From: a virus | Taxonomy: Duplodnaviria > Heunggongvirae > Uroviricota > Caudoviricetes | Virus record (IMG/VR): IMGVR_UViG_2595698353_000001 | Coordinates: 78,564-142,563 of that record | Length of the DNA: 64,000 nucleotides | Strand: one strand, 5' to 3' | Shown here: piece by piece, positions 1 through 64,000 of the stretch | Numbering within the stretch: position 1 is the stretch's first letter | How the letters are laid out: each line of letters opens with the position of its first letter | Translations under genes and position numbers: made by a program | Notes under the pieces: generated by a model | What the model was told of the DNA's origin: nothing | The model's database searches: none | The model's input: the letters and a program-made list of their open reading frames with translations, nothing else

Positions 1-1179
1 CCGTACGAGTCGTACGAGTGGGATGCCATGCGGGACATGCTCACCTCCGAGCAGTGGGACGAGATCCGCGTGAAGGACGCGTGGTACCGCGACCGGATCC
101 GCCGGTACTTCATCGCGTGCGGCCTCGGCGGCACCCCGGACGGCATGCGAATGGCCTGCGAGGCCGCGACGTCGGCAAGCTGCGACATCTACGAGGTGTG
201 GCGCGTGCTCGACAACTTCGGGCTGTCCGAGAATCCGATGGTCGGCACCCAGGTGCAGCAGATCGGCCGCGCCGTGCGCCCGGCGCGCAACGAGGTCGTC
301 ATCTCCCCGCACAAGCAGGAGCTCAGCGGCGGCGAGATGCACCTGCTGCGGCAGATGGTCAAGCGGCTCGCGCCGGTCGAGACCATCGTGACGATCAACG
401 CCAAGGGCGTCGTCGTGCGCACGCCGGTGAAGACCAACGCGGCGTCGGCCGACTCGACGTACTTCCAGGTCGAGAAGACCATCACCCCGACGCCGGACAT
501 CTCGAAGATCCCGCCGCCGGAACTGCTGGCGATCGACCTGCTGCCGTCCGAGAAGTGGCTGATGAACCCGGGGCCGAACGTGGCCCCCTACGCGGCGTTC
601 AACATCAGCCAGGAGTACGGCTACTACTACCTGGTCAGCGGCGGAAAGCGCAGCCCGATCGACTCGGTCACGTACGGCACGCTCGGCCGCGACGGCGGTT
701 ACTCCGACAGCTACCAGCCGACGTACGGCAACCCGGTCACCGACAGCAACGCGGTGTCCCGGGAGCCCGACTACGAGTCGGTGAAGCAGCTCGGCACGTT
801 CACGCACTGGACGCCGTACCCGCGCGCAGACTCGCCGGACAACTACCCGGGCGGCAAGTATGGCCTGACGCCGTCGGCCGAACCGGCGCTCAACCCGGAC
901 CGGTCGCCGTACGTGTTCGCGTACGCGTCGCAGTCCGAGTACATCGAGAAGATGCAGGCCGCCGTCACGGCCGCCGGTGGCGTCGCGACCGACAACCAGT
1001 ACCGCATGCCGATCACCGTCGCCTCGAACACCAAGGTGGTGTACACAGCGGATCTGGCCATCGCGTACAACGCTCCCGCGAAGGACTCGACGATCACCTC
1101 GTCCTGGCTCCTGGGCAAGCGAAAGAGCAACTCGGCCAACCTGGCTGATCCATCGTCGTTCATCAACTGGGGAGCGTGA
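1..1179 (+). CDS. minor tail protein (Dit-like), 5' end truncated by window
   Basis: Reading frame is open from nt 1 (PYESYEWDAMRDML...) and continuous with ORF 28-1179. Its stop overlaps the GTG start of the next large tail gene (GTGA). Position upstream of a Tal-like gene and fibre gene supports the call. Confidence 0.6.
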   Translation, partial: PYESYEWDAMRDMLTSEQWDEIRVKDAWYRDRIRRYFIACGLGGTPDGMRMACEAATSASCDIYEVWRVLDNFGLSENPMVGTQVQQIGRAVRPARNEVVISPHKQELSGGEMHLLRQMVKRLAPVETIVTINAKGVVVRTPVKTNAASADSTYFQVEKTITPTPDISKIPPPELLAIDLLPSEKWLMNPGPNVAPYAAFNISQEYGYYYLVSGGKRSPIDSVTYGTLGRDGGYSDSYQPTYGNPVTDSNAVSREPDYESVKQLGTFTHWTPYPRADSPDNYPGGKYGLTPSAEPALNPDRSPYVFAYASQSEYIEKMQAAVTAAGGVATDNQYRMPITVASNTKVVYTADLAIAYNAPAKDSTITSSWLLGKRKSNSANLADPSSFINWGA

Positions 1180-4100
1180 CCGTGGCCGGAGAGTACTACC
1201 TCGACTACCACATTCCACTCGAGCTCGCGAAGCTGGTTCAGGAGCTGCAGGAGGGCACGAAGACGAGCGGGACGGCGAAGGCCACCGCGAAGCGTGAGTG
1301 GTTCTCGCAGCCGCGCACGTCGGGCGACCCGACCATCGAGGTCGTCACGACGACGTTCAAGCTGCCGATGTCGATTTCGCATGTCTCGCTGGAGATCACG
1401 CGGATGTCGAGCAAGGTGGAGATGTGGTACCAGGACCGCCAGAACAACTGGCGGCAGCTGCTCGACCGCGACCGGATGCCGCTGGCGGTCACCGTCTCGA
1501 CGTCCAGCATGGCGTCCTGGTACACCTACAGCTCGGACGTCTACCCGGTGGTGGCCAAGGCCTTCCAGATCCGCGTGCAGCGCGTCTCCGACGTCGGGCT
1601 GCAGGGCCTGCCGTACTCGATCGGCATCCGCAACACGCTGATCAAGCGCAACGTGCACACGCGCGACCAGGCCACGCAGGCCTTCGAGGACGAGCAGGAC
1701 ACGCTCGGCAACGTCGTGACGAAGTACATCAAGGACTGGGCACCGAACTACGCGATCGACAACAACGCGGTCTCGCACTGGCGGTCCGGCCCGATGCCGT
1801 CCCCGGCGGCCGTCGTGAGCATGTACATCGACATGCGCGACGGGAACGGCGGGCCGTCGATGATGGACAGCCTGTACCTGGATCCGCTGTACTTCGGCCA
1901 GAACCTCAACCTGTACTACTCGAGCGACGATGTGGTCACCGACCTGCGGGTGTCGTCGCTGTCGGTCATCCCCGACGTCACCGAGGAGGTCGAGTGGGAC
2001 CAGACCGTCGGCCTGCAGGACGGCACGGCACCCTCGCAGTACCTGTTCCCCTTCTCGCACGGCCCGCTGCGCGAGCAGGACGCCTGGATCGGTCTCGCGT
2101 GGCGGCCGAGCTTCGCTGCCGACGCGCCGGACGCCCCGGCACTGAACCCGGTCCTGATGGGCGTCACTCCGTCGTCGTACCTCACCGGCGTGTTCGCGCC
2201 GACCCTGACGTACAACGTCGGCCTCCGTCGGCTCGAGCTCAACTTCTTCGACGGCACCACCGAGGTCGATGCGTACAGCACCGCCTTCTCGTTCAAGGCC
2301 GGTGAGGAGCTGCGCATCGCCGTCGGCTGGGTCTACGAGGACGGCCAGCGCCGAGTCATGCTGAGCGTCAGGGACTCCAAGGGGAACTACCTGTCCCTCG
2401 CCGAGGGCGAGCACGTCGGCATCCCTACCGTCGTCTCGTTCGACGGCCAGGCCGGACTGCGCAACTTCAAGGGCCTGGTCACCGCGATGGTGATCAAGCT
2501 GGAGTCGTGGCGGGACAACGCGCCCCGGTTCGGGTCGAGCCCGATCTCGTACTGCTCGCCGGACCCGGTGCTGCCGGACGCCAACGGCAACATCCCGTCG
2601 ACCACCCTGGACAACTCCATCTTCTCGGTCGACTGGACGACCCAGGAGTTCGGCATGGGCGGCATGGACTCGTCGTTCTACACCGGCAAGACCTGGACTC
2701 CGATCTGGCGGGACTACATCTCGCAGAAGGGGACTATCGTTCTGCCGCAGCCGATTACGGCGAAGTTCCTGAAGCTCGAGTTCTCCAACCTCACCCCGGA
2801 GCCGTACCCGATCTTCGAGACCGGGATCGAGGTCAAGTACCAGGTCTTCCCGATCACCGTCGAGCAGGAGGCGTCGATCAGCGTCTCCGTCGGCGGCACC
2901 GCATCCATCGAGGGCGGCGTCGTCAGCGGCGGCTTCGGCGCGGTCGTCAACGGCAAGGCGGTCAACTGGCTCGACGTCGGCTCGGTGTTCGATGCGGCCA
3001 AGGCGCTGCTCATGCCGACCGGCAAGGAGGTCGTCGTGCAGGCGGGTCCGGGCTACGTGACCTCCGCGCTGCCGCACACCGCCGACAAGCTCATCCGGGG
3101 CGACTTCGATCTCGAGGTGTCCGGCTCGGCGACGTACTCGCGCGAGGCGATGAATGCGCTCGTGACGACGGCCGGTCACCTGCTGACGTCGATGCTCGAG
3201 CCGTACGCGCCGGGCGTCTCCCAGCTGCCGATCCCGTGGGATGTGCTCGCCTCGTTCATCCCGAACTCGGTCTCGTTCGGGCTCAACCTGGGCGACGGCA
3301 AGAACGACGCGACACCGGTGCGAGCCGAGGACTACTGGATGTTCCCGGGCCAGATGCTGCAGCTGCCCGCCGAGGTCATGCAGGGGCTCGCCGGGCTGTC
3401 GGCGTCGATCTCCGGCCGCGCGTCGTACAACAACCGGCTGCGGTTCACCACGACGTCGGTGCACCGCTACGAGTACAAGACGCTCGCCCGGTCCGAGGCC
3501 ATCGCCTACTTCGCGGGCCTGCGCGAGGTGGTCCCGATGATGACCTCGTACATCGACACCGCCGACCACGATCGGTGGGAGTTCACCTCGTACCTCCCCG
3601 CGCAGTGGTCGAAGCAGAACGTCGAGTTCCTGCCCAACGGGCTCGTCGCCCGGCAGGCGGGCTCGGCTCAGCCCGGGACGCTGTCGAAGACGCTCACCAC
3701 CACGACGGCGTTCTCCCGCGTGCGGCTCGAGGCCCGGGACACCGGCCTGATCCGGTCGGACGCGCTGTGGGCGTCGGAGACGTCAGATCAGCTCGCGGCG
3801 GGCGCGAAGCGGTACCCGGAGAACATCCCCGGCGCGTCGTGGGGCGACACGTTCGCCGAGTGGGGCGACGGCGTCGAGCCGTGGGGCTCGCCCCGGGGCC
3901 AGGTCATGATCTCGCTCGACGGCGATCGGTCGTACCAGGGCCGCCGGGTCATCAAGATCAGCCGTCTGGCGCTGGCCGGTGAGGGCGGCATCTCGCTGCG
4001 CCAGTCGACGAACCTCACGGCCGGGGTGATGTTCCGGCTCGGCTGCGTCGTCTACAAGCCGACAGACAACAACAACTGGATCCGGCTCGAGCTGCTCCAC

Positions 4101-4472
4101 AACCCGACCGAGGCGGTGCTGCACACCGAGATCGTCCCGGTCGTCGCCGGGCAGTGGTTCGAGTGGCAGTCCCGGTTCGCCGAGTTCAAGGGCAACCTGA
4201 CCGACGACTACTCGCTGCGGCTCACGGTCGGCGGCGACAAGGCGGAGGACGTCTACCTCTCGGATCTCTACACCGAGATCGCGGGCGTCCGCTACATGGT
4301 CAAGCTCGGGGCGCTCTCGCAGCCGACGATCGACGTCACCGAGCTGATCTACCGGAACTCGGCGTACGCGACGACGTCGGTCCCGGCCACCTCGTGCACG
4401 GTGACAACCGTCATCGTGTCCCCGCAGGCATACGCCAGCGGCCTCACGCTTACTCCCACCTACGTCCGATAG
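1176..4472 (+). CDS. large minor tail protein (Tal-like), 1098 aa
   Basis: 1098-aa ORF with GTG start overlapping the upstream stop. The composition is real-protein-like, whereas the antisense ORF 843-3569 looks like a GC artefact. It sits between a Dit-like gene and a fibre gene. Confidence 0.65.
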   Translation: MTVAGEYYLDYHIPLELAKLVQELQEGTKTSGTAKATAKREWFSQPRTSGDPTIEVVTTTFKLPMSISHVSLEITRMSSKVEMWYQDRQNNWRQLLDRDRMPLAVTVSTSSMASWYTYSSDVYPVVAKAFQIRVQRVSDVGLQGLPYSIGIRNTLIKRNVHTRDQATQAFEDEQDTLGNVVTKYIKDWAPNYAIDNNAVSHWRSGPMPSPAAVVSMYIDMRDGNGGPSMMDSLYLDPLYFGQNLNLYYSSDDVVTDLRVSSLSVIPDVTEEVEWDQTVGLQDGTAPSQYLFPFSHGPLREQDAWIGLAWRPSFAADAPDAPALNPVLMGVTPSSYLTGVFAPTLTYNVGLRRLELNFFDGTTEVDAYSTAFSFKAGEELRIAVGWVYEDGQRRVMLSVRDSKGNYLSLAEGEHVGIPTVVSFDGQAGLRNFKGLVTAMVIKLESWRDNAPRFGSSPISYCSPDPVLPDANGNIPSTTLDNSIFSVDWTTQEFGMGGMDSSFYTGKTWTPIWRDYISQKGTIVLPQPITAKFLKLEFSNLTPEPYPIFETGIEVKYQVFPITVEQEASISVSVGGTASIEGGVVSGGFGAVVNGKAVNWLDVGSVFDAAKALLMPTGKEVVVQAGPGYVTSALPHTADKLIRGDFDLEVSGSATYSREAMNALVTTAGHLLTSMLEPYAPGVSQLPIPWDVLASFIPNSVSFGLNLGDGKNDATPVRAEDYWMFPGQMLQLPAEVMQGLAGLSASISGRASYNNRLRFTTTSVHRYEYKTLARSEAIAYFAGLREVVPMMTSYIDTADHDRWEFTSYLPAQWSKQNVEFLPNGLVARQAGSAQPGTLSKTLTTTTAFSRVRLEARDTGLIRSDALWASETSDQLAAGAKRYPENIPGASWGDTFAEWGDGVEPWGSPRGQVMISLDGDRSYQGRRVIKISRLALAGEGGISLRQSTNLTAGVMFRLGCVVYKPTDNNNWIRLELLHNPTEAVLHTEIVPVVAGQWFEWQSRFAEFKGNLTDDYSLRLTVGGDKAEDVYLSDLYTEIAGVRYMVKLGALSQPTIDVTELIYRNSAYATTSVPATSCTVTTVIVSPQAYASGLTLTPTYVR

Positions 4473-4481
4473 GAGAAACCC

Positions 4482-5141
4482 ATGACCGTCACGATGGCCC
4501 AGATCAACGCCTTGCCGGACAACCCGACCAAGGACTGGCCGACCCACCTCCAGGACCACGCCGTCATCGCGCAGGCCCTGAAGCAGTATGTCCCCGACAT
4601 CATCTCGCTGAAGTCGCTCGCCCCGTCGTTCGCGACGACGGCCAACCCGACGTTCACCGGCACGGTCTCGTTGCAGACGCTGAAGGTCGGCACCGCGACG
4701 AACGTCGGCCAGGTGCTCACCGCGAGCAACACCACCGGCACCGTGCAGTGGGCGGACCCGGCGGTGAAGTCGGTCGCGAACAAGACCGGCGAGGTCCACC
4801 TGGACGTCGGCGACGTCAACGGCGCTGCCCCGATCGATAGCCCGGTCTTCTCCGGCAGCGTCTCGACGCCGGTCCTCATCATCGGTGGCAGCGAGTTCTC
4901 CGACCCCCCGAGGCCGGGCCAGGTGCTCACGGCGATGAGCGACACCGGTGCCACCGTCTGGACCAACCGCACGCTGGCCTTCGAGGCGCTGCCGCCGGAG
5001 GGCGAGGACTACCGGGGGACCGTCGTTGTCGTCGGAGTGGTCGGGGAGCAGGACGAGCTGTACACCTGCCTGCGGCAGGCGTCGGGCCAGTACCGCTGGC
5101 ATCCGATCACGGTCGGTGCCGCACTCGCGCCCGGCGGGTGA
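4482..5141 (+). CDS. tail fibre protein with phage tail-fibre repeat motifs
   Basis: RBS GGAGAAACC precedes the ATG. Contains NPTFTGTVS and KTGEVHLDVGDVNGA motifs that match the repeats in the 54286 fibre. Followed by a strong terminator. Confidence 0.65.
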   Translation: MTVTMAQINALPDNPTKDWPTHLQDHAVIAQALKQYVPDIISLKSLAPSFATTANPTFTGTVSLQTLKVGTATNVGQVLTASNTTGTVQWADPAVKSVANKTGEVHLDVGDVNGAAPIDSPVFSGSVSTPVLIIGGSEFSDPPRPGQVLTAMSDTGATVWTNRTLAFEALPPEGEDYRGTVVVVGVVGEQDELYTCLRQASGQYRWHPITVGAALAPGG

Positions 5142-5181
5142 TACGCTGACGCCATCCTTTCGTTGGGATGGGATTGCTGGG

Positions 5182-5215
5182 AAATGCCGATCGGTTCGCC
5201 GGTCGGCATTTTTTC
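5182..5215 (+). terminator. rho-independent terminator after the tail fibre gene
   Basis: Stem AATGCCGATCGG, loop ttcg, stem CCGGTCGGCATT (one mismatch), followed by TTTTTT. Confidence 0.65.
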
Positions 5216-5233
5216 ATGTCTTAACCAGGCTGT

Positions 5234-5263
5234 TTGCGTAAACCCATATGTGTCCACTACACT
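5234..5263 (+). promoter_or_regulatory. sigma-A-like promoter P1 (TTGCGT-N18-TACACT)
   Basis: Same -35/18-bp spacer/-10 architecture recurs at 7 or more other loci. Lies about 40 nt upstream of the 5302 ATG and precedes the conserved leader. Confidence 0.45.
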
Positions 5264-5301
5264 GGACAACGTAACGCCGACAGCCCCTCCAGGAGGACCG
5301 C

Positions 5302-5700
5302 ATGACCATCATCATCGCCAAGTTCCACGACGCCGCCCGCAACAACGTTCTGACCCAGATCCCGCTGGAGCTGGACGCGGACCTCGTCCCCGGCACCGGC
5401 AGCTGGAACCGCGCCACCTTCGCCGCCCTCGAGTCCCGTGGCTTCCAGGTCACCTCGCTCTTCAACGTCGAGATCGCCGCCAAGGGGCCGGACTTCGCGC
5501 CGCACTTCGTCAACTCCGCCCGCGAGCAGGCGATCGTTGCCGCCGTCCGCCTCGATCGCATCCTCACCGAGGGCGAGCCCGGCACCCTGCTCAACCCATA
5601 CATCAACGCCCAGGCCGCCTGGTTCAAGGAGGCCGTCCGGCGCGGTGTCGACGAGGACCAGCTGAGCGCCGCGATCGCCGCCGAGCTCGACCGCATCTGA
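5302..5700 (+). CDS. hypothetical protein
   Basis: ORF preceded by conserved leader CAGCCCCTCCAGGAGGACCGC then ATG. Clean protein-like translation. Confidence 0.6.
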   Translation: MTIIIAKFHDAARNNVLTQIPLELDADLVPGTGSWNRATFAALESRGFQVTSLFNVEIAAKGPDFAPHFVNSAREQAIVAAVRLDRILTEGEPGTLLNPYINAQAAWFKEAVRRGVDEDQLSAAIAAELDRI

Positions 5701-5728
5701 CCCCACCCCAACACTCAAGGAGATCCCC

Positions 5729-5932
5729 ATGAAGCACCTCTTCGACAAGGCCACCTGGACCGACGGCCGCTACGCCACCGCCACCGACCTGGACACCCCA
5801 GAGAACCGGGCCAAGTACGCCGACCTGGGGCTGGAGGTCGAGCGCTGGTGGTCCGTGTACAGCCTGCCGAACGGCAAGCGCTGCTCGGTCGACAACACCG
5901 GCGCTGGCCACCTGCAGGGCACCGCCGCCTGA
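5729..5932 (+). CDS. hypothetical protein (67 aa)
   Basis: Leader ACCCCACCCCAACACTCAAGGAG precedes the ATG. Confidence 0.5.
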   Translation: MKHLFDKATWTDGRYATATDLDTPENRAKYADLGLEVERWWSVYSLPNGKRCSVDNTGAGHLQGTAA

Positions 5933-5954
5933 TCCCCGCACCAAGGAGAGCCCG

Positions 5955-6122
5955 ATGGCCGCACTCACCCGCAAGCAAGAGGCCGAGCTGCGCGTCGTCC
6001 TCGCCGCGCTACGTGACGCGCACAGCAACCTCACGAACGGAGCCCCGATCGCAGCCAGGGAGGACATCGCCTCCGCGATGACCGACCTGGGCATCTTCAT
6101 CGCCCTCAACGGCCTATCCTGA
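5955..6122 (+). CDS. small hypothetical protein (55 aa, MAALTRKQEAELRVVLAALRDAHSNL...)
   Basis: Not in the ORF track (under 60 aa). ATG at 5955 with AAGGAGAG RBS. Fills the gap between 5932 and 6150. The stop TGA sits directly before the next conserved leader. Confidence 0.4.
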   Translation: MAALTRKQEAELRVVLAALRDAHSNLTNGAPIAAREDIASAMTDLGIFIALNGLS

Positions 6123-6149
6123 CCCACCCCAACACTCAAGGAGGACCCA

Positions 6150-6698
6150 ATGGACACGACCCTGAACACGATCATGGAGCTCGGCACCGTCGTCGAGATC
6201 GACCCCGAGGGCGAGCCGACCGTGCGCCGCGACCTGCATGCCCCCGAGGTGTACCAGAACCTCGACGACAGCGGCTCCGTCACGGGCGAGCCGGAGGTCG
6301 GCGGCGGCTGGACCCTGCTGACCAACTTCAGCGGCCAGGACCGCTACCGGGGCGCGGGCATGCACTCGTCCGAGTCCATCGGCGGCGGGCTCGAGGACTT
6401 CATCCGTGCCAACCCGGGCCTGTACGTCGCCGTCCTGGTCTCGTACCTCGGACCCGAGGAGGAGTACGAGCCGGACAGCTGGGTGACCGCGTTCAAGCCG
6501 CTCGACCACGACGACGACCGGCACACCGAGTGCGACGCCGACGTGTGCACGATCAAGTCGGACGCACTGCGCGCCGCCGAGGGTATCGCCCGCTGCACCG
6601 GCTCGACCGGTGCCACCCACATCGTCGAGAAGACCAACGACAAGGGCATCCGCTACACGAAGGTGTCCGCCACCTGGACCCGAAAGGACAACGCATGA
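6150..6698 (+). CDS. hypothetical protein (182 aa)
   Basis: Leader ACCCACCCCAACACTCAAGGAGGA precedes the ATG. Confidence 0.6.
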   Translation: MDTTLNTIMELGTVVEIDPEGEPTVRRDLHAPEVYQNLDDSGSVTGEPEVGGGWTLLTNFSGQDRYRGAGMHSSESIGGGLEDFIRANPGLYVAVLVSYLGPEEEYEPDSWVTAFKPLDHDDDRHTECDADVCTIKSDALRAAEGIARCTGSTGATHIVEKTNDKGIRYTKVSATWTRKDNA

Positions 6699-6790
6699 GC
6701 GACAACACCCTGACGATGATCGTGGCGATCGTTGCGGGCGTGATCGTCGCGGCGACCGCGATCTGGGCATGGTGGTACGACCGCCGATGA
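6695..6790 (+). CDS. small membrane protein (31 aa, MSDNTLTMIVAIVAGVIVAATAIWAWWYDRR)
   Basis: ATG overlaps the upstream stop (ATGA). Single hydrophobic helix. In frame with ORF 6530-6790, whose N-terminus is implausible. Confidence 0.4.
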   Translation: MSDNTLTMIVAIVAGVIVAATAIWAWWYDRR

Positions 6791-6825
6791 CAAACACCCA
6801 CGACGACTGAGCAAGTCATCCGAGA

Positions 6826-6867
6826 AAGCCGGGCTCCCCATCCGCCTTGGGAGCCCGGCTTTTTTTC
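6826..6867 (+). terminator. rho-independent terminator
   Basis: Stem AGCCGGGCTCCC, loop, stem GGGAGCCCGGCT, followed by TTTTTTT. Confidence 0.7.
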
Positions 6868-6885
6868 ATGCCCAGAAACTCGGAC

Positions 6886-6915
6886 TTGCGCGAACCTATA
6901 GGCGTCAAGTACACT
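6886..6915 (+). promoter_or_regulatory. promoter P2 (TTGCGC-N18-TACACT)
   Basis: Exact repeat of the P1/P5 architecture, followed by leader GCAAGCAACCAACCCCTCCAGGAGGA. Confidence 0.5.
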
Positions 6916-6952
6916 AGACGAAGCAAGCAACCAACCCCTCCAGGAGGATCTC

Positions 6953-8098
6953 ATGGCCACCAAGCGCACCTACCACGTCATCACCCCGACCGGCGAGTTC
7001 GTCGAGTACGAGACCACCGGCAAGGAGTACGCCTTCGCAGCCGTCGTCCTCTTCCCGGCCAACCCGGAGTCGAAGCGCGAGAATGAGCACGTCGCCCACT
7101 GGGGCATCGTGAAGAAGTCGAGCTCCGAGAAGGGCGCGTCGGCCATCGGCCAGACCGCTCGCCACTCCGCGTACCTGAAGTCCTTCCCCCACGCCGTCGT
7201 CCCGATCTTCCACGGACCGGCTCCGGTCGCCGAGCCGACCGCCGCCGAGGAACCGTCTGCCGGTCCGGCCACCGCCAACGGCCTCCGCGTCGGTGACATC
7301 GTGCGCAAGGGATCTGGTGCCAAGACCTACCGCGTGACCGTCGTCCACTCCGCACTCAGCGTCGCCCTCCAGCCCACCGACGCCAAGGGTCGCTACTTCT
7401 ACGACGCCGACCCCACCCTCTACCGTCGCGTCGAGGGAGCTCCGGTCATCAAGGAGCCCGCCGTCGAGAACGAGGCCCCGGCCGAGCCGGTCGCCGAGGA
7501 GGCGCTGATCGCGCACACCAACGTCCACGAGTTCGAGGTGTACATCTACCGGGGCACGGAGCGCGTCGCCGTCGTCACGGCGGAGACCACCTTCACGAAC
7601 GACAAGACCAGCACCCTCCGGCTGTCCGGGTGGGAGGTCGACGGCGAGTGGCAGAAGCTCGACGTGTCGGCTCGGCGCGCCTCGGTCAAGGAGGTCCCGA
7701 TCACCGAGGTCCCGATCGGTGCCGACGTCCACTGGTTCGAGTCCGACGAGGAGGACGCCAGTCGCGGGTACATCGTCAGCGTCAAGCCCGACTCCAAGTA
7801 CGACGCCGACCCGCTGGTGGTCGTCCAGTGGGAGGGCGGCCGCAGCGTCGAATACTTCGAGGATCTGGTCGTCCTGCCGACCTTCTACAGCTACAACCGC
7901 GTGCTCGAGATCGCGGGCGAGAAGGACGCCGACGGCTGGCGGCACGCGACCATCACGCTGCGCGACGGCGACACCGCCGCCGACCCGGGATCGACGAAGA
8001 AGGGCTTCGCGGGGAAGGGCACCATCGAGTACCACATCCACCCGACGAGCTTGGACTACCGCCCGTCCGAGGGCGTCCGCTCGATCTACCTCCGCTGA
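6953..8098 (+). CDS. hypothetical protein (381 aa)
   Basis: Promoter plus conserved leader upstream. The antisense ORF 6914-8458 has GC-artefact composition. Confidence 0.65.
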   Translation: MATKRTYHVITPTGEFVEYETTGKEYAFAAVVLFPANPESKRENEHVAHWGIVKKSSSEKGASAIGQTARHSAYLKSFPHAVVPIFHGPAPVAEPTAAEEPSAGPATANGLRVGDIVRKGSGAKTYRVTVVHSALSVALQPTDAKGRYFYDADPTLYRRVEGAPVIKEPAVENEAPAEPVAEEALIAHTNVHEFEVYIYRGTERVAVVTAETTFTNDKTSTLRLSGWEVDGEWQKLDVSARRASVKEVPITEVPIGADVHWFESDEEDASRGYIVSVKPDSKYDADPLVVVQWEGGRSVEYFEDLVVLPTFYSYNRVLEIAGEKDADGWRHATITLRDGDTAADPGSTKKGFAGKGTIEYHIHPTSLDYRPSEGVRSIYLR

Positions 8099-8110
8099 CC
8101 GACCACCGAC

Positions 8111-8136
8111 GGGGAGGGGCCGCGTGGCCCCTCCCC
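8111..8136 (+). terminator. perfect GC hairpin (possible factor-independent terminator without U tract)
   Basis: GGGGAGGGGCC, loop gcgt, GGCCCCTCCCC immediately after the 6953-8098 stop. Confidence 0.4.
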
Positions 8137-8158
8137 TCCCCCACACGAAGGAGTCACC

Positions 8159-8488
8159 GTGAGCCGCACCGACATCCAGGTCCCCGCCGAGGGCGGCGTC
8201 CGCGTCTACGACGCCGGACACATGACCTTCCTGATCAAGGATCGCGCCGACACCGCGCGCAACTTCCTCCTGGCCGCCAAGGGGCTGCGCGAGACCATCT
8301 ACGCGCCGGACGACTGCCTTGTGCGCGGCCTGAAGTGGGCGCAGAGCGCAGTTCGGTACGCCGAGATCCGCCACTCGGACCCGCGCGTCAACTCGACCGA
8401 GAAGTCGCTCCTGCGGGCCAAGTACGCGGCGCGGATCGAGGCCGAGATCCGCGAGCACGCCGCCGAGCGCGGCCTGGAGTTGCCGTGA
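8159..8488 (+). CDS. hypothetical protein (109 aa)
   Basis: RBS AAGGAG then GTG. Confidence 0.55.
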   Translation: MSRTDIQVPAEGGVRVYDAGHMTFLIKDRADTARNFLLAAKGLRETIYAPDDCLVRGLKWAQSAVRYAEIRHSDPRVNSTEKSLLRAKYAARIEAEIREHAAERGLELP

Positions 8489-8820
8489 ACCAGGACCTCC
8501 ACTTCCGCCCGAACGCGTTCGGCTCCATCGCCGACGCCGACGGCCTGCGCTACACCATCGTGAAGGTCGGCAACGACTGGTTCCTGTCGACCCGCCGGGT
8601 GAAGACGCTCGACGGCTTCACCGTCACCAAGGGCGCGCCCGCGCTGGCTGAGACGGCCACCCACAGCAAGCGGATGGCCGTCACCATCGCCCGGCACTAC
8701 AGCGCGCTCGAGGGCCAGTTCCCGGACCACGTGGACGGCCACCAGGAGCGCATGACCGAGGCCACCCTGCGGGCGCTCGGCGAGATCGAATACGGACCCA
8801 TACCCAGGAGGACCACATGA
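8485..8820 (+). CDS. hypothetical protein (111 aa, VNQDLHFRPNAFGS...)
   Basis: GTG overlaps the upstream stop (GTGA). In frame with track ORF 7630-8820, whose long N-terminal part is Arg/Gly junk. Confidence 0.5.
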   Translation: MNQDLHFRPNAFGSIADADGLRYTIVKVGNDWFLSTRRVKTLDGFTVTKGAPALAETATHSKRMAVTIARHYSALEGQFPDHVDGHQERMTEATLRALGEIEYGPIPRRTT

Positions 8821-9137
8821 CCCACCAAATCGAGATCCGCGCCACCGACACCCCGGACATCTACGAGACTCGAGTTGTGAGGGTCGACGTAGGGTCTAAC
8901 GGCCTGATCCCGATCCGGGACTCGAAGAAGGGTGCCGAGCAGACCGTCGAGCGCCTGGGTATCCAGTGGATTCGCATCAGTGACGGCCCGTGGAAGCTCC
9001 AATTCGATCCAGATCGGTGGACACCAGGTCCGCCAGGGTGGCTTGGTTGGCAAGGCTTGGCGCGCGAGCTACCACGGCGCTGGCGTGGGAGTCCCCCAGT
9101 GGGTCCTGGACTTCATCGAGCGGTACCGCCCTGCTGA
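8817..9137 (+). CDS. hypothetical protein (106 aa)
   Basis: ATG overlaps the upstream stop. C-terminal third is low complexity, so the true end is uncertain. Confidence 0.4.
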   Translation: MTHQIEIRATDTPDIYETRVVRVDVGSNGLIPIRDSKKGAEQTVERLGIQWIRISDGPWKLQFDPDRWTPGPPGWLGWQGLARELPRRWRGSPPVGPGLHRAVPPC

Positions 9138-9165
9138 CGCCAACTCGGGGGCCTGACCTGCACGT

Positions 9166-9195
9166 TTGCATGGAACTATAGCTATGCTGTAGCAT
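9166..9195 (+). promoter_or_regulatory. promoter P3 (TTGCAT-N18-TAGCAT) with dyad CTATAGCTATGCTGTAG in the spacer
   Basis: Family architecture plus conserved leader TCAGCAAGCAACCAGCCCCTCCAGGAGGA downstream. Confidence 0.5.
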
Positions 9196-9233
9196 TCATG
9201 TCAGCAAGCAACCAGCCCCTCCAGGAGGACATC

Positions 9234-9452
9234 ATGTCGAACACCACCGCCCCCACTGGACCGATCCTCAGCTTCGACGGCAAGCGCGGCAAGCGCGTCT
9301 CCTGGGAGGCCCACGACGAGGCGCTGCGCGGCGCGAGCATCACCTACCGGAACAGCAGCATCGCCCGCACCGGACTCAAGGAGACCGTGGTCACCATCGG
9401 CTACACCGCCGACGGCCGCCGGTTCCGCACCACCGCCCGATACGACATCTGA
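9234..9452 (+). CDS. hypothetical protein (72 aa)
   Basis: Start taken at the second in-frame ATG, directly after the GGAGGA of the conserved leader. The track start at 9198 lies inside the leader. Confidence 0.55.
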   Translation: MSNTTAPTGPILSFDGKRGKRVSWEAHDEALRGASITYRNSSIARTGLKETVVTIGYTADGRRFRTTARYDI

Positions 9453-9484
9453 CGGACCACCCCAGCCCCCCCCAGGAGTACCGC

Positions 9485-9955
9485 ATGCGCATCCACACCA
9501 ACCTCGACCACGGCGACCTCGCCGACGCCGCCCGCCACGCGGGTGTGATCATCGCCCGCAGCTCGCAGCACGGCTCCCGCTCCCGTGAGCGCGCCTTCGA
9601 GGTCACCCTCTCCGGCTCCGGGCGCACCGGCAGCCGGTGGGCAAACAGCGGAAGCTACGGAGCGAGTTCGTCTAAGGCAGCCACCTGGGACGAGTGGGGG
9701 ATCTTCCTCGCCGAGCTGTTCCGGCGCGACCCCGAGCTGAAGACGAAGGAGTACCCGAGCCTGGACGCCTTCGAGTGGGTCACCGTCAACCGATTCCGGA
9801 CGTTGACGGCGGACCGGCAGCACGTCCAGCACCGCTGGGCGGACGTCGAGCGTGTCGCTGGCGGTCGGTACCATATCAGCTCCTGCAAGTGCGGGGCGCA
9901 GGTGCGGACGCCGTCGTACGGGCACAAGCTCGCCGACTTCGTCATCGTCGGCTAG
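9485..9955 (+). CDS. hypothetical protein (156 aa)
   Basis: Leader CCCCAGCCCCCCCAGGAG then ATG. Confidence 0.6.
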   Translation: MRIHTNLDHGDLADAARHAGVIIARSSQHGSRSRERAFEVTLSGSGRTGSRWANSGSYGASSSKAATWDEWGIFLAELFRRDPELKTKEYPSLDAFEWVTVNRFRTLTADRQHVQHRWADVERVAGGRYHISSCKCGAQVRTPSYGHKLADFVIVG

Positions 9956-9995
9956 AGTAAGTCCCGACCAATATCCCGTTCCCATTGGTTCGAGG

Positions 9996-10030
9996 AAAGC
10001 CCCCGGGGAGTACGACCCCCGGGGGCTTTC
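9996..10030. terminator. bidirectional hairpin terminator between converging + and - genes
   Basis: Stem AAAGCCCCCGGGG, loop agtacga, stem CCCCGGGGGCTTT. A-run and T-run flank it on both sides. Confidence 0.6.
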
Positions 10031-10156
10031 TGCTGTGCTAAGGTCTCCGCATATTCCGTCCTCGCTGACGGTTCGTGCTCGCCTCTTGCGTAGACGTGAG
10101 ATGGAAGTGGCCCCGGGAATACCTGCCGGACGACAGGCCCCCGGGGCCGCGCCATG

Positions 10157-10354
10157 TCAGGGGCGCTGCGCGCGCCGGAGGACCCGGGACACCTTCGCCT
10201 GCGACCACCCCACGTGCTCGGCGATCTCGCGCTGGTTCATGTGCTCGGTCGCCTTGACCACCGCCTCGAGCGTCCCCCGCTCCGTGCTCTCCGCGACCCG
10301 GCGGTACGCCTGCAGCTCCCTGGCCGCCAGCTCCTTGATCCTCGCGCTGCTCAC
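10157..10354 (-). CDS. small HTH DNA-binding protein (about 65 aa)
   Basis: Motif REIAEHVGWSQAKVSRVLRRA is a helix-turn-helix. Start set at the GTG preceded by GGGAGGAG, overlapping the upstream gene stop (GTGA). The track start at 10408 would add an Ala/Arg-rich extension. Confidence 0.5.
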   Translation of the reverse strand: MSSARIKELAARELQAYRRVAESTERGTLEAVVKATEHMNQREIAEHVGWSQAKVSRVLRRAQRP

Positions 10355-10728
10355 TCTCGCTCCTCCCTCAGGCCGGGGTGCACGTGCTCCAGCATCTCCT
10401 CGAACCACTTCTTGCTGACCTTGCCGGTGCGGCGCAGCTCCTCGATGTCGGACCAGCTACCTCGGCCCCAGTGATCCGCCGCGTTCGTGTTGACGTTCGG
10501 GCAGAACCCGAAGGTCTCCATGTACTCGCGCAGGCTCTCCTCGAGGACGATCGTGCTGACCGTCGACTGGGACACCCCCACCTGTCCGGCGATGTAGCCC
10601 TTCCCGGCGTTCGCCTTGTAGGCCGCGTAGATCGCCGCGCGCATCTGCGTCTCGGCGGCCCTCATCCAGCGGGCCGCCTCCCGGGCGTCTTTCAGCGCGA
10701 TCTCGCGCGGGGTCCATCCAGCGGTCAT
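10351..10728 (-). CDS. HTH DNA-binding protein (125 aa)
   Basis: Motif GYIAGQVGVSQSTVSTIV is an HTH. ATG overlaps the helicase stop (ATGA), so it is co-transcribed. Confidence 0.55.
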   Translation of the reverse strand: MTAGWTPREIALKDAREAARWMRAAETQMRAAIYAAYKANAGKGYIAGQVGVSQSTVSTIVLEESLREYMETFGFCPNVNTNAADHWGRGSWSDIEELRRTGKVSKKWFEEMLEHVHPGLREERE

Positions 10729-12713
10729 GAGTAGTCCTCCTCAGGGTCGTCGTCCACGTCACCGAACACCAGCGACTCGAGCGAGCTGCTCGACGCCCGC
10801 TGCATCCGGTCCAGGTCGGCCGCGCTGGGCCGGTTGATCGTCTCCACGGTGCCGAGCGTGACGGCCGCCAGCCGCCGGGCCGCGTTCATGCCGCGCCACA
10901 GCCGCCGCTCGATGCTGTTGTCGGTGACGAACGCGTACGACGTCAGACCCTCGAGGTACGAGTCGGCCCGGTCGATCCGGTCGCTGCGCTGCTTGAAGGT
11001 GTCGTAGTCGCGCGGAATGTCAACGTGCAGAACGTACTTCGCCTCCTGCAGGTTCAGCCCGAGCGCCCCCGCGTCCGACGACAGGAACACCGTGATGTTC
11101 TTGTCGGCCTTGAACCGGTCCTGGGCCTCCTGCGCCGTCCGGTTGTTCATCTGGCCGTGGTGCGCGACGTACGAGATCCGGCGCTTCTGCAGCACCCGCT
11201 CGAACAGGAACAGGCTCATCTTCGTCCAGGCGGTGAACACGACCGCCTTGTCGCCCTGGTCCCGGATCGCCTCGAGGTGGTCGGCCACCATCTCGAACTT
11301 GGCCGAGTTCGCGATCGAGAAGTGCCTCTCGCCGAAGTGCTCGACGATCGACGCGGCGACCTCGGAGTCGACGTTCAGCAGCGACTCGCCGGTGTTGCAG
11401 GTCGCGCGCAGCAGCAGCTGGTACACCAGCCCGATCCGCTCGCCGCTCGCGTGCACGATCCGGGCGTCCTCGACGACGGCGTCGTAGATCTCGCGGTCCC
11501 GGGCCGACATCTGGACCCGGATCACCTCGGTGGTCATGTCCTTGAAGAACTCGCGCACGCCCGGGTCGGTCTTGCGCACGGCCTGGGTCTGGATTGCGAC
11601 GCGGTGCCGGACGCCCTCGAGCTTGCTCTCGTCCCAGTCCTCGATGTCCTTGCCGGTGGGCTTCGGCTCCCACGGCATGGTCTCGCGGAGGTAGTCCAGC
11701 TTGAAGTCGTCGCGGGTGCCGAGCGGGTGCGCGCGGTTCATCATCGCGAACACGTCGTGGTACCGGAGCGGGTCCTTCTTGACGACGGTCGCCGACATCG
11801 GCAGCACGAATGACTCGGCGGCTGCATCGATGAGCCGGTTGAGCGCCTTGCGGGCCAGGGTCTGCCCGTTCTGGCCCTCCAGGACGCGCTGGCACTCGTC
11901 GAGCACCCAGAGGACCCGGCGGCCCTGAACGAGCGGCAGGAGGCCGTCCAGGTCGTGGTGGCACCGCTCGTAGTTCAGCACCAGCCCCGGCGGTCCGGCG
12001 GCGTACCGACCGAAGCGGTACGGCTTGGTGCCCTCCGGCACCTCCATCTCCAGCCCGGTCGCGTCGTAGAAGGCTCGGGCCAGGTTGATCTTCATCTTCG
12101 CGGTGGCGAACGTGATCACGAGATCGAACGCGCCCCGGTTGACCACCAGCTCGCGGACGGCCGCCGACGCGATCACCGTCTTGCCGGTGCCGGTGTCGGC
12201 CGAGACGAAGAAGCCGTTCCAAGGCCGCGCCATCTGGTGCAGCGTGAATGCTCGGCGCAGGCAGAACTGCTGGTACGGGAACAGGCTCCCCGGCACGCCG
12301 CCGCGCGAGGGCACGACCAGCCCGTCGACCTCCAGCGGCCGGGCGTACAGGTGGAAGCCGTTCACCATCGGTGCGGCGCTCTCCAGCGGGATCAGCTGCC
12401 GCCCCTCGGCGGCCATGGCGTCGGAGAACGTCCGCAGCATGAACAGGTCGTTCAGCAGGCCGTACGGCGACAGGTAGTCCGAGTGCTCCTTGGCGAAGTG
12501 CTCCGGCGGCTCGAACAGCGGGCTCACCTTCAGCTCCCCGTCGAACCGGCCCGACGCCTCGAGGATCAGCGCGCCGTCCCGGCCGCTCAGCAGCGCCTCC
12601 TGCGCCTCTTCCATCGAGTACACCCGCAGCGGGTCTCTCTCGTCGCCCTCAGGGCCTGCCAGGACCTCGGTCACCCGTGTCTCCTCCGTAGCTGATGGAT
12701 CTGGAGGAAGCAT
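10725..12713 (-). CDS. superfamily-2 helicase (DExQ-box; SNF2/DEAD-like), 662 aa
   Basis: Motif I ADTGTGKT, motif II VLDECQ, motif III MSAT, motif V FLSSDAGALGLNLQ, motif VI QRSDRIDR. The only long genuine minus-strand gene. Confidence 0.8.
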   Translation of the reverse strand: MLPPDPSATEETRVTEVLAGPEGDERDPLRVYSMEEAQEALLSGRDGALILEASGRFDGELKVSPLFEPPEHFAKEHSDYLSPYGLLNDLFMLRTFSDAMAAEGRQLIPLESAAPMVNGFHLYARPLEVDGLVVPSRGGVPGSLFPYQQFCLRRAFTLHQMARPWNGFFVSADTGTGKTVIASAAVRELVVNRGAFDLVITFATAKMKINLARAFYDATGLEMEVPEGTKPYRFGRYAAGPPGLVLNYERCHHDLDGLLPLVQGRRVLWVLDECQRVLEGQNGQTLARKALNRLIDAAAESFVLPMSATVVKKDPLRYHDVFAMMNRAHPLGTRDDFKLDYLRETMPWEPKPTGKDIEDWDESKLEGVRHRVAIQTQAVRKTDPGVREFFKDMTTEVIRVQMSARDREIYDAVVEDARIVHASGERIGLVYQLLLRATCNTGESLLNVDSEVAASIVEHFGERHFSIANSAKFEMVADHLEAIRDQGDKAVVFTAWTKMSLFLFERVLQKRRISYVAHHGQMNNRTAQEAQDRFKADKNITVFLSSDAGALGLNLQEAKYVLHVDIPRDYDTFKQRSDRIDRADSYLEGLTSYAFVTDNSIERRLWRGMNAARRLAAVTLGTVETINRPSAADLDRMQRASSSSLESLVFGDVDDDPEEDYS

Positions 12714-12755
12714 ATAGCACGTCTAGAGGGTGCATGTAGCCCAGTCCTCGAGCGA

Positions 12756-12812
12756 GGGGGGTGTGTACATAAGACATCCTCCGGTGGCACTTCGTTATGT
12801 ACACACCTCCCC
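12756..12812. repeat. long inverted repeat in divergent intergenic region
   Basis: GGGGGTGTGTACATAA, 22-nt spacer, TTATGTACACACCTCCCC (16-17-bp arms). Lies between the helicase start (12713, minus strand) and the 13008 GTG. Confidence 0.55.
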
Positions 12813-13007
12813 GGGGCCGGTCTCAGGGGCTTCGGCAGGGCAGGGTCTGGGCCGCATTTCCTCTAGTCCTCATCAAGCTGGCACTCAGTGCCGCGATGGG
12901 TCCGTGCTAGAGTCTCGACAGGCTTCAGATAGAGGAAACCCCCCAACGCATCTGCCTCCGGGAAGAGTATGTTGCGCTGAGGGGTTCCGAGACACCAAAG
13001 GATCTCA

Positions 13008-13874
13008 GTGCCCGACATTACCACAGAACAGCCGCAGCGCAGTTGTAGCCGCACCGCCCTACCTGCACCGATCGTCGATCTGATCTCGCAGGGCATTCCG
13101 CTGAAGGAGTTCGACCGCAGTGGTCGCGTGGCCCCCGTTCTGATCTGGTGCGCAGTGCGCCGGACGGCGGCGTCGGCCCAGGCCAACGGGTGGACGCGGA
13201 TGCAGTGGTTCAACCACGTTGCGGCCGACACCAACATCCTGTTCTGGCAGCTCAAGGTGGGTAACCCGCGCAGGCCGAAGCCGCGCGAGCTGAAGAAGGT
13301 GTACCGGGACCTCGACAAGGCATGGGATGCCTCGGTGCGCTATCGGGCCAGCGAGGAACAGGCCGCACCGGCCACGGCCGCCGAGGTGTCGCGCCGCTCG
13401 AACGCCGTCACCCGCCTGGTGCAGCGGCACGCCGACCGGATGCAGCTCTCGTACACCGAGCGCCAGGTCCTCGCGTTCGCGGCTGCCGAGACCCGCCGGT
13501 ACGGCTGGCTCAACGTCACGCTGCCCGCACGCCGGGTGGCCCAGGCGATCGGACGCAGCGCGATGGCCGCGCACAAGGTGCTCCGGCGGCTCGCTGAGCA
13601 GGGCCTTCTCGTGCAGGTGGCGCGCGGACGCGCCGGGACCACGGTGAACGGCGGATCTGGCTCGGCGGCCATCTATCAGATCCCCGTCGACATCGCGACG
13701 TTCACTCGCGAAGACGGTGCCGAGCAACCCCACAGTGGGCCTGTAGGCTCGCTACATGCGCGTATCGGAACAGGACACGACCCAGTGGCTGCTGCAGCAG
13801 GCGATGCTCAAGTCGGGCGGCGAGCCGGAGCAGATGTTCCTGGAGATGCTCGAGACCCTGGCGGGCACGGCTGA
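13008..13874 (+). CDS. winged-helix DNA-binding protein (288-aa ORF; C-terminal about 50 aa likely non-functional read-through)
   Basis: RBS AAAGGATC then GTG. Motif RRVAQAIGRSAMAAHKVLRRLAEQGLLVQV is MarR-like wHTH. Last 118 nt overlap the next gene in another frame. Confidence 0.5.
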   Translation: MPDITTEQPQRSCSRTALPAPIVDLISQGIPLKEFDRSGRVAPVLIWCAVRRTAASAQANGWTRMQWFNHVAADTNILFWQLKVGNPRRPKPRELKKVYRDLDKAWDASVRYRASEEQAAPATAAEVSRRSNAVTRLVQRHADRMQLSYTERQVLAFAAAETRRYGWLNVTLPARRVAQAIGRSAMAAHKVLRRLAEQGLLVQVARGRAGTTVNGGSGSAAIYQIPVDIATFTREDGAEQPHSGPVGSLHARIGTGHDPVAAAAGDAQVGRRAGADVPGDARDPGGHG

Positions 13875-14148
13875 GACCCGTATCGACCAGGGCGAGGACG
13901 TCGGCACCGCGCTGCGGGTAGCCATCGCCGAGCTGGAGGCCAACGAGGGCGCGGTGCTGCCCTCGCGGATCATCGGCCAGTTCCTGGTCCTGTTCGTGAC
14001 TCACTGGCAGTACGGCGACACCCTCGTCGACGAGCTGACGCTGATCGAGCGCCGGATCGCGACCGAGCAGTACGCAGAAAAGCTATTGGAACTCCAAAAC
14101 GCGGCTCGAGCCGATGCAACTGCTGAGGGAGACCCCTCGGACACCTAA
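13756..14148 (+). CDS. hypothetical protein (130 aa), possibly leaderless
   Basis: Good protein-like translation. A -10-like TAGGCT ends 6 nt before the ATG, inside a CCACAG..CTGTAGG operator-like site. Confidence 0.45.
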   Translation: MRVSEQDTTQWLLQQAMLKSGGEPEQMFLEMLETLAGTAETRIDQGEDVGTALRVAIAELEANEGAVLPSRIIGQFLVLFVTHWQYGDTLVDELTLIERRIATEQYAEKLLELQNAARADATAEGDPSDT

Positions 14149-14166
14149 AGCATTGGAGTAGGACTC

Positions 14167-14451
14167 GTGGCTCGTCGCGAAAGCGTCACCGACCGCAACG
14201 ACACCAGCGTCAAGGCGCGCAACCGCCGCCGCCGGGACGAGGAGGTCGAGAAGGTCGTCCTCCCGGCCATGGCGACGAAGGTCGCCCTGCCGGAGAAGTT
14301 CCGTACCGAGCGCAGCGGGGAGGGCTCCACCATGGCCCGCGTCCGCGAGTCCCGCCCGGTGCGCCGCGCGGAGGCCCGTCTGGCCTCCCGCATCGCCGGA
14401 ACGCCGGATCAGCGCGGATTCCACAAGCCGGGCAGCTTGAAGTACCGCTGA
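14167..14451 (+). CDS. hypothetical basic protein (94 aa)
   Basis: RBS GGAGTAGG then GTG. Confidence 0.45.
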   Translation: MARRESVTDRNDTSVKARNRRRRDEEVEKVVLPAMATKVALPEKFRTERSGEGSTMARVRESRPVRRAEARLASRIAGTPDQRGFHKPGSLKYR

Positions 14452-14466
14452 CCAGCCGATCTTGTG

Positions 14467-14496
14467 TTCGCGCCTAAGGCGGACAACAGGTAAGCT
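14467..14496 (+). promoter_or_regulatory. putative promoter (TTCGCG-N18-TAAGCT) with ACAGGTAAGCTGT dyad
   Basis: Variant of the promoter family, upstream of 14552. Confidence 0.35.
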
Positions 14497-14551
14497 GTAA
14501 TAAGTGGGTAGCAGACCAATACGTCTGTTACGGGAGTTGATGGAGGTGCTC

Positions 14552-14851
14552 ATGAGCGAAGAATCGACTGACGGTACGCAGCAGCTGCCGCCGGTGCCGG
14601 TCGTGCCGACGGGCATGAGCATCACCCTCCGGCTGGACTCCACCGTCACGCTGTACGACTCGGTCGGCAACGCGACGGACTGGATCAAGCCCGGCGTCGA
14701 GACCTCGATGAAGTTCAACGGGGTGCCGGATGGGAACCAGGTCGATGCAGCGATCAAGGCAATGCGGGACGGGGTGCTGAATCCGGTGCTCAGCGACGTG
14801 CTCGCCTCGGTGCAGGAGCGTACGACCGCGATGCGCCAGGGTCGCTTGTAG
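14552..14851 (+). CDS. hypothetical protein (99 aa)
   Basis: GGAGGTG is 5 nt before this ATG. The track start at 14504 has no RBS. Confidence 0.55.
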   Translation: MSEESTDGTQQLPPVPVVPTGMSITLRLDSTVTLYDSVGNATDWIKPGVETSMKFNGVPDGNQVDAAIKAMRDGVLNPVLSDVLASVQERTTAMRQGRL

Positions 14852-14859
14852 GCCTCAGG

Positions 14860-14889
14860 TTGTGCAGTTTGGTGGGGGTTTGCTATAGT
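14860..14889 (+). promoter_or_regulatory. sigma-A-like promoter (TTGTGC-N18-TATAGT)
   Basis: Canonical hexamers upstream of 14932. Confidence 0.5.
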
Positions 14890-14931
14890 TAAGCACAAGA
14901 CGGAGCAACACCCCCAACGAAGGAGCCCCGA

Positions 14932-15636
14932 ATGACCGCGAACGAGATCGTCGAAGCCGCCACCGCTGACATCCAGAAGTACGTCAACGCGGCGCTGTCG
15001 ACCGTCCTCGCCTCGATCGAGGCTGAAGAGCGCGACACCGAGGCCGAGGCCAAGTCGACCATCGCCAGCCGCAAGAAGGCGCTGGCCAAGGCTGTCAAGA
15101 GCCTCGACGTCGACACCCTGGAGCGGGTCGAGAAGACGTTCGTCGACTACGTGCCGAACCTGGCCACGATCGACCCCGAGCTCGTCGAGGAGCTGAACGA
15201 GGAGCAGCAGCTCGCGATCGGCGAGGAGTACGTCCGCTACCAGCAGGCGAAGGAGTTCCTCGAGGTCCGCCACGCGGCCCTGAAGGAGCTCGTCTTCGGT
15301 CACGTCGACGCGACGGTCGGCGCGCACGAGAACGGCGAGATCAAGCTGCCGCAGATCGGCAAGGTCCTCCGCCGCGAGGGCGCGGGCCGCACCGATCCGA
15401 TCGTCGACACGGCGGTGCTGCGCCGCAGCCTGCCGACCGACGTGGTGGGCGAGATCTTCGAGACCGTCGAGATCCCGGAGCAGCTCATCCCGGCCCACAC
15501 CGAGGAGGTCTTCTCCGAGGAGAACCTCATCGCCGTGGCCGCCCGTCGTCCCGAGATCTTCGCGGTCATCCGCGAGGCGCTCATCCCGGGCAAGCAGAAG
15601 ACCGAAAAGTTCGTGGTCCGCGACCTCAACGAGTGA
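14932..15636 (+). CDS. hypothetical protein (234 aa, acidic/coiled-coil-like)
   Basis: RBS GAAGGAG. Confidence 0.65.
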   Translation: MTANEIVEAATADIQKYVNAALSTVLASIEAEERDTEAEAKSTIASRKKALAKAVKSLDVDTLERVEKTFVDYVPNLATIDPELVEELNEEQQLAIGEEYVRYQQAKEFLEVRHAALKELVFGHVDATVGAHENGEIKLPQIGKVLRREGAGRTDPIVDTAVLRRSLPTDVVGEIFETVEIPEQLIPAHTEEVFSEENLIAVAARRPEIFAVIREALIPGKQKTEKFVVRDLNE

Positions 15637-15694
15637 GGCGCGGGCCGACGCCCCGGCGCTCACCGCGCCGGGGCCGAGGTGAAAGGAAGGCCAG

Positions 15695-16000
15695 ATGATG
15701 ACTGACGAAAAGGCAGACCAGGGCCTGCTCGCGGCTGCGGGCATCGTCAAGAAGTACTCGACCAGCGAGGTCGCGAAGTTCTTCAACCGCACCGACCAGT
15801 GGGTGTACTGGGTCCTCCGTGAGGGCGTGCTGGACAAGAACGGGAAGCGCCTCGAGGCCGAGCGTGTCGGCAAGGCCAACCGCCGTCGCTTCACCCTGGA
15901 CCTGATCCAGGAGATGCTCGAATCGCTGTACAACCGGGGCACGATCTCCGAAGAGGAGGCCATCGCGGTCCAGGCCAAGATCAACGCCGCTCGGGGGTAG
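15695..16000 (+). CDS. helix-turn-helix DNA-binding protein (MerR/excisionase-like)
   Basis: Motif STSEVAKFFNRTDQWVYWVLREG. Confidence 0.5.
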   Translation: MMTDEKADQGLLAAAGIVKKYSTSEVAKFFNRTDQWVYWVLREGVLDKNGKRLEAERVGKANRRRFTLDLIQEMLESLYNRGTISEEEAIAVQAKINAARG

Positions 16001-16002
16001 GC

Positions 16003-16947
16003 GTGGACCGAACCCCGCTGCGCGCGGACGTCGAGCGTGGGGCCGACCACATGGTGATCGTCGACGGCAATAACGTCGTCATGAGGTCCATCTTCGGGAT
16101 GGCCAACGCTCACCTGGTCGGCCCCAACGGTCTGCCCACCGGCGGGATCTTCGGGACGATCGGCGTCTTCCGTTCGCTCGTCGCGCGGCTGCGGCCGACC
16201 CACATGCTCTGGACCTTCGACCAGGGCAAGTCGGCGAAGCGGCTGGCGATGTACCCCGAATACAAGGCGAACCGTGCCCGGGTCTACAACCCGGAGCAGC
16301 CGGGCCGCTTCCACGATGTCAATGCGGTCAAGCTCGGCACCCTCGACGGCGTCAAGTCCTTCTTCGGGTTCTGCGGCGTGCCGTACTTCTCGATGGAGGG
16401 CGTCGAGGCTGATGACCTGATTGCCGAGGCCGCGCTGCGGCTCACCGGCAAGATGCCGGTCACCATCGTCTCCGCCGACCACGATCTGCGTCAGCTGTGT
16501 ACCGAGGACGGCCTCGTCCAGGTGCTCAAGCCGCGCGCCGGTGCCAACGACGAGGACGTGATGTACGACCACGCCCGCGTCGTCGCCGAGTACGGCCTGC
16601 CGCCTCGTGTCATGCCCGAGGTGTGGGCCATCCAGGGCGACACCAGCGACAACATCAAGGGCGTGCAGGGCCTCGGGCCGAAGCGCGCCACCAAGATCAT
16701 CCAGGCGTACGGCAGCCTCGCGGCGGCGATCGAGAAGGATCCCCGGATCCGCGAGAACCGCGAGCTCGTCGAGCGCAACCTCAAGCTGATCTCGCTCCTC
16801 GACGACCCCGAGCAGCGGCTGCCGGAGGGCCTCGAGCTCTGCCTGCTGCCCCGCGACATCCTGGACTACCCCGGCCTGCTCGCGTACTGCGACTACTGGG
16901 GCTTCGATTCACTCACGCACGAGATGATGGGAGGGCGGCTCTGGTGA
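16003..16947 (+). CDS. 5'-3' exonuclease / flap endonuclease (Pol I N-terminal-domain family)
   Basis: VDGNNVVMRS is PIN-like. EADDLIA is the acidic cluster. AIQGDTSDNIKGVQGLGPKRATKII is an H3TH motif. Confidence 0.8.
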   Translation: MDRTPLRADVERGADHMVIVDGNNVVMRSIFGMANAHLVGPNGLPTGGIFGTIGVFRSLVARLRPTHMLWTFDQGKSAKRLAMYPEYKANRARVYNPEQPGRFHDVNAVKLGTLDGVKSFFGFCGVPYFSMEGVEADDLIAEAALRLTGKMPVTIVSADHDLRQLCTEDGLVQVLKPRAGANDEDVMYDHARVVAEYGLPPRVMPEVWAIQGDTSDNIKGVQGLGPKRATKIIQAYGSLAAAIEKDPRIRENRELVERNLKLISLLDDPEQRLPEGLELCLLPRDILDYPGLLAYCDYWGFDSLTHEMMGGRLW

Positions 16948-17279
16948 CCGACAATCCGGCGCTGTCCATCAACGTCCCGCCGGACGACTTGATGGACATG
17001 TTGATGGACATGACGATCAGCGAGACCGAGAAGGCGATCCGCGAGCGCGTGCGCGCGGCCGTCGACGACCAGCTGGGCCAGCTGATCAAGCAGACCGTCG
17101 CCCGCAAGTTCGGTAGCCCGGCCACGCGCGTGGACCTCGCGATGTCGATCGAGAAGGCCGTCGACGCGGTCGCCACCTCGGTCCGCCGGTTCCCCGGGGC
17201 CGCGAACGACGGCATGCTCGAGTCCGCCGTCGCGTCCGCCATCATGAACGTCTTCCAGAAGGAGCGCAGCGCCCAGTGA
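16944..17279 (+). CDS. hypothetical protein (111 aa)
   Basis: GTG overlaps the upstream stop (GTGA). In frame with track ORF 16497-17279. Confidence 0.55.
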   Translation: MTDNPALSINVPPDDLMDMLMDMTISETEKAIRERVRAAVDDQLGQLIKQTVARKFGSPATRVDLAMSIEKAVDAVATSVRRFPGAANDGMLESAVASAIMNVFQKERSAQ

Positions 17280-18472
17280 CCGAGCCCCTCGAGTTCGACT
17301 TCGACCAGGTCGTCCGCCGGTTCAAGGATGCGGTCCCCCGCGTCCCGGACAGCGCGCGCTTCCCGATCACCGAGGCCAAGGGCACCGGCCTGATGGACTT
17401 CGCCGACGCCCGCTGGCTGACCGACCTCAACGCCGAGGCCGTCACGCTCGGCCACAACAACGACGGCGTCCGGCACGGCATCAGCCAGCAGATGCTGCAC
17501 CTGTGGTTCTCCGACCCCGACGCGTACCTCCAGCGGATCCAGGTCGAGTACCCGGCCGAGCTGGTCAAGCAGTTCGAGCAGGAGACCGGCCGCCACGGCC
17601 AGCAGCAGGTGCTGCCGCTGTCCTCCCTGGACGAGGCGTACGCGCTCGCGGTGCACCTGACCGAGGGCGACTACATGCAGGGCGACGCGATGATCGGGCT
17701 CGTCAACATGGGGCGGCCGACACCGCTGCTCACCCGCACCGCCCGGCTGGTGCCCGGCGGCGGATCCCCGGCGAAGCAGATCGAGTCCAACAAGATCGGC
17801 GCGATCGTCGTCCGGCTGGTCGCCGACAGCGGCGAGGCCGTCGACCACGACTTCCTCGCCGAGCTGTACCGGGAGGCCCTCGAGCGCAACATCTCGGTGA
17901 TCTTCGACGAGTCGACGACCGCGTTCGGCCGCACCGGCGGCCTGGTCCACCAGTCCCTCGCCGACTTCGCCGGGCTCGAGCCGTTCCTGACCATCCTCGG
18001 GCCGTCTGGCGGCGGCGGGATGCCGTACGCGGCGCTGATCGGCCACCGCGACGCCTTCAACCTGATGCGGCACCGCCGCAACCCGACCGCGCTCAACCCG
18101 ATGTCGATGGCGGCGGCAATGGCCGTCCTCAACCAGATGGGCGATGGGCTGTACGAGAACGTCCGCAGGCGCGGCGAGCAGCTGCGCACCGAGGCGGCCC
18201 AGATCGTCAGCCAGCACCGCTGGATCGAGAGCCTGCGGGGAGAAGGCCTGTTGCTCGGGCTGCGGATCTCGCTCTTCAGCCATGCCCGCCGCCTGGTCGA
18301 GGTCGCCCGCGAGCAGGGCCTGCATCTGGTCATCGCCGAGGACGACATCGGCACCGTCCGGCTCTGGCCGCACCTGACCGTCTCCGAGAAGGAGGTCGGC
18401 GAGATCGTCGACGCTCTCTACGAGGCGTGCCTCGTCGTCGGCACCGAGCTGCATCCGCTCACCGGCACGTAG
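17276..18472 (+). CDS. class-III aminotransferase-like protein (catalytic Lys apparently replaced)
   Basis: IFDESTTAFGRTG matches the AT-III DEVQTGFGRTG signature. The expected TLAKALGGG (PLP-Lys) aligns to TILGPSGGGG, which has no Lys. Confidence 0.65.
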   Translation: MTEPLEFDFDQVVRRFKDAVPRVPDSARFPITEAKGTGLMDFADARWLTDLNAEAVTLGHNNDGVRHGISQQMLHLWFSDPDAYLQRIQVEYPAELVKQFEQETGRHGQQQVLPLSSLDEAYALAVHLTEGDYMQGDAMIGLVNMGRPTPLLTRTARLVPGGGSPAKQIESNKIGAIVVRLVADSGEAVDHDFLAELYREALERNISVIFDESTTAFGRTGGLVHQSLADFAGLEPFLTILGPSGGGGMPYAALIGHRDAFNLMRHRRNPTALNPMSMAAAMAVLNQMGDGLYENVRRRGEQLRTEAAQIVSQHRWIESLRGEGLLLGLRISLFSHARRLVEVAREQGLHLVIAEDDIGTVRLWPHLTVSEKEVGEIVDALYEACLVVGTELHPLTGT

Positions 18473-18546
18473 TGCCTCACCCTCCACGGGCCGCCGGTAA
18501 ATGGTGACCCGTGGAGTGCGGGCCACCCATAGGGCAGTCTCAGGGG

Positions 18547-18555
18547 TGGTATAGT
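18547..18555 (+). promoter_or_regulatory. extended -10 promoter element (TGgTATAGT)
   Basis: Lies 15 nt upstream of the 18571 ATG. Confidence 0.4.
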
Positions 18556-18570
18556 AGTGAGGTAGGAAAA

Positions 18571-18894
18571 ATGCAGGGATTCACCATCGCGCTGGAGGGC
18601 GACGAGGGCTTCCAGAAGTTCCTGGCCCGCAAGATCGAGCTTGGAGCCCAGCTGGAGTTCTCGGTCCCTGGCTGGGACGTGACGGGCTTTGTCACCGGCA
18701 TCGACAGTCAGTGGCTGCAGGTGTCCACAGTCCCCAGCCTCGAGCCGGTCCAGATCCGCATCGGATCGGTCCGCTATGTCCGCGACACCGGACGGCGACT
18801 AGAGGATTTGAAGTCCGAGGACGCCGCCGAGGTTCGGAAGTACGCTCGGGCCATCACCGCGAGGGCGAGGCGTGCAAACCAGACCCTGACGTAG
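18571..18894 (+). CDS. hypothetical protein (107 aa)
   Basis: Internal ATG of track ORF 18511-18894, preceded by GAGGTAGG. Confidence 0.55.
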   Translation: MQGFTIALEGDEGFQKFLARKIELGAQLEFSVPGWDVTGFVTGIDSQWLQVSTVPSLEPVQIRIGSVRYVRDTGRRLEDLKSEDAAEVRKYARAITARARRANQTLT

Positions 18895-18909
18895 CCACCA
18901 GGAGGGGCC

Positions 18910-19320
18910 GTGACCCACTTCGACGAGATGGATCCCGTCGAGCAGATGATCGGCAAGCCGGTCACGAAGATGACCGGCGACGAGCTGATCTCGTACATCA
19001 AGACCTACATGCAGGCCATGCACGGCGTCGATCTCGGCATCGACGGGGTGAAGGAGCGGTCTGTCATGACGGCGCTCCGGCGCATCTACAAGGACGACGC
19101 CGGGCGCATCGTGAAGTGGGTGATGACCAAGCGCAGCGGCCGAGACCAGAAGGACGAGCTGGTCACCTACTTCTCGTTCCAGCGAGCCGACAAGTGGTGG
19201 CTCGACAAGATCCACATCGAGATGCAGGTCCACCAGAACCGCTCTCGAGAGCTGGCGGCAGCGCCGAAGCTCACTCCTCTGTCCGCTCTACTGCGAGGTC
19301 CCCGCCGTGCCCAGTCCTGA
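18910..19320 (+). CDS. hypothetical protein (136 aa)
   Basis: RBS GGAGGGG then GTG. Confidence 0.55.
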   Translation: MTHFDEMDPVEQMIGKPVTKMTGDELISYIKTYMQAMHGVDLGIDGVKERSVMTALRRIYKDDAGRIVKWVMTKRSGRDQKDELVTYFSFQRADKWWLDKIHIEMQVHQNRSRELAAAPKLTPLSALLRGPRRAQS

Positions 19321-20101
19321 GCTCCTCCGCACGAAGTACATCCCTGATGAGGACGCCCGCCAGCTGTATCAGGCGCACCCGAAGCTCGGCAGCTCGCCGG
19401 ACAAGTACTGCCCGACCTGCCAGAAGACCGGCTCGTACTACTGGGGCGGCGTCGCCAACCAGTGCGACTGCGAGCTCCAGCTGCAGCTGCACAAGCACTA
19501 CCTCTACTCCGGCATCGGGGTGCTCTACCAGCGGCTGGACTGGGCCGACTACCGGGGCGACCCCACCGTGATCGACGCGATCCAGCGCTACCTCGGCCGC
19601 CACGGCGACTACATCACGCGCGGCACCGGCATGCTGTTCACCGGCAGCGTCGGCATCGGCAAGACCCTCTCGGCCACGCTGCTGCTCAAGGACCTGATCA
19701 AGCTCGGGTACCGGGGCTACAGCACCACGTTCGCGAACATGGTCGAGATGTTCACCGCCGGATGGCGCAGCGCCGAGGACAAGCGCCAGTTCCAGAAGAG
19801 GATCCTGCGCGCCGACGTGCTGCTGCTCGACGACCTCGGCCGCGAGTTCCGCAACTCGAGCAAGCTGTCGGAGACCACGTTCGACGACGTCCTCCGCGCC
19901 CGCACGCAGGCCGGACGGCCGACGCTGATCACCACCAACATGGATGTGCCGGAGCTGCTCGAGGGCTACGGCTCCGGCGCGCTGTCGCTGCTGTCCGAGA
20001 ACTCGTTCGTCCACCACTTCCAGGGTGTCGACTTCCGGCCGCAGGCGAATCAGCGCCTGCTGGACGAGATCGACGCCGGTATCGTCCGACCCATCTTCTG
20101 A
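19307..20101 (+). CDS. DnaC/IstB-like AAA+ helicase loader with N-terminal zinc finger
   Basis: N-terminal CPTCQ...CDC is a zinc finger. GSVGIGKT is Walker A. VLLLDDLG is Walker B. Confidence 0.8.
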   Translation: MPSPELLRTKYIPDEDARQLYQAHPKLGSSPDKYCPTCQKTGSYYWGGVANQCDCELQLQLHKHYLYSGIGVLYQRLDWADYRGDPTVIDAIQRYLGRHGDYITRGTGMLFTGSVGIGKTLSATLLLKDLIKLGYRGYSTTFANMVEMFTAGWRSAEDKRQFQKRILRADVLLLDDLGREFRNSSKLSETTFDDVLRARTQAGRPTLITTNMDVPELLEGYGSGALSLLSENSFVHHFQGVDFRPQANQRLLDEIDAGIVRPIF

Positions 20102-20109
20102 GGAGCCCT

Positions 20110-21375
20110 GTGTCGTTTGCCAGCGAGCGGGCGCTGATCGCCAAGCTCACCGAAGAGAAGAACGTCCGCCTCTGTTGGGACCGGGGTCTACGGGCCGAGG
20201 TCTTCGAGGATCCCCAGTGCCGCATGGTGTTCGAGTTCATCATGCAGTACTGGCTGGACAACGAGATGAACCTCGCGCCGACGGCGCGCATCGTCCACAC
20301 CCAGTTCCAGAGCCAGGACCTCACGCCCAGCGACGAGTCGATCCGCTGGCTGATCGAGGACCTGCAGAAGCGGTTCTCGACGAACAACGCGCAGGCGATC
20401 ATGCTGCGCGCGGGCGGTATGGCCAACGACGACCCGCACGGCGCGCTGGACCTCCTCGCCGCCGAGGGCTGGGCCGCCCGGCAGATCGTCAGCCCGCGCA
20501 GCAACCGGATGAACATGGCCGACAGCGTCGCCGAGCGCCGCCGCCGGTACGCCGAGCGCCAGCAGAACGGCGCGCGCGGCGTCACGTTCGGCTTCCCGGA
20601 GGTCGACGACGTCACCAACGGCCTGCTGCCCGGCGAGCTCGCGGCCGTCGCCGGTGTGGCGAAGACCGGCAAGTCGTTCTTCCTCTGCAACGCCGCCGTC
20701 AAGGCCCGCCGACTCGGGTACACGCCGTACATCGCGACGATGGAGCAGTCGGTCATCGAGTTCGGCGAGCGCGCCGACGCCCTGTGGTCCGGCGTGAGCT
20801 ACCAGCGGCTCCAGGAGGCCAAGCTGCACCCCGAGGAGCTGATGCAGCTGCACGCGGCCCAGGACGAGCTCGCGGCGACCGGCGGCCTGCACATCGAGCA
20901 GCCGGAGATGGGCCAGCGGACCCCGCAGCACCTCGCGAACCGCGCCCGGCAGCTCGGCTGCGACTTCCTGATCGTCGACCAGCTCTCGTTCATGGAGGCC
21001 CGGCCCGGATCGAATCGATTCGAGCGCGTCGGCGACATGCACGGCTCGATCATCCACGACCTGAAGAACGAGATTAACCGCGACGACACCGGCAAGCTCC
21101 CCTGCCTGCTGGCCGTCCAGTTCAACCGTGACGCGGCGAAGGACACCAAGGGCGGCGGCCTGCACAACTTCGCGAACACCGCCGACATCGAGCGCGCCGT
21201 CGATATCGCTTACGGCCTCTCCCGCACCGACGAGATGCGCGCGAACAACTCGATGAAGCTGTCGATCCTCGGCAACCGGCGCGGCGAGATCGGCGACTGG
21301 CTGCTCGCCTGGTACCTGTCCGAGCGCGCCGAGCTCCGGGTCCGGGAGCGCATGGAGCGGGACGTCGCCGCCTGA
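20110..21375 (+). CDS. DnaB-like replicative helicase
   Basis: GVAKTGKSFFLCNAA is Walker A. DFLIVDQLSFM is Walker B. GTG start after AGGAG. Confidence 0.85.
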   Translation: MSFASERALIAKLTEEKNVRLCWDRGLRAEVFEDPQCRMVFEFIMQYWLDNEMNLAPTARIVHTQFQSQDLTPSDESIRWLIEDLQKRFSTNNAQAIMLRAGGMANDDPHGALDLLAAEGWAARQIVSPRSNRMNMADSVAERRRRYAERQQNGARGVTFGFPEVDDVTNGLLPGELAAVAGVAKTGKSFFLCNAAVKARRLGYTPYIATMEQSVIEFGERADALWSGVSYQRLQEAKLHPEELMQLHAAQDELAATGGLHIEQPEMGQRTPQHLANRARQLGCDFLIVDQLSFMEARPGSNRFERVGDMHGSIIHDLKNEINRDDTGKLPCLLAVQFNRDAAKDTKGGGLHNFANTADIERAVDIAYGLSRTDEMRANNSMKLSILGNRRGEIGDWLLAWYLSERAELRVRERMERDVAA

Positions 21376-22481
21376 TGTATGGGTTCGCGAAGACCGTCGA
21401 CTACACGCTCCTCGAGGAGTACCGGCGGCGCATCGATGTCGAGGCCGTCCTCGACCACTACGGGGCCGAGAACTGCTTCCAGATCGGCAACGAGATCCAG
21501 CACAGCTGCCTCGTTGACCGGGTTGACCCGCACCACTCCAACGGCGACAAGAACCCTTCTGCGAGAGCGAATCTCGACGAGAAGCTGTACGTCTGCTACT
21601 CGTACGGCGGCGGGGACATCTTCTGGCTGATCCAGAAGATGGAGGGCGCGGACAGTGTCGCCGACATCCTCCCGGTCGTCGCTCAGTTCCTCGGCGAGTC
21701 CACGCTCGACACCGAGAGCTTCCTCACCGAGCTGAAGAAGTTCTTCGAGTCCGACGAGGCCGCCGTCGAGCCGCCGACGTACCACCCGCGCGTGCTCAAG
21801 CGCTGGCAGATGATCCACCCGTACCTGTACGAGGACCGGGGCATCGCGCCGTGGGCGTGCGAGGAACTGGGGCTGGGCTACGACCCCGAGGCCGTCCGCA
21901 TCGTCTTCCCGCACTGGGCCAAGGTGCGCGGTGAGACCAAGCTCGTCGGCTGGCAGCGGCGCTCGCTGACCGACCCGCGCTGGCCGGTGACGCCGCCGGA
22001 GTCCCGCGTCGACCTCGACGGCAACGTCCACCTGCGGCCGCCGCCGAAGTACAAGAACTCGCCCGGCCTGCCGAAGAACGAGACCGTCTACAACCTCGAG
22101 CGGCTGCGCGAGCGCGGCGTGAAGCGGATCTGCGTCGTCGAGTCGCCGATGTCGGTGGCCAAGGCGCTCACGCTCTCCGACCGCGAGGACCCGACCGACA
22201 TCCTCGGCGCGTTCGTCTCGACGTTCGGTGCGAAGGTCGGCAAGGAGCAGATCCGACTGCTCGCCGACTTCAACGAGGTCCTGGTGTGGATGGACGACGA
22301 CGTGCCGGGCCGGAAGGCCTCGCGGATCCTGCTCGAGGGGCTGTACCGGCAGACCAACGTCCTGCACATCGAGCCCGACACGGGCATGGACCCTGCGGAC
22401 TACTGGACGCGGGATGAGATCATGGCACCGATCGGCCGGGCCGAGCCCGCCGTGCTGACCATGTCGAGATGGAGGCCGTGA
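21375..22481 (+). CDS. DnaG-like DNA primase (zinc-binding plus TOPRIM)
   Basis: Zn-binding CLVDRVDPHHSNGDKNPSA. TOPRIM acidic motifs VCVVESPMS and WMDDDVPGRKA. ATG overlaps the upstream stop. Confidence 0.8.
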   Translation: MYGFAKTVDYTLLEEYRRRIDVEAVLDHYGAENCFQIGNEIQHSCLVDRVDPHHSNGDKNPSARANLDEKLYVCYSYGGGDIFWLIQKMEGADSVADILPVVAQFLGESTLDTESFLTELKKFFESDEAAVEPPTYHPRVLKRWQMIHPYLYEDRGIAPWACEELGLGYDPEAVRIVFPHWAKVRGETKLVGWQRRSLTDPRWPVTPPESRVDLDGNVHLRPPPKYKNSPGLPKNETVYNLERLRERGVKRICVVESPMSVAKALTLSDREDPTDILGAFVSTFGAKVGKEQIRLLADFNEVLVWMDDDVPGRKASRILLEGLYRQTNVLHIEPDTGMDPADYWTRDEIMAPIGRAEPAVLTMSRWRP

Positions 22482-22654
22482 TGGCGCGCAAGAAGAAGGC
22501 CGAGCCGGTGTCGCTCACCGAGCTCGTCGAGAGCCAGATGGCGGCCGTCGCCGCCGACCACGAGCAGATGGCAGCCGAGAGCCAGGCTCAGGTCGACGAG
22601 TACGTCGCACGATCGGAGGCAGGCGGTGTCCCGGCGGCCAAAAGGCCTTTTTGA
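22469..22654 (+). CDS. small hypothetical protein (61 aa)
   Basis: Overlaps the primase end. Alternative start at ATG 22481. Weak. Confidence 0.35.
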   Translation: MEAVMARKKKAEPVSLTELVESQMAAVAADHEQMAAESQAQVDEYVARSEAGGVPAAKRPF

Positions 22655-22687
22655 CGGGAAAGCGGCCATACCGATAGGTTCCCTTCC

Positions 22688-23299
22688 ATGCCACGTGGAC
22701 ACCCGAAGGACCAGTCCCCCGAAGCTGTCGCCAGACGGCAGGCGGCGCGCGTTGCTGCCGGGGCGAAGATCGCCGAGACCATGAAGAAGCGGTGGGAGGA
22801 TCCCGAGTACCGGGCTCTCGTCGAGACCCGCTCGGCCGAGGCGATCGCACAGGCTGGCCCGCGCAGCGAGGAGTCGCGCGAGCGCAGCCGCCTGGCGACG
22901 AAGAGGCTCTGGGAGTCCGAGGAGTACCGGCAGAAGGTCTCCTCGTCCCTGGCCGGTCGCAAGGATGGCGGGGATCCGGCTGGGTACTGGGTCGACAAGC
23001 TGGGGTACGTGATGCTCACCATGCACCGGGACCACCCTCTCGCGAACGCGCACGGCGTGGTCTACGAGCACCGCAAGGTGCTGCACGAGCAGCTCGGGCC
23101 GGGGAGTCACCCGTGCCACTGGATCGACCGGTACGGCTGCGGCCGCGAGGCGCTGGAGTGGATCTCGGAGGACCGGGACAACCGGCTCACCGTCGACCAC
23201 CTGAACTGGGATCGCTCGGACAACCGCCCGGAGAACCTCGCCCCAGCGTGCTACAGCTGCAACAGCCGCCGCCAGAATCGCCAGAATGAAGAGGGGTAG
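22688..23299 (+). CDS. HNH homing endonuclease with N-terminal repeated DNA-binding modules
   Basis: HNH motif VDHLNWDRSDNRPENLAPACYSCNSRR. Repeats KKRWEDPEYR / KRLWESEEYR. Confidence 0.75.
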   Translation: MPRGHPKDQSPEAVARRQAARVAAGAKIAETMKKRWEDPEYRALVETRSAEAIAQAGPRSEESRERSRLATKRLWESEEYRQKVSSSLAGRKDGGDPAGYWVDKLGYVMLTMHRDHPLANAHGVVYEHRKVLHEQLGPGSHPCHWIDRYGCGREALEWISEDRDNRLTVDHLNWDRSDNRPENLAPACYSCNSRRQNRQNEEG

Positions 23300-23909
23300 C
23301 GCCCGCCCGCTCCGCCGCGTCGTCCGGCAGGGCTTCCCATCCCTCTGCCGCGAGCTCGCGCTCATTCCGCGCAACACCCGGGACCAGAACGGCTACTACG
23401 TCATGCTCGGCCTGCACCCGTGGGCCACGGAGTCGGAGATCCGGCGCGCCTACCACCGGGTCGCGCGCCGGTTCCACCCCGACGGCAGCGAGCCGAACGT
23501 CCGGCTGTTCGAGCGGTACACCGAGATTTATGAGGTGCTCTCGGACCCGATCCTGCGCGCCGAGTACCACGCGACGCCGGAGACCGACGTCTACCTCGAC
23601 AAGCACGTCCGGCGGCTGATGAAGGCCCTCGACCTCCCGATCCCACTAGAGGAAGACGTGCCCGTTCTGGCGGGGTTCGACTTCTATCGGATCGGCACCC
23701 ATGAGGACGACGAGGTCATCGCCGACCGGTGGTACCAGGCCCTCGTCGAGGACCTCGGCGAGATGGGCTACCGGCAGGTCCTGAAGCTCTGCCTGACCAA
23801 CGAAACCCCAGGTTACGACCCCTCCACGCGGATCATCTACCTGCCGCGCACGAACGAGGTGACCTTCCCGAGAATGCGTGATCAACTCCTGTCGATTCTG
23901 TCGGGTTGA
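23286..23909 (+). CDS. J-domain (DnaJ-like) protein
   Basis: YYVMLGLHPWATESEIRRAYHRVARRFHPDGSEPNVRLFERYTEIYEVLSDPILRAEY contains the HPD tripeptide. Confidence 0.7.
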   Translation: MKRGSARPLRRVVRQGFPSLCRELALIPRNTRDQNGYYVMLGLHPWATESEIRRAYHRVARRFHPDGSEPNVRLFERYTEIYEVLSDPILRAEYHATPETDVYLDKHVRRLMKALDLPIPLEEDVPVLAGFDFYRIGTHEDDEVIADRWYQALVEDLGEMGYRQVLKLCLTNETPGYDPSTRIIYLPRTNEVTFPRMRDQLLSILSG

Positions 23910-24001
23910 TGCAGTACTCTCGCAGGTGCGCACTAGAGTAAACGCGCATACTCAACCCGGGCGTCCGATGGGCCGCCCTTCCCATAACTTCAGGAGACCC
24001 T

Positions 24002-25321
24002 GTGTCTTTCGGCTTTGAGGGCGTCCAGGACGCCATGGAGGCCGCGCGCGCTCGCGCCGCCGCTTCCGGCTACCTTCCCGACATTTACTGGACTGACGAT
24101 CGCGCCACTGGCGGCGACAAGCACATCCAGGTCGTCCGGTTCATCCCCGGCGTCGACGAGGAGGGCGTGAGCCTCCCGAAGTACGCCCTCCAGACGCACG
24201 GGTTCTACAACCACCTCGTGATCAACGACGGCCAGTCCAAGCGGCACTTCATCAAGCCGAAGGAAGGCCCCGACTACGTCGCGGAGAACGTCAAGATCAT
24301 GCGGCGCGGCAACCTCGTCGCCCCGGCTCCGCGTGTCCTCACCGCCGCGCTGGGTGTGCTCCGCGAGGAGTACCGCAACACCGTCGACGGCCAGACCCAC
24401 ATCGGCTATCGCGACAAGCGCCGCCGCGCCTCGCAGGGCGGCCAGCCCAACGACGAGCCGATGTTCGGCATCGTGTGCCAGGCCCAGGCGAACTTCTGGT
24501 GCAAGATGCAGGAGTACTTCGAGGCGTTCGGCACCATCTGCGACCGCGATTACCTGATCGAGCGGTACGGCAACGACAAGACCACCACCTACACGATCAC
24601 GCCGTGTGCGCCGGATCCCGACCTCGACACCGACGAGAAGGTCCTCGCGCACTACGCGCCGACGGTCACGCTGAACGACTGGGTCCGTGAGCTTTCCAGT
24701 CAGGAGCGCGCTGCGAACCTGCTCGGCCAGGCCGCCGACGGCAGCAAGGCCCCTGAGGTGCAGCCCGGCTTCACGGCTCGCCCGCCGCAGCAGGAGCAGA
24801 TGCAGGGCTACGGCTACCCGGGCTACGGCATGCCGCCCCAGCCCGGCTACGGCTACCCGCAGCCCGGTTACGGGTACCCGCCCCAGCAGCCCGGCTACCC
24901 GCCGCAGCCGCAGGGCTACCCGCAGCCGCAGTACGGCCAGATGCCGCCGCAGCAGGCGTACAACCAGCAGCAGCCGTACCAGCAGCAGTACGGCCAGATG
25001 CCGCCGCAGCAGGCCGCTCAGCGCCCGCCGCAGGGCTACGGGCAGCCCCCGGCCGGTTACGGCCCGCCGCAGGGCCAGCCGCAGCCGCAGCAGTACGGCA
25101 ACGCGCCCCAGCCGCAGCAGGCCCCGCAGCAGCAGCCGCAGCAGCAGCCGCAGCAGCAGCAGCCGACGTACCAGCCGCCGCAGCCGCCGCAGACGATGCC
25201 CGGCGGCTTCAACCACGCCCCGTCCAACGTGAATCAGGGCGCACCGCAGACCGAGATGCCGAGCCAGAACTTCGACTCGCTGCGCAGCTCGCTGCTCGAC
25301 TACCAGAACCAGCAGCCGTAG
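24002..25321 (+). CDS. hypothetical protein with long Q/P/G/Y-rich low-complexity C-terminal region
   Basis: About 150 aa of GYGYPQPGYGYPPQQP... and QQQPQQQ repeats. The ordered N-terminal domain is about 270 aa. Confidence 0.65.
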   Translation: MSFGFEGVQDAMEAARARAAASGYLPDIYWTDDRATGGDKHIQVVRFIPGVDEEGVSLPKYALQTHGFYNHLVINDGQSKRHFIKPKEGPDYVAENVKIMRRGNLVAPAPRVLTAALGVLREEYRNTVDGQTHIGYRDKRRRASQGGQPNDEPMFGIVCQAQANFWCKMQEYFEAFGTICDRDYLIERYGNDKTTTYTITPCAPDPDLDTDEKVLAHYAPTVTLNDWVRELSSQERAANLLGQAADGSKAPEVQPGFTARPPQQEQMQGYGYPGYGMPPQPGYGYPQPGYGYPPQQPGYPPQPQGYPQPQYGQMPPQQAYNQQQPYQQQYGQMPPQQAAQRPPQGYGQPPAGYGPPQGQPQPQQYGNAPQPQQAPQQQPQQQPQQQQPTYQPPQPPQTMPGGFNHAPSNVNQGAPQTEMPSQNFDSLRSSLLDYQNQQP

Positions 25322-25332
25322 ACCCGCAGGGG

Positions 25333-25367
25333 TGAAGGGGACGTGCTCACTGCGCGTCCCCTTCCCC
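25333..25367 (+). terminator. hairpin downstream of 24002-25321 (no U tract)
   Basis: GAAGGGGACG, 11-nt loop, CGTCCCCTTC. Confidence 0.35.
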
Positions 25368-25410
25368 GTCGCGTTCAAAAGCTGTCTCTCCCAACGATTC
25401 TGGAGCCATC

Positions 25411-28400
25411 TTGAGCAACACGTACGTGGGGCTGCACCAGCACACTGACAACTCCTTTCTCGACGGCCTGCAGTCCGTCACCCGCCTCGCACAGCGCGCC
25501 AAGGAGCTCGGGCACACCGCGACCGCGATCACCGACCACCAGGAGGTCGGCGGCCATCTGATGTTCCAGAACGCGTGCCGCGACGCCGGGGTGAAGCCGA
25601 TCTTCGGTATGGAGGGCTACCTCGTCGACAGCGTGCAGCGGGCGCGCGACGAGAAGCACAAGCCGTCCGACTTCTCGCACATCACGCTGCTGGCCCAGAA
25701 CGACAAGGGCCTGTCGAACCTCTGGGCCTGGAGCTCCGAGGCGTATATGCGGAACTTCTACCACAAGGCGTTGTCCGACTGGGACTTTGCGCGCGAGTAC
25801 GGCGAGGGCCTGTACGCCTCCGACGGCTGCCTGCTCTCGTATATGGCGATGGCGATCATCGACGACAACGAGAGTCGCGCGCACGAGCTCATGGGGCGGT
25901 ACCTCGACACGTTCGGGGACAACTTCTACATGGAGCTGCATACCTGGCAGATCATCGGCGCGCAGTCCGAGCACCACCTCAAGCTCAACGCCGACATGAC
26001 CAAGGTGAACCAGGCCAAGGTGGCCCTGGCCAACCAGTACGGCGTCCCGCTCGTCGTCGTCAACGATGCGCACTACGCGTCCGAGGACGAGTGGGAGGAC
26101 CACGCGCTGGTGTGGGAGATGTCGACCGGCGGCGGCAAGACGAAGAACGACGACCAGACCGGGCGCGGCCAGGCGGCGGCGTGGGTCATGGACGACGCCG
26201 AGCTGTACTACTGGATGTCGAACCACGGGATCCCGAATCACGTTACGGCGGAGGCGATCAAGAACTCCGCGATGATCGGCGAGAACTGCAACGCCGAGAT
26301 CCGGTCCGAGCTACGGATCCCCCGACTGACGAACTCGGACCACGACGACCTCCGGATGTTCCTCGAGCACGTCGAGGCCGGGTTCAAGCGCAAGGTCGAG
26401 GAGCGCGGGCTCGATCGCGAGAAGTACTGGGCGCGTGTGGAGATGGAGGTCCGCACCATCACCAGCAAGAACTTCGCCGGGTACTTCAACGTCGTCGCCG
26501 ACTACACCAAGTGGGCTAAGGACCGCATGCTCGTCGGTCCCGGCCGTGGTTCGGCCGGTGGCTCGCTCGTCTCGTACCTGATGGACATCACCGAGCTCGA
26601 CCCGATCAAGTACGACCTGATGTTCGAGCGGTTCATCTCGCCGGAGCGGAAGAACTTCCCCGACATCGATCTCGACTTCCCGCAGAAGCGTCGCGGCGAG
26701 GTCGTCGACTACATCGCCGACCGCTACGGCCACGACTGCGTCTGCTCGATCGGCACCCGGGCCAAGCTCGGCCCGAAGAGCGCGATCCGCGACATCGCCC
26801 GCGCGCTGCACATCCCGCTCGACGACGCGAACGATATGGCCAAGCTCGTCGAGCAGATCAAGGAGATGGACGACCGCGAAGAGGACAACGAGGAGAAGGA
26901 GACCTGGGAGGACGTGATCGAGCGCAAGGGCGGCGAGCTGCTGCCCTGGATGCGCAAGTATCCCGACCTGTTCGACCGCGTCGAGCGCATGGTGGGCATG
27001 ACCCGCTCCGCCGGTAAGCACCCGGCGGGCGTGCTGGTCTCGGATCGATCGATCACCGGCGAGCTGCCGATGCGCTTCCGCAACAACACCGCGTCGTCGC
27101 AGTTCGACATGTCCGAGGTCGAATGGCTCGGCTACGTCAAGCTCGACGTCCTGGGGCTGCGCCACCTCGACACCCTCACCATCGCACGGGATCTCATCTT
27201 TGAGCGCCACGGCATCTTCCTGGACTACTACACGTTCGACGAGCAGCAGTACGACGACCCGGCCATCTGGCCCGCCGTCAGCGCCGGAGGCACGCTGGGC
27301 CTGTTCCAGCTCGAGTCGGCCGGTGGCACCGAGGCAACGAAGGCGTTCAAGCCGCTGGGCATCGCCGACGTCGCCGACCTGATCTCGATCAACCGTCCGG
27401 GCGTCATCGACGCGGGCCTGAAGGACGTCTTCATCGACCGGCGGCACGGCGTCGAGCCGGTGCACTACGACCATCCGATGATGGCCCGGTTCGTCGGCAA
27501 GACCCAGGGCATCCTGGTCTACCAGGAGCAGATCCTGGAGGTCGTCCAGGCCATCGCCGGGTTCACACCCGACGAGGCCGACACGCTCCGCTCGCTGCTG
27601 TCGAAGAAGAAGGCCGACAAGCTGCCGCCGTTCCGTGAGAAGTTCTTCCGCAACTGCCTCGCGAGCCCGGACTTCGTTGGGCAGAGCCCGAACCCGCGCG
27701 GCGCGGCCGAGGCGATCTGGAACTCGATCGAGGCGTCCGGCCGGTACTCGTTCAACAAGGCTCACGCGTTCGCGTACGCGATGATCCCGTGCTGGGAGGC
27801 ATGGGTGAAGCACTACTACTACGCCGAGTTCGTCACCGCGCTGCTGTGCACCGACGAGAAGAAGGTCAAGCGCTACATGGGTGAGGCGCGCGGGCGCGGC
27901 CTGGCCGTCATGCCGCCGGACATCAACATCTCCGGCCAGAACTTCACCCTGGTGGATAGCGTCATTCGCTTCGGGCTCGGCTCGGTCCGGGGCATCGGCG
28001 AGGGCGCGGCCAACGAGCTCATCTCGAAGGCCCCGTACACCTCGGTCGCCGACGTCGTCGAGAAGGTCGACGGCAAGAAGGCCAACGCGGCCGCCCTGAT
28101 GAACCTCATCAAGATCGGCGCGTTCGACGAGTTCGGCCCGCGCGCCGACCAGATGGTCGAGCTCCGGGCGATCAAGAAGTCGAAGAAGGAGCTCGAGATC
28201 CCGGACTTCGCCAGCCCGCTTGGGCTGACCGAGGTCGAGGAGCACCTCGTCGGCACCTGGATCACCCACGACCCACTCGGCCCGTGGCACAAGATGATCG
28301 AGGACCTGTGCTCCACCGAGTCGGAGGTCGAGCGGCTCACCAAGGGCGAGGTCACCATGGTCGGCGGGCTCGTCACCGACGTCCACCAGATCCGCACGCG

Positions 28401-28587
28401 CGCAGGCAAGCCGATGGGCTTCGTCACGATCGAGCACCACGACCAGTCGTTCCGGGTCGTCTGCTTCCCCGAGTCGTGGGAGTCCAACCGAGCGTTCATC
28501 AAGACCAACACCCCCGTCATCTGCCGCGTCGGCCGACTCGATCGCGGCATCCAGCTCATCCTCGTCCAGCGCCTCGACTACCTGTAG
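25411..28587 (+). CDS. dnaE: DNA polymerase III alpha subunit (DnaE-type, PHP domain N-terminus)
   Basis: HQHTDNSFLDG is the PHP start. 1058 aa with polymerase core and OB-like C-terminus. Start is uncertain (TTG at 25411 after GGAG). Confidence 0.9.
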   Translation: MSNTYVGLHQHTDNSFLDGLQSVTRLAQRAKELGHTATAITDHQEVGGHLMFQNACRDAGVKPIFGMEGYLVDSVQRARDEKHKPSDFSHITLLAQNDKGLSNLWAWSSEAYMRNFYHKALSDWDFAREYGEGLYASDGCLLSYMAMAIIDDNESRAHELMGRYLDTFGDNFYMELHTWQIIGAQSEHHLKLNADMTKVNQAKVALANQYGVPLVVVNDAHYASEDEWEDHALVWEMSTGGGKTKNDDQTGRGQAAAWVMDDAELYYWMSNHGIPNHVTAEAIKNSAMIGENCNAEIRSELRIPRLTNSDHDDLRMFLEHVEAGFKRKVEERGLDREKYWARVEMEVRTITSKNFAGYFNVVADYTKWAKDRMLVGPGRGSAGGSLVSYLMDITELDPIKYDLMFERFISPERKNFPDIDLDFPQKRRGEVVDYIADRYGHDCVCSIGTRAKLGPKSAIRDIARALHIPLDDANDMAKLVEQIKEMDDREEDNEEKETWEDVIERKGGELLPWMRKYPDLFDRVERMVGMTRSAGKHPAGVLVSDRSITGELPMRFRNNTASSQFDMSEVEWLGYVKLDVLGLRHLDTLTIARDLIFERHGIFLDYYTFDEQQYDDPAIWPAVSAGGTLGLFQLESAGGTEATKAFKPLGIADVADLISINRPGVIDAGLKDVFIDRRHGVEPVHYDHPMMARFVGKTQGILVYQEQILEVVQAIAGFTPDEADTLRSLLSKKKADKLPPFREKFFRNCLASPDFVGQSPNPRGAAEAIWNSIEASGRYSFNKAHAFAYAMIPCWEAWVKHYYYAEFVTALLCTDEKKVKRYMGEARGRGLAVMPPDINISGQNFTLVDSVIRFGLGSVRGIGEGAANELISKAPYTSVADVVEKVDGKKANAAALMNLIKIGAFDEFGPRADQMVELRAIKKSKKELEIPDFASPLGLTEVEEHLVGTWITHDPLGPWHKMIEDLCSTESEVERLTKGEVTMVGGLVTDVHQIRTRAGKPMGFVTIEHHDQSFRVVCFPESWESNRAFIKTNTPVICRVGRLDRGIQLILVQRLDYL

Positions 28588-28597
28588 GGAGACTCAA

Positions 28598-29743
28598 ATG
28601 ACTGCCACTGCAACCGCTTCGGCGGCCACCATCCGCTCGATCTCGAAGCTGCGCGACGAGATCAACAAGGTCCACGGCGAGGGCTCCGCGTACTTCGCGA
28701 AGGACATCCCGCCGCCGGACATCATCACCTCCGGCTCACTGTCGCTGGACTACGCGATCGGCCTCGGCGGCATCCCGAACAACTGCATCGTCGAGATCTG
28801 TGGCCCCGAGGGCATCGGCAAGACCTCGCTGGCATTCGTCATCGCGCGCCAGTACCTCGACGTCTTCCCGAACAAGGGCGTCGTGATTCTCGATGTGGAG
28901 CACAAGATCTCGCCCGACTGGGCCGCCAAGCTGATCGGCGAGCACCGCATGGACCGCGTCGTGATCATGTGGCCGGACACCGCCGAGCAGGCCACCGACA
29001 TGTACGTGGCCGCGTGCAAGTCCGAGACCATCTCGATGGTCGTCTTCGACTCGATCGGCGGCGCACCGACGCAGCGCGTCACCGAGAAGTCGGCCGAGGT
29101 CGGCAACGTCGGCGGCAACGCCCTCGCGATCACCCGCTTCGGTCAGCTGGCGGCGATCCACTCGGACAAGTACCGAGTGCTCACCGTCGGCATCAACCAG
29201 CTGCGCGACGGCATGAATCCCCGTCTGCCGCACGCCACCCGGACGCCGGGCGGCCGTGGCTGGAAGCACAACTGCTCGCTGCGCATCCAGCTCAAGCCGG
29301 GCGGCCAGGACTACGAGGACACGATCAACGGCGAGAAGATCCGCGTCGGCTACAAGGTCAAGGCCGTCGTGATCAAGAGCGGCATCGGCGTGCCGTTCCG
29401 CACCGCCGAGTGGGATTTTTACAACGTGCCCACCGAGAAGTACGGCCCGATCGGCATCGACACCACCGACGAGATCGCGCGCCTGTCCAAGGCGACCGGC
29501 GTCTTCCAGATGTCCGGCAGCCACTTCAACCACCCGGCGCTCCCCGGCGGAAAGGTCAACGGCGTCAAGGCTCTTGCCGAGGCGCTGCGGGCCGACGACT
29601 CGCTGCGCATGACGGTCACCTCCGAGATCATGGCCTCGCTGCGTGAGGGCAAGGTCAACGCGTCCGAGATCGCGCCGATCATCGACTCGCTCGAGGGCCT
29701 GGCTCTCGACGAGACCAGCGACGACGATCCGGCGGCCGAGTAG
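28598..29743 (+). CDS. recA: RecA-like recombinase
   Basis: GPEGIGKTSLA is Walker A. MVVFDSIGG is Walker B. RecA core length. Confidence 0.85.
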   Translation: MTATATASAATIRSISKLRDEINKVHGEGSAYFAKDIPPPDIITSGSLSLDYAIGLGGIPNNCIVEICGPEGIGKTSLAFVIARQYLDVFPNKGVVILDVEHKISPDWAAKLIGEHRMDRVVIMWPDTAEQATDMYVAACKSETISMVVFDSIGGAPTQRVTEKSAEVGNVGGNALAITRFGQLAAIHSDKYRVLTVGINQLRDGMNPRLPHATRTPGGRGWKHNCSLRIQLKPGGQDYEDTINGEKIRVGYKVKAVVIKSGIGVPFRTAEWDFYNVPTEKYGPIGIDTTDEIARLSKATGVFQMSGSHFNHPALPGGKVNGVKALAEALRADDSLRMTVTSEIMASLREGKVNASEIAPIIDSLEGLALDETSDDDPAAE

Positions 29744-30093
29744 TGCCCGAGAAGAACTGGGAGCGGCACGAACGGGAGATCCAGGAGCTGTTGGGCCTGC
29801 GGGCGACGATCGCCAGCGGCAACCAGTGGCACGACCCGAGCGACGGCGTCACGCCGGGGCACTATAGCGACTCTACGTTTCCCCTGATGGTAGACTGCAA
29901 GTGCACTACGCAGAAGTCATTCTCTCTGTCCCGCACCTTCTTTGCCGACTGGCGGAAGAAGGCCGAAATGGCCGGGAAGAGGTTCCTGATGCCGGTCCGC
30001 TTCGAGTACAAGGACGGCCGGATCGAGAGGCGCGAGGACTACGTCATCCTCGCCCTCGACGACCTCGTGGATCTGCTGGAGAACAGAGGATAG
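29743..30093 (+). CDS. hypothetical protein (116 aa), possibly a small nuclease
   Basis: GTG overlaps the upstream stop. DxK-like motif MVDCKC. Weak. Confidence 0.45.
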   Translation: MPEKNWERHEREIQELLGLRATIASGNQWHDPSDGVTPGHYSDSTFPLMVDCKCTTQKSFSLSRTFFADWRKKAEMAGKRFLMPVRFEYKDGRIERREDYVILALDDLVDLLENRG

Positions 30094-30097
30094 GTAG

Positions 30098-30910
30098 TTG
30101 GGAAAGTCCCCGTACGGCGCGATCTTCGCCAAGCTGCAGGAGCGCCAGATCTTGGTGCCCCTGCTCGAGGCGGCGGTGATGAGCGAGGAGTGGCCGGAGT
30201 CGTATTCGGTCGCCGTCGACTCGTCGCCGTACTACGGCGGGGTCGCGCCGGACGGGGACACCTCGGTGCTCAAGGAGATGCGCCGGGGCGGCGCGGGCGA
30301 CGGCCACTTCCACCCGTCGACGCACGCGCTGATGCCCGAACGCGAGCTGTACTACCACTTCCACCCCGAGCACCACGAGAAGCTGATCCACGAGAAGTGG
30401 TCGCTGCAGTCGCTCATGACGGTCGCCATGGGCAGCGCGATGCACGCCATCCTGCAGACCAAGCTGCAGATGATGGGGCTGCTCACGCAGGAGAACACCG
30501 AGCTCGAGTTCGTCGACCAGTTTCGCGGCGCACGCGGCCGACTCGACGCGCTGCTGAATCATCCTGAGTACCAACTGCTCCCGCTCGAGTTCAAGACGAT
30601 GAACCCGCGCTCCTTCGAGGGCCTGGAGGTCATCAAGCCCGAGTGGGACGCGCAGTTCTCGATCAACCTGGACCAGAACGGATTTGACTGGGGGCTCATC
30701 CTGGTCTTGCAGACCGGGTGGCCCTACCGGTTCCGTGAGTTCCGGGTGCAGAAGAACCAGATGCTCGTGGACCAGATCTACGAGAAGTGGGCGCGGGTCC
30801 GGGCGGCCATCCAGGCCGACATCCCGCCGCGCCGCTGTTGCTCACTGAACTCCGGGCAGATGAAGAGCTGTCCGGCCCGATACGAATGCTGGGGAGACAT
30901 ACTCGCATGA
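30098..30910 (+). CDS. Cas4/RecB-family PD-(D/E)xK exonuclease with C-terminal Cys cluster
   Basis: LEFKTMNPRS is an ExK motif. C-terminal RRCCSLNSGQMKSCPARYEC. Start uncertain (TTG 30098 or ATG 30178). Confidence 0.7.
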   Translation: MGKSPYGAIFAKLQERQILVPLLEAAVMSEEWPESYSVAVDSSPYYGGVAPDGDTSVLKEMRRGGAGDGHFHPSTHALMPERELYYHFHPEHHEKLIHEKWSLQSLMTVAMGSAMHAILQTKLQMMGLLTQENTELEFVDQFRGARGRLDALLNHPEYQLLPLEFKTMNPRSFEGLEVIKPEWDAQFSINLDQNGFDWGLILVLQTGWPYRFREFRVQKNQMLVDQIYEKWARVRAAIQADIPPRRCCSLNSGQMKSCPARYECWGDILA

Positions 30911-31467
30911 AAGTGGTCGGAATCGATCCGTCGCTCACGAAGACCGGCATCGCCCTTCTCGGCGGCGATCACGGAAAGTTCATGAAGGTGGGCTCCGTCG
31001 GCAGCGTCACCACGGACTCGTGGGACCTTCGGTACCGGCGGCTGGAGGGGCTCGCCGACAGGGTCGTGCAGCAGGCCGTCTACGACCACGCCTGGCCCCA
31101 CCTGGTGGTGATGGAAGGCCCGGCGTACGACACCAAGGGCGTCGGAAAGTTCGACAGCGGAGGCCTGTGGTGGCTGATCTACGGCCTGCTCAAGAGCAAC
31201 GGGGCCGACATCCTCATCGTGACCCCCAAGCAGCGCGCGAAGTACGCGACCGGGAACGGCAACTCGCACAAGGACATCGTGGTCACGGACGCCGTCCGCC
31301 GGTACCCGCAGTACGACTTCCGGGGCAACGACGAGGCCGACGCGCTGATCCTGGCCGCCATCGGCCGCCGGTTGCTCGGCGACCCGGTCGAGGAGTCGCT
31401 GCCCAAGACCCACCTCGACGCCCTGAAGCTGATCAAGCTCCCCGAACACCTGGAGATCGCGCTGTGA
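30907..31467 (+). CDS. RuvC-like Holliday junction resolvase
   Basis: MKVVGIDPSLTKTGIALL. Catalytic acidic residues include DEADALILAAIG. ATG overlaps the upstream stop. Confidence 0.8.
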   Translation: MKVVGIDPSLTKTGIALLGGDHGKFMKVGSVGSVTTDSWDLRYRRLEGLADRVVQQAVYDHAWPHLVVMEGPAYDTKGVGKFDSGGLWWLIYGLLKSNGADILIVTPKQRAKYATGNGNSHKDIVVTDAVRRYPQYDFRGNDEADALILAAIGRRLLGDPVEESLPKTHLDALKLIKLPEHLEIAL

Positions 31468-32183
31468 CCGAACGCCTGGGAGACATGGCGGCGCGCGTCG
31501 CCGACGACATCCGCAGCAAGCAGCTGAGCCAGCTCGAGGGCGACCAGCGCGAGCTCGGCGACGATGCCCGCAGCCTCGAGTCCGACGCGCGCTCCGAGCT
31601 GTTCACCAAGATCGACTTCCGCTGGCGTTCATCGGATCAGATGGCGCTCGAGCGGATCCGGGGCGCGGTCTCCGCGATGTTCGCGCAGGAGTTCGCCTCG
31701 TCCATCGCCGTCCTCGACGAGCTCTACGCGACCGTCCGCGTGCCCGAGGTCAACGAGTGGGGCGTCGTGAAGGTCGACGCGCAGAATCGCCCGGTCTGGC
31801 TCGTCGGCACGAGCGGGCAGCCGGTGGAGGACTGGAACCGCCTGACCGGCCAGGACATCGAGGCCGCGCTGTTCCGCCTGCAGCACCTCGCCTTCTCGAT
31901 CACGCAGCAGGTGAACGACCTGCAGACCGACGCCCTGTTCGCGAAGTACATCTACGACGAGGTCTGGGAGGACGCCTACTCGGACGTCGTGGAGGGCACC
32001 GTCAGGGACCGCGAGGCCCGGGCGGGCCGGAAGGCCCGGCAGGAGAAGTACGTGGCGTTCTTCCGCTACGCACTGTGGTCCTCGTCGGACACCTTCAAGC
32101 GCGAAGTCGACAGCTTCCGGCGGCTGCTCGAGCGCACTCTGTCCTGGAATGTCTGGAATAACCCGAACGCCGGGCGCGGGTAG
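31464..32183 (+). CDS. hypothetical protein (239 aa)
   Basis: GTG overlaps the RuvC stop. In frame with track ORF 31020-32183. Confidence 0.55.
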   Translation: MTERLGDMAARVADDIRSKQLSQLEGDQRELGDDARSLESDARSELFTKIDFRWRSSDQMALERIRGAVSAMFAQEFASSIAVLDELYATVRVPEVNEWGVVKVDAQNRPVWLVGTSGQPVEDWNRLTGQDIEAALFRLQHLAFSITQQVNDLQTDALFAKYIYDEVWEDAYSDVVEGTVRDREARAGRKARQEKYVAFFRYALWSSSDTFKREVDSFRRLLERTLSWNVWNNPNAGRG

Positions 32184-32197
32184 GTCGGAGGTCCACC

Positions 32198-32620
32198 ATG
32201 CCACGTCAGCTCCCCGCCGATCCGGTCAAGCGCCGGGTCGCCCTCTGGAAGAGGATGTTCTCCCAGTACCAGCACTGGGGGTCGCTCGTCGAGAGCGACC
32301 AGGTCTACTTCCTGACCATCGAGGGTGAGGAGATCTACTACTACGACGTGATGGTGGGGCTCTGCACCCTGCCGCCGCGCCAAAAGGAGGCCTTCGACCT
32401 CCATGTTCTGCAGGGGTACTCCGAGCAGGCTGCCGCGTCGATCATGTTCCCGAACTCGAAGTGGTCGACGCCGGTGCAGCAGTACTCGAACATCGCGCTG
32501 AGCAAGATGATCGAGGCGTACGACAACTTCCAGAAGGGCACCAAGCCGGTGCCGTACGAACCGAGGGGATCGAAGCCAAAGACACAGGATGTTGTGCCTG
32601 AGGCTGTCGCGGACCACTAG
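32198..32620 (+). CDS. sigma-70 region-4-like HTH protein (possible late-gene regulator)
   Basis: LPPRQKEAFDLHVLQGYSEQAAASIMF...NIALSKMIEAY resembles sigma region 4.2. Confidence 0.5.
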   Translation: MPRQLPADPVKRRVALWKRMFSQYQHWGSLVESDQVYFLTIEGEEIYYYDVMVGLCTLPPRQKEAFDLHVLQGYSEQAAASIMFPNSKWSTPVQQYSNIALSKMIEAYDNFQKGTKPVPYEPRGSKPKTQDVVPEAVADH

Positions 32621-32682
32621 ATGTTGTGTAGGTGCTCTATCATGGGTATGTCTGATGACACTGCGCCTAGAGGAGTCACCGT

Positions 32683-32952
32683 ATGCCCAACCTCTGCTCG
32701 ATTACGTGTGGCGCGAATCTGGAGCTTGAGGAGGTGGCGGACCGCATCCTGGCTGATGGCCGGGCCGGGGTCACCAAGCTCTCCGAGAAGCAGGACTACC
32801 TCTCGCCCGGTCAGCTCGACCGCCGACGGCAGCGCGAGATTTACAACCGCAACGGGTTCCCCGAGCCCCACCTGTTCTCGGGGATGTTCAACCGGGCGTA
32901 CAACCCCGTGATGGCGGACCGGCTTCGCTCCGGCCACGCCGACGACGACTAG
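32683..32952 (+). CDS. hypothetical protein (89 aa)
   Basis: ORF only. Confidence 0.4.
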   Translation: MPNLCSITCGANLELEEVADRILADGRAGVTKLSEKQDYLSPGQLDRRRQREIYNRNGFPEPHLFSGMFNRAYNPVMADRLRSGHADDD

Positions 32953-32968
32953 AGGAGATTCTGCGGGC

Positions 32969-33712
32969 ATGACCGACCGTGAGATCGCAAGCGCGGAGGC
33001 CCGCGCCGAGCTGGAAAACCAGGTGGACGAGGTCGTCGTCGCCCACCGGCGGTACGTCTTCACCCCGGAGCCGCGCTGCCGCGTCTGCCAGCACGAGGAC
33101 GTCCGCGAGAAGGTCAACCGCCTGCTCGCGCACGGCCGCACCTACGCGTCGATCCTGCGGGAGATCGAGCCGATCGTCGAGGGCTTCGACGACGTCCGGC
33201 GGCCGACGTACCAGTCGATCTACAACCACGCGAAGCGGCACTTCGCGATCGACAACGCGGCCCGGGCCGTGCACCGCGAGATCCTCGAGCGCCGCGCCGT
33301 CCAGACCGACATCGACTTCGTCAACGGCGTCGCGCACGCCATCACGCCGCTGGCGCTGCTCGAGTCGACCGTGGTGAAGGGCTACCAGGCCATCACGAGC
33401 CCGGACGTCCAGGTCGACGTGAAGACGGCCATCGCGGCCGCCGTGAAGCTGCACGAGCTGACCTCCACCGACGAGAAGGCCGCCGAGGCCGCGCAGATCA
33501 TGGCGCAGCTCAACCAGGTGATCCAGGCCGTCCGCAAGGTGGTGCCGGAGCAGTACTGGGACCAGATCGTCGACGAGCTCGAGGGTAAGGTCGAGGGTGT
33601 CGTGCGGGAGGTCCCGCCGCTGGAGGTCGAGGTGGTTGCCGACCAGGAGCCGGACGATCCGGCCTACGAGCCGGACGCCGTGGGGATCGACCAGGACGAC
33701 GACCTCGACTAG
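32969..33712 (+). CDS. hypothetical protein with N-terminal zinc ribbon and acidic C-terminus
   Basis: CRVCQHEDVREKVNRLLAHG. Confidence 0.55.
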   Translation: MTDREIASAEARAELENQVDEVVVAHRRYVFTPEPRCRVCQHEDVREKVNRLLAHGRTYASILREIEPIVEGFDDVRRPTYQSIYNHAKRHFAIDNAARAVHREILERRAVQTDIDFVNGVAHAITPLALLESTVVKGYQAITSPDVQVDVKTAIAAAVKLHELTSTDEKAAEAAQIMAQLNQVIQAVRKVVPEQYWDQIVDELEGKVEGVVREVPPLEVEVVADQEPDDPAYEPDAVGIDQDDDLD

Positions 33713-33825
33713 TCGCCGGGTGACCTTGTGTGGTAATCCAAGATCAGGTAGTGTCCTACAGGTACTCAGCGGTTCCCCTACCGCAGAGCGATACCAGTTC
33801 CACACTCAGTGAGGACATTCCACTC

Positions 33826-34833
33826 ATGATCGTTTCCGACCTCCAGGAGACCCTGGGGACCACGCAGCCCACCATCGAGCTGCCGATGTCCGACCTGCAC
33901 ATCGCAGACGACGGCTCGGCGATCGAGGTCAAGGGCCATGCGGACATCGAGCTCGACCAGCTGGCCGAGCACGCCCTGGGCAAGCACCTGGGCGTCGCGA
34001 CCAACTACCTCGAGCGCTGCCCGGGCGACCTCAAGGCGTCCAACCTCAACTACTGGCTGCGCCAGCACGCCGAGAAGCAGGCCGTGCTCACCCTGACCTC
34101 GACCGGCGACCTGGTCGACGTCTACGGACCCGAGAAGCGCGTCGTGCCGCTGCCCCGCGTCGCCGACATCATCGTCAGCCGCTTCCGGCCGAACGATGAG
34201 ATCAAGACGCTGCACCGCGACGACAAGCGCTTCCACATCGACGTCATGGTCGAGGCCAGCGTCGAGGTCGCCGGGCACGGCACCGACTGGCGGCCGGAGG
34301 TCGGGGACATCACGCACGGCGGCGTCCGCATCGTCATCCCCTCGGACCTCGGCAACGCGAAGCCGTCGGTCGAGCCCTACCTGCACCGCCTGGTCTGCTC
34401 CAACGGCTGGTCGCAGATGTCGGACTCGAACCAGATCCTGCTCAAGGGCATGACGGTCACCGACATCCTCGACGAGCTCGACGTTCGCATCCGCGAGACC
34501 GTGGAGGACCTGCCGGGTGTGCTCGGCGGCTACGCGAGCCTCGACCAGATCCCGCTGCCGGGCAACATGCTGCAGACCATCCGCACGCTCGGCCAGGAGC
34601 ACAACCTGTCCCCGCGCGTGATCACCAAGGTGATGGACGCAGCCCTCGGCCTCGGCGACGAGCACGCGCCGACCATGTACGACCTCACGCAGGCCTTCAC
34701 CCAGGTGGCCAACAGCTCGGTCGCCTACGGCACGCAGATCGCGCTCCAGCGGCTCGGCGGCCACATTCTGGAGGAGTCGAACGCGCAGCTCTCCAGCCGC
34801 TGCGGCACCTGCGCTCACCTGCTCAACGGATAA
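33826..34833 (+). CDS. hypothetical protein (335 aa, C-terminal CxxC)
   Basis: Start at internal ATG after AGTGAGGAC, downstream of a CCTACAGGTACT operator-like site. Track ORF begins at 33730. Confidence 0.5.
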   Translation: MIVSDLQETLGTTQPTIELPMSDLHIADDGSAIEVKGHADIELDQLAEHALGKHLGVATNYLERCPGDLKASNLNYWLRQHAEKQAVLTLTSTGDLVDVYGPEKRVVPLPRVADIIVSRFRPNDEIKTLHRDDKRFHIDVMVEASVEVAGHGTDWRPEVGDITHGGVRIVIPSDLGNAKPSVEPYLHRLVCSNGWSQMSDSNQILLKGMTVTDILDELDVRIRETVEDLPGVLGGYASLDQIPLPGNMLQTIRTLGQEHNLSPRVITKVMDAALGLGDEHAPTMYDLTQAFTQVANSSVAYGTQIALQRLGGHILEESNAQLSSRCGTCAHLLNG

Positions 34834-34844
34834 TCTCTCTCCCT

Positions 34845-34875
34845 CCGGGGCCGGGCAACCGGCCCCGGTTTTGGG
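34845..34875 (+). terminator. rho-independent terminator
   Basis: CCGGGGCCGG, loop gcaa, CCGGCCCCGG, followed by TTTTGGG. Confidence 0.65.
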
Positions 34876-34944
34876 TGTATCAACACCCTTACCACAGGGA
34901 TCCACTAGAGTAAGTACAAATACTCCACACCAGAGAGAAGCACC

Positions 34945-35376
34945 GTGAGCGTTCCCGATCTCAGCAAGCTCGGCCAGCAGCAGCCGGACGACGGACTCCA
35001 CGACCTCGGCGAGGTCACGCCGCGCGAGGCGAACACCATCAAGTCGATCATGGCGCAGATCCAGCAGAAGTTCGGCGGCAAGCCGATGACCGAGGCCAAT
35101 CAGCTGATGATGGGCCACGAGATCGTCGACCGCTTCGAGAACGAGCTCCAGATGAAGGTCATCCTGACCTGGGCGGGCGTCGAGCCCGACCCCAAGCCGG
35201 GCAACTTCGACCTGCACTACCTGCCGCAGATCGACGTCCTCGGCCGACTCGAGGCCGTGTCGACCGACCACGACCAGATCAAGCATCAGATCCAGACCGG
35301 CGAAGCCGACGGCGAGGTCTTCTACGTCCGCGAGGACGGCACCAAGACCGACGAGCCGCTGCGCAAGAGCTTCTGA
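34945..35376 (+). CDS. hypothetical protein (143 aa)
   Basis: RBS GAGAGAAG then GTG. Confidence 0.55.
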   Translation: MSVPDLSKLGQQQPDDGLHDLGEVTPREANTIKSIMAQIQQKFGGKPMTEANQLMMGHEIVDRFENELQMKVILTWAGVEPDPKPGNFDLHYLPQIDVLGRLEAVSTDHDQIKHQIQTGEADGEVFYVREDGTKTDEPLRKSF

Positions 35377-35405
35377 AGCACCCATCTTCCTCTAGGAGAA
35401 ACCCA

Positions 35406-35969
35406 GTGAGCAACGACAAGCCGAAGATGGACATCCAGGCCGGAGCGCTGTACAAGGCGCTGCTGAAGACGGCCGCCGACAGCGGCATGAAGGACCAGCT
35501 CGTCGAGGTGGCCAAGAAGATCGTCGACGACGCCGCCGACGTCGTGAAGGACGCCGCCAAGGACGTCATCGACCAGGCGAAGACCACCGGCATCCGCCTG
35601 CGCCCGGCCCCGACGCCGGAGGAGCAGGCCCAGGCCGAGCAGGACGCCCACGACCTCAATCTGGTCGAGTCCGACCAGGGGAATGTCGTCCTGAGCGATC
35701 CCTCCCCCGTCGACGAGGCGAGCGAGTACCCCGAGCTCGCCGTTCCCGTCAGCCACAAGCGCATCTACCTGGTGACGAAGATGCACGGCGTCCCGCCGGT
35801 CCAGATCGAGTGCAACCACCACTACGCGGGTCCGGGTGGCCACGAGTTCATTGCGTACGACGACGAGAACATCAGCCGCCTCGTGATGCACATCAACTAC
35901 GACCTCGTCGCGCAGGTCCAGGAGATCATCATCTCCGCCGACGCCGAGCCGACGGCGTCCGCCGAATGA
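35406..35969 (+). CDS. hypothetical protein (187 aa)
   Basis: RBS AGGAGAAACC then GTG. Confidence 0.55.
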   Translation: MSNDKPKMDIQAGALYKALLKTAADSGMKDQLVEVAKKIVDDAADVVKDAAKDVIDQAKTTGIRLRPAPTPEEQAQAEQDAHDLNLVESDQGNVVLSDPSPVDEASEYPELAVPVSHKRIYLVTKMHGVPPVQIECNHHYAGPGGHEFIAYDDENISRLVMHINYDLVAQVQEIIISADAEPTASAE

Positions 35970-36208
35970 GCGGCCCCAACTACGCGCGCCGGATCCCCAA
36001 CCGTGAGGCCAAGGCGGCACAGTGCGCCAAGGAGTACCGCGAGGGCGCATCGATCCGCGAGCTGATGGAGCGCCACGGCGTCTCGTACGGAGGGATGCGC
36101 GCGCTGGTCGTCTCCGGCGGCGCGGCCATGCGCCCCCGGGGCGGCGATGTCCGTGCCGGTGCCGAGTCCCGCCGCGACACCTCGGACCGGATGGAGGGAG
36201 GCCGGTGA
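35966..36208 (+). CDS. small HTH protein (80 aa)
   Basis: ASIRELMERHGVSYGGMRALV is an HTH. ATG overlaps the upstream stop. Confidence 0.5.
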   Translation: MSGPNYARRIPNREAKAAQCAKEYREGASIRELMERHGVSYGGMRALVVSGGAAMRPRGGDVRAGAESRRDTSDRMEGGR

Positions 36209-36969
36209 GCCCGAAGTACATCGCCCTCCGCGTCTCGTCGTTCGAGGACCTCGACGCCCTGCCGGTGACCCGGATGCTGGCGAACGTCACCGCGAAGCTG
36301 GACAGCTCGGTGTTCGACGCGCGCGACTTCGATTCCCGCTTCGACCCGGTCTCTCCGGCCGGGTTCGCCAAGTACCTCGAGCACTTCAGTGTGCCGGTGC
36401 TCCTCCTGGGCCACCTGCAGGGCGCGGCGCTGGTGCGCAACTACATCGGCACCACCGAGGGCTACCAGGCCTTCCGTGACGGCAAGCTGCTCGGTGCCGC
36501 GCTGATCTCGGACCCGTACCGTCCGCAGGGGCACCACCTCGGCAGCGGCGACCTGTCCGGGATGGGGATGTTCGGCGAGGGCCTGCGCTGGCCGCTGGCG
36601 ATGCCGGTGTACCACCTGGCCCACGAGGGTGACATCGTCACCAACGCCGAGCCCGGCTCGCCGCTGTACGACGTCAAGGGCCTCATGGACATGTTCCTGA
36701 CCGAGCCCTCGAGGACGCCCGGCAGCGCGCACACCTACTGCTGGGCCGAGGAGGCCTCGGTCGACCTGACCCGGCGTCGCTGGGCCTCTGAGGGGCTCGG
36801 CACGCCGACCGGCAAGCGTCTCGCGAAGCAGTACGCGAAGACGATCACCGACCTGCAGAACCACCACTACGGCGGCCTGTCGACGACGGCGTACCTCACG
36901 CCGATGCCGGACTCGGGCGAGACGTACATCGGCTACCTGGCCCGAATCATCGAGGAGACCTGGGCATGA
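36205..36969 (+). CDS. hypothetical protein (254 aa)
   Basis: GTG overlaps the upstream stop. In frame with track ORF 36022-36969. Confidence 0.55.
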   Translation: MSPKYIALRVSSFEDLDALPVTRMLANVTAKLDSSVFDARDFDSRFDPVSPAGFAKYLEHFSVPVLLLGHLQGAALVRNYIGTTEGYQAFRDGKLLGAALISDPYRPQGHHLGSGDLSGMGMFGEGLRWPLAMPVYHLAHEGDIVTNAEPGSPLYDVKGLMDMFLTEPSRTPGSAHTYCWAEEASVDLTRRRWASEGLGTPTGKRLAKQYAKTITDLQNHHYGGLSTTAYLTPMPDSGETYIGYLARIIEETWA

Positions 36970-37355
36970 CGGATATCCCCGTGGCCTTCACCCACCCGGG
37001 CGACGCTGCGATGGCATCGATTTCGGCCTCCGCCACCGCCGCGCTCAAGGACTCGTTCGTCCCGCTGACGGACGAGGCCCGGCTGCTCGTCGACGCCGCC
37101 CGCACGATCAACGGTGAGCGGCAGGACATGTACGGCGATGCGGAGGACTCCTTCGCCGTCATCGCCCGCTACTGGGCAAACCACCTCAATGCCGTCAACC
37201 GCACCGACGACATCGAGATCCGGCCGCGCGACGTCGCGGCCATGATGGTGCTCTTCAAGCTCGCCCGCGAGGTCAACGCACCTAAAAGGGACAATCGCCT
37301 GGATGGCGCGGGCTATTTCGGACTCATGGAACGCTGCATCCTCGCCGAGGACTGA
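36966..37355 (+). CDS. conserved phage hypothetical protein (129 aa)
   Basis: ATG overlaps the upstream stop. Motif TINGERQDMYGDAEDSFAVIARYWANHL. Confidence 0.55.
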   Translation: MTDIPVAFTHPGDAAMASISASATAALKDSFVPLTDEARLLVDAARTINGERQDMYGDAEDSFAVIARYWANHLNAVNRTDDIEIRPRDVAAMMVLFKLAREVNAPKRDNRLDGAGYFGLMERCILAED

Positions 37356-37366
37356 AAGGACTCGCC

Positions 37367-37942
37367 ATGCCCGCAACACGCAATTCCGATCCCAACACTT
37401 CGCACGAGGCCGAGAAGTCGGTCCGCATCGGCCCCAGCCGCAAGGACGTCTACCGGACCTTCTTCAAGTACGGCCCGATGACCGACGCCGAGCTCCTCCA
37501 GGCGTACCGGCTGCCCTCCGAGGTGCTCGTCCCGCAGTCCGACTCGGGCCTGCGCAGCCGTCGCGCCGAGCTCGTCGCCCAGGGGATGCTCGAGGCCCGG
37601 GGCATCACGGCGAACGCCACCGGCCGCAAGGTCACCATCTGGGCCATCCCGGGTCGCACCCGGGGCACCCGGAGCCTGGAGAAGGCGATCAAGGAGGCCA
37701 GCACGCACTCTGACGCCCTGCTCGGCAGGCTGCTGGCCTCCGAGCGCGCCCTGAGCGCGGCCAACTCCTCGCTCCTCCGCCAGGAGCACACGATCCTGGA
37801 CATGGGCCGTCGGCTGGACGCCGTCCAGGCCACCTCGAGCCAGTGGCTCAAGGCCCGCCGTCGGGGCAAGTTCATCCAGATCGCGTCGGTCGAGAAGACC
37901 ATCAAGAAGATCGACGACTCGGCGCGCCCGTCGTGTGGCTGA
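37367..37942 (+). CDS. winged-helix DNA-binding protein with coiled-coil C-terminus
   Basis: RKDVYRTFFKYGPMTDAELLQAY...RKVTIWAI resembles MarR/GntR-like wH. Confidence 0.55.
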   Translation: MPATRNSDPNTSHEAEKSVRIGPSRKDVYRTFFKYGPMTDAELLQAYRLPSEVLVPQSDSGLRSRRAELVAQGMLEARGITANATGRKVTIWAIPGRTRGTRSLEKAIKEASTHSDALLGRLLASERALSAANSSLLRQEHTILDMGRRLDAVQATSSQWLKARRRGKFIQIASVEKTIKKIDDSARPSCG

Positions 37943-37943
37943 T

Positions 37944-37973
37944 TTGCCCCGGCCCATAGGTGTGCTGTAGTCT
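37944..37973 (+). promoter_or_regulatory. promoter P4 (TTGCCC-N18-TAGTCT) with dyad GCTGTAGTCTATCTACAGC overlapping -10
   Basis: Family architecture, followed by leader CAGCAAGCAAGATCAACCCCTCCAGGAGGA. Confidence 0.5.
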
Positions 37974-38012
37974 ATCTACAGCAAGCAAGATCAACCCCTC
38001 CAGGAGGACACC

Positions 38013-38336
38013 ATGGCCGCGCAGACACTGATCACCGATCTCGAGAACGCCCTCGTCATCGCCTTCCAGGGCCTGGTCGTCGGCAACTCCGACCCCCGCA
38101 ACGATCGCGACGCCACCCGGCACGAGATCCGCGCCCGCGCCGAGGAGCTGGCCGAGCAGCTGACCAACGCCTCCGGCTGGGAGTGGTTCCGGTCCGACGA
38201 GGCCGAGGAGACCGACACCCCGGCTGAGCAGGCCGTCCGCGAGTTCATCGAGGCCGAGTGGAGCCTGGAGTTCCAGGAGCATCAGATCGACGCCTTCGTG
38301 CAGGCCGTCGTCGCGCGCGGCTGGACCGTCGCGTGA
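38013..38336 (+). CDS. hypothetical acidic protein (107 aa)
   Basis: Promoter plus conserved leader upstream. Confidence 0.55.
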   Translation: MAAQTLITDLENALVIAFQGLVVGNSDPRNDRDATRHEIRARAEELAEQLTNASGWEWFRSDEAEETDTPAEQAVREFIEAEWSLEFQEHQIDAFVQAVVARGWTVA

Positions 38337-38431
38337 CCGGGCGCGAGTGGCTCGGCCTGTTCGTTGCCCCGCTCCTCGTGGTCGGCGGCTTCGCGGCAGC
38401 AATCCTTCTCGCCTGGTGGCTGGGTCTGTGA
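38333..38431 (+). CDS. small membrane protein (32 aa, VTGREWLGLFVAPLLVVGGFAAAILLAWWLGL)
   Basis: GTGA overlap with the upstream stop. Single TM helix. Not in track (under 60 aa). Confidence 0.3.
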   Translation: MTGREWLGLFVAPLLVVGGFAAAILLAWWLGL

Positions 38432-38469
38432 CCCGGCCGCCGGTCGGCCCCTACCCGAAAGATCCCAAC

Positions 38470-38820
38470 ATGACGCTCCCCGACCTATCCGTGCCGAAGC
38501 TGGTTGTCCTGCAGCAGACCAAGAGCAAGCACACGGTCAGCTTCGCCGTCCACGGCGCGCCGATGTTCACGCAGAACGAGCGCCGCTTCCGGGGCATGAA
38601 GGTCCTCCCGCAGACCCTGCTGGTGGAGGCCCGCAGCGACCTCGAGTCCGGCTGGCGTCTGCATCACGTGACCATGATCGGCGTGACACCCGACGGTGAG
38701 CCTGCCGCCCTCACGCTGCGCACCGGCAAGGGCGAGATGCGCGTGCTGCCGAACTGGGCTATCTCGAGCGTGAACGAGGTGCTCGAGCTCCTGCGCGCCA
38801 ACGACGGGCGCGAGGACTGA
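38470..38820 (+). CDS. hypothetical protein (116 aa)
   Basis: Internal ATG of track ORF 38347-38820. Upstream part is Arg/Pro junk. Confidence 0.5.
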   Translation: MTLPDLSVPKLVVLQQTKSKHTVSFAVHGAPMFTQNERRFRGMKVLPQTLLVEARSDLESGWRLHHVTMIGVTPDGEPAALTLRTGKGEMRVLPNWAISSVNEVLELLRANDGRED

Positions 38821-38823
38821 GCC

Positions 38824-38964
38824 ATGCGTCAGACCACCGTCTTCCTCATCGCTGCCGCGATCATCGCCTTCGGTCTCGTCGCCGGGATTGTCGCCGGAGC
38901 CATGACGGCCCCGGATAAGTCCGAGGCCCCCGTGATCTATCCCGAGTGCACCATCGCTGTCTGA
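38824..38964 (+). CDS. small membrane protein (46 aa, MRQTTVFLIAAAIIAFGLVAGIVAGAM...)
   Basis: ATG 3 nt after the upstream stop. Hydrophobic helix. Not in track. Confidence 0.35.
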   Translation: MRQTTVFLIAAAIIAFGLVAGIVAGAMTAPDKSEAPVIYPECTIAV

Positions 38965-38988
38965 TCCACTCAACCCGAAAGAGAGTTC

Positions 38989-39816
38989 ATGAACCGCAAG
39001 GTGTTTCCCGCCGCCCTCATCGCCACGGCCGTCGTCTTCGGCGGCACCGCGTGCACGATGACCAGCACCGCCCCGAACGAGGTCGGCGTGGTCTACGCGG
39101 ACGGCTTCATGCACGACAAGTCGTTCAAGTCGTGCGTCAACCCGAGCACGAACGATGTCAGCTCGTGGTACTCGAAGTCGTACAAGTACTACTCCGACCA
39201 GCGCACCTACGTCTTCACGGGCGACGGCACCGGCGACGGCGTCGACGTTCCGGCCCTGAGCTTCGTGACCAAGGACAACCAGCAGATGTTCGTGCCGGGG
39301 CAGATGACGTTCCGCCTGAACACCGACTGCGACGTCCTGCGCAAGTTCCACGAGGACATCGCGCTGAAGAGCGGCTGGTCCGAGACGCTGCGGATCTACC
39401 TGTTCCAGCCCCTGCAGGACGCGCTCACCGAGGTGAGCAAGAACTACGACTGGGGCCAGCTGTACTCGGACTCTGCCGTGCGCACCGAGTGGGCGCAGGC
39501 CGTCCGCGACAAGCTGCCGGAGAAGGTCAAGCAGGCCGGTGCGGCGGAGTACTTCACCGAGTTCTCGCTGATGCTGCAGCAGCCGAACGTCACCGAGAAC
39601 CTGCGCAAGGCGATCGAGCAGGTCCAGGTCGCCCGGCAGGAGAACTCCGCCCAGACGGAGCGCAACGCGCAGGTCACCAACGAGCTGAAGTCGATCACGG
39701 ACCTCGTCGCGGTCCTCGGCCCGGAGGGCTACAACACCTACCAGGCCATCAAGGACGGCAAGATCCAGATCATGCCGGTCCCGCAGGGCACCAGCATCGT
39801 CGTCCAGCCGAAGTAG
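38989..39816 (+). CDS. lipoprotein (signal peptide plus lipobox GGTAC)
   Basis: MNRKVFPAALIATAVVFGGTAC is a type II signal peptide. Confidence 0.65.
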   Translation: MNRKVFPAALIATAVVFGGTACTMTSTAPNEVGVVYADGFMHDKSFKSCVNPSTNDVSSWYSKSYKYYSDQRTYVFTGDGTGDGVDVPALSFVTKDNQQMFVPGQMTFRLNTDCDVLRKFHEDIALKSGWSETLRIYLFQPLQDALTEVSKNYDWGQLYSDSAVRTEWAQAVRDKLPEKVKQAGAAEYFTEFSLMLQQPNVTENLRKAIEQVQVARQENSAQTERNAQVTNELKSITDLVAVLGPEGYNTYQAIKDGKIQIMPVPQGTSIVVQPK

Positions 39817-39825
39817 GAGGCAGTC

Positions 39826-40020
39826 GTGAGTCAGCCCGAGCAGGTCGTCCGCGTGGCCGCGAGCAAGCTCCGCGTGGGCATGACGATCGCCGACCTCCCG
39901 ATCGCCCGTGGCGGCGTGATCGACGGCGTCGTGGCCAACGGCAAGACCACCAGCGTGTGGATGGGTGACCGCCTGCGGACCTTCAAGAACACCGTGATGG
40001 TGGCGGTCCTGCCGGACTGA
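39826..40020 (+). CDS. hypothetical protein (64 aa)
   Basis: RBS GGAGG then GTG. Confidence 0.45.
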   Translation: MSQPEQVVRVAASKLRVGMTIADLPIARGGVIDGVVANGKTTSVWMGDRLRTFKNTVMVAVLPD

Positions 40021-40021
40021 T

Positions 40022-40051
40022 TTGCGCTACCCTACATGTGTCTAGTACACT
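40022..40051 (+). promoter_or_regulatory. promoter P5 (TTGCGC-N18-TACACT)
   Basis: Identical hexamers to P2. Leader GCAGCCACTCAACCCCTCCAGGAGGA follows. Confidence 0.5.
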
Positions 40052-40088
40052 GGACGTAGCAGCCACTCAACCCCTCCAGGAGGACCCC

Positions 40089-40361
40089 ATGAACGCCACC
40101 GCCATCACCATCGCCGCCTACCTGCACGAGGTCATCAACACCGAGGCCGACGGCAGCATCGACGAGCTGATCGCCGACGCCGCGCAGGGTGTCGCCTCCC
40201 GATTCTCGAACGGCAAGGCCGGAGCGGCCGAGGCCAAGAAGGTCGCCGACCAGTTCATCCTCGAGCTGGTGCTGGCCTTCACCAACGCCACCACCGAGTG
40301 GACCGTGGCCGACATCGTCGAGGACATCGCCGCCGAGCTCGACGCGCAGGGCTGGCACTGA
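40089..40361 (+). CDS. hypothetical acidic protein (90 aa)
   Basis: Start at ATG after the conserved leader. Track start at 40038 lies in the leader. Confidence 0.55.
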   Translation: MNATAITIAAYLHEVINTEADGSIDELIADAAQGVASRFSNGKAGAAEAKKVADQFILELVLAFTNATTEWTVADIVEDIAAELDAQGWH

Positions 40362-40393
40362 CCCGCATTGATCCCCAACCGAAGGAGAGAGCA

Positions 40394-40627
40394 ATGAGCG
40401 AGAACCCGATCCTGGTTGAGCCCGACTCCCGGGGACGCGTGTCCCTAAGTCAAGTCGGCCGCAAGTCCCGGTACTACCGCGTCACCGAGGAGGCGGGCGG
40501 CATCATCGTCCTCCGCCCCGCCGTCATCCTCACCGTCGACGAGGCGCTCGAGCAGGGCGTGGATCCCGACGTCGTCGAGGAGCTGCTCGGCGGCCGCACG
40601 GTGGAGTCGCCGAGCGCCGATGAGTGA
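40394..40627 (+). CDS. hypothetical protein (77 aa)
   Basis: RBS GAAGGAGAGAG then ATG. In frame with track ORF 40298-40627. Confidence 0.5.
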   Translation: MSENPILVEPDSRGRVSLSQVGRKSRYYRVTEEAGGIIVLRPAVILTVDEALEQGVDPDVVEELLGGRTVESPSADE

Positions 40628-41114
40628 CCAGGAGGTCCTCTTCCTCGACCCCGGCACCGGCGCGCGTGTGCACGCGTCCATCAACCGGGACGGGACGGTC
40701 GCCGTCCACGAGGGCGGCTTCGTTCAGACCCTGACCCAGTTCATGTCCAACGCAAAGGAGCACACGTACGTGATCACCCCCGAATCCACTCTCGCCGAGC
40801 TCGAGGCCGCCCGCGAGGTCGAGGCGCAGAAGCGCGAGAAGGCGCGCACGAAGGCCGTGCGCCACAGCGACCGGATCAAGGTGCTGGACGACCTGATCAA
40901 GAAGGCCAAGCTGCCGAAGGAGCCCGCCAATGGCGGCACCGTGAGGATCGTCCGGCTGCGCCGGAACCTGGTATTCGCGAGTCGACTCGCCAGCGGGAAT
41001 TGGGCCTTGCACGAGCTCGGTCGCCGCCTCTCGTGGGACGAGCTGATGGGCTGGGCCTCGTCCTACGGGTCGTTCACCGTGGAGCGCGTCGTCGCCTTCG
41101 AGGCCATCGCTTGA
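40620..41114 (+). CDS. hypothetical protein (164 aa)
   Basis: ATG overlaps the upstream gene end. Confidence 0.55.
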   Translation: MSDQEVLFLDPGTGARVHASINRDGTVAVHEGGFVQTLTQFMSNAKEHTYVITPESTLAELEAAREVEAQKREKARTKAVRHSDRIKVLDDLIKKAKLPKEPANGGTVRIVRLRRNLVFASRLASGNWALHELGRRLSWDELMGWASSYGSFTVERVVAFEAIA

Positions 41115-41353
41115 TCCCCATCTGGTGGAGCTGGGCTCTCACCACCATCGGTCTCGCCGGGCTGGCGCTCGTGTACGCCCGCCCGGCGAGCCTGATCGGC
41201 CCGCTCATCGGCATCGCTGTGCAGGGGCTGTGGATCGCCTACGCCGTCGCCACCCTGCAGTTCGGATTCATCGTCTCGGCCCTCGGTTACGGGGCCGTCA
41301 ATATCTACGGGCTGCGCATGCGGCGGCTCGCGAAGGAGAGTCAGAGTGCCTGA
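41111..41353 (+). CDS. small integral membrane protein (about 80 aa, 2-3 TM)
   Basis: LIPIWWSWALTTIGLAGLALVY...IAVQGLWIAYAVATLQFGFIVSALGYGAV. TTG overlaps the upstream stop. Start is uncertain. Confidence 0.4.
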   Translation: MIPIWWSWALTTIGLAGLALVYARPASLIGPLIGIAVQGLWIAYAVATLQFGFIVSALGYGAVNIYGLRMRRLAKESQSA

Positions 41354-41894
41354 GTACCCCCGGACCGACCTGCTGTCGGCCACGGACACCTTCCTGGAGG
41401 CAGCGGACCACCCGTTCCCCGAGGTGCCGTCCGCGCCGTCGGTGGAGCTGTTCGCGTCCCGCCTGGCGATGATCACCGAGGAGTTCCGCGAGCTGTTCGC
41501 ATCGGTCGGGCTCACCCCGCTCGACGTCGCCTTCGCGGCGTCCATTACGGACCACGACCAGCTCACCGAGCAGCTGGCACTCCAGCTCGAGGGTCAGCAG
41601 ATCGACCTCGCCGAGGCGGTCGACGCCTTCGACGACATCATCGTCGTGGCGCACGGCGGTGCGCGGGAGATCGCGGGTCCGGCCACCAACGAGGCCGCCT
41701 GGGAGGTGGCGCGGGCCAACCTGGACAAGATCGTGGACGGCAAGGTCGTGCGCACGCCGAAGGGCAAGATCACCAAGCCGGAGGGGCACCGGGCTGCCGA
41801 CGTCGAGAGCGTGCTGCGCCGGTACGGCATGGATCAGCGCCACGACGTGCTCGTGCGCACCGACATGCCCGTCGCCGAGGAGGCCTCGAAGTGA
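41346..41894 (+). CDS. hypothetical protein, possibly MazG-like all-alpha NTP pyrophosphohydrolase
   Basis: ITEEFRELFASVG...AVDAFDDIIVVAHG resembles the EExxE/D acidic helices. Low confidence. Confidence 0.45.
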   Translation: MPEYPRTDLLSATDTFLEAADHPFPEVPSAPSVELFASRLAMITEEFRELFASVGLTPLDVAFAASITDHDQLTEQLALQLEGQQIDLAEAVDAFDDIIVVAHGGAREIAGPATNEAAWEVARANLDKIVDGKVVRTPKGKITKPEGHRAADVESVLRRYGMDQRHDVLVRTDMPVAEEASK

Positions 41895-42208
41895 AGATCA
41901 CGCTGCCCACGGGCGTTGTCATCGAGAGCGACCGGGTCATCCATATCGACGGGGTCGAGATCCGCGAGTCTGCTCCGGCCGCTCCGGCCGCTCCGGAGGT
42001 CAGGAGGCCCGCGATCGAGCTGTCCATGCAGGGAGCGCAGACGCTCCAGTACGTCCGCGACAGCGAGGGTCCGGTCTCGACCACCGATGTCCGCCGCTCC
42101 CTGGCCATCGGTAGCGAGACGGCGCGCTGCCGACTCAAGAAGCTCGTCCTGCAGGGCCTGATCATTCAGGTCTCCCCGGGCCGGTACGTCGCCGCGAAGA
42201 CCCGCTAG
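41891..42208 (+). CDS. MKITLP-family winged-helix protein, paralog 1
   Basis: N-terminus MKITLPTGVVIESD is shared with 42521. C-terminal RLKKLVLQGLIIQVSPGRYV is a wH. Confidence 0.55.
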   Translation: MKITLPTGVVIESDRVIHIDGVEIRESAPAAPAAPEVRRPAIELSMQGAQTLQYVRDSEGPVSTTDVRRSLAIGSETARCRLKKLVLQGLIIQVSPGRYVAAKTR

Positions 42209-42218
42209 AGCAAGGCGT

Positions 42219-42248
42219 TTGCACTAACCTACAGGTGTCCTGTAGGCT
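42219..42248 (+). promoter_or_regulatory. promoter P6 (TTGCAC-N18-TAGGCT) with perfect dyad CCTACAGGTGTCCTGTAGG
   Basis: Family architecture, followed by leader GCAGCAAGAAACCAACACTCCAGGAGG. Confidence 0.5.
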
Positions 42249-42284
42249 AGACGCAGCAAGAAACCAACACTCCAGGAGGCCCCC

Positions 42285-42497
42285 ATGGCAAAGCGCACCG
42301 CCACCCCCGAGATCGAGGTCAACCGACGCGATCTCGTGCGCACCGAGGGCGTGACCCTCGACGGTGATCCCGCGAAGATCAGCGGAGCCCGTCTCGACTT
42401 CCCGGTCATCGTCTCCCGTTCCGGGAAGGCCGTGGAGTACTCGTGGCTCACCGTCGCACGCAAGGTCGCCGACGGCCGCCTCGACTTCCAGTCCTGA
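42285..42497 (+). CDS. hypothetical protein (70 aa)
   Basis: Promoter plus leader upstream. Confidence 0.55.
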   Translation: MAKRTATPEIEVNRRDLVRTEGVTLDGDPAKISGARLDFPVIVSRSGKAVEYSWLTVARKVADGRLDFQS

Positions 42498-42520
42498 AAC
42501 CCAAGAGAGGTTCCACCAGC

Positions 42521-42886
42521 ATGAAGATCACCCTTCCCAGCGGCGTCGTCATCGAGTCGGACGAGGGAGTCAATGTCGGCGGCGTCGAGATCGCCCCGAT
42601 CAAGCTGAAGCAGATTCCGAAGCCGCCGGAGGCGCAGGACTCCGACGTCACAGCGGTGCAGGCCCAGGCTCTTCGGTCGGAGGAGGCCCGGCTGGGCAAG
42701 GTCTTGCGCGAGACGCTCGCGATGCTCCGCGAGTACGACAGCCCCGTCTCCGTCTCGCATGTTGCGCAGCTGATGGACATCAACTGTGCGACGTCCAGCC
42801 GTCGCCTGATCGCGCTCACCGACACCGGCCTGGTGGAGCGCATCCGTCGCGGGATCTACCGGACCGTGAAGTTCGCGGAGGTGTAG
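42521..42886 (+). CDS. MKITLP-family winged-helix protein, paralog 2
   Basis: MKITLPSGVVIESDEG. C-terminal SSRRLIALTDTGLVERIRRGIYR is a wH. Start at internal ATG of track ORF 42443-42886, after AAGAGAGG. Confidence 0.55.
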   Translation: MKITLPSGVVIESDEGVNVGGVEIAPIKLKQIPKPPEAQDSDVTAVQAQALRSEEARLGKVLRETLAMLREYDSPVSVSHVAQLMDINCATSSRRLIALTDTGLVERIRRGIYRTVKFAEV

Positions 42887-43711
42887 GTGCTCATCGCCAT
42901 CGTCTTGATCCTGATCGCCGTCTCTGGCACGGCGATCGGGGTCCAGACGCAGAGGCTCATCGTGCGGAACCGGGCCGCGCAGCTGGAGGCGGCCGAGAAC
43001 GACTACCGGCGCGCTCTGCTGGCCGACCTCAAGCCCGAGGACGTCCAGTGGCTGCACAACACCGGGGCCGTCTGGGTCAGCTCCGAGCGGGCCGACCTGG
43101 ACCCGGTGAAGGTGCTCGAGGCCGCCGCCGAGGAGGAGCGGGCCAAGCAGGAGGCCGAACAGAAGCGTCAGCTCGAGCTCGCGATGGCCGAGCTGAATGC
43201 CAAGCGAACGGCCGCCCGTCAGGCCGAGGCGTCGCGGCTCAAGATGGAGGCCGCCAAGGCAAGGCAGGAGCGAGATGAGTGGGAGCGAAAGCAGGCGGCC
43301 GCCAACGCACTGGCGCAGCTCCGGAAGAGCAGCGAAAAGAGCCGCCATTCGGATCAGCACTACATGTACATCAATCGCTGGGGGGACAGCGAAGGCTGCA
43401 GCTGCGACCACTGCTACGAAGACTGGGCCGATGATGACGGGGAGCGGTCCTGGTCCGCGCTCGACCCCAAGACGGAGAAGGGGTTCAGCGACCTCCGAGC
43501 CGAGATCCGGGGGTCTCAGCACCCGGTCGTCATCGCCATCGACAGAGCGACCGGCGAGGCCTCGGTCAAGCGCCCCCTGGACGTCCGAAAGGGCCAGGAG
43601 TACGTCATCAAGACCGACAACAAGCCGCACCTCAAGTACCACCCGATCCCGGACAGCTGGAAGCAGGCCCTCGAACCGCCGAGGCCCATCGACTACGACC
43701 CCTACGACTAG
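42887..43711 (+). CDS. membrane-anchored coiled-coil protein (274 aa)
   Basis: N-terminal TM MLIAIVLILIAVSGTAIG. Long charged EAEQKRQLELAMAEL helix. CSCDHC motif. Confidence 0.55.
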   Translation: MLIAIVLILIAVSGTAIGVQTQRLIVRNRAAQLEAAENDYRRALLADLKPEDVQWLHNTGAVWVSSERADLDPVKVLEAAAEEERAKQEAEQKRQLELAMAELNAKRTAARQAEASRLKMEAAKARQERDEWERKQAAANALAQLRKSSEKSRHSDQHYMYINRWGDSEGCSCDHCYEDWADDDGERSWSALDPKTEKGFSDLRAEIRGSQHPVVIAIDRATGEASVKRPLDVRKGQEYVIKTDNKPHLKYHPIPDSWKQALEPPRPIDYDPYD

Positions 43712-43720
43712 GAGCACCCC

Positions 43721-43933
43721 ATGCCCGCCAACCATCTCATCGTCCCGACGTCCAAACACTTCTTCCGGGGGCAGGAGGCCGCCCGGAACGACTACCGCAA
43801 GGCCTCCGACGTCGACCCGAATGACGACCTGCTCGGCCGGATGCACCCCAGCTTCGCCGCCGGTTACCGCCAGGAGCTCCGTGAGCTGAAGGCCATCGCC
43901 GCGTCCCAGTCCATCCCCGCCTACGCCAGCTAG
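43721..43933 (+). CDS. hypothetical protein (70 aa)
   Basis: RBS GGAG upstream. Confidence 0.45.
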   Translation: MPANHLIVPTSKHFFRGQEAARNDYRKASDVDPNDDLLGRMHPSFAAGYRQELRELKAIAASQSIPAYAS

Positions 43934-43940
43934 GAGCCCC

Positions 43941-44348
43941 GTGCCCACACCACCGCCCCTGATCATCGCTGTCCCCGACGAGTCGGCCATGCCGGTCGTC
44001 CCCGAGGACGAGCGCGACATGCGCTACCAGCGGTACCGGAAGTACGAGACCACCTGGGGCGAGGTCGACATGCTGCACCGGGCGCGCCACCACCTGCACG
44101 AGGCTCGGCGTCGCGTCTCGGGCAGCCACTCCAGAATCGGCGACTTCCTCATGTACGGAGAGATGGTGCCCGACGCCGCACGCCAGACGCTGGCGAGCGA
44201 GGCGCGCAGCCTAGCCGATGCGGCAGCCAGCTACCAGATCGTGTCGATCCTGCGCGCAGTGTTCGCCGAGTCGAACCCGGAGCTCGCTCGCCGCTGGGAT
44301 CAGCTGATGGATCCCGGCGCGTCACTGCCCAAAAAGCCGCAGAGCTGA
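43941..44348 (+). CDS. hypothetical protein (135 aa)
   Basis: RBS GGAGCCCC then GTG. Confidence 0.5.
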   Translation: MPTPPPLIIAVPDESAMPVVPEDERDMRYQRYRKYETTWGEVDMLHRARHHLHEARRRVSGSHSRIGDFLMYGEMVPDAARQTLASEARSLADAAASYQIVSILRAVFAESNPELARRWDQLMDPGASLPKKPQS

Positions 44349-44391
44349 TATAGTACTCATACAGCCCAGCAACAGCCTCAAGGAGGAGCGC

Positions 44392-44847
44392 ATGACCGCA
44401 ATCGCGAAGGTCCCGTTCAAGTCTCCCTGGTCGAGCGGGGAGTGGACCAGGCACGTCGACCACGACGGCCACGTCCACATCCACCACGACGGACGACTGC
44501 TCACGCTCTACACCAAGTCCTGGAGCGACGACGCCCGTGTCGACGAGGAGGGCAACGAGCGCGAGCCCGACGAGGAGGTCACCGAGGTCTACTACGACCC
44601 GACCCCGGTCTTCGTCGTCGAGGAGCTCCGCCGCCGGGGCGTCGGGTTCGGCTCCTATGCCACCGAGGTCGGCGACATCGCCGAGACCCTCAACGGAACC
44701 GACGAGTTCTATGTCGCCGGATACGGGCGTCCGGTGGCGCGCGAGGAGCAGGTCAGCGCCTTCCTCCACGGTTTCACCCCGAAGCAGCTCGAGATCATCA
44801 ACGCCCACGTCGACGCCCGCCCGGGCACCCTGAAGGAGACCGCATGA
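44392..44847 (+). CDS. hypothetical protein (151 aa)
   Basis: Leader CAGCCTCAAGGAGGAGCGC then ATG. Confidence 0.55.
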   Translation: MTAIAKVPFKSPWSSGEWTRHVDHDGHVHIHHDGRLLTLYTKSWSDDARVDEEGNEREPDEEVTEVYYDPTPVFVVEELRRRGVGFGSYATEVGDIAETLNGTDEFYVAGYGRPVAREEQVSAFLHGFTPKQLEIINAHVDARPGTLKETA

Positions 44848-45587
44848 CCATCGAGGGCCTCAAGCTTGCCGGTTTCGACATCGAGTCGACCGGACCCAAC
44901 CCGCTGAAGGACCGCATCGTCACGGCCAACCTCACGTATGCGGAGGTCGTCGACGGCGAGCTGAAGGTGACCGGCTCGCAGAGCTGGCTGCTCGACCCGG
45001 AGATCGAGATCCCGGCAGAGGCCGCCGCGATCCACGGGATCAGCACCGAGCAGGCGCAGGCCGATGGCGGCGACTACGAAGAGGGCGTGTTCGAGATCGC
45101 CGACTCCATCGCGAGCGCGAACAAGGACGGCCGCACCGTCGTCATCTTCAACGCCAACTTCGACCTGACCATGCTCGCGTCCGAGTACCGGCGCGTGAGC
45201 GGCAACGATGCCCCGCTGCCGCCGGATCTCATCGTCGATCCGTACGTGATCGACAAGGGCGTCGACAAGTTCCGCAAGGGCAGCCGCAAGCTCGTCGACG
45301 TGGCCCGGCACTACGGCATCGAGCTCGTCGGCGCGCACACCGCCGAGGGTGACGTCGCGGCCACGATCCAGCTGGCCGTCAAGGTCCTGCAGATCCCCAA
45401 GGTCGCAGCCAAGTTCCCCGACGAGATCATGGCGACGCAGGTCCTCTCGTACCGCCTGCAGCAGGAGGGCCTGGCCGAGTACTGGCGCAAGAAGGCCTCG
45501 CGCATGCAGAACACCGACCCTGAGGAGGCCGCCGAGCTCCGCGAGCGCGCCGACGGCGTCCGTACGGACTGGCCGGTCGCTATGTAG
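44844..45587 (+). CDS. DnaQ-like DEDDh 3'-5' exonuclease (Pol III epsilon-like)
   Basis: Exo I GFDIESTG. Exo II VIFNANFDLTML. Exo III HTAEGDVAAT. ATG overlaps the upstream stop. Confidence 0.8.
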   Translation: MTIEGLKLAGFDIESTGPNPLKDRIVTANLTYAEVVDGELKVTGSQSWLLDPEIEIPAEAAAIHGISTEQAQADGGDYEEGVFEIADSIASANKDGRTVVIFNANFDLTMLASEYRRVSGNDAPLPPDLIVDPYVIDKGVDKFRKGSRKLVDVARHYGIELVGAHTAEGDVAATIQLAVKVLQIPKVAAKFPDEIMATQVLSYRLQQEGLAEYWRKKASRMQNTDPEEAAELRERADGVRTDWPVAM

Positions 45588-45737
45588 AGACCACCCCCTG
45601 GCGGCGTTGCCGCGCGCCGGGGGTGTTGAGCGAGGGCGAGGATTCTGGGTAGGGGTAGCCGGAGTCCTCGCCCCACCGCTATCCGCAGGACGACAACAGC
45701 TCGAGGAGCGTGCATCTGGAATACCGAGGAGATCACC

Positions 45738-45989
45738 GTGACCGAGAACCAATCGAAGCGCATCCCGGCGAAGACGTCGTGGAATCTGTTCCACGCGCTG
45801 TCCAAGGGCCACCTGGACGCCGCCGCACAGGACTACTACCTGGACCGAGGCATAGAGCGCCCCCGGGACGCCGACGGCTACCCAGTGCTGCCCACGAAGG
45901 CACCGCAGCGGGCCATCGACTACGCCCGTGATCGCGGCTTCCCCCTGCCCGGAGAGAACGAGCCCGCAGTCAGGTTCCCAAACGCTTGA
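45738..45989 (+). CDS. hypothetical protein (83 aa)
   Basis: RBS GGAG then GTG. Confidence 0.45.
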   Translation: MTENQSKRIPAKTSWNLFHALSKGHLDAAAQDYYLDRGIERPRDADGYPVLPTKAPQRAIDYARDRGFPLPGENEPAVRFPNA

Positions 45990-46016
45990 CCAGCGCACCT
46001 ACAGGTGTGCTACATT
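45986..46016 (+). promoter_or_regulatory. putative promoter (TTGACC-N19-TACATT) with ACAGGTGTGCT element
   Basis: Family-like. Followed by about 120-nt GC-rich leader. Confidence 0.4.
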
Positions 46017-46074
46017 AAACCCACACCAAGACCAACTGACTGCCGGAGCGTAGTGGGGAACTGCGCTACCGGCC

Positions 46075-46103
46075 GGGGCGGCGGGCTCGCGACCCGCCGC
46101 CCC
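46075..46103 (+). promoter_or_regulatory. perfect 11-bp GC hairpin inside a long 5' UTR
   Basis: GGGGCGGCGGG, loop ctcgcga, CCCGCCGCCCC. No U tract. Confidence 0.45.
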
Positions 46104-46139
46104 ACCCCGCGTCACCAACAGAGAAGGGATCGACCAGCA

Positions 46140-46301
46140 ATGAGCTCTACCCCGATCTATGACGAACTGAAGGCCGAAGTCCGAGCCCGCCAGCAGCTCG
46201 GGCAGGTGGGCTTCGAGGCGAAGACCCCGGAGCCGGAGCCGGAGCCCGTGCCGACTGGACCGACGTGGCAGGACGGCATCTGGCGACGGCGCAACCGATG
46301 A
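46140..46301 (+). CDS. small hypothetical protein (53 aa)
   Basis: ATG after AGAAGGGA. In frame with track ORF 46005-46301, whose N-terminus covers the hairpin. Confidence 0.4.
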   Translation: MSSTPIYDELKAEVRARQQLGQVGFEAKTPEPEPEPVPTGPTWQDGIWRRRNR

Positions 46302-46729
46302 TCATCACCACCCTGCTCACCCTGGCCTTCCAGGCGGGCATCCTGACTTTGATCGTCAAGACCGGGCGGGCGCAGCGCCGGAACCGCGAGGCCGACCAGA
46401 AGGCCATGGCGGCCGCCATCGCCACGCTGACCGAGCAATTCGACGAGAAGCTGCTGCAGGTCTACATGACCGACGAGGAGCGGGCCAAGTACGGCCTGCC
46501 GACGATCGGCGGCGCGCTGCCCGCCCTGGCGGAGTCTGCCACGCGCCGGGCGATCAAGCCCGCATGTAAAGGACCGCATGCTTGGAGCGCCCGGTACCGG
46601 GATGAGCCGAGGTTCCCAGCAAACAGGCAGCTCGCCGACAGCGACGGCAAAGCGCACGTCAGGATCTGCATCGAGTGCGAGATCCACCAGGTCTGGGATA
46701 AGGCCGCGAACGACTGGGCATCCGACTGA
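46298..46729 (+). CDS. membrane protein (143 aa, N-terminal TM)
   Basis: MIITTLLTLAFQAGILTLIV. ATG overlaps the upstream stop. Confidence 0.5.
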   Translation: MIITTLLTLAFQAGILTLIVKTGRAQRRNREADQKAMAAAIATLTEQFDEKLLQVYMTDEERAKYGLPTIGGALPALAESATRRAIKPACKGPHAWSARYRDEPRFPANRQLADSDGKAHVRICIECEIHQVWDKAANDWASD

Positions 46730-47172
46730 TGCCCGGCCCGCTGTGGGAGGTCCCCAGCGCTGCGCCGATCGGCCGCCTCCGCATCGCCCCCGACAAGGTG
46801 ATGCCCGGCTGGTTCGATCCGCATGGCCCCTGGGACTACCCGCGCGAACGCAGCGAGGAGTACGACACCGAGCTCGAGGTCCTCAACTGGTGCTCGTTCC
46901 TGCACATTGCTGCGTCGGCGGCCGACATCGCCCGGCAGAAGGGCATGACTCGCTGGGACATGGCCCGCGCGATCTACTGGGACGACAGCCCGATGAGCGG
47001 GGAGGAGTGGCTGGAGGCCGAGCGGTTCATCACCGCGATGCAGAACGGCCTGACCTCCAGCGGTGTCCCCTTCGGATGGCCGGTCGTCGAGTACGCGACG
47101 GCGCTGGGCGTCATGATCGGCGCAGAGGTCGCGGACTTCATGGCGGACGAGTTAACCGGCAGCCTCCGGTGA
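46729..47172 (+). CDS. hypothetical protein (147 aa)
   Basis: ATG overlaps the upstream stop. Confidence 0.5.
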   Translation: MPGPLWEVPSAAPIGRLRIAPDKVMPGWFDPHGPWDYPRERSEEYDTELEVLNWCSFLHIAASAADIARQKGMTRWDMARAIYWDDSPMSGEEWLEAERFITAMQNGLTSSGVPFGWPVVEYATALGVMIGAEVADFMADELTGSLR

Positions 47173-47399
47173 GCCTGCGCCCGCAGAACGAGTTCGAGCG
47201 TCGGCTGCTGGCCGAAGCGAGACGGATGGGCTTCGAGGCGACCAGGACCGGCCGGATGCACCTGAAGTTCAGGCACCCCGACCCACGCGTCCAGCTGGCG
47301 TACTCTCCGGGGACGCCGTCAGACCATCGGTCGCTGCAGAACTCGCTGGCTATGCTGCGGCGCAAGATCCGACAGGCCGACCTGCCTCCCCGGCCCTAG
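47169..47399 (+). CDS. hypothetical basic protein (about 76 aa)
   Basis: GTG overlaps the upstream stop. In frame with track ORF 46578-47399. Weak. Confidence 0.35.
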   Translation: MSLRPQNEFERRLLAEARRMGFEATRTGRMHLKFRHPDPRVQLAYSPGTPSDHRSLQNSLAMLRRKIRQADLPPRP

Positions 47400-47450
47400 C
47401 AGGTCTACAGGTAAGCTATATTCAGTGTGTAAGCGATCCAGAGGAGAGAG

Positions 47451-48095
47451 ATGACCGTGGCGATCGACGCCGACGAGTGCGTCTGCGGGGACTGCCGGGA
47501 CTGCCATCGGGCCATGTTCGGCGAGACCCGGCCGGTGGCTCCCGTCGTGCTCTCCGAGGCGGCCCGGGCCATCCTGGCAGAACCGCCACGGCCCCCGCAG
47601 GCCCGCCCCCGACCCGCAGCTGTCGTGCAGCCGAACGAGCCCGCCATGAAGCCGTGCTCCGAGGCCGACTGCTCGACGAAGACCCGGCACGAGAGCGGCC
47701 TGTGCGCCGCGCATCGACCGGCCCCACCCGCGTCGGTCAACCCCGAGGACCTGGTGCCGGTTCCGTGCACCGAGTGCGGGGAGATGCGCATCGTCATCAA
47801 GTGGGGGCGCACCTGGGCGCTCGCGGGCGAGGACGGCCTGTGCGAGCTGTGCTTCGACCGCCGCAAGAACGCCGAGAAGCTGCGGCAGTCCATCGCGGGA
47901 ATCAAGGTCCTCTCGCCTGCCCAGCTGACCCGGATCAGGCGCATGAGCGAGCGTGTGATGCGGGACGGCCGCCCCTTCCACCCGCACGCGCACAAGCACG
48001 GCACCGCAGGCATCTTCTCGAACTGGGGCTGCCGCTGCAGTACGTGTCGGGACGGGAAGCGGGACTACCGGCTCGAGAAGGCGCGAGAGCAGTGA
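47451..48095 (+). CDS. Cys-rich multi-zinc-ribbon protein (214 aa)
   Basis: CVCGDCRDC, CSEADCSTKTRHESGLCAAH, CTECGEMRI...CELC, GCRCSTC. RBS GAGGAGAGAG. Confidence 0.55.
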   Translation: MTVAIDADECVCGDCRDCHRAMFGETRPVAPVVLSEAARAILAEPPRPPQARPRPAAVVQPNEPAMKPCSEADCSTKTRHESGLCAAHRPAPPASVNPEDLVPVPCTECGEMRIVIKWGRTWALAGEDGLCELCFDRRKNAEKLRQSIAGIKVLSPAQLTRIRRMSERVMRDGRPFHPHAHKHGTAGIFSNWGCRCSTCRDGKRDYRLEKAREQ

Positions 48096-48123
48096 CCGAC
48101 AACCAGAACAGGGAGACCGAACG

Positions 48124-48903
48124 ATGATCGACCGCAACGAGATCGACGCGAACTGGCTGCTCAAGGTGCTCGCCACACCGAACGAGCACCTCGACGACTT
48201 CGCTGAGGAGGTCGCGAAGGCGATCCGCACTTCGGGCTACTGGCGCAGCGCGTCCACCATGCCCCCTGCGTCCCAGGACCTGCGCTCGGCCCAGGACCTG
48301 CTGGCGCGCATCGCCGCGCACTTCGGCGGCCAGGTCACCCCGTTCGTCGCTGGTGGCGTCCTGCGCGGTCCGCTGCCGACCAAGCCCGGCACCACGATCC
48401 GGGCGCGGGTGCTCGAGTGGCCGGGCTGCACCTACACCGTCCCCGTTCGCGAGCCGGTGGTGCTGACCCGCAACCTGTATGGGCACTGGGTCGGGGTGGA
48501 GCCCCAGATCGTCGTCGACGCCGACCTGACCCAGTACATCGTCGCCTTCGAGGAGATCGAGCCGGTCGGCCCGCCGTGGCCGCAGCTGAGCGATGTCCCG
48601 GTCGGGCAGTGGGTGCTCGATGCCACCGGCAACCTGCTGTACCGGCGCTCGGTGACCGACCGCGTGCGGATCTACCGCGTCGCGTCGCCGAGCTCGGCCT
48701 CGACCGGCCCATACCGCCCGGTCCCCGAGGGCCACGTGTTCGAGACGGTCGACGAGATCCCGATCGGCCGCAAGCTGCGCGACCGCAACGGCAACATCTG
48801 CTGGCGCGTCGACGACGGCATCGTCTACAGCGGTGCGTCGACGGAGGCCCCGCGCCCGATGGCTCCGTTCGTGTCGTTCGACATGCCGGACGGCGACGAG
48901 TGA
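48124..48903 (+). CDS. hypothetical protein (259 aa)
   Basis: N-terminal EIDANW motif shared with 49265. Confidence 0.55.
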   Translation: MIDRNEIDANWLLKVLATPNEHLDDFAEEVAKAIRTSGYWRSASTMPPASQDLRSAQDLLARIAAHFGGQVTPFVAGGVLRGPLPTKPGTTIRARVLEWPGCTYTVPVREPVVLTRNLYGHWVGVEPQIVVDADLTQYIVAFEEIEPVGPPWPQLSDVPVGQWVLDATGNLLYRRSVTDRVRIYRVASPSSASTGPYRPVPEGHVFETVDEIPIGRKLRDRNGNICWRVDDGIVYSGASTEAPRPMAPFVSFDMPDGDE

Positions 48904-48905
48904 GT

Positions 48906-48935
48906 TTGCCAAGAGCTACAGCACTGCTGTAGTCT
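48906..48935 (+). promoter_or_regulatory. promoter P7 (TTGCCA-N18-TAGTCT) with perfect dyad CTACAGCACTGCTGTAG
   Basis: Family architecture. Leader CACCACACCAACACTCAAGGAGG. Confidence 0.5.
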
Positions 48936-48968
48936 AGCTACACCACACCAACACTCAAGGAGGCCATC

Positions 48969-49268
48969 ATGGCGGAGTACACCAAGGGCCAGGCTCGACT
49001 GCTCAACAAGATCAACGCAACGGCCGTCGACCTGCGCGACCGGTACGGCACCATCGCCGGACGGGCCAAGGCCGACCTGCAGAGTCTGGATTCGGGCTAC
49101 CGTCCGGCCGGGATCCCCGGGGAGCTGCTGGCCGAGATCATCGCCCTGCAGGCCGAGCTCGAGGCGTTCGCGGTCACCGCTAGCGACCTCGGCATCACCG
49201 GCGGCGACGTGCGGCTCGCCCTCTCCGACCCCGACTTCAAGGCCGAGCCCATCGAGGAGGACGCGTGA
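48969..49268 (+). CDS. hypothetical protein (99 aa)
   Basis: Promoter plus leader upstream. Confidence 0.55.
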   Translation: MAEYTKGQARLLNKINATAVDLRDRYGTIAGRAKADLQSLDSGYRPAGIPGELLAEIIALQAELEAFAVTASDLGITGGDVRLALSDPDFKAEPIEEDA

Positions 49269-49789
49269 TCGTCGACATCGACCAGGAGACCATCGACGCC
49301 AACTGGGCGTACAAGGCCATCGCCGACGAGTTCCCAGACGCATGCCCGCCGGAGCGGATCGCCCCCGGCGTCTATCTGGGGTGGGGAATCGAGCTCGAGA
49401 TCAAGGCCCTGATCAAGACCGACTGCCCGTTCTCGCCGTGGTTCGACTACCGCAACCGCGACCGCTGGCCGTACGAGCGGGGTAGCGAGGAGGGCATGCG
49501 CGCGCTCGCGGAGGCCTTCCGGGAGGAGGGGCGACCGAGCGACTACGGCGTCTGCGACGGCTGGGAGCAGGTCATCCAGACCTGGCCGCGTGTGCTCTCG
49601 GACCCGCGCCCCCTCATCATCGGCATCGCGCCGGTGCACCGCAAGCATCAGTCCGAGCGCCAGGGCTGGCGCTGGGAGAAGCATGGTAAGTACATCGGCA
49701 ACCAGCGGTCGTTCGCGGACTATCTGTACGACGAGCCCGAGATCGACGTCGTGTACACATTCAGCATCTACGAGGTGGCGATCCCGTGA
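49265..49789 (+). CDS. hypothetical protein (174 aa)
   Basis: GTG overlaps the upstream stop. N-terminal ETIDANW. Confidence 0.55.
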   Translation: MIVDIDQETIDANWAYKAIADEFPDACPPERIAPGVYLGWGIELEIKALIKTDCPFSPWFDYRNRDRWPYERGSEEGMRALAEAFREEGRPSDYGVCDGWEQVIQTWPRVLSDPRPLIIGIAPVHRKHQSERQGWRWEKHGKYIGNQRSFADYLYDEPEIDVVYTFSIYEVAIP

Positions 49790-50124
49790 GCGCAGCAGAG
49801 ATCAAGCGGCGGGCGGCCGAGACCTACGGCGCTGCGTACGAGTGGTTCCACTACCAGGCCGACATCCCGGAGCGGCTGCGGCTGATCCGCACCGCGCTCG
49901 TCGGCGGCAAGGACGACGTCCGCAACGGTGTCGACGACCGCTGGTTCCAGCACGTCGCGGCCGTGAACGAGCTCCATGGGCGCATCTTGAGCTACGAGGA
50001 GGCGGCGGACCGGCTGGAGGGCGGCTATGACCCCGAGAGCCTCCAGAAGCTCCTGCGTATCCAGGCCAAGGGACTGGAGCGCGGCATCGAGCGCCGCACC
50101 AACCGATTCCGAGAGGGGAAGTAG
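49786..50124 (+). CDS. hypothetical protein (112 aa)
   Basis: GTG overlaps the upstream stop. Confidence 0.5.
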   Translation: MSAAEIKRRAAETYGAAYEWFHYQADIPERLRLIRTALVGGKDDVRNGVDDRWFQHVAAVNELHGRILSYEEAADRLEGGYDPESLQKLLRIQAKGLERGIERRTNRFREGK

Positions 50125-50438
50125 TGACCGACACGCACCTGCACACCGTCACGATCACCGGCACCGAGGACTCGCCGAAGATCGAGTTCGTCTGTCACGG
50201 CGACCGCGACAGCGACTGCCACAGCTACCCGGACTGCCGCTGCGAGAGGTGGGACCGTGACGATCACGAGCATCCGTTCGTCCCGCACGACCAGTGCTGG
50301 ATGCAGGCCTGGTTCGACGAGGGTGCCACGGATCCGATGGCCGAGACGCTCGACGAGTGCCCCGACCTGAAGGTCGGCATGTCCGGCCCGATCGAGTCCG
50401 TCTTTCTGTTCGACTACATCGAGTGGGAGTTCGCGTGA
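50124..50438 (+). CDS. Cys/His-rich small protein (104 aa)
   Basis: FVCHGDRDSDCHSYPDCRCERW. GTG overlaps the upstream stop. Confidence 0.5.
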   Translation: MTDTHLHTVTITGTEDSPKIEFVCHGDRDSDCHSYPDCRCERWDRDDHEHPFVPHDQCWMQAWFDEGATDPMAETLDECPDLKVGMSGPIESVFLFDYIEWEFA

Positions 50439-50731
50439 CCGCCGCACTGATCGAGAAGGCCCGCGCGGCCACCGCGCAGCACCCCGAGGTCGCTACCGAG
50501 GAGGAGCTGGACTCCCTGCCGCCCGGCTCGCTGGTGCGGGTGCACCACAGCCGGGGCTCCGAGCTCGGCAAGGTCTTCGAGCGCTCCGGGTGGCGCAGCT
50601 GCTGGACCGAGCTGGACCCGTCCGACCGCTACGACGGCGAGAATAGCGCCGACAGCGGGGACATCCTGGCGCTGCTCCGGTTCTCGTCCCACGACAAGGT
50701 CACCGTCATCTACGTGCCTGAGGAGAACTGA
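50435..50731 (+). CDS. hypothetical protein (98 aa)
   Basis: GTG overlaps the upstream stop. In frame with track ORF 50294-50731. Confidence 0.45.
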   Translation: MTAALIEKARAATAQHPEVATEEELDSLPPGSLVRVHHSRGSELGKVFERSGWRSCWTELDPSDRYDGENSADSGDILALLRFSSHDKVTVIYVPEEN

Positions 50732-51009
50732 TGGACGCGAAGAGGCGCCTGCAGCTGGTGCATGACCAGCTCGACATGCTCGAGAGGGTGGGCGGCCCGT
50801 TCGGAACCGTGAGCGCGGGCGACGTCATCCGGGTCATCCGTGACGTCGCCGGTCCGCGCATCGAGGAGGCGACGTGCGTCCAGCCGGACTGCGGCAAGAC
50901 CATCACCCGCGCCGTCGGCCGCAGCGACTGGGAGCACGAGGGCGGCTACGGCCTGTGTTTCGACCTTGACCACGAGGGCCGGTACGCCTGGCCCGGACAC
51001 GACGACTGA
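50731..51009 (+). CDS. hypothetical protein (92 aa)
   Basis: ATG overlaps the upstream stop. Confidence 0.5.
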   Translation: MDAKRRLQLVHDQLDMLERVGGPFGTVSAGDVIRVIRDVAGPRIEEATCVQPDCGKTITRAVGRSDWEHEGGYGLCFDLDHEGRYAWPGHDD

Positions 51010-51021
51010 AAGAGAGCACCA

Positions 51022-51327
51022 ATGTCTGACCACAACGCCATCGACGCCGAGAAGATGGCCGAGTACACCACGTACGCCGAGCGCGTGCCGCTGCTCCACG
51101 GCACCGAGCAGCCGCCGAGCTACGCCGAACTGGCGGTGGTGGCCCTGGTCGACCACATCCAGGTGATCGAGAAGCGCACCCGCGTGCTCGCCGCCTTCAA
51201 GTCCCAGGTCGACAAGTCGTTCGACGACCTCCGCCTGAACGCGGGGCCGAAGCAGTACGTCGCCGTCGACGACCTGCTCACGTTCCACAACAAGGCGCTC
51301 GAGGCGGCCGTCGAGGCGGCGAAGTAG
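51022..51327 (+). CDS. hypothetical protein (101 aa)
   Basis: RBS GAAAGAGAG. Confidence 0.5.
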   Translation: MSDHNAIDAEKMAEYTTYAERVPLLHGTEQPPSYAELAVVALVDHIQVIEKRTRVLAAFKSQVDKSFDDLRLNAGPKQYVAVDDLLTFHNKALEAAVEAAK

Positions 51328-51383
51328 CGCCCGAGTGGGTGGTCGACCGACCGGTAACGACCGGGGTGCTCTAAGGTTGGAGC

Positions 51384-51905
51384 ATGACTTTCTGTGAATG
51401 TGGATGCGGCGGGGCCATTGCCCCCACTGATGACCGTGGCAGGCCTCGCCGCTTCCTGCCCCACCACAACACCCGGCAGCCTCGCCCCGGAAGCAGGAAG
51501 AGGTGGGAGGACTACCCCGATCCGGTCCGCGACGAGGTGACCGGATGCCTCCGCTGGCAGGGCACCCACAATCATCAGGGGTATGGCCGCATCGGGAGGG
51601 TGCCCGTACAGAACCTGGCATTTGAGCGGGCTGGGGGCGTGATCCCGAAGGGGTGGGTCGTCGACCACGTGTATGACCGTGGGTGCCGATACCACGACTG
51701 TGTGGAGCCGTCCCACCTGGAGGCAGTGACTCCGCAGGAGAACAGCCGCCGAGCCGGGAGGGTGTCCGGCGGCGGAGAGTGGCAGTCGGAGCGCGACAGC
51801 TGCGTGAACGGGCACGAGTTCACCGAGGACAACACCCGATGGCAGGGGAAGACGCGGATCTGCCGCGCCTGCGTTAGAGACAGGGTGCGCAAGCATCGAG
51901 CTTGA
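51384..51905 (+). CDS. HNH endonuclease
   Basis: VVDHVYDRGCRYHDCVEPSHLEAVTPQEN plus a C-terminal CxxC zinc ribbon. Confidence 0.7.
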   Translation: MTFCECGCGGAIAPTDDRGRPRRFLPHHNTRQPRPGSRKRWEDYPDPVRDEVTGCLRWQGTHNHQGYGRIGRVPVQNLAFERAGGVIPKGWVVDHVYDRGCRYHDCVEPSHLEAVTPQENSRRAGRVSGGGEWQSERDSCVNGHEFTEDNTRWQGKTRICRACVRDRVRKHRA

Positions 51906-51933
51906 CCCGGTGACCACCACCTTTGTCTTCGAC

Positions 51934-51963
51934 TTGCGCTCACCCACATGTGTCGAGTAAGCT
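51934..51963 (+). promoter_or_regulatory. promoter P8 (TTGCGC-N18-TAAGCT)
   Basis: Family architecture. Leader CGAAGCAAGCCACCAACACTCAAGGAG (the GCAAGC part matches the P2 leader). Confidence 0.5.
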
Positions 51964-51998
51964 AGACGAAGCAAGCCACCAACACTCAAGGAGACGCC

Positions 51999-52223
51999 AT
52001 GAGCACCATCGCCACCTTCCACTACGCAGACCAGAGCATCACCGTCGCCGAGGTCAAGGTTGACGAGGACGGCAACATCGACGAGCTGCGCGAGATCGAG
52101 AAGATCTCGGTCGAGGACTTCTCCTCGCTCAAGGAGGCCCTCAACGACAGCGGCTACGCGGTCATCGGCGAGTGGCGCGAGGGCGAGGATGGCCCGGACG
52201 ACCTGGTCGCCACCGTCTTCTGA
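51999..52223 (+). CDS. hypothetical acidic protein (74 aa)
   Basis: Promoter plus leader upstream. Confidence 0.5.
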   Translation: MSTIATFHYADQSITVAEVKVDEDGNIDELREIEKISVEDFSSLKEALNDSGYAVIGEWREGEDGPDDLVATVF

Positions 52224-52288
52224 CCCGCCTCACAGACTGCGGCCCCCCCCGACTGGGGCGGGCCGCACCCAACCACTCAAGGAGTCCC

Positions 52289-52711
52289 ATGAGCTACCAC
52301 CTGCCCGCCAACTGGTCCGAGATCCTCCGGAGCGTCCAGAGCGGCTTCGTCTTCCGCTCCCAGCGCATCGGGGTCCAGGCCTTCCAGGTCGCGGTCTGCG
52401 GCGACCCCCGCCGTGAGCTGACCGACCACGAGAGCCCGTTCGCGGCCGAGATCATCGAGTCGTACGACTGCCTGCACCGCGACTACATGTGCGGTGGCCG
52501 CGAGTTCGCGCTGCGCCCGACCGACGTCGTGTACGTCGTCAAGCGCGACGGGATCCCGCTGGCGTACGTCACCCGCGAGGGCAAGGTCAAGATCAACCGC
52601 AGCGCCATTCGCGAGCACAAGCGCTGCCGGGACGCGCTCCGCCGCCTGGAGGGCTCGCTCGTCCTCTGCGGCCGCGCCTACGCCGGACGCGACAAGGCCT
52701 ACTGGCTGTAA
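52289..52711 (+). CDS. hypothetical protein (140 aa)
   Basis: Internal ATG of track ORF 52172-52711, directly after leader CCAACCACTCAAGGAG. Confidence 0.5.
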   Translation: MSYHLPANWSEILRSVQSGFVFRSQRIGVQAFQVAVCGDPRRELTDHESPFAAEIIESYDCLHRDYMCGGREFALRPTDVVYVVKRDGIPLAYVTREGKVKINRSAIREHKRCRDALRRLEGSLVLCGRAYAGRDKAYWL

Positions 52712-52759
52712 CCCGCACGCCCACCCCAAGGAGTCACCTATCGGAAGGACGCCGTCACC

Positions 52760-53662
52760 ATGAAGGTCTATTTCTCAGCCGAGTACACCGCAGCGAAATA
52801 CTCGTTCGACACGACCCGCAAGTCGCGGGACGTCGCGCTGTCGCTGTTCGATCGCCCGATCGACGGCGTCAAGCTGGTCAAGCCCAAGCGGCTGGGCAGC
52901 AAGCAGCTGCTGCTGGCGCACGACGCGAACTACGTCGACGCGGTGCTCACCGGCCAGCCGAAGGATCTCGCGGAGTCGCAGGGCTTCAGCTGGGATCCGG
53001 GGCTGTGGACCTCGGTGACGGCGTCCAGCGCGGGCATGGTCCGTGCCGCGCTCGAGGCGCTGCAGACCGGCGTCGCGGGCACCCTGTCCTCGGGCCTGCA
53101 CCACGCCCGCCGGGACCTCGGCGCGGGCTTCTGCACCTTCAACGGGCTGGCGCTGGCCGCGAAGTATGCCCTGCGGGAGCCCGGGGTCGAGCGGGTGCTG
53201 ATCGTCGACTTCGACGCCCACTGCGGTGGCGGCACCGAGTCGATCATCCGGGACAACGGCCGGATCATCCAGGTGGACGTGTCGACCGACGACTTCGACG
53301 CATACCAGTCGACGCCGACGGCGCAGCTCAAGCTCGTCGACAACCCGGACCGGTACCTCTCGGAGTGCGGCGCGGCACTGAGCCGGGCCGACCGGCTCGG
53401 CAGCTACGACCTGGTGCTCTACAACGCCGGGATGGACCCGCACGAGGACTGCATCGTCGGCGGCCTGCAGGGCGTCACGCGGGAGATACTCGCGGCGCGC
53501 GAGCGCCTGGTCTTCCAGTGGGCCGCGCTGCGGGGCCACCCGATCGCGTTCGCGCTGGCCGGTGGCTACACCAGTGCACTCCTGCCGGTCGACGACCTGG
53601 TCGACCTGCACCGACTGACCGTCCTCGCGGCGGCCGAGCACGCCGCCCTGGCAACTGTCTGA
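52760..53662 (+). CDS. histone-deacetylase-family (arginase/deacetylase fold) protein
   Basis: HHARRDLGAGFCTFNGLALAA resembles HHGDG..GFC.NDIA. IVDFDAHCGGGTE resembles DLDVHHGDGTQ. YNAGMDPHEDC and LAGGYT also match. Confidence 0.65.
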   Translation: MKVYFSAEYTAAKYSFDTTRKSRDVALSLFDRPIDGVKLVKPKRLGSKQLLLAHDANYVDAVLTGQPKDLAESQGFSWDPGLWTSVTASSAGMVRAALEALQTGVAGTLSSGLHHARRDLGAGFCTFNGLALAAKYALREPGVERVLIVDFDAHCGGGTESIIRDNGRIIQVDVSTDDFDAYQSTPTAQLKLVDNPDRYLSECGAALSRADRLGSYDLVLYNAGMDPHEDCIVGGLQGVTREILAARERLVFQWAALRGHPIAFALAGGYTSALLPVDDLVDLHRLTVLAAAEHAALATV

Positions 53663-53677
53663 ACCAACGGAGGAAAG

Positions 53678-54160
53678 ATGAGCTTCGACTTCACGCACAG
53701 CACCGACAAGGCGCTGGAGATGACGCGCCAGGTCATGCTGCAGTCCGACTCGAACTACACCGGCAGCGAGTACCAGATCGCCCTTGACGCTGAGATCGAG
53801 CGGCGCAGGGTGGCTTCCTGGGAAGGCCAGCGGCCGAACCGCGTGATCGAGATGATCCTCACCACCTACGCCCGGAAGGTGTCCAGGCGTGCGGAGGTCG
53901 ACGCGTCGGTCGTGGATCGGATGGCTGACGACCTGCTCGGCCTGCTCGAGTCGGAGGGCTATGGCGACCTCGCCTCCTTCGAAGTGCCCATCCCGGTGGT
54001 GGGTCGGCCCCGCGTCGACTTCCCCGTCGGCGAGGCGGTGAAGATCTTCGAGGAGGCGTCCACGAGGACGGCGTCTCGGTCGCAGGTCGCCGTCGGCGTC
54101 CTGGCCGTCCTCTCCGAAGTGGCGGCTCGTCAGGCGCTGAAGCAGGCTGCTAGGGTGTAG
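53678..54160 (+). CDS. hypothetical protein (160 aa)
   Basis: RBS GGAGGAAAG. Confidence 0.5.
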   Translation: MSFDFTHSTDKALEMTRQVMLQSDSNYTGSEYQIALDAEIERRRVASWEGQRPNRVIEMILTTYARKVSRRAEVDASVVDRMADDLLGLLESEGYGDLASFEVPIPVVGRPRVDFPVGEAVKIFEEASTRTASRSQVAVGVLAVLSEVAARQALKQAARV

Positions 54161-54285
54161 TCAGTCACCACGGAGCCCCGGCCATAACGGCCGGGGCTTG
54201 CGTGTGTCCGGGGCCGGATCGTGTCTGGTAGCCCGGGGGTCGTGTCAAGGGGTAGTCCACGCCGGAGTACCCCAGGAGCGCCGCA

Positions 54286-57200
54286 ATGATCTATCGCACC
54301 CTCAAGGTCGACTTCGCCCGCGCCGTGACCCGCACCGGTTCTCACGATCGGGTGGAGGTGGCCATCCGCCCCCTCGACACCACGCACAGCCCGATCGACG
54401 GGGCGACGTACATCGATGGCCCGGCGGCTCAGACCATGGTGCTCTCGGAGGCCAAGAACACCGTCGAGTTCCGGCTGGTGCCGTCGTACGCGGAGGGCCT
54501 GACCGAGCCGGTGCTCTACCGAGCCTCGTGGCGTGTCGGTCTGACCGGTCGACTCGAGACCGTCGAGTTCTCCATGCCGAACATGGACGTCACGCTGGCG
54601 CAGCTGCAGGACATGGGCGAGATCATCGGCGAGCTGCCCTACCTGAAGGAGGGCGACCTCGGCGTCCCGGGTCGCGTCGCCCGACTCAACGACCAGGGCA
54701 AGGTCATCGACGCGTTCGGCAACATCGTCGACGGCTCCGGCAGCGCGGTCGAGCTCGGCCAGCGCCTCGACCTCGAGATCGCGAACCGGCAGAGTGCCGA
54801 CGCCGCCCTGAACACGTCGCTGTCGAACGAGATCTCCAACCGGGTCACCTCGGTCACCACCGCATTCCAGAACCTGCTCAGCGCGCAGATCGGCTCGGTC
54901 GTCTCGACCGCCAACGCCGACCGCGCGAGCATGGGCTCCGGCCTGGCCATCGCCAACGGCAGGATCATCTCCATCGAGGCGACGCTGCCGAAGAAGGCCG
55001 ACCTCGTCGACGGCCGCCTGCCGCTGTCGCAGGCCCCGCTCGTCCAGCTCGGCCAGGTGCATGCGGCCACGAACCAGGCAGCCATGCTCGGCCTGACCGG
55101 CGTCGCGGTCGGCGACGTCTGCCTGCGGCCGGACGGCTCGTGGATGCTCACCGCGCAGCCGCCGTCGTTGCTGAAGAACTGGACCCAGATCACCTCGCCA
55201 TCCGACACCGTGATGTCGGTCAACGGCAAGATCGGCGTGGTCACCCTGACGGCCGCCGACGTCGGCGCGTGGTCGAACGCGACCCTGCTGCCGCAGAACG
55301 CCATTCAGTCGCTGCCGACGGACCTCGCGACGATCCGACAGAACGTCGCTGCGCACACGGTCACCCTCTCGAGCGCGGTGCTCGTCAATGAGACCGGCAT
55401 GATCGACGACGCCAAGCTGTCGGGCTCGGTCGCCTTCCTCAACAGCCAGAACCAGGTCGTGAACAAGGCCGGGCAGGTCGTCATCGTCTCCGGCAACGTC
55501 TCGTCGGTGAACGGCAAGTCCGGCGCGGTGGTGCTCAAGGCCTCCGACGTCGGCGCGGTGGGCGTCGGCTCGCAGATCTCGATGTCGTACGTCACCGGCC
55601 TGGTGCTCGCGCTGCAGGAGAAGGTCGGAATCAACGACGCGTCGGTCACCAACGCGCGCACGCCGCTGTCGCACGCCGCGAGCCACAGCTTCGGCGGCCA
55701 GGATCCGCTCACCCCGGCCGCCATCGGCGCGCTCGCGGCCAACGCGCAGATCCCGCAGAGCCAGATCACCGGCCTGCTCACGGACATGGCGCTGAAGGCG
55801 AGCCAGTCCGACCTGCAGATCACCAACAACCAGGTCCAGAAGAACACGATCGACATCGCCAGCCTCATCGCGGGCGGCGGCGGCAGTGGCGGCGGCGGGA
55901 TCGCAGGCAACGTCGTCTCGTGGGCCAACGGCTCGTCGACGAACCCGTACACCGCGAGCATCATGTCTCCGTTCGGCTGGAGCTCGGCGAACGGCTACTA
56001 CTACAACGCCGAGGGCGCGGCGGCGGGCGAGGCTGTCTGGCCGTACATCACCCCGAACGGTCGGCTCGAGCTGCGCAGGGTCAACCACAGCGCGCCGGTG
56101 GATCCGGCCCCGGCGACGGCCACCGACATCGCGGCCGTCCAGGGGCAGATCGACACCGTCAACGGCAAGATCCCGGGCCTGGCGACCAAGACGGCGCTGG
56201 ACAGCACCAACTCGAACGTCGCGGGGATCTCGACGGCCATCACCCTGCTGGCACCGCTGGCCAGCCCGACGTTCACCGGCACCGCCTCGACGCCCGCCCT
56301 GCGTGTCACCGGCGGCACGCTGGCGGCTGGCCGGGTGCTCACCTCGGACGCGTCCGGCAACGCGACGTGGCAGGCCGTCCCGGTCGTCTCGGTGGCGGGC
56401 AAGACCGGCGCGGTGGTGCTGGCTCAGTCCGACATCACCGGGCTCGTCTCGGACCTCGGCGCGAAGGCCGACAGGGCCAACCCGACGTTCACTGGCACCA
56501 CGACGATCTCGGCCCTGCGCGTCACTGGCGGCTCGCTGGGCGCGGGCAAGACCCTGATCTCCGACGCCTCGGGCAACGCGACGTGGCAGGTGCCGCCGAG
56601 CGCCCCCGTGTCCTCGGTGTCCGGGCACACCGGAGACGTCACCCTGGTGCCGTCGGACGTCGTCGGCCTGTCGACGCTGATGAACGCGAAGGCCGATCTC
56701 GTCGGCGGCGTGATCCGCTCCGACCAGATCCCGGCCCTGGCTATGCACACCGTTGTCACGGCCGCCTCTCAGGCTGACATGCTCGCGCTGACCACCTCCC
56801 AGGTGCAGCGCGGCGATATGTGCATCATCACCGGCGGCGCTGAGCGCGGCAACTACATCCTCACGGCGGACAGCCCGGCGATCCTGTCGAACTGGGTGCC
56901 GCTGGTGCTGCCCGCGCAGGCCGTCTCCTCGGTCAACGGCAAGACCGGCGTCGCGGTCCTGTCGGCCGCCGACGTCGGAGCCATCGCCACCGGCGCGATG
57001 ATCCCGCAGTCCCAGATCACCGGCCTGCTCACGGATCTCGGCGGGAAGGCTGACAGCTCGGCGCTGGCCAACTACCTGTCCAAGACCGAGGCGCAGGCGC
57101 AGTCGACGACGAAGAACACCGTGAAGTACGCGGCCACCAGCAGCGTGACGAGCCTGTCGGGCACCTCGACGCTGATCGACAGCCGGACCCTGGTCGCCGG

Positions 57201-57771
57201 AGACCGCGTGCTGCTGCCGGTCCAGTCCTCGAGCAAGGACAACGGCATCTGGGTCGTCCAGTCCGGCGCGTGGACCCGCCCGGCCGACATGCCGACGAGC
57301 AGCATCGTCGTCACCGGCACGCAGGTGATCGTCACCGACGGCGCGACGCTGGCCAACACGGTCTGGCAGATGAACGGCACGACGAGCACCAACGTCGGCA
57401 CCACGCCGCAGACGTGGACCAAGTCGCTCGTCGCCGGTCCGCCGGTCGCGTACACCAGCGGCCCGGGCATCCAGATCGTCGGCAACACGGTGTCGTCGAA
57501 CTACGGCGACGGCCTGAAGGTGGTCGGCCAGCAGCTGACCGTCGACCCGGATGTGGTCGCGCGCAAGAAGGTCATCCCGATCACCCAGACCACGAAGACG
57601 GTCACGCTGACGCATAACCTCAACACGCAGTTCGTCTGGGTCTCGATCATCGACAACCAGACCAGCAGCATCGTGCTGGCGGGCGCTACCGTCTCCACGG
57701 CGAACGCGGTCTCCGTCGAGTTCGAGGTCGCTCCGACGTCCACCCAGTACACCGCCGTCGTCTTCGGTTAA
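54286..57771 (+). CDS. large tail-fibre-like protein with five phage tail-fibre repeats (1161 aa)
   Basis: Repeated SVNGK(I/S/T)G(A/V)VxLxAxDVGA units. NPTFTGT(A/T)S..ALRVTGG motifs are shared with 4482-5141. Confidence 0.7.
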   Translation: MIYRTLKVDFARAVTRTGSHDRVEVAIRPLDTTHSPIDGATYIDGPAAQTMVLSEAKNTVEFRLVPSYAEGLTEPVLYRASWRVGLTGRLETVEFSMPNMDVTLAQLQDMGEIIGELPYLKEGDLGVPGRVARLNDQGKVIDAFGNIVDGSGSAVELGQRLDLEIANRQSADAALNTSLSNEISNRVTSVTTAFQNLLSAQIGSVVSTANADRASMGSGLAIANGRIISIEATLPKKADLVDGRLPLSQAPLVQLGQVHAATNQAAMLGLTGVAVGDVCLRPDGSWMLTAQPPSLLKNWTQITSPSDTVMSVNGKIGVVTLTAADVGAWSNATLLPQNAIQSLPTDLATIRQNVAAHTVTLSSAVLVNETGMIDDAKLSGSVAFLNSQNQVVNKAGQVVIVSGNVSSVNGKSGAVVLKASDVGAVGVGSQISMSYVTGLVLALQEKVGINDASVTNARTPLSHAASHSFGGQDPLTPAAIGALAANAQIPQSQITGLLTDMALKASQSDLQITNNQVQKNTIDIASLIAGGGGSGGGGIAGNVVSWANGSSTNPYTASIMSPFGWSSANGYYYNAEGAAAGEAVWPYITPNGRLELRRVNHSAPVDPAPATATDIAAVQGQIDTVNGKIPGLATKTALDSTNSNVAGISTAITLLAPLASPTFTGTASTPALRVTGGTLAAGRVLTSDASGNATWQAVPVVSVAGKTGAVVLAQSDITGLVSDLGAKADRANPTFTGTTTISALRVTGGSLGAGKTLISDASGNATWQVPPSAPVSSVSGHTGDVTLVPSDVVGLSTLMNAKADLVGGVIRSDQIPALAMHTVVTAASQADMLALTTSQVQRGDMCIITGGAERGNYILTADSPAILSNWVPLVLPAQAVSSVNGKTGVAVLSAADVGAIATGAMIPQSQITGLLTDLGGKADSSALANYLSKTEAQAQSTTKNTVKYAATSSVTSLSGTSTLIDSRTLVAGDRVLLPVQSSSKDNGIWVVQSGAWTRPADMPTSSIVVTGTQVIVTDGATLANTVWQMNGTTSTNVGTTPQTWTKSLVAGPPVAYTSGPGIQIVGNTVSSNYGDGLKVVGQQLTVDPDVVARKKVIPITQTTKTVTLTHNLNTQFVWVSIIDNQTSSIVLAGATVSTANAVSVEFEVAPTSTQYTAVVFG

Positions 57772-57802
57772 TACATTGAGTAGCAACAGTTTTGGAGGAA
57801 AG

Positions 57803-60379
57803 ATGCCCGGGATGAAGCGCCTGCGCCACCAGTCGCACGCCGAGCGACGCTTCGACGAGCAGGCGGCCGCGATCGAGGGCAGCGCCCCGAAGCCGGTGAA
57901 CCACCGCGCTGCGTACGATCGCCTCCCCACGGACGCGCCGGTGGCCCGACCGCGCCGCCAGGCCTCGGGCTACGAGCCGCACCCCGACGTCACGTGGGCG
58001 CGGCGGCAGCACGGCGTCGCGCATACCACCGGCGGCCGCATGCTGCCGCTCAACGTGACCGCGAGCTACGAGGACCAGGAAGCCCGGATGGCCGACCAGT
58101 CCGGCTGGGACCGGCACGTGTCGTTCGCGCCGTCGCAGCCGATGATCCAGGGCGCGCAGGCGTATTCGGCGAAGGCCGGTCTGGGAGACCCGCACGGCTA
58201 CGGCTACGACCACGTCCGGCAGACCCCGGAGACGGTGCGCACGGTCGGTCGCCACTACGACGCGCTGCCGACGTACGACGAGCGCGCCATCCCGCACTAC
58301 GAGGCGCTGCGCAACGAGGTCAACAACCAGTACCACCACCTGACCAACGGCATGGGCGTCAACGTGCAGAGCGTCGACCACGACCCGTACGCCGATGTGC
58401 ACGAGATGATGCACGACCTCACCAACAACAACCGGCTGAAGGTCCTCGGCACCCGCGTGACCGGCTCCCACCCGTTCTTCAGCGACGACGAGAACGACAA
58501 GTTCCGCGCGGTGCACGACGCATTCGGCCACGCCGCGACCGGGCGCTCGTTCGACCGGCACGGCGAGCAGGCTGCGTACCTCGCGCACAGCCAGATGTTC
58601 ACGCCGAAGGCGCGCGGCGCGCTCGCGACCGAGACCAAGGGGCAGAACAGCTCCCTGATCCTCAACGGCCAGTTCGGTCCGCAGAAGCTCGCGATCATGG
58701 ACCCGCAGCACTGGAACGACTCGTCGCTGTCTGGCATCAAGCCGCCGTCGGCCCCGAAGATGCCCGGCGTCCCGAGCCTGTCGGCCTCGCGCCGCCGGTC
58801 CTACTTCGACTTCCCGGTCGACTTCGCGTTCCGCCGTCGGGCCGACCTGCTGCAGGACGCCCCGGACATGCCGAAGCCCCCGTCGGCGGCCCCGGCCCCG
58901 ATGACCGCACCGACCCCGGCACCCGCACCGGCCGCGCCGACCGACGACGACGTCCTCAAGAGCAAGGGCGTCACCTACAACCAGATGCTCGACAACCTTC
59001 AGTCGCACTACGATTCGGCGACGCCGGAGCAGAAGATGCGCGGCCGCGTCTGGTACAAGGCTGGCTCGGACACGATGAAGGACATCGCGTCGCTGACCGG
59101 CAAGTCGGTGCGCAAGTCGATCGCCACGGCGGCCGCGCTGTCGGCCCGCACCGACTGGCGCGACAACGTCCAGTACGCGGCGCACTTCCTCAACAGCTAC
59201 AACCCGGACGACCCGGACAACGAGAACCGCTGGCGGCTGCCGCAGATCCACCCGGAGGCGATGGCCAAGTACATGGAGCGCTACGGCGAGGAGCCGGGCG
59301 TCCACGACGACCAGTTCACGCACAAGGAGCTCAAGGGGCTCTACAACCAGGGCATGATGCCGCGCACCGTCAACGACTTCCGCACGCTGGCCAAGCTGCA
59401 CGGCGACATCGTGAGCCGGGACGACAATGGCGTGCCGCGCATGGACAAGCGGACGGGGCAGCCGATCCCGCACCAGATGTCGGCCCTCGCCACCGACCCG
59501 GCGGCCCAGGACGAGTGGATCAAGGCCGTGCGCGACCACGGCTACCAGAGCGTCGTCGATGCGCACATGCGTGCGGTGAAGGACACCACCGGCAAGCGGC
59601 ACCCGGGCGGCTACGAGCCGACCGGCGACGAGAAGGCCGACGCGAAGGCGCTCGTGAAGTACTTCTCGCCGACCTCGACGTTCCGTGGTGCCGGTCTGCC
59701 CACCACCGGCGGAAACATCAACATCGCGAAGAAGATTCACGATGCGCCGGACACCGACGAGGCGATGGCGGCCATCCTCGGCGGCGACAAGTACAACGCC
59801 TTCAACAACAACCTCACCGACCACCTGGACTTCCGCGAGCCCCGTGCGGGTGACCCGGACGACGTCGGCTACTACGACCACCCGGGCGGCAACTGGGAGA
59901 ACCACGACCCGCGAGATCTGCTGGGCACCATCGACACTCAGCACATGCGCGCGTCGTCGGCCCCGGCCGGTGGCACCCCGCTGAACTACGCCGAGGGCAG
60001 CCAGATCAACCCGGACCTGTACAAGGTGTACGCGAAGGGCCTGGTGGACCTCACGCGCCGGATCAACGCGAAGGAGGCGGACCCGGCCAAGCACATCCTG
60101 CCCAAGCAGGTTCAGGCCGTCGTCTGGGGCACCTTCAAGGACGCGATGAATGCGCAGAAGAAGGAGCGCCAGCAGACGTACTGGGCTCCGGGCATCAGCG
60201 ACCAGTTCGAGCCGCACCAGACGCGGTACCTGAGCCGCGTCGCGGGCTTCGTCGACCACGATCTGCTGCACCCGACGAACACCGACCCGAAGCACCCGGA
60301 GTCGCACGAGTGGTGGAATAAGGTCGTGGACAGCTGGATCGCTCGCCACCTCGGCGGACACAATCAGGAGGGGTTCTGA
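57803..60379 (+). CDS. large multidomain protein with HExxH zincin-like motif (858 aa)
   Basis: DVHEMMHDL plus downstream AVHDAFGH. Pro/Ala-rich linker. Start at ATG after GGAGGAAAG. Track ORF begins at 57776. Confidence 0.55.
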   Translation: MPGMKRLRHQSHAERRFDEQAAAIEGSAPKPVNHRAAYDRLPTDAPVARPRRQASGYEPHPDVTWARRQHGVAHTTGGRMLPLNVTASYEDQEARMADQSGWDRHVSFAPSQPMIQGAQAYSAKAGLGDPHGYGYDHVRQTPETVRTVGRHYDALPTYDERAIPHYEALRNEVNNQYHHLTNGMGVNVQSVDHDPYADVHEMMHDLTNNNRLKVLGTRVTGSHPFFSDDENDKFRAVHDAFGHAATGRSFDRHGEQAAYLAHSQMFTPKARGALATETKGQNSSLILNGQFGPQKLAIMDPQHWNDSSLSGIKPPSAPKMPGVPSLSASRRRSYFDFPVDFAFRRRADLLQDAPDMPKPPSAAPAPMTAPTPAPAPAAPTDDDVLKSKGVTYNQMLDNLQSHYDSATPEQKMRGRVWYKAGSDTMKDIASLTGKSVRKSIATAAALSARTDWRDNVQYAAHFLNSYNPDDPDNENRWRLPQIHPEAMAKYMERYGEEPGVHDDQFTHKELKGLYNQGMMPRTVNDFRTLAKLHGDIVSRDDNGVPRMDKRTGQPIPHQMSALATDPAAQDEWIKAVRDHGYQSVVDAHMRAVKDTTGKRHPGGYEPTGDEKADAKALVKYFSPTSTFRGAGLPTTGGNINIAKKIHDAPDTDEAMAAILGGDKYNAFNNNLTDHLDFREPRAGDPDDVGYYDHPGGNWENHDPRDLLGTIDTQHMRASSAPAGGTPLNYAEGSQINPDLYKVYAKGLVDLTRRINAKEADPAKHILPKQVQAVVWGTFKDAMNAQKKERQQTYWAPGISDQFEPHQTRYLSRVAGFVDHDLLHPTNTDPKHPESHEWWNKVVDSWIARHLGGHNQEGF

Positions 60380-61638
60380 TGCTGGGAGACCGTGTGCGCC
60401 GCCACCATTCGGCGCGGGCCGACCGAATCGCGGCCGACGTCCACACCGCCGACCTACCGAAGACGCAGAAGTGCGAGTACTGCGACGAGCAGGCCACCCA
60501 GCGGGTGATCCACTCCGAGGGCATGGCGTACATCCCGTGCTGTGACGCGCACCTCGAGGACGCCGAGAACGACGCCGCCCACTGCGTGCCGGGCGACGAG
60601 CCGGACCCCAGCAACGTCGACCGGGTGGAGAAGATCTCGGCGTGCTTCACCGAGGACGAGATGCGCGCCATCGCCCGCGACGGCGCGGAGGCGCACCCCG
60701 AGCTGGTGCGAGAGATGGGGCAGGCGCTCGAGGCCGCCGGGATCACCCGGAAGGCCGCCATCCCGGACGGCTACCAGGTCCACCTGATGAACACGTCGGG
60801 GTACGGCGGCGGCATCGCTGGCCTCTACCCGAAGGGCATCAAGCCGACTGGCGGCAACTGGCACAGCGCCATCGCCTGGGACAACCAGGGCAAGATCGAC
60901 AACATCGACACCAAGCCTCGGCACCAGGGGAAGGGCCTGGCGCGGTCGCTCTACGACCACGTGAAGAGCACCTGGCGTCCCGACCTGATGCACGATCGCT
61001 CACTCACGTCCGACGGCAAGGCATTCTCCCAGGCCGTGGGCGGACAGATGTTCGACAACGACGAGTGGGAGCGCCGGTACCAGCAGAACCAGGACGAGAA
61101 GAAGATGCCGTGGGAAGACAGGGACAAGCTGTGGCGGTCTCGCGGCTGGCCGGACATCACCGACGTGTGGACGCCCAACCGGCAGGCGGCGGCCGACCAG
61201 GAGTACTGGATGGACCACCGCGCGCCGACGAACGACGGCTACTGCGCGCCGATGCACGCGCTGCACCAGATGATCCCGGATGTCCACGAGCGCCCGCAGG
61301 ACTACCACGGCGGCACGGTGCCGGAGAACCTGTCGGCCATCCGGCGGTCGAAGGATAGCCCGGACACCAAGGTGAAGATCTACCGTGCCATGCCGCGCCA
61401 GGGCCGGGGCGGGTACGCGATCAACCCGGGTGACTGGGTGACCACGAACCGCGAGTACGCGGTGCTGCATGGGCTCGGCGGCGAGGAGGACGGCCGCAAC
61501 ATGCCGGTCGTCCAGGCCACCGTCCCGGCGAAGCACCTGTACTCCGACGGCAACTCGCTCGAGGAGTGGGGATACGACCCCGGCCACGAGACGCCCAAGC
61601 CAGCGATCGTCGTGACCCGACCCACGAGGGGACTCTGA
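60379..61638 (+). CDS. protein with N-terminal zinc finger, GNAT-like acetyltransferase motif and unknown C-terminal domain
   Basis: CEYCDE...CCDAH. AIAWDNQGKIDNIDTKPRHQGKGLARSLY matches GNAT motif A (Q/R-x-x-G-x-G/A). ATG overlaps the upstream stop. Confidence 0.5.
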   Translation: MLGDRVRRHHSARADRIAADVHTADLPKTQKCEYCDEQATQRVIHSEGMAYIPCCDAHLEDAENDAAHCVPGDEPDPSNVDRVEKISACFTEDEMRAIARDGAEAHPELVREMGQALEAAGITRKAAIPDGYQVHLMNTSGYGGGIAGLYPKGIKPTGGNWHSAIAWDNQGKIDNIDTKPRHQGKGLARSLYDHVKSTWRPDLMHDRSLTSDGKAFSQAVGGQMFDNDEWERRYQQNQDEKKMPWEDRDKLWRSRGWPDITDVWTPNRQAAADQEYWMDHRAPTNDGYCAPMHALHQMIPDVHERPQDYHGGTVPENLSAIRRSKDSPDTKVKIYRAMPRQGRGGYAINPGDWVTTNREYAVLHGLGGEEDGRNMPVVQATVPAKHLYSDGNSLEEWGYDPGHETPKPAIVVTRPTRGL

Positions 61639-61639
61639 C

Positions 61640-62395
61640 ATGCCGCCACTGAAGTACGTCGGCCGCGCCGGGTCGCAGCCGGGCGACCTCGCCATCAGGT
61701 CGTACGTCGATCCGCTCCTCGATCTCAACCCGCAGGGCGGTAGCGATCCGGCATTGACCGAGGCGCAGGTGGACTCGCTCATCACCACGTCGATGGATTC
61801 CTACGTCACGCAGGCCTATGTCGACAGCGGACTGAACTCAGGCACCTACCTGCTGAAGTCGGCGCTTGACGGCTCGAAGACATCGTTCGTCGCCAAGAGC
61901 CCGATCACGCGCCCGAACGGACCGGCGGCGCTCGACGCAGACGGGTGCATCGTGTACGACCAGTACCCGGCTGCGTGGGACCGGCGGTCGGCACTGCTGT
62001 ACACCGCCTCCTCGTACGCGGCCTACAACGGATCGACCAGCGGCACGATCTGCACGCTGAACATCAATCCGGCTGGAGGTGGCTTCTACCAGGTGATGGT
62101 CTTCGGCAGCTTCGAGGCGCGTGGCGTGAACTCCAACGCCCGGCGTCCCGAGATCCACGTCAAGTCGCCGAACGGCAACTACGTGGCCTTCGGCTGCGGG
62201 CGCGCCGACTCGAACTACCACCAGGTGGTGGTGTCGCCGATCTACAACCAGCAGGTCGTGCAGACTCCGGTCACGCTTACTGTGACCGGGCAGTACACCC
62301 CGAGCCTCGGAACCGGGAACGTGCAGTTCTCCCAGCCACATTCGGGAGCGAACCACTACAACGGCATCTTCGCCATCGCAATCCCGCTCAGCTAG
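61640..62395 (+). CDS. MPPLxYVG-family protein, tandem paralog A (251 aa)
   Basis: MPPLKYVGRAGSQPGDLAIRSYV N-terminus is shared with 63206. Confidence 0.55.
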   Translation: MPPLKYVGRAGSQPGDLAIRSYVDPLLDLNPQGGSDPALTEAQVDSLITTSMDSYVTQAYVDSGLNSGTYLLKSALDGSKTSFVAKSPITRPNGPAALDADGCIVYDQYPAAWDRRSALLYTASSYAAYNGSTSGTICTLNINPAGGGFYQVMVFGSFEARGVNSNARRPEIHVKSPNGNYVAFGCGRADSNYHQVVVSPIYNQQVVQTPVTLTVTGQYTPSLGTGNVQFSQPHSGANHYNGIFAIAIPLS

Positions 62396-62404
62396 GAGGC
62401 ACGA

Positions 62405-63193
62405 ATGAGCAGCATCAGGTACCCCGGAGTGGCGGGCCGGGGCGCGTCTCTGCTGAGCCGTGGTCAGGTCGACGCCCACGTGGCTGACGTCAAGGTCACC
62501 AATACATACGTCCAGGCGCGCCTGCTCGAGGGTGTGCAGGCGAACGGGACGCTGATCAGCAAGGCCGAGATGACCACAACGCTGTCGTCCTACGTCGACT
62601 CGGACCAGCGCGACACCGCGATGTCCGAGATGCTCCGGCAGGATCAGCTCGACGGCGGGTCGATCGAGCCCAGCCTCCCGGGGTACTCGGGGCTGCCCAT
62701 CAAGCTGGGGGCGGACGGCAAGCTCACCAATGCCCAGATCGGCCGCAGCCCGGTCCCGTATATGAATGCCAGCGGCCCGGGGTGGGCCAGCTCCATCCGG
62801 CAGTCGCAGCCGGTGGCGTGGACAAATCTCTCCGCCCAGTCGGGGATCGGAACCACACCGGTGCAGGTCGGAGTCACCACGATCTACGATCCCGGGTTCC
62901 CGTACGTCGTGCTCCTCACGGGCTACCTCGAGGTCAAGGCGGACGCCAGCTCGCCGGACTCCCGGCTGGACATCGAGGTGCATGCCGGTTCCGCGACCGG
63001 GCCGATCATCGCCTCCGGCTCGGCCCCTCCGGGATTCAGTGCGTACACGCCGCTCAACATCGTCCCGCAGGCGCACGAGCGCCTCCTCGGCACAGTCCAG
63101 CTGTTCGTCATGGCCCGCAAGGGATACGGCAACGGCACTTCGTCATTCAGTAATTACCAGGCGCGCTGGAACGTTCTGGCGCTCCCCGCATAG
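62405..63193 (+). CDS. Gly/Ser-rich beta-type protein, tandem paralog B (262 aa)
   Basis: Similar size and composition to flanking paralogs. Confidence 0.5.
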   Translation: MSSIRYPGVAGRGASLLSRGQVDAHVADVKVTNTYVQARLLEGVQANGTLISKAEMTTTLSSYVDSDQRDTAMSEMLRQDQLDGGSIEPSLPGYSGLPIKLGADGKLTNAQIGRSPVPYMNASGPGWASSIRQSQPVAWTNLSAQSGIGTTPVQVGVTTIYDPGFPYVVLLTGYLEVKADASSPDSRLDIEVHAGSATGPIIASGSAPPGFSAYTPLNIVPQAHERLLGTVQLFVMARKGYGNGTSSFSNYQARWNVLALPA

Positions 63194-63205
63194 AGAGTCT
63201 GCATC

Positions 63206-63988
63206 ATGCCTCCACTCCCCTATGTCGGCCCCAGCCCGATCGCCCCCAACGATGTCGCCTCCGGCAGCTATGTGGCTAAGGCCGTCGCGCGGGGCATCAA
63301 CGACACTCTCGCCAAGGCGAAGGTCGCCGCCGTCATCCAGCAGCGCGCCGACGCTGCGGCGTCGCTGCGCTCAAAGCTGTTGACCTACGTGACCAAGGCG
63401 GCGCTCCCGGGCGAGCTGGCTCCCTACTACAAGCTGTCCGACGTCGGGAAGCCCAGCGGCCTGTACCCGAAGATCCCGGCTGGCGCAACCGTCACCGACC
63501 TCGAGCACGTCCGCAACATGCCGAGGTCCAAGTGGGAGGGGCCGTACTCGCCGGAGGTCATCAACTACAGCTCGGCCCCCGCCATCGCGACCCAGACGAA
63601 CGACGTGGCGAGCTCGTTCAAGCTGTGCGAGTTCACCGTCCCGGCGCACTCCACCGGCGCGCAGAGCGTCCTGGTCGCCTTCGGCTCGTTCGAGGGGTAC
63701 GCCACCGACGGCAGCAAGCTGGGCCGCCCCGAGGTGACGGTTGTCGCCGACGGCAAGGTGGTCGGCTGGGGGGCCGCGCCGAACGGCAACGGCACCGGGC
63801 AGATGTGGCCAATCACTGTGGTGCCCGCCGTCGACACGCTGCAGGCGACTCCGGTCGCCGGGGCCACCGGACCGATCCTGGTCACCGTGTGGCTGGGGTG
63901 CTCGTTCAACAACACCTCGGTCGGGATGGGCGGCCTCCGCCACCTCACCATCTACCGGGTGCCGGTGTCCCCGTCCACCACCCCGTAG
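63206..63988 (+). CDS. MPPLxYVG-family protein, tandem paralog C (260 aa)
   Basis: MPPLPYVGPSPIAPNDVASGSYV. FGSFEG motif shared with paralog A (FGSFEARGVNSN vs FGSFEGYATDGS). Confidence 0.55.
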   Translation: MPPLPYVGPSPIAPNDVASGSYVAKAVARGINDTLAKAKVAAVIQQRADAAASLRSKLLTYVTKAALPGELAPYYKLSDVGKPSGLYPKIPAGATVTDLEHVRNMPRSKWEGPYSPEVINYSSAPAIATQTNDVASSFKLCEFTVPAHSTGAQSVLVAFGSFEGYATDGSKLGRPEVTVVADGKVVGWGAAPNGNGTGQMWPITVVPAVDTLQATPVAGATGPILVTVWLGCSFNNTSVGMGGLRHLTIYRVPVSPSTTP

Positions 63989-64000
63989 TGCCATATCCCC

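Follow-up and report, generated by a model that had tools for sequence, protein, structure and literature searches.

Why should a phage keep nearly the same bases in front of genes that are not related to one another? The question arises in the final 64 kb of Rhodococcus phage E3 (HM114277), a stretch of 64,000 nucleotides that we call the window. Phage E3 is a lytic 142-kb myovirus of Rhodococcus. An initial annotation, made from the letters alone, had described at 6921-6955 a leader reading aAGCAAGCAACCAACCCCTCCAGGAGGATCTC-ATG; the leader reads as stated, and matrix and shuffle statistics confirm that it is real. It is a ~30-base C/A-rich sequence whose 3' end is the ribosome-binding site, and it is common to about two dozen unrelated small E3 genes, 13 of them in the window. 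The GenBank record HM114277 carries no annotated regulatory feature, and an earlier mention of the repeat in Salifu et al. 2013 is possible.

A leader weight matrix of 22 nt (18 nt plus GGAG) was run on the whole E3 genome at a threshold of 12 bits. It returned 23 matches on the plus strand and none on the minus strand, against ~0.25 expected by chance from dinucleotide shuffles, and in all 23 the annotated start lies 4-7 nt from the leader. With at most one mismatch, the core CCAACNCTCMAGGAG has five matches in the window against 0.06 expected, as does CCCCTCCAGGAGGA (again five against 0.06), all on the plus strand, and the most repeated 14-mers of the E3 genome are leader words. Leave-one-out scores across E3 genes, calculated over the 14 columns 5' of MAGGAG, are bimodal: at least 7 bits in 22 genes, and below 6 in the remainder, mostly strongly negative. 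The sequence shows directly that the leader is a discrete, strand-specific, position-fixed element before unrelated non-structural genes.

Eleven above-threshold leaders lie in the window and 12 outside it, and two more in the window are degenerate. The strong sites precede the starts at 5729, 6150, 6953, 9234, 38013, 40089, 42285, 48969, 51999 and 52289. The initial annotation had listed 14 starts, and 13 of these are upheld: 11 above threshold, of which 5302 is weaker than the rest, and the degenerate 9485 and 44392. The start at 52760 (gp202) is rejected as a member; its SD-like word CCCACCCCAAGGAGTCACC (52720-52738, plus strand) is 22 nt upstream, with no start codon behind the word. Promoters and terminators were called with a purpose-built weight matrix and folds, and a generic promoter/terminator scanner did not call the E3 promoters or the large-loop terminators. 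The features of the window are as follows.

5179-5215, plus strand: terminator-like hairpin and U-tract directly upstream of the gp126 cassette; stem GCCGAUCGG..CCGGUCGGC, then U6; 5142-5233 folds at -37.9 kcal/mol
5234-5269, plus strand: gp126 promoter, TTGCGT-N18-TACACT-ggacaa (50.3 bits, promoter matrix)
5270-5301, plus strand: gp126 leader, start 5302 (13.5 bits); proximal half exact CCCCTCCAGGAGGA, distal half diverged
5701-5728, plus strand: leader of internal gene gp127, start 5729 (31.1 bits, exact core); occupies the entire 28-nt gap behind the gp126 stop codon
5933-5954, plus strand: short-form relative CCCCGCACCAAGGAG before gp127.5, found by eye, below matrix threshold
6123-6149, plus strand: leader of internal gene gp128, start 6150 (30.8 bits, exact core; upstream gap 27 nt)
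6826-6866, plus strand: intrinsic-terminator-like hairpin and U7 at the end of the gp126-gp128 unit (fold -32.1 kcal/mol)
6886-6921, plus strand: gp129 promoter, TTGCGC-N18-TACACT-agacga (50.4 bits); palindrome CCTATAGG at 6895-6902
6922-6952, plus strand: gp129 leader, start 6953, the site first described (27.2 bits; fold -6.3 kcal/mol, z +1.21)
8130-8158, plus strand: short-form relative CCCCCACACGAAGGAG before gp130 (GTG start), below threshold
9166-9201, plus strand: gp132 promoter variant, TTGCAT-N18-TAGCAT (31.1 bits)
9202-9233, plus strand: gp132 leader, start 9234 (22.4 bits; exact CCCCTCCAGGAGGA)
9453-9484, plus strand: degenerate leader of internal gene gp133, start 9485, below threshold in E3; the site at the relative A orthologue is canonical (26.8 bits)
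14906-14931, plus strand: short-form relative CACCCCCAACGAAGGAG before gp141, downstream of an extended -10 TGCTATAGT at 14881-14889
37944-37979, plus strand: gp170 promoter (34.8 bits)
37980-38012, plus strand: gp170 leader, start 38013 (20.9 bits; fold z +1.04)
40022-40057, plus strand: gp174 promoter (48.2 bits)
40058-40088, plus strand: gp174 leader, start 40089 (24.7 bits)
40362-40393, plus strand: short-form relative CCCCAACCGAAGGAG before gp175
42219-42254, plus strand: gp180 promoter (51.6 bits)
42255-42284, plus strand: gp180 leader, start 42285 (29.5 bits)
44346-44391, plus strand: extended -10 promoter TGATATAGT, then the diverged gp185 leader GCAACAGCCTCAAGGAGG, start 44392 (score -6.0)
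48906-48941, plus strand: gp192 promoter variant (30.3 bits)
48942-48968, plus strand: gp192 leader, start 48969 (31.7 bits)
51934-51969, plus strand: gp200 promoter (53.0 bits)
51970-51998, plus strand: gp200 leader, start 51999 (28.5 bits)
52224-52262, plus strand: G+C-rich hairpin without U-tract (-17.1 kcal/mol), followed by the gp201 leader core
52263-52288, plus strand: gp201 leader core, start 52289 (29.7 bits)

The E3 consensus is CCACCCCAAC(A/C)CTC(A/C)AGGAG, and the leader occurs in two forms, a CAACACTC form that contains ACA and a CCCCTCC form that does not. Its most conserved block is the Shine-Dalgarno (SD) word AAGGAG or AGGAGG, at 10.8 bits. A further 16.6 bits of conservation lie 5' of (A/C)AGGAG, outside the SD, which bears out the earlier claim that conservation reaches beyond the SD core. 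Over 16 columns the leader has 55% C, 32% A and 6% G; measured against this A/C-rich composition the extension still holds 10.3 bits, compared with 1.7 +/- 0.3 in within-leader shuffles (z = 26).

About half of the copies belong to a larger unit. A cassette of ~75 bp recurs before about 13 transcription units, and similarity among copies begins at the -35 element and ends at the ATG. From 5' to 3' it comprises TTGCGC as the -35 element, 18 nt of spacer within which lies a CCTATAGG-type palindrome (also given as CACCTATAGGTG), TAnnCT as the -10 element, the start region aGACGa-AGCAAGC, the C/A-rich CCAAC(A/CC)CTC(A/C), then AGGAG(G) and 4-7 C-rich nt (5-6 in most copies) before the ATG. The promoter family numbers 15 copies, all on the plus strand, 12 with a leader, one with a diverged leader and two leaderless; these 12 leaders, of 23, sit behind TTGCGC-N18-TAnnCT. 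The remaining leader copies precede internal genes of nearby operons, and most promoter-less leaders lie just downstream of family or variant promoters. The SD-proximal half, (C)CACCCCAAC(A/C)CTC(A/C)AGGAG, also stands alone between nearby cistrons, mostly within cassette-led units, and the copy at position 20730 of the record is inside the preceding coding sequence. Five sites had initially been taken as internal and promoter-less, which is correct for 5729, 6150 and 52289; 44392 has its own extended -10 (TGATATAGT), and 52760, as noted above, is not a member. The 44392 leader is a one-indel variant of the copy at record position 5068. The gp200 copy and that of gp96 (record position 54822) differ at 6 of the 60 nt before the start, and their final 47 nt are identical. 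Of the eight cassettes in the window, two have a terminator hairpin beside them, outside the conserved unit.

Comparison by blastp of the proteins behind leaders found no mutual similarity, on which basis paralogy of the leader-borne genes is rejected. None is annotated as structural and almost all are of no known function, and the median upstream gap is 75 nt at leader genes versus 2 nt. The late structural genes (capsid, sheath, tube) have no leader, and since these are presumably abundant, the leader is not needed for high expression as such.

Leader genes carry a distinctive set of translation signals. An ATG start is used by 22 of the 23, compared with 125 of 194 other genes (Fisher p = 0.0016), and C occupies positions -4, -2 and -1 in 16-19 of the 23 leaders. 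G is depleted in codons 2-11 behind leaders (0.20 versus 0.27, p = 3e-5), a depletion that does not reach codons 22-51, and the region from -40 to +40 folds weakly (median -10.6 versus -22.6 kcal/mol, p = 1e-9). Folding of the leaders, a check suggested in the initial annotation, gave no conserved structure: none of the eight tested is more stable than its own shuffled versions (z +0.16 to +1.41), and conserved RNA structure in the leader is rejected. The unpaired probability of the SD is 0.45 at leader genes and 0.45 at other genes. With the textbook actinobacterial 3' tail, not the host's own, as anti-SD, the median SD:anti-SD duplex energy is -10.3 versus -9.1 kcal/mol (p = 0.74), 16S pairing of the leader is limited to 6-7 nt, and 65 of the 194 other genes have an SD of equal or greater strength, yet without the extension. 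Extra 16S pairing by the extension is thus rejected, duplex energies being the same as at other genes. A phage antisense RNA is not supported either, as reverse-complement 9-mers occur 0-1 times on the plus strand, and Rfam 15 at gathering score has no RNA family match anywhere in the window.

Searches by the leader itself reach little beyond E3. In a blastn search of the leader region against GenBank phages, E3 alone matched, at 10 places. An exact-word scan of IMG/VR with both leader forms gave only single matches, on both strands and in unrelated taxa, with no multi-copy contig; among the matches listed, exact-word scans of metagenome and genome contigs likewise gave single ones only, on both strands and in unrelated taxa, with no multi-copy contig. 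Three uncultured relatives, A, B and C, retain the cassette, the lowest protein identity to E3 among them being about 52% (gp102 94% in A and 54% in B; helicase 52% in C). Each of their loci, 16-22 kb long, has 2-8 leader matches where chance would give 0.1 at most, and the minus strand has none. The promoters of relative C are near-consensus, TTGACA-N17/18-TACAAT. The G+C content of relatives B and C is 62-65%, differing from that of E3, and four-fold synonymous-site identity between E3 and B is 0.57, near saturation. The lineages have their own versions of the leader, ACACTC or CCCCTCC in E3 and A, and ACAGCTC in B and C. Gordonia phage RedWattleHog has a related C-rich element of other sequence, CCCCGACC, and Finch, the closest sequenced relative, has no strong repeated leader; the gp102 orthologues of both phages are without the E3 leader sequence. 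In the 25 nt before orthologous starts, leader genes showed no significant extra conservation over other genes in relative A (p = 0.76), nor in relative B (0.70 versus 0.61, p = 0.16, n = 4).

Between E3 and A, the cassette is kept and its cargo replaced at gp132 (25% amino-acid identity), gp192 (14%) and gp180 (51%, of different length), and A has one extra cassette-plus-gene. At gp93, gp133 and gp201 the core stays and the upstream context is swapped, the leader of gp201 in A being without the hairpin. As close relatives exchange genes behind it, the cassette behaves as a portable unit.

What, then, does the leader do? We think it somewhat probable, reading from the sequence, that one E3 regulon, presumably an early one, shares it as 5' UTR and translation-initiation region, and that it probably sets the translation of one co-regulated gene class. 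The cassette promoters would be read by host SigA RNA polymerase, on account of which the leader genes are predicted to be early, and a dimeric regulator would control them at the spacer palindrome, the HTH proteins gp137, gp181, gp50 and gp134 of E3 being candidates to bind it. On the mRNA, the leader would act in cis: an SD of ordinary strength is flanked on either side by CA-rich sequence with little G and no structure, and this sequence may keep the ribosome-binding site open and/or serve as a standby or enhancer contact. In this way the leader genes would all be initiated efficiently, and to a similar degree, in a transcriptome of 67% G+C. We infer here the time class of the genes, their transcription start and the effect of the leader as an enhancer. 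The position-specific conservation (the T of CTC, AAC) and the lineage versions exceed what 'unstructured, G-poor' predicts. This counts against the reading, as do the late structural genes without a leader, an SD predicted to be no more exposed than at other genes, and the test of the 25 nt before orthologous starts.

The leader could instead be a sequence-specific mRNA site for a trans-acting factor that switches the regulon post-transcriptionally, a reading we consider unlikely. Proposed factors are an RNA-binding protein of phage or host, an RNA chaperone (for example the Hfq-like gp146 of the phage) and an endoribonuclease comparable to T4 RegB or RegA. Conservation beyond composition, the coordinate shift of the consensus between lineages and the confinement of the leader to one gene class, not to highly expressed genes, all argue for such a site. 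E3 encodes a Pfam Phage_Hfq protein, gp146 (window 18511-18894, E = 2e-40), Adephagia, a cluster K phage bearing start-associated sequences (SAS), has the structurally Hfq-like gp39, and the SAS authors left a host or phage factor open (PMC3203893). However, Phage_Hfq is a core gene of the group that is also present in Finch, with no strong leader, and in ~200 cluster C mycobacteriophages, so its co-occurrence with the leader is not specific. An antisense partner sequence is absent from E3 plus-strand transcripts, and no clear (ARN)n triplet run is seen by eye in the leader. It is quite improbable, in our view, that the leader, and by extension other actinobacteriophage SAS, is an address label for a phage Hfq-like chaperone (E3 gp146, Adephagia gp39). 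If true, the phage would import, into hosts of a group where the Hfq equivalent is still being sought (PMC8628891), a post-transcriptional switch of Hfq type that acts at ribosome-binding sites and controls whether a whole set of accessory genes is on or off.

Rather improbable, too, is a mainly historical similarity, in which a promoter-RBS cassette was spread and homogenised by recombination as a joint for accessory-gene swaps, its extra bases being functionless. The sharp limits of similarity from -35 element to ATG, near-identical copies such as those of gp96 and gp200, the cargo replacements at gp132, gp180 and gp192, the extra cassette-plus-gene in A, the constant core in swapped context at gp93, gp133 and gp201, the hairpins directly before two cassettes (as in the promoter-early stem-loop, or PeSL, cassettes of T4-type phages) and cargo nearly all of no known function are consistent with such a history. 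It accords less well with promoter-less copies that retain the SD-proximal half, with the copy at record position 20730 within a coding sequence, with persistence in B and C despite near-saturated synonymous sites and different G+C, and with the different C-rich sequence of RedWattleHog; nor can descent explain the G depletion, because this extends into non-homologous coding sequence. We regard it as very improbable that the motif acts on DNA, as an asymmetric, stoperator-like protein site in transcription units whose overlap with the RBS is incidental. Asymmetry, a single orientation relative to transcription, many copies in short intergenic gaps and linkage to promoters with an operator-like palindrome would fit a DNA site, but the fixed 4-7 nt to the start, the SD within the motif, the ATG bias and the G depletion are features of RNA and translation, and E3 has no annotated repressor or integrase, its closest relative Finch being described as lytic. 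That there is nothing here beyond a strong SD, the motif being SD conservation plus chance, has a negligible likelihood: the SD word is indeed the most conserved block, but conservation outside it, equally strong SDs of other genes that have no extension, leader matches far above shuffle expectation and the composition shuffles refute this.

Several properties make the E3 leader suitable for testing the role of such motifs. Its conserved part is 5' of an ordinary SD and separable from it, natural versions exist with and without promoter, variants are found in four related genomes, and E3 itself encodes a candidate RNA-binding protein. The cassette may also provide a compact, ready-made expression signal for Rhodococcus and related hosts, and it is of use in annotation, where it points out which start codons are the true ones and reveals small genes that had not been annotated.

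In T4, RegB and RegA exert class-wide control of early mRNAs through RBS sequences, the target of RegB being only GGAG; the E3 leader would resemble them as class-wide RBS-level control, by analogy only. In enterobacteria, elements rich in C and A, or containing ACA, directly upstream of the SD have been proven to enhance translation independently of SD strength; the small RNA GcvB targets them (Yang et al. 2014, PMC3879156). The E3 leader is likewise G-poor and C/A-rich directly 5' of the SD, with ACA in the CAACACTC form. It differs from them in its phylum, its fixed register and sequence, the CCCCTCC form without ACA and in that the search for a small-RNA partner was negative. In cluster A mycobacteriophages, stoperators work on DNA by way of the immunity repressor, at no fixed distance from the start codon (PMC3203893). 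They share with the E3 motif short asymmetric repeats in one orientation in intergenic gaps throughout the genome, but no repressor is annotated in E3, and the SD is part of the E3 motif.

PeSL cassettes (Arbiol et al. 2010, PMC2839356) and the E3 cassette both combine a repeated promoter with an SD and start codon before ORFan genes scattered between core modules. The promoter is a strong, early one of sigma-70 type in PeSLs and is predicted to be of sigma-70 type, from its sequence, in E3 (TTGCGC-N18-TAnnCT) and relative C (TTGACA-N17/18-TACAAT). Recombination between PeSL cassettes forms mini-circles. In both, cargo bounded by cassettes is replaced or inserted between close relatives, and terminator hairpins stand beside some copies. 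In contrast to PeSLs, the E3 unit has no conserved stem-loop, its spacer palindrome being too short for termination, and the transcribed leader is itself conserved and also occurs without the promoter.

The closest parallel is with the SAS and extended SAS (ESAS) of cluster K mycobacteriophages (Pope et al. 2011, PMC3203893; Adephagia 2024, PMC11373665). SAS are also found in Microbacterium cluster EF phages (PMC7302621), with 13-bp consensus sequences GGGATAGGAGCCC (K) and GGGAAAGGACCCC (EF). SAS-type motifs have been known since 2011, and their role was still described as unknown as of 2024-2025 (PMC11373665). The likeness to start-associated sequences drawn in the initial annotation is sustained for the architecture, feature by feature (PMC3203893, PMC11373665), and not for the sequence: with up to two mismatches, the K consensus GGGATAGGAGCCC has two matches in the window against 2.35 expected, none of them at a start. 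In both systems the repeat overlaps the RBS (SAS 3-9 nt and E3 4-7 nt from the start) in a single orientation, is present 10-20 times or more in each genome, favours ATG starts, and precedes mutually unrelated non-structural genes behind long gaps. Both have conserved positions unable to pair with 16S rRNA and a C-rich flank between SD and start; about half of the copies follow a ~46-50-bp SigA-like promoter with an inverted repeat; and both are conserved across related phages (for E3 in A, B and C, being absent from Finch). They differ in that the E3 extension, 15-20 nt long, is found mostly upstream of the SD and has much C and A but little G, whereas SAS is G-rich 5' and C-rich 3', and in that the transcribed start region AGCAAGC is also conserved in E3. 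E3 is a lytic 142-kb Rhodococcus myovirus, whereas cluster K phages are temperate siphoviruses. Judged by its features in the sequence, the E3 leader is of the same architecture as cluster K SAS/ESAS with a different sequence, a new variant of start-associated sequences. E3 and its uncultured relatives thus provide an independent case of a promoter with an inverted repeat coupled to an over-conserved RBS leader of unrelated sequence. The recurrence of the SAS architecture in E3 with unrelated sequence suggests that this design is a general one in the gene control of actinobacteriophages and not peculiar to cluster K.

The DNA under study is that of the Rhodococcus phage E3 (HM114277.1; 142,563 bp; host R. 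equi), whose record positions 78,564-142,563 the window matches at 100% identity by megablast, and all 221 annotated starts of the whole E3 genome were covered. The sequence at window positions 6921-6955 reads aAGCAAGCAACCAACCCCTCCAGGAGGATCTC-ATG, as the initial annotation had it, and the leader motif, a C/A-rich stretch ending in the ribosome-binding site, is far commoner than chance would predict. With three mismatches or fewer allowed, the 15-mer CCAACACTCAAGGAG has 15 plus-strand and no minus-strand copies, and 14 of these 15 lie 4-7 nt 5' of an annotated start. Two core forms have five matches each in the window against 0.06 expected from the search tool's shuffles, and a 22-nt weight matrix finds 23 plus-strand and no minus-strand sites in the E3 genome, with about 0.25 in dinucleotide shuffles. 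The most repeated 14-mers in the entire genome are leader words. Of the 14 starts originally listed, ten are strong members, 5302 is weaker yet above threshold, 9485 and 44392 are degenerate members, and 52760 does not belong; 12 further copies lie outside the window, and the window itself also has five shorter look-alikes (CCCAAC-N2-3-AAGGAG). Leave-one-out scores over the 14 columns without (A/C)AGGAG, which are independent of selecting members by the matrix, are bimodal (22 genes at 7 bits or more, others below 6 and mostly far negative), indicating that leader genes form a discrete class and not a gradient of Shine-Dalgarno (SD) quality.

Conservation past the SD core, as that annotation stated it, is borne out. 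The 16 columns 5' of (A/C)AGGAG contain 16.6 bits and the SD block 10.8, figures inflated by picking members with the matrix; with the same inflation, 10.3 bits are left against the leader's own A/C-rich composition, compared with 1.7 +/- 0.3 in within-leader shuffles, so that register counts and not composition alone. Against the textbook actinobacterial 16S tail, no longer pairing through the leader extension was found, and SD duplex energies are similar (median -10.3 kcal/mol for leader genes versus -9.1 for all other genes, p = 0.74), 65 of the 194 other genes having an equally strong or stronger SD. The SD lies 4-7 nt from the start, across a spacer that is also C-rich, and ATG is used by 22 of 23 leader genes versus 125 of 194 others (p = 0.0016). 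Paralogy as the source of leader similarity was rejected, the 25 downstream proteins having no mutual similarity.

When 13 promoter-linked copies are aligned, similarity sets in abruptly at the -35 hexamer and ends at the ATG. The promoter family consists of TTGCGC, an 18-nt spacer with a palindrome, TA(c/a)(a/g)CT and then aGACGa, and has 15 copies in the E3 genome, all on the plus strand: 12 precede a leader, one precedes a diverged leader and in the other two the -10 hexamer stands 6-7 nt 5' of the ATG, their mRNAs probably being leaderless. Transcription starting 6-8 nt past the -10 would give a 5' UTR of about 27-33 nt beginning at AGCAAGC. The relevant features are as follows (L003, E3 sequence outside the window).

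Window 6895-6902, spacer palindrome of the CCTATAGG or CACCTATAGGTG type; same position at 5243, 37953, 40031, 42228 and 51943
L003:14062-14100 (record 14098), plus strand, near-ATG promoter copy, gp29
L003:20059-20098 (record 20096), plus strand, near-ATG promoter copy, gp46

The spacer palindrome resembles the operator of a dimeric regulator and has CTATAGGTGT in common with TAGaCTATaGGTgTaAgC, the 18-bp repeat found in Microbacterium cluster EC phages (PMC7302621). The cassettes (promoter, leader and ATG) of gp126 and gp129 have strong hairpin and U-tract terminators directly 5'. Among leaders without a family promoter, seven fill a 26-44-nt gap after the preceding stop codon, four follow a hairpin (those at record 5068 and 53631 also having an upstream variant promoter) and one is contained in the coding sequence before it; the majority lie just 3' of family or variant promoters. 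G+C-rich hairpins without a U-tract, which may be stabilising or processing elements, stand between stop codon and leader core at gp201 (window 52224-52262) and gp103 (L004:20200-20250, also outside the window), the former missing from the uncultured E3 relative A.

No leader gene has a structural annotation, neither Pfam nor PHROG assigns a function to the 10 scanned, and the major late genes (capsid, sheath, tube) are without the leader. An unannotated 24-codon ORF (MTWIFRFTPNWFSSIGWLELFGSA) right after gp95 (L004:14624-14698, record 54624-54698), with the short-form leader CCAACCACCACCGAAAGGAG-N6-ATG on its 5' side and a terminator-like hairpin on its 3' side, is a probable gene for a small hydrophobic peptide. 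Two other motifs precede E3 genes: one 22-34 nt 5' of structural or lysis-type starts (SGNH hydrolase, tail fibre, amidase, Hep_Hag, LysM), absent from the window and a candidate late promoter, perhaps for phage sigma-like proteins, and another, a third type of promoter whose -10 is extended, 29-42 nt 5' of gp141, gp185, gp37 and gp83.

L004:4537-4547, 7396-7406, 8456-8466, 16031-16041 and 17693-17703; L003:26422-26432 and 36556-36566, GCATCAAT(A/T)GG
Window 14881-14889 and 44346-44354; L003:16782-16790; L004:3827-3835, TG(C/A)TATAGT

The record labels gp134 (window 10157-10408, minus strand) an RNA polymerase sigma-70 factor; this annotation looks doubtful, the 83-aa product matching a single winged-HTH domain (DUF7343) and its gene overlapping gp135. 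In relative A, a DUF7343 protein of 66 aa directly follows the helicase.

The closest sequenced relative, Finch, shares 20.7% of gene content with E3 (PMC13313380); no repeated leader was found there, only weak CCCGAC and CCACCC enrichment before SDs. A separate version, (c)caCCCCGACCAAGGAG-N5-7-ATG, marks no fewer than seven starts in the Gordonia phage RedWattleHog, which also has its own repeated promoter-like element, CTACACGTGTGTATATTTAGTGGTGTCAGG, in 4-7 copies. Stormageddon equals RedWattleHog in number of matches.

RedWattleHog record 58279, 103044, 108295, 113702 and 122076, for example (L343-L345), over-conserved ribosome-binding leader CCCCGACCAAGGAG-N5-7-ATG

Exact leader words gave single chance matches only in IMG/VR, metagenome contigs and genome contigs, among the matches listed. 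Protein searches of SRA assemblies show that the 'singleton' E3 has unpublished or uncultured relatives: A, a 141,916-bp contig (SRR26188684; L346, L348, L349; gp102 94% and helicase 92% identical); B, a 133,776-bp contig (SRR25503389; L347; gp102 54%); and C, contigs of up to 42 kb (L350-L352; 62% G+C; helicase 52%). All three have the cassette: each 16-22-kb locus gives 2-8 matrix matches at or above 12 bits (no more than 0.1 expected), none of them on the minus strand. Across 31 cassettes from the four phages, the -35 TTGC or TTGAC, the -10 TAnnnT, (A)CAAGCA where the transcript is predicted to begin, CAAC, CTC(A/C)AGGAG and the ATG are kept. The near-consensus promoters of relative C (TTGACA-N17/18-TACAAT or TACAGT) are the strongest sign that the promoters would be read by host SigA polymerase, which would make the genes early.

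Four-fold synonymous sites have an identity of 0.83 for E3 versus A and 0.57 for E3 versus B, so the leader family is retained where neutral sites are close to saturation. The last 25 nt before orthologous leader genes are not significantly more conserved than those before other genes (A, p = 0.76; B, 0.70 versus 0.61, p = 0.16, n = 4), and the comparison shows turnover around a retained core. Between E3 and A the cassette is kept and the downstream gene replaced at gp132 (25% identity), gp192 (14%) and gp180 (51%, different length), upstream context is exchanged at gp93, gp133 and gp201, the gp133 leader is degenerate in E3 and canonical in A, and A has one additional cassette-plus-gene.

At the RNA level, leaders contain 20% G versus 32% in other upstream regions, and G depletion with C enrichment persists through codons 2-11 of unrelated leader genes (G 0.20 versus 0.27, p = 3e-5) and is not seen in codons 22-51. 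Predicted folding from -40 to +40 is much weaker for leader genes (median -10.6 versus -22.6 kcal/mol, p = 1e-9), with no greater exposure predicted for the SD window itself. For eight of the window leaders, folding energies are -4.8 to -8.4 kcal/mol and z-scores relative to shuffles of the same leader +0.16 to +1.41, indicating no conserved structure; the leader has no Rfam match, and the transcribed strand of E3 carries no antisense copies.

On balance, the leader probably serves a single regulon, defined by its promoters, as shared 5' UTR and translation-initiation region. It would act on the mRNA during initiation, as suggested by the fixed ATG distance, the ATG bias, promoter-less intercistronic use, the lack of structure and G depletion that reaches coding sequence without homology; in enterobacteria, elements of the C/A-rich and ACA kinds 5' of an SD have been proven to be enhancers (PMC3879156). 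A DNA-level, stoperator-like role is very unlikely, and the chance that the motif is just an SD, given the conservation 5' of it, is close to nil.

Position-specific conservation and lineage-specific consensus forms count against a purely 'unstructured leader' role, and fit both recognition by a trans-acting factor, which we consider possible if rather doubtful, and homogenisation of a mobile cassette, an unlikely account. The two readings are incompatible neither with an initiation region nor with each other, and the cassette clearly behaves also like the promoter-early stem-loop units of T4-type phages. A candidate leader-binding factor is gp146 (window 18511-18894, plus strand; labelled 'conserved hypothetical'), which matches Pfam PF23874 Phage_Hfq (E = 2e-40) and has homologues in about 200 cluster C mycobacteriophages and, syntenic after an aminotransferase gene, in RedWattleHog (gp71) and Finch (gp68). 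Its link to the leader is only a lead, because the protein is also present in Finch and cluster C, where no strong leader is known. In E3's host group the search for an Hfq equivalent continues (PMC8628891), and gp39 of Adephagia, a cluster K phage bearing start-associated sequences (SAS), is structurally Hfq-like.

The parallel drawn by the initial annotation with mycobacteriophage SAS, whose function is itself still described as unknown (PMC11373665), holds for architecture and fails for sequence. The E3 GenBank record annotates no regulatory feature. The E3 leader matches all published architectural features of SAS and extended SAS (ESAS), including, as in ESAS, a SigA-like promoter with an inverted repeat. 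It differs in sequence and in having its extra conservation in a C/A-rich, G-poor stretch 5' of the SD. Because architecture agrees and both sequence and location of the extra conservation differ, the E3 leader is, judged from its sequence, an element that works like SAS/ESAS and not a sequence member of that family.

Follow-up and report, generated by a model that had tools for sequence, protein, structure and literature searches.

The window, by which we mean the whole 64,000-nucleotide stretch of Caudoviricetes DNA analysed here, carries a 398-aa open reading frame with a GTG start codon at positions 17276-18472 (+). Its product is a 100% match to gp145 of Rhodococcus phage E3 (YP_008061190), which already bears the database label "aminotransferase", and the window is thus DNA of this phage. 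The gene and its plus-strand surroundings are as follows.

14932-16000, + strand: gp141 (DUF7242) and gp142 (DUF7229, HTH-like), conserved upstream cassette members.
16003-16947, + strand: gp143, FEN-type 5'-3' exonuclease (PF02739 and PF01367), also found upstream in the lysine-containing loci L011 and L032.
16947-17279, + strand: gp144, 110 aa, no family match; present in E3, not in the 93% relative L007.
17276-18472, + strand: gp145, class-III aminotransferase-fold protein without the PLP-binding lysine (pseudo-aminotransferase), called from the ORF, PF00202, PHROG 2736, AF2, Foldseek and GC3.
17900-17941, + strand: IFDESTTAFGRTGG motif of gp145, residues 209-222, with Asp211, Glu212 and G-R-x-G kept and Thr214 in place of the Gln of DEVQ.
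17990-18025, + strand: TILGPSGGGGMP of gp145, residues 239-250, with Pro243 (18002-18004) at the Schiff-base lysine position of (A/G)K(A/G)xGGGxP.
18511-18894, + strand: gp146, Hfq-like (PF23874, E=2e-40), downstream in most, not all, related phages.
18910-19320, + strand: gp147, about 130 aa, no Pfam family, with phmmer matches in other compared loci.
19307-22481, + strand: gp148, gp149 and gp150, which are a DnaC-like loader, a DnaB-like helicase and a DnaG-like primase, respectively, all within the same close-packed block.

The gp145 gene is real. GC3 is 0.97 in its frame versus 0.76 in a long antisense ORF (16913-18526), and 33 of the 61 nucleotide differences from the 93%-identical relative fall in third codon positions; this contrast and the third-position excess identify the plus strand as coding. 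The GTG start overlaps the stop of gp144 (GTGA), with AGGAG lying about 11 nt upstream. As the original prediction had it, the gene stands between a FEN-type exonuclease and the DnaC/DnaB/DnaG genes, with gp144, gp146 and gp147 intervening, and our search for terminator-like sites on the plus strand between 13500 and 23000 found none. The same slot upstream of DnaC/DnaB/DnaG is occupied in E3, L007, Myrna, Bxz1, Skog, Pupper, Phrappuccino, L010, L012/13, L014 and the P0105 contig, and nearly all sequence-compared loci have a gp147-like gene between the aminotransferase-like gene and DnaC (no match in L014). Two neighbours were considered as partners and rejected: thymidylate kinase as a functional partner, because it adjoins the gene only in cluster C, where an AAA_28 'thymidylate kinase' precedes it (in E3 the FEN exonuclease does), and the Hfq-like protein as a universal partner, because it is not beside the gene in Skog, Pupper and Phrappuccino.

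The proposed similarity to class-III aminotransferases was confirmed. gp145 matches PF00202 with E=2.4e-23 and 82.9 bits (cut-off 30.5) over residues 170-383 only, which is the C-terminal half, and matches the ArgD structure 8ht2 in the PDB with E=4e-14. The AF2 model of gp145 has a pLDDT of 90.4 (95.6 for Myrna gp183), and Foldseek placed it with GabT, ArgD and OAT at E of about 1e-25 and TM of about 0.8, with 18-23% identity to cellular enzymes. Membership of the PF00202 / fold-type I homologous superfamily is thus seen in sequence as well as in fold, and the model indicates that gp145 folds as a class-III aminotransferase. With ArgD, GabT and OAT it shares full-length collinearity and the D-E...G-F-G-R-T-G, G-G-G-x-P, G-x-G-L and P-P-L motifs, the acetylornithine aminotransferases being its best sequence matches. 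However, the class-III profile barely matches the N-terminal half of gp145, and the Schiff-base lysine, phosphate loop, stacking residue, DEVQ Gln and TFGGNP Thr of these enzymes are missing. No named aminotransferase of NCBIfam is recognised either: the best score is 99.3 bits against a cut-off of 372 bits (NF002325), and all 25 listed models fall far below their cut-offs (by about 270 bits or more), with the C-terminal half alone aligning.

Both motifs quoted in the original prediction are present (IFDESTTAFGRTGG at 17900-17941, and TILGPSGGGG within TILGPSGGGGMP at 17990-18025), and its reading that the PLP-binding lysine is replaced was upheld by every alignment. Pro243 takes the position of the Schiff-base lysine in three pairwise HMMER alignments, two MAFFT alignments and one hmmalign alignment, and does so again in BLASTP against a lysine-containing phage relative. 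Lysine occurs just six times in gp145 (residues 17, 35, 98, 167, 173 and 372), which leaves position 243 lysine-free for 70 residues upstream and 129 downstream; because residues 174-371 hold no lysine at all, a register shift cannot restore it. A migrated lysine is ruled out both by this absence of nearby lysines and by the lack of a conserved lysine column in the family, and the latter also excludes the earlier alternative of a divergent active enzyme hidden by misalignment. A sequencing error in E3 is likewise ruled out, since the Pro recurs in L007, a 142-kb assembly made independently, and the lysine is absent throughout the phage family.

Most of the other cofactor-binding residues have also gone. 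In place of the S/T-G-(S/A/T)-E-A loop gp145 has S-L-D-E-A, and in place of T-F-G-G-N-P it has P-T-A-L-N-P; we take the SG(S/A)EA loop and the TFGGNP Thr to be PLP phosphate contacts from the known GabT, OAT and ArgD structures, and both positions vary across the clade. E3 has other residues in place of the F/Y-H-G segment, whose aromatic stacks on the PLP ring, and most of the clade has lost this segment by deletion; the Gln of D-E-V-Q, which provides the O3' hydrogen bond, is Thr214. The pyridine-nitrogen Asp (D of D-E-x-Q) is kept in E3 as Asp211 and is Asn in Skog, Pupper, P0104, P0105 and P0116. Because an internal aldimine with PLP would be impossible and most cofactor contacts are lost, gp145 is predicted not to carry out transamination. 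Conservation of Asp211, Glu212 and the Gly-rich loop at the old cofactor pocket means that a small ligand could still bind there, and unconventional chemistry is conceivable.

Our exhaustive profile search revealed that about 60 clusters (50% identity) head the list of relatives and that all of them are without the lysine; Myrna gp183 is matched by 232 phage records. The lysine-less family includes Myrna, Bxz1, the Gordonia phages Skog and Pupper, and Phrappuccino, and covers at least six genera. At no alignment column do more than 12 of 30 members have a lysine, and the residue at the lysine position differs by member (Gly, Pro, Thr, Ser, Ala, His, Glu or Arg). The SG(S/A)EA loop, F/Y-H-G, EPIQGE, the DEVQ Gln and the TFGGNP Thr are lost clade-wide, while most members no longer have the Arg of VRGxGL, a position that differs even between E3 and its 93% relative (R321Q). 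Lengths range from 305 to 400 aa, with large-domain deletions of differing size by lineage. Sixteen columns are nonetheless invariant, E212, R219 and G221 are invariant in the family and in genuine enzymes alike, and the ORFs remain full-length and intact across genera at 25-30% identity. The family-wide extent of the residue loss, the existing annotation of the gene and the lysine-containing relatives described below were not part of the original prediction.

gp145 belongs to this family, which corresponds to PHROG 2736 (E=9e-130), by its full-length profile match, common residue losses, genomic slot and tree placement. An HMM of the phage clade from which gp145 had been left out matches the whole protein at 188 bits, whereas an HMM made from 150 genuine enzymes matches it in two separate segments for 128 bits. 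A neighbour-joining tree recovered 53 lysine-less core sequences as monophyletic (87% bootstrap) with E3 inside. The C-terminal half of gp145 is 33-37% identical to metagenomic ArgD-like proteins, and a separate acquisition of a host ArgD by E3 was considered; this was rejected because both halves of gp145 favour the leave-out phage-clade HMM and the tree places E3 in the clade. Like the other members (Myrna gp183, Bxz1 gp188, I3 gp208, Skog gp205, Pupper gp144 and Phrappuccino gp106), gp145 has lost the catalytic residues, and its structural neighbours in BFVD have TM values of 0.74-0.84. It differs in forming a sub-branch of its own with P0001, P0223 and P0225 (bootstrap 86-97%), in that the lysine position holds Pro and not Gly, and in its longer large domain and Arg321.

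Comparison of a single closely related pair gave a dN/dS of 0.38 for gp145 versus 0.04-0.13 for DnaC, DnaB and DnaG, which indicates that gp145 is under purifying selection, weaker than that on the adjoining replication genes. At the sequence level gp145 is then a pseudoenzyme, with the catalytic residues gone and the gene both conserved and under purifying selection. This is one of the two outcomes that the original prediction had foreseen, and the loss proved to go beyond the lysine to the SG(S/A)EA loop, F/Y-H-G, the DEVQ Gln and the TFGGNP Thr.

Two divergent metagenomic phage contigs, L011 and L032, encode relatives (P0198 and P0226, respectively) in which the lysine is present and 10 of 10 checked catalytic or cofactor sites are intact. 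Their genes occupy the slot of gp145, after the FEN exonuclease and before Phage_Hfq, a gp147-like gene, DnaC, DnaB and DnaG, and P0198 carries the clade-like motif TILGKAGGGGLPF. Unlike gp145, they give full-length ArgD/LysJ/putrescine-aminotransferase-like matches of 254-279 bits, and each is flanked by LuxE-like, LuxC-like and dCTP-deaminase-like (DCD) genes, forming a LuxE-LuxC-AT-DCD cassette (AT, aminotransferase) which E3 does not have. Against the clade profile P0198 is the top lysine-containing protein at 344 bits, the next full-length one scoring 247 bits or less. The synteny, the profile score and a weakly supported neighbour-joining split (57%) that joins the cassette enzymes with the lysine-less clade suggest that the two are related by descent. 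Alternatively, a fresh aminotransferase gene may have replaced the slot occupant in situ in the cassette phages. No remnant of LuxE, LuxC, an rSAM-like gene or DCD was found in E3, gp144 included (phmmer, E<=1e-3). In IMG/VR we found no close relatives of P0198, only distant ordinary lysine-containing aminotransferases of other subfamilies, and the genome contigs scanned with P0226 returned distant cellular enzymes only. PMC4875605 mentions LuxC, LuxE and an aminotransferase together, but in connection with flagellin glycan islands, which is uninformative for the cassette.

The original prediction had also tied the gene to DNA hypermodification, a link that is not supported for E3. The PLP enzymes of thymidine hypermodification, Pseudomonas phage M6 gp52 and Salmonella phage ViI gp226, keep their catalytic lysine (K36 and K92), bind PLP with absorbance at 410-425 nm and are accompanied by genes for 5-hmdU DNA kinase and aGPT-Pplase, the model template of ViI gp226 being tryptophan synthase beta (PMC8989533). 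They are, like gp145, phage-encoded members of PLP superfamilies near DNA-metabolism genes. However, they are PLP-dependent decarboxylases, not described as aminotransferases, and what defines them does not apply to gp145: the lysine is absent, and no 5-hmdU DNA kinase or aGPT-Pplase gene is annotated in positions 1-45000 and 82563-142563 of the E3 record. Because the lysine-containing cassette relatives share the slot, the idea of a biosynthetic pathway gains some footing for the ancestor, not for gp145.

Taken together, we consider it likely that gp145 is a dead ArgD-like homolog, left over from such a cassette and kept for a non-catalytic role. The ancestor would have been an active enzyme in a cassette of a LuxE-like acyl-adenylating enzyme, a LuxC-like reductase, an ArgD-like aminotransferase and a dCTP-deaminase-like enzyme, with a putative chemistry running from carboxylate to aldehyde to amine. 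The cassette would persist in some relatives, whereas in E3-type phages the protein would have been retained after its partner enzymes and its active site had gone. In large myoviruses of actinobacteria the family holds a fixed slot in the operon for replication and early DNA metabolism, and gp145 keeps the two-domain fold-type-I architecture in its model together with buried core motifs (D/N-E-S/T-x-T-G-F-G-R-x-G, G-G-x-x-G-G-G-F-P, G-x-G-L and T-P-P-L-x-x-S). Its present role would most likely be non-catalytic, and it is a candidate (homo)dimeric scaffold or a ligand- or partner-binding subunit working with co-transcribed neighbours. A parallel is the dead paralog of trypanosomatid deoxyhypusine synthase (PMC3663545), an example of a pseudoenzyme that works by binding, through oligomerisation with an active paralog, and not by catalysis. 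It resembles gp145 in being a conserved, selection-maintained homolog of an oligomeric enzyme without the catalytic lysine; it differs in fold and pathway, and in that gp145's phage has no active partner subunit. A bolder version, which we regard as rather unlikely, is that phages of this family were the first to recruit pseudo-aminotransferases as accessory factors, non-catalytic and possibly essential, of a replication or early DNA-metabolism machine, and that the family is a fossil of a hitherto unrecognised phage pathway of LuxE-like activation, LuxC-like reduction and ArgD-like transamination beside a dCTP-deaminase-like enzyme. Its candidate partners would then be the product of the gp147-like gene, the Hfq-like protein, or DnaC and DnaB as loader and helicase, and the pathway of the relatives would yield a modification of nucleotides or DNA that bears an amine.

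Since a class-III aminotransferase must dimerise, with both subunits building the active sites, gp145 might instead be a decoy or poison subunit that heterodimerises with a class-III enzyme of the actinobacterial host (e.g. ArgD, GabT, Lat or BioA), inactivating or redirecting it and reshaping amino-acid or polyamine metabolism early in infection. The selective loss of catalysis-only residues, with the fold and the positions of genuine enzymes kept (D50, G59-H60, E212, R219, G221, G322, G324, P365 and L367), is what such a subunit would show, and oligomerisation of a dead paralog with an active one is a recognised way for pseudoenzymes to act, trypanosomatid deoxyhypusine synthase being an example (PMC3663545). 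However, identity to the cellular enzymes is only 18-23% and many members have deletions in the large domain, which makes a specific heterodimer interface uncertain, and the fixed position in the replication operon would go unexplained. On balance this is improbable.

It is also very improbable that gp145 is a functionless relic, the decaying remnant of a LuxE-LuxC-AT pathway awaiting deletion. All catalytic features have decayed, dN/dS exceeds that of the adjoining replication genes, and the large-domain deletions are lineage-specific, giving lengths of 305-400 aa. However, the ORF is intact and full-length in more than 230 phage genomes and in about 60 clusters (50% identity), across at least six genera at 25-30% identity, and useless DNA is quickly removed from phage genomes. 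The 16 invariant columns, the very confident and compact predicted models and a dN/dS well under 1 likewise speak for retention.

Least probable of all is a lysine-independent enzyme that would hold non-covalent PMP or PLP or another ligand in a remodelled pocket and act perhaps on a nucleotide or DNA. PMP-dependent sugar dehydratases of fold type I, with a histidine in place of the lysine, are a precedent, Asp211, Glu212 and the G-F-G-R-x-G and G-G-G-x-P loops at the old cofactor site are the family's best-conserved parts, and the same-slot relatives lie in a biosynthetic cassette with a dCTP-deaminase-like gene; but the residue at the lysine position varies among members and hence offers no conserved catalytic substitute, the phosphate-binding loop, stacking aromatic, Gln and Thr are lost or deleted, Asn takes the place of the Asp in Skog, Pupper and others, the clade-specific conserved residues are few and mostly structural, and E3 has no LuxE, LuxC or DCD partner.

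A literature search, which did not extend to the original E3 genome paper, returned nothing relevant on a gp145-type phage gene or on lysine-less class-III aminotransferases. With the catalytic lysine and most cofactor-binding residues lost, the label "aminotransferase" describes ancestry and not function. More than 230 deposited actinobacteriophage genomes carry it for a gene that, to judge from its sequence, would be incapable of PLP-lysine chemistry, and the annotation is therefore misleading and is spreading. A dead 1.2-kb enzyme in a fixed replication-operon slot across at least six phage genera points to a non-catalytic function, and Bxz1, Myrna and E3 are model phages that make the gene experimentally tractable. 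Further, the LuxE-LuxC-AT-DCD cassettes are candidates for an uncharacterised biosynthetic pathway in phages, one that may serve to modify nucleotides or DNA, and the intact and dead relatives offer a natural before-and-after series for the change from enzyme to pseudoenzyme.

The window is identical (100%) to the final 64 kb of Rhodococcus phage E3 (NC_021347 / HM114277, 142,563 bp), with window position 16000 corresponding to record position 94563. The gene gp145 and its "aminotransferase" label are already known from E3. Its surroundings are as follows:

13756-14148, + strand: Tad4-like ORF, 130 aa (PF25186 'Type I Thoeris inhibitor Tad4', E = 4.6e-26)
14932-15636, + strand: gp141 (DUF7242), of a family conserved across all related phages
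16003-16947, + strand: gp143, FEN exonuclease; longest ORF, GTG start at 16003, 314 aa, the length called in the 93%-identical E3 relative L007
16947-17279, + strand: gp144, 110-aa ORF without a family match
17276-18472, + strand: gp145, 398 aa, GTG start; labelled "aminotransferase" in E3
18511-18894, + strand: gp146, Hfq-like (PF23874)
18910-19320, + strand: gp147, about 130 aa, no Pfam family and only a weak DUF3853/HTH-like match

The + frame of gp145 is evidently the coding frame, because GC at third codon positions reaches 0.97 versus 0.76 for a long antisense ORF (16913-18526) and 33 of the 61 nucleotide differences from L007 fall at third codon positions. The block runs Tad4-like, gp141, gp142 (DUF7229), gp143, gp144, gp145, gp146, gp147, DnaC, DnaB and DnaG, so that the predicted placement between a FEN-like exonuclease and DnaC/DnaB/DnaG is seen in E3, with gp144, gp146 and gp147 in between. 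Since the gp144 stop overlaps the gp145 GTG (GTGA; AGGAG about 11 nt upstream) and there is no + strand terminator-like site between 13500 and 23000, gp145 lies inside one tightly packed block.

Several neighbors have features of their own. The E3 record starts gp143 48 nt further downstream (window 16051). L007 has no gp144, its exonuclease stop overlapping the start of the aminotransferase-like (AT-like) gene, and gp144 is an indel in the variable slot. Between E3 and L007, gp146 is only 76.6% identical (dS 0.33) while flanking genes are 93-99% identical (dS ~0.1), so it looks like a local mosaic or a fast-evolving gene, and gp141 has by far the highest dN/dS of the block (0.82). The Tad4-like ORF is annotated as hypothetical in E3 (M176_gp146); a Tad4 gene likewise directly follows the reverse-strand helicase in L007, in the related phage loci L010, L012/13 and L014, and in the P0105 contig.

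Several lines of evidence bear out the proposed similarity of gp145 to class-III aminotransferases. Pfam PF00202 matches at E = 2.4e-23 with an alignment limited to residues 170-383, and the best PDB sequence match is ArgD (8ht2, E = 4e-14). The AlphaFold2 model is confident (mean pLDDT 90.4, pTM 0.88), its less confident stretches including the N-terminus and remodelled loops at ~131-140, 221-240 and 261-270, and Foldseek retrieved GabT, Mycobacterium tuberculosis ArgD and OAT at E ~1e-25, TM ~0.8 and 18-23% identity. Both peptides quoted in the original prediction are present, IFDESTTAFGRTGG at 17900-17941 and TILGPSGGGGMP at 17990-18025. The claim that the PLP-binding lysine is replaced also holds: Pro243 stands opposite the Schiff-base lysine of (A/G)K(A/G)xGGGxP in every alignment made (three pairwise HMMER, two MAFFT, one hmmalign and one BLASTP against a Lys-containing phage relative). 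The six lysines of gp145 are at residues 17, 35, 98, 167, 173 and 372; there is none in residues 174-371, and therefore the suggested alternative of a shifted motif register cannot supply one.

The roles of the other catalytic and cofactor residues are established from GabT, OAT and ArgD structures. Comparison of 30 family members with 12 genuine enzymes gave the following:

Cofactor-site residues in gp145 and in the rest of the family
SG(S/A)EA phosphate loop: S-L-D-E-A in gp145; variable in the rest
F/Y-H-G stacking segment: replaced in gp145; deleted in most of the rest
EPIQGE: VRLVADSGE in gp145; variable in the rest
Gln of DEVQ: Thr214 in gp145; variable in the rest
Thr of TFGGNP: absent in gp145 and in the rest
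Asp of DEVQ: kept in gp145 (Asp211); Asn in Skog, Pupper and three metagenomic members
Arg of VRGxGL: kept in gp145 (Arg321); lost in most of the rest

Even Arg321 is Gln in L007. Among NCBIfam curated aminotransferase models, the best score of gp145 is 99 bits, against cut-offs of at least 372 bits. Judged from sequence, the loss in gp145 is wider than that of the lysine alone.

The same condition extends to a large actinophage family. A tblastn search with Myrna gp183 matched 232 phage records. The majority are cluster-C mycobacteriophages (Bxz1, I3 and Myrna among them), and the others include ScoobyDoobyDoo, Skog and Pupper of Gordonia, Phrappuccino and E3; where these listed records are annotated, the gene is labelled "aminotransferase". 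The lysine column holds G, P, T or S in all 30 family sequences first examined and K in all 12 genuine references, and no column of the family has Lys in more than 12 of the 30. When 1.84 billion representative proteins were searched exhaustively with a profile and the matches tabulated by site, about 60 clusters (50% identity) without the lysine came out on top, carrying G, P, T, S, A, H, E or R in its place; below ~225 bits nearly all matches are ordinary enzymes with 10 of 10 checked sites intact, along with a few more Lys-less sequences. Ordinary, fully equipped class-III aminotransferases do occur on other viral contigs, and the dead state is therefore specific to the Lys-less clade. In neighbor-joining (NJ) trees, 53 Lys-less sequences form a monophyletic core (87% bootstrap) that includes E3, grouped with the family sequences P0001 and P0223 (97%). 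Among viral structures, gp145 is nearest to the Pupper and cluster-C proteins. With gp145 left out of its construction, the clade HMM matches gp145 over the full length at 188 bits, versus 128 bits in two pieces for an HMM of 150 genuine enzymes, and both halves of gp145 score better on the former; these scores and the tree placement rule out a separately acquired ArgD.

The gene also has a fixed place. E3, L007, Myrna, Bxz1, Skog, Pupper, Phrappuccino and four metagenomic phage contigs have in common the order reverse-strand helicase, (Tad4), DUF7242, DUF7229, variable slot, AT-like gene, (Phage_Hfq), gp147-like protein of ~130 aa, DnaC, DnaB, DnaG, DnaJ-like, SSB and DnaE-type polymerase. 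What fills the variable slot differs: E3-like phages have a FEN exonuclease there, and cluster-C phages an AAA_28 "thymidylate kinase". Skog, Pupper and Phrappuccino lack an Hfq-like gene beside the AT-like gene, while a gp147-like protein was matched between the AT-like gene and DnaC in all loci compared except L014. The latter, a related phage contig of 163 kb, encodes an AT-like protein with Glu in place of the lysine, and its module also holds Lsr2-like and Mom-like (PF25680) genes (L014:4942-5295 and L014:13027-13593).

Between E3 and L007, gp145 is under purifying selection (dN/dS 0.38), weaker than that on DnaC (0.04), DnaB (0.10) and DnaG (0.13). Across genera, where identity is 25-30%, the AT-like ORF remains intact and 16 columns are invariant; Myrna gp183, more reduced than gp145, still gives a compact, very confident model (pLDDT 95.6). 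Because the conserved positions mostly coincide with those of genuine enzymes and only a few are clade-specific (Y92, G242/G243, W224, Q313/F314 and D379), the pattern suggests that selection acts on fold and interfaces rather than on a new catalytic center.

Taken by its residues, gp145 is predicted to be a conserved pseudoenzyme that has the aminotransferase fold but cannot carry out PLP-lysine chemistry. This bears out the dead-enzyme part of the proposal that it is a pseudo-enzyme repurposed for binding, as the lysine and most cofactor residues are lost; the binding role is only a best guess. The likeliest of three rivals is a decoy subunit forming a heterodimer with a host class-III aminotransferase. 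Next comes a functionless relic, against which the breadth of conservation counts. An unconventional lysine-independent catalyst is the least likely, given that the substituting residue varies among members and nearly all cofactor contacts are gone. The suggested tie to DNA hypermodification is unsupported for E3. Known hypermodification PLP enzymes, such as ViI gp226, modelled on tryptophan synthase beta, retain the catalytic lysine that gp145 lacks and co-occur with 5-hmdU kinase and aGPT-Pplase genes (PMC8989533). Neither partner is annotated in positions 1-45000 and 82563-142563 of the E3 record; many E3 proteins are annotated as hypothetical.

Intact relatives exist. P0198, an ArgD-like aminotransferase with the clade-like motif TILGKAGGGGLPF and 10 of 10 checked residues intact, is the top Lys-containing protein on the clade profile (344 bits versus at most 247 for the next full-length one). 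It is encoded on the metagenomic phage contig L011, within an E3-type replication module, by a string of overlapping genes: upstream a FEN exonuclease, a weak radical-SAM-like gene, LuxE-like (PF04443, E = 1e-17) and LuxC-like (PF05893, E = 7e-9), and downstream a dCTP-deaminase/dUTPase-like gene (DCD), Phage_Hfq, gp147-like, DnaC, DnaB and DnaG. The arrangement recurs around the Lys-containing P0226 on a divergent 129-kb contig, L032 (GCA_026622885.1), whose LuxE-like protein is 39% identical to that of L011 and which has amidoligase, methyltransferase and acetyltransferase genes upstream; the weak radical-SAM-like gene is an addition of L011. Within the replication module the cassette occupies:

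L011:2177-7147: LuxE-LuxC-AT-DCD cassette
L032:5078-9980: LuxE-LuxC-AT-DCD cassette

P0198 and P0226 give full-length alignments (254-279 bits) with the group of ArgD, LysJ and putrescine aminotransferase, which transaminates omega-aldehydes. By analogy with ArgB/ArgC/ArgD, we infer that LuxE-type adenylation and LuxC-type reduction would yield such an omega-aldehyde from a carboxylate, making the cassette a candidate for an uncharacterised phage pathway from carboxylate to aldehyde to amine. No LuxE, LuxC, radical-SAM-like or DCD homologs were found in E3 or the other fetched loci. A partly degraded group (P0201, P0209, P0212 and P0213) keeps SG, H, E and D with Lys replaced by Gly, has an E3-like exonuclease-AT-Hfq arrangement and branches at the base of the Lys-less clade. 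The split uniting Lys-less sequences with the P0198 group has 57% NJ bootstrap, and therefore their common origin rests mainly on synteny and profile score.

In the literature covered, with the original E3 genome paper outside its scope, we found nothing on this phage gene or on any Lys-less class-III aminotransferase clade. Three points appear to be new: that the actinophage "aminotransferase" family as a whole is probably catalytically dead, that it occupies a fixed position in the replication module, and that intact relatives exist in a LuxE-LuxC-AT-DCD cassette. Most likely, gp145 goes back to an ArgD-like enzyme that was active in a phage LuxE-LuxC-AT cassette; once the pathway had been lost, the protein would have been kept in the early DNA-metabolism operon for a task other than catalysis, at best guess as a dimeric scaffold or as a subunit that binds a ligand or partner.

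Follow-up and report, generated by a model that had tools for sequence, protein, structure and literature searches.

The kind of cassette described here is already known from other large lytic phages. The early promoters of T4, T5 and SPO1 are present in many strong host-type copies, with conservation that is not confined to the hexamers, and small host-takeover genes are expressed from them. They are near-consensus for the host and experimentally mapped, whereas the sites of Rhodococcus phage E3 treated below match the promoter skeleton and are known from sequence. For the PeSLs (promoter-early stem-loops) of the T4-type phages phi1 and RB49, promoter and terminator activity, recombination and mini-circles have been demonstrated (PMC2839356; PMC4122927); the E3 cassette is described from its sequence. 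Gordonia phage Vardy carries 5 intergenic copies of a 50-bp motif with a -10 element and a leaderless start (PMC9671010). The genome of E3 holds a promoter family of 15 copies, in which, as in the PeSLs, a host-type promoter, a Shine-Dalgarno (SD) sequence and a start codon are repeated between genes, mostly 5' of ORFans.

The stretch of DNA analyzed (the window, 64,000 nucleotides) is the last 64 kb of the E3 genome (142.5 kb). The GenBank and RefSeq records of E3 contain no regulatory features. A sequence-only reading of the window had proposed eight near-identical promoters, and all eight are present at the coordinates and with the hexamers it gave. Within the window, the pattern TTGCNN-N18-TANN[CA]T matches the + strand 8 times and the - strand 0 times, and 200 dinucleotide-preserving shuffles gave a mean of 0.115 and a maximum of 2. 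The proposed motif was slightly too narrow: TTGCRY is found in 6 of the 8 sites (exceptions at 37944, TTGCCC, and 48906, TTGCCA) and TANNCT in 7 of 8 (exception at 9166, TAGCAT). The strict form TTGCRY-N18-TANNCT has 5 sites in the window versus 0.005 expected. The sharing of -10 hexamers had been read correctly, with TACACT at 5234, 6886 and 40022 and TAGTCT at 37944 and 48906.

When the whole genome was scanned with a 34-nt matrix the family proved larger than eight. Fifteen sites scored 29-52 bits and the runner-up position 5.2 bits, a gap of 24 bits, and nothing comparable was found on the - strand. All 15 sites are intergenic and on the + strand, with intergenic DNA making up 5.3% of the genome, and the spacer, claimed to be exactly 18 bp, has this length in 15 of 15. 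A generic search of the genome + strand (TTGNNN-N16-19-TANNNT) returned just 22 matches, 15 of which are the family. The shuffles, the one-sided strand distribution and the 24 bits that separate members from all other positions rule out a chance or composition artefact. Two looser variants had also been proposed. The one at 45986..46016 (+ strand; TTGACC-N19-TACATT) is a marginal, degenerate relative, because the spacer block ACCTACAGGTGTG alone matches and indels lie on both sides of it (partial nhmmer match, E = 0.28). The other, at 14467, is not a member; it was undetected by nhmmer and is without the invariant TTG.

The eight cassettes of the window are all on the + strand. Cassette 1 (5234..5301) has the -35 element TTGCGT at 5234-5239 and the -10 element TACACT at 5258-5263, followed by an SD leader and the ATG of gp126 at 5302; it scores 46 bits (nhmmer E = 1.4e-7). 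An intrinsic terminator (5183..5214, + strand), consisting of a GC-rich hairpin of -19 kcal/mol and the run TTTTTT, ends about 20 nt 5' of it. Cassette 2 (6886..6952; TTGCGC/TACACT) leads to the gp129 ATG at 6953 and likewise follows, at about 20 nt, a terminator (6825..6866, + strand; hairpin of -28 kcal/mol, then TTTTTTT) that ends the gp126-gp128 unit. Cassette 3 (9166..9233; TTGCAT/TAGCAT; gp132 ATG at 9234) is among the weaker members (30.6 bits, E = 2e-4) and has the class I dyad CTATAGC/GCTGTAG; its unit, gp132-gp133, ends with an intrinsic terminator at 9999..10031 (+ strand). Cassette 4 (37944..38012; TTGCCC/TAGTCT; gp170 ATG at 38013) and cassette 5, the focal site (40022..40088; TTGCGC/TACACT; gp174 ATG at 40089), occupy entire gaps, their first bases lying 1 nt past the stop codons of gp169 and gp173, respectively; the gap filled by cassette 5 is 68 nt long. 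The top score of 52 bits belongs to cassette 6 (42219..42284; TTGCAC/TAGGCT; gp180 ATG at 42285), which has a perfect 8-bp inverted repeat, CCTACAGG-TGT-CCTGTAGG, between -35 and -10. Cassette 7 (48906..48968; TTGCCA/TAGTCT; gp192 ATG at 48969) has the lowest score, 29 bits, and a class I dyad, and cassette 8 (51934..51998; TTGCGC/TAAGCT) leads to the gp200 ATG at 51999. A leader lies between promoter and ATG in each of cassettes 2 to 8 as well. In the window the -10 ends 33-39 nt short of the ATG, compared with the 35-45 nt that had been proposed.

In Corynebacterineae the sigma-A consensus is ttgnca for the -35 and TAnnnT for the -10 (PMC5483222), and in M. smegmatis TANNNT is found 6-13 nt 5' of mapped starts (PMC6448022). 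The family has the TAnnnT -10 and a TTG -35 within the 16-19 bp spacing of this class (PMC5483222, PMC6448022). Positions 4-6 of the -35 are CGC-like and not ACA-like, so the TTG half alone fits ttgnca. Compared with the E. coli consensus TTGACA/TATAAT the family hexamers match at about 7 of 12 positions, and a sigma-70 consensus scan (at least 9/12, with at least 4/6 per hexamer) of window positions 36000-54000 and 4000-16000 called zero family sites; just the looser actinobacterial skeleton TTGnnn/TAnnnT fits. Because of this hexamer match and the empty scan, recognition by the unmodified host polymerase is plausible but not certain. Invariant in 15 of 15 sites are T1, T2 and G3 of the -35 and T25, A26 and T30 of the -10, and C11, A13, A15 and T20 of the spacer are as invariant as the hexamers. 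The spacer carries the conserved block CCTAYAGGTGTC, and rGAC follows the -10. By hand sum, the spacer holds about 22 bits, the two hexamers about 19, spacer plus discriminator about 26, and the whole about 45. The sequence-only reading had called the conservation tighter than in host promoters, which was right and understated, the spacer holding about as much information as both hexamers together. Its further proposal of a phage-specific promoter class is supported by the sigma-A-type hexamers, the fixed 18-bp spacing, the co-direction with genes and the intergenic placement at the heads of gene blocks.

Because spacer and discriminator hold about 26 of about 45 bits, far above what sigma-A needs, a factor-dependent (middle-type or repressible) class is possible. 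A phage DNA-binding protein would then read the spacer block, a dyad on the -10, or both, and would either activate promoters that are weak without it, in the way of MotA/AsiA at the middle promoters of T4, or silence the whole set in the manner of an operator. We regard this as a minority possibility, and as a refinement of the reading preferred below rather than as exclusive of it. About 14 bits would be needed to specify 15 genome sites, compared with the 45 present; the spacer holds more of these than the two hexamers, and the hexamers agree with the consensus at about 7 of 12 positions. About 9 sites have a dyad GTCnWG-TAnn-CTnGAC with the -10 at its center, and about 6 have CTACAG/CTGTAG in the interval from -35 to -10; these two dyads are, however, mutually exclusive, imperfect and without significant covariation. 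Small helix-turn-helix (HTH) proteins are encoded inside the units (gp50, of Cro/CI type; gp179 and gp181, winged HTH), but no candidate factor could be linked to the motif. For gp160 a role as a phage sigma factor reading these sites is not supported, since its region 4 match of 24.4 bits stays below the cutoff of 25.7, region 2 is missing and the HTH is in mid-protein. Nor is gp102 supported as the regulator, as it has no Pfam DNA-binding domain and is present as a gene in phage Finch, where the family is absent.

Thirteen of the 15 cassettes continue into an A/C-rich leader, a strong Shine-Dalgarno sequence and an ATG. The leader is T-poor (5.5% T), its module sequence is (A)CCCCAACACTCAAGGAG or CAACCCCTCCAGGAGGA, and the gap from GGAG to ATG is 5-6 nt. 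At a threshold of at least 19 bits the module occurs 21 times in the genome, always on the + strand; 12 copies are joined to a promoter and 9 stand alone. Copies without a promoter in the window are found at 5705..5728 (ACCCCAACACTCAAGGAGA; 5' of gp127; 24.7 bits), 6126..6149 (5' of gp128; 25.4 bits) and 52267..52288 (5' of gp201; 21.0 bits), each on the + strand. The predicted fold energy from -30 to +20 is -5.1 kcal/mol at leader-module starts versus -10.6 kcal/mol at other genes (p = 3e-7), and ATG is used at 21 of 22 leader-module starts versus 65% elsewhere.

Two of the 15 family sites have a leaderless layout, with the annotated ATG 6 and 7 nt past the -10 at gp29 and gp46. No earlier start is possible in the ORF of gp29, and an SD sequence would not fit in front of its ATG. 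The same geometry is seen at a predicted sigma-A-like promoter outside the family (22651..22687, + strand; TTGACG-N18-TAGGTT), where the ATG of the HNH endonuclease gene gp151 lies 7 nt past the -10, is again the first possible start and has no SD room. About 24% of mycobacterial mRNAs are leaderless (PMC6448022). At the E3 sites host RNA polymerase would start about 7 nt past the -10.

In a further reading the element would act as RNA in read-through transcripts, as a processing site, a protective 5' hairpin or a translational operator, and not in initiation. Strong hairpin and T-run terminators lie 15-25 nt 5' of 5 of the 15 sites, which leaves 10 without an upstream terminator and probably transcribed through, and short stems are possible (mean z = -1.8 relative to shuffles), both of which this reading accommodates. 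Against it, the stems are of two mutually exclusive kinds in different subsets, three sites are stemless and no significant compensatory change was found, so that a single conserved RNA or DNA hairpin was rejected. The positions that never vary are those of -35 and -10 hexamers a fixed distance apart, and in the two copies with a leaderless layout the mRNA would begin only past the element. A search of the genome for a complementary sequence, such as an antisense or sRNA partner of the leader, found none within 4 mismatches. An RNA role in place of initiation is considered very improbable. The 10 sites without a terminator may add to read-through rather than delimit separate units.

The reading of the sites as heads of blocks of small genes was borne out; all are intergenic and co-directional, and five directly follow intrinsic terminators. 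Terminators close the units gp80-82, gp96-97, gp102-103, gp126-128 and gp132-133; those at 5183 and 6825 were omitted by the terminator scan and are supported by RNAfold. Virion and lysis genes have no family site in front of them, and several are preceded by another motif, GCATCAAT. Another non-family, sigma-A-like promoter candidate (14860..14889, + strand; TTGTGC-N18-TATAGT) precedes gp141, where the replication module begins. Many dispersed and partly dyad-symmetric copies, together with a ParB domain in gp206, could also suggest DNA sites unrelated to transcription, such as iterons or an origin, ParB partition, packaging or recombination sites. This has next to no likelihood in our view, given that all copies are oriented with the genes, have a start codon 33-40 nt (or 6-7 nt) away and are never clustered or intragenic; such fixed start-codon geometry points to gene expression, not replication or partition.

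The 15 downstream proteins are ORFans and mutually unrelated, which rules out gene duplication as the origin of the repeats, and nucleotide identity falls from 66% within the motif to 30% just upstream. The sites could still be mobile regulatory cassettes that resemble one another mainly through intragenomic copying or recombination, with shuffled ORFans behind them and a spacer without function. Several gaps are filled exactly, from 1-2 nt past a stop codon to the next ATG, promoter and leader modules are found apart, and 14 of the 15 first genes have no homolog in Gordonia phage Stormageddon. All four TACACT sites of the genome carry CCCCTCCAGGAGGA, which links the -10 subtype to the leader subtype. 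The 35-nt leader of cassette 8 (51934; record position 130497) is identical to that of a copy at record position 54757, the two promoters differing at 5 positions, and in the cassettes of gp80 and gp132 identity runs 18 nt into otherwise unrelated genes. The architecture also fits the published PeSLs (PMC2839356). Copying as the main cause of the similarity nevertheless appears rather unlikely. Mismatches are very uneven across columns (p about 3e-9), the 5' edge of conservation is exactly the first T of the -35, and a phage whose DnaE is only 48% identical retains the same spacer block, which together indicate selection on the sequence itself.

The evidence is best explained, with high probability, by sigma-A-type promoters in modular cassettes that head insulated units of small genes. 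Each cassette of 65-75 nt would comprise, in order, the -35 TTGC(G)C, the 18-bp spacer with its block, the -10 TANNCT and rGAC just before the start, to which 13 of the 15 add an unstructured A/C-rich 5' leader ending in SD and ATG. Each would head a short unit of small accessory genes peculiar to E3, and the terminators closing several units would insulate them from neighboring virion, lysis and replication genes. The promoters are presumed to depend on sigma-A. Gene content and the host-type hexamers suggest that they most likely form an early (host-takeover) transcription class; the earlier designation as early or middle is inferred from gene content and the lack of sites upstream of virion and lysis genes. 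Other intergenic sites of E3 with a better -35 (TTGACA, TTGACC, TTGACG) could be the true immediate-early promoters. A second reader, either a regulator or extra polymerase contacts, probably controls the whole set together, since selection acts position by position on the information outside the hexamers, which a sister family in a distant phage has in common with E3.

E3 is a singleton whose nearest relatives are about 48% identical in DnaE or below (Stormageddon, 48%), so no close genome is available for footprinting. A BLAST search with the 72-nt cassette returned E3 only, the strict pattern had no match in viral, metagenome and genome contigs, and in IMG/VR a looser gapped pattern gave only contigs with a single match, as chance predicts. 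The E3 profile had no matches in the genomes of Finch and Stormageddon (best E = 0.43, on sister-family sites). Solely by a generic architecture search, a sister family was detected in Stormageddon, with 12-13 sites TTGCAC-N17-TATATT, the spacer block CTACACGTGTG and a leader with CCACCAAC. No paper describing this family in Stormageddon or RedWattleHog was located. Like the E3 family, that of Stormageddon and RedWattleHog has the -35 TTGC(A/G)C, the block CTACA(C/G)GTGT, small genes downstream and 11-13 copies on the + strand only, with the CCACCAAC leader followed by SD and ATG. Unlike that of E3, it has a 17-bp spacer, the -10 TATATT, a block displaced by 2-3 nt so that it abuts the -10, and a longer leader with a small covarying hairpin. 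The likeness of the E3 and Stormageddon spacer matrices exceeds all 3000 column shuffles, and one first gene, gp102, is conserved, with a family promoter 5' of it in both phages. A block shared by two families across host genera favors a factor that reads it, and the offset of 2-3 nt relative to the hexamers is awkward for a factor that would have to touch polymerase in one fixed geometry.

Promoters of the ECF sigma-D type have the -35 GTAAC(A/G) and the -10 GAT (PMC6338062). The pattern GTAACG-N15-17-CGAY is found 21 times in Finch and 12 times in Stormageddon, all on the + strand, and 0 times in E3 on either strand. Finch has predicted sigma-D-type promoters, GTAACG-N16-CGAT, and no family of the E3 type. 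As a tentative reading, the large actinobacterial myoviruses of this lineage may drive their blocks of accessory genes from swappable, multi-copy promoter-leader cassettes whose sigma class is exchanged from phage to phage, and in the sigma-A type the spacer block would be read by a conserved regulator. E3 would then have only the sigma-A type, Finch only the sigma-D (envelope-stress ECF) type and Stormageddon both, with a conserved gene (gp102 / gp21 / gp27) standing behind a different class in different phages; a regulator of CTACA(G/C)GTGT would give single-switch control of all units. The comparison of Stormageddon and Finch suggests that, among related phages, similar blocks of accessory genes have been rewired from one host sigma factor to another; if true, this would show how phage gene-expression programs evolve, and an envelope-stress sigma factor would be exploitable by phages. 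For a singleton phage the analysis offers a concrete putative transcription map, with 15 promoter-headed ORFan units, terminators and a separable translation-initiation module, and the cassette is a candidate for a compact promoter and leader part for expression in Rhodococcus and other related mycolata, for which few such parts exist.

Among the described systems, the lambdoid 'morons' resemble the promoter-gene-terminator units of E3 in being inserted between late genes. The multiple SigA-like promoters of Cluster O phages (PMC4351075) and of Vardy, of Cluster DJ (PMC9671010), are comparable with those of E3, and some of them are leaderless, with +1 at the first base of the start codon. Unlike the E3 sites, those of Cluster O were identified by scoring against a consensus, and their description does not make them a single near-identical family (PMC4351075). 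The 5 copies in Vardy come without a separate leader module, whereas the 15 in E3 have a spacer block that is conserved and a leader that can be separated.

The E3 leader is close in placement to the start-associated sequences (SAS) of Cluster K mycobacteriophages (PMC3203893), being an asymmetric, conserved, AGGAG-containing sequence in a single orientation, 3-7 bp before the start of non-structural genes of different families. In both systems conservation extends beyond 16S pairing, the ATG bias is strong and about half of the copies are joined to a second upstream element. The sequences themselves are unrelated (GGGATAGGAGCCC in SAS, CCAACACTCAAGGAG in E3); the leader module of E3 is not the 13-bp SAS, and the two are analogous, not homologous. 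The upstream element of Cluster K, the ESAS, consists of two 17-bp inverted repeats without an obvious -35 or -10, whereas the upstream element of E3 has promoter architecture and fixed spacing.

The PeSLs of phi1 and RB49 (PMC2839356; PMC4122927) share with the E3 cassette the intergenic order of stop codon, host-type promoter, SD and start codon, and stem-loop potential between -35 and -10 or over the -10. In both, most copies lie 5' of ORFans, a small number sit inside virion modules and there is an association with upstream termination. E3 differs in host phylum and consensus and adds a long conserved leader. Its promoter stems, found at 12 of the 15 sites in two alternative positions and with no T-run after them, are 5-8 bp long, imperfect and missing in some copies, unlike those of the PeSLs, and termination would fall to separate canonical terminators, present at 5 of the 15 sites, and not, as in the PeSLs, to the cassette itself.

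The 9-kb stretch around the focal site (window 40022-40051) is 100% identical to Rhodococcus phage E3 (HM114277 / NC_021347), a lytic singleton myovirus of R. equi with a genome of 142,563 bp; the window corresponds to positions 78,564-142,563 of the E3 record. The nearest relatives are Rhodococcus phage Finch, with about 21% of gene content in common (PMC13313380), and Gordonia phage Stormageddon, and the DnaE polymerases of both are less than 48% identical to that of E3. Public E3 records contain CDS and two misc_feature lines only, with no promoters or other regulatory features.

The sequence-only reading had described at least eight near-identical promoters, TTGCRY-N18-TANNCT, as a phage-specific early/middle class. 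All eight sites were found as described, and only the pattern was drawn slightly too narrowly, since TTGCRY fits six and TANNCT seven of the eight. The wider pattern TTGCNN-N18-TANN[CA]T has eight matches on the + strand of the window and none on the - strand, versus 0.115 expected (200 dinucleotide-preserving shuffles). Across the whole E3 genome an iterated matrix converged on 15 sites, every one on the + strand; a gapped profile search recovered the same 15 (E <= 2e-4). These score 29-52 bits with a 34-nt matrix, the next best genome position scoring 5.2 bits. Intergenic gaps make up 5.3% of the genome and hold all 15 sites, and the generic pattern TTGNNN-N16-19-TANNNT has just 22 matches on the + strand of the genome, 15 of which are the family. 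The shuffle counts, the matrix gap and the intergenic placement decisively rebut the objection that shuffled or coding sequence would hold the motif just as often.

The skeleton TTGnnn-N18-TAnnnT agrees with the sigma-A consensus of the host's relatives: that of Corynebacterium is -35 ttgnca and -10 TAnnnT (PMC5483222), and 79% of the starts mapped in M. smegmatis have TANNNT 6-13 nt upstream, the strongest promoters being those with this motif (PMC6448022). Two members lack a leader, the annotated ATG following the -10 after 6 nt (gp29) and 7 nt (gp46); the gp29 ORF has no possible start codon before this ATG, and a Shine-Dalgarno (SD) sequence would not fit between it and the promoter. At window 22651-22690 a non-family sigma-A-like promoter, TTGACG-N18-TAGGTT, is followed, 7 nt after the -10, by the ATG of the HNH endonuclease gene gp151. 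Because of this geometry, and because leaderless mRNAs form about a quarter of mycobacterial transcripts (PMC6448022), transcription from the family likely starts about 7 nt after the -10. The gp151 gene itself appears to be a self-contained leaderless unit within the replication operon, as expected of a mobile homing-endonuclease gene. Five family sites (gp46, gp80, gp96, gp126 and gp129) lie 15-25 nt downstream of strong hairpin-plus-T-run terminators, and a genome-wide terminator scan placed terminators also at the close of the units gp80-82, gp96-97, gp102-103, gp126-128 and gp132-133. Bounded in this way, several small-gene blocks are predicted to be insulated promoter-genes-terminator units, some set among virion and lysis genes. 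The first genes behind the 15 promoters are not related to one another, so the shared thing is the regulatory element and not the gene. Skeleton, leaderless geometry, terminators and unrelated first genes agree in supporting the proposed promoter family, with caveats: agreement of the hexamers with TTGACA/TATAAT is limited to about 7 of 12 positions, a consensus scan of window 4000-16000 and 36000-54000 calls no family site, and better -35 hexamers occur at other intergenic sites of E3.

None of the virion and lysis genes is preceded by any of the 15 family sites. The motif GCATCAAT (context sCGCATCAATwGG) has five exact copies versus about 0.7 expected per strand, all intergenic and on the + strand (E3 record 26422, 44537, 47396, 48456 and 56031), 25-37 nt upstream of late-type gene starts. 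The genes concerned are gp67 and those of lipase gp84, tail fibre gp86, structural protein gp87 and endolysin gp98, and three of the five copies are enclosed in a large GC-rich hairpin. The motif is a candidate for a late promoter or a control element of late genes. Separate, non-family promoter candidates are present in the replication module. The absence of the family before virion and lysis genes, and the presence of another motif there, supports a non-late class, and the label 'early' would follow from the host-type hexamers and ORFan content. Internal coding repeats were observed in virion protein gp204 (window 54286-57771; several diverged units of about 69 nt and larger repeats of 106-116 nt), and the SSB gene gp153 contains a Q/P-rich tandem repeat tract (window 24901-25198).

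Conservation sets in sharply with the first T of the -35 (2.8 bits, columns upstream holding 0.1-0.7 bits save about 1.1 bits at position -1, which is C or T only) and runs on through the spacer. Positions T1 T2 G3, C11, A13, A15, T25 A26 and T30 are invariant, and C4, C10, G19, T20, G24, G32 and A33 nearly so. Column values summed by hand give about 19 bits for the two hexamers, 22 bits for the spacer and 5 bits for rGAC after the -10; the total is about 45 bits versus about 14 bits needed to pick out 15 sites from 285 kb counted over both strands, and the surplus in the spacer suggests a second reader. Mismatches are very unevenly spread over columns (binomial homogeneity p ~3e-9) and identity, 66% within the motif, is down to 30% over the 34 nt that precede it; the pattern is therefore moulded by position-specific constraint and not only by recent copying.

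Two imperfect dyads are present. About six sites have CTACAG/CTGTAG between the two hexamers, with a perfect copy at window 42219, and about nine have GTCnWG-TAnn-CTnGAC centred on the -10. The two dyads are mutually exclusive, neither shows significant covariation across the family sites, and the mean folding z-score is modest (-1.8). A single hairpin conserved throughout is therefore improbable, and the dyads may be operator-like protein sites or stems like the promoter-early stem-loops (PeSLs) of T4-type phages. No protein could be tied to the dyads or spacer from the candidates checked, gp160 and gp102: the sigma region-4 match of gp160 is sub-threshold (24.4 bits, cutoff 25.7) with no region 2, and gp102 has no recognisable DNA-binding domain. 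Annotated 'sigma-70 region 4', gp160 (window 32198-32620) has 140 aa and is shorter than its positional counterpart Finch gp84 (223 aa, region-4 match above cutoff). The product of gp162 (window 32969-33712) is orthologous to Stormageddon gp83, which carries an HTH-protein annotation; a Pfam search of gp162 gave no HTH match. A consensus scanner reported a sigma-70-like match on the - strand, CTGACA-N18-TATAGT (10/12), at window 9175-9204, antisense across the promoter and leader before gp132; it is probably a by-product of the site's dyad symmetry, because no - strand gene follows.

Thirteen family sites run into a leader of 33-40 nt, (r)GACGAAGCAAGCCACCAAC(A/C)C(C)TC(A/C)AGGAG(G)A-N4-5-ATG, with a composition rich in A (34%) and C (39%), 22% G and little T (5.5%). 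This leader/SD module is separable, with 21 copies of at least 19 bits, + strand only, 12 joined to the promoter and nine alone, the latter preceding other small genes (e.g. window 5705, 6126 and 52267). Predicted structure over -30..+20 is -5.1 kcal/mol with the module versus -10.6 for other genes (p = 3e-7), and ATG is the start in 21 of 22 leader-module genes versus 65% of other genes. With this low structure and ATG bias, the module looks like a high-efficiency translation-initiation region.

The E3 cassette of promoter, leader and ATG has BLAST matches in E3 only, the strict family pattern is absent from the viral, metagenome and genome contigs searched, and a looser gapped pattern gives single matches at chance level in IMG/VR; the cassette sequence is private to E3. 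A generic architecture search found a sigma-A-type sister family in Stormageddon (12-13 sites, + strand, 44-68 bits), (G)GAC-TTGCAC-N17-TATATT. The spacer block of this family is CTACACGTGTG, and its conserved leader carries CCACCAAC ahead of the SD and ATG. The family sites lie on the + strand of three pieces of the Stormageddon record, at L008:25677, L009:7843 and 46526, and L010:6582, 6982, 13408, 18651, 21959, 23878, 24362, 25111 and 25474, and the family is common to the cluster-mate RedWattleHog (11 places). The similarity of the E3 and Stormageddon spacer matrices is 4.84, versus a mean of 1.90 and maximum of 4.46 in 3000 column-shuffled controls, the shared block being shifted by 2 nt. 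Fourteen of the 15 E3 first genes have no Stormageddon homolog; the exception, gp102, is 38% identical to Stormageddon gp21, with a family promoter directly upstream in both phages. The Stormageddon leader (about 45 nt) holds a small hairpin, GG(A/C/G)C-N3-G(T/G/C)CC, with apparent covariation at its third pair (GGAC/GTCC, GGCC/GGCC, GGGC/GCCC).

Finch has no E3-type family. A second promoter-like motif, GTAACG-N16-CGA(T/C), with a leader, SD and start after it, occurs only on the + strand, in 21 copies in Finch (L005:22454 and 22816; L006 and L007, Finch record 80563-126773) and 12 in Stormageddon (L009 and L010, Stormageddon record 61501-122988), and is absent from E3. It agrees with the promoter consensus of Corynebacterium sigma-D, an ECF factor of envelope stress (-35 GTAAC(A/G), -10 GAT; PMC6338062), which suggests that the small-gene arrays of both phages are driven by an ECF sigma of the host or by a phage mimic of one. 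The Finch ortholog of gp102, gp27, stands behind such a site, and its annotated start (L005:22823) overlaps the GTAACG-N16-CGAT. That start is probably 21 codons too early, because initiation at an in-frame ATG further on (L005:22886), preceded by GGAGG, would bring the N-terminus into alignment with those of E3 gp102 and Stormageddon gp21. Across E3, Finch and Stormageddon, multi-copy promoter-leader cassettes before accessory genes thus appear to be a lineage feature whose promoter class varies by phage. Promoter-class exchange between phages and the shared spacer block deserve follow-up.

The closest architectural match to the E3 cassette is the PeSL, in which a stop codon is followed by a host-type early promoter, an SD and a start codon, and a stem-loop either covers the -10 or occupies the stretch between the two hexamers; most PeSLs precede ORFans, and a few are set within virion modules (PMC2839356). 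The leader module resembles the start-associated sequence (SAS) of Cluster K mycobacteriophages in its ATG bias and in that about half of the copies are linked to a second upstream element (PMC3203893), although the sequences are not related. Other multi-copy elements are the predicted SigA-like promoters with leaderless starts of Cluster O phages (PMC4351075), a 50-bp promoter motif with five copies in Gordonia phage Vardy (PMC9671010), and the promoter-carrying intergenic repeats of halovirus HF2, verified by reporter assays (PMC8707807). The E3 family is a previously unannotated example of this already known kind of phage regulatory element.
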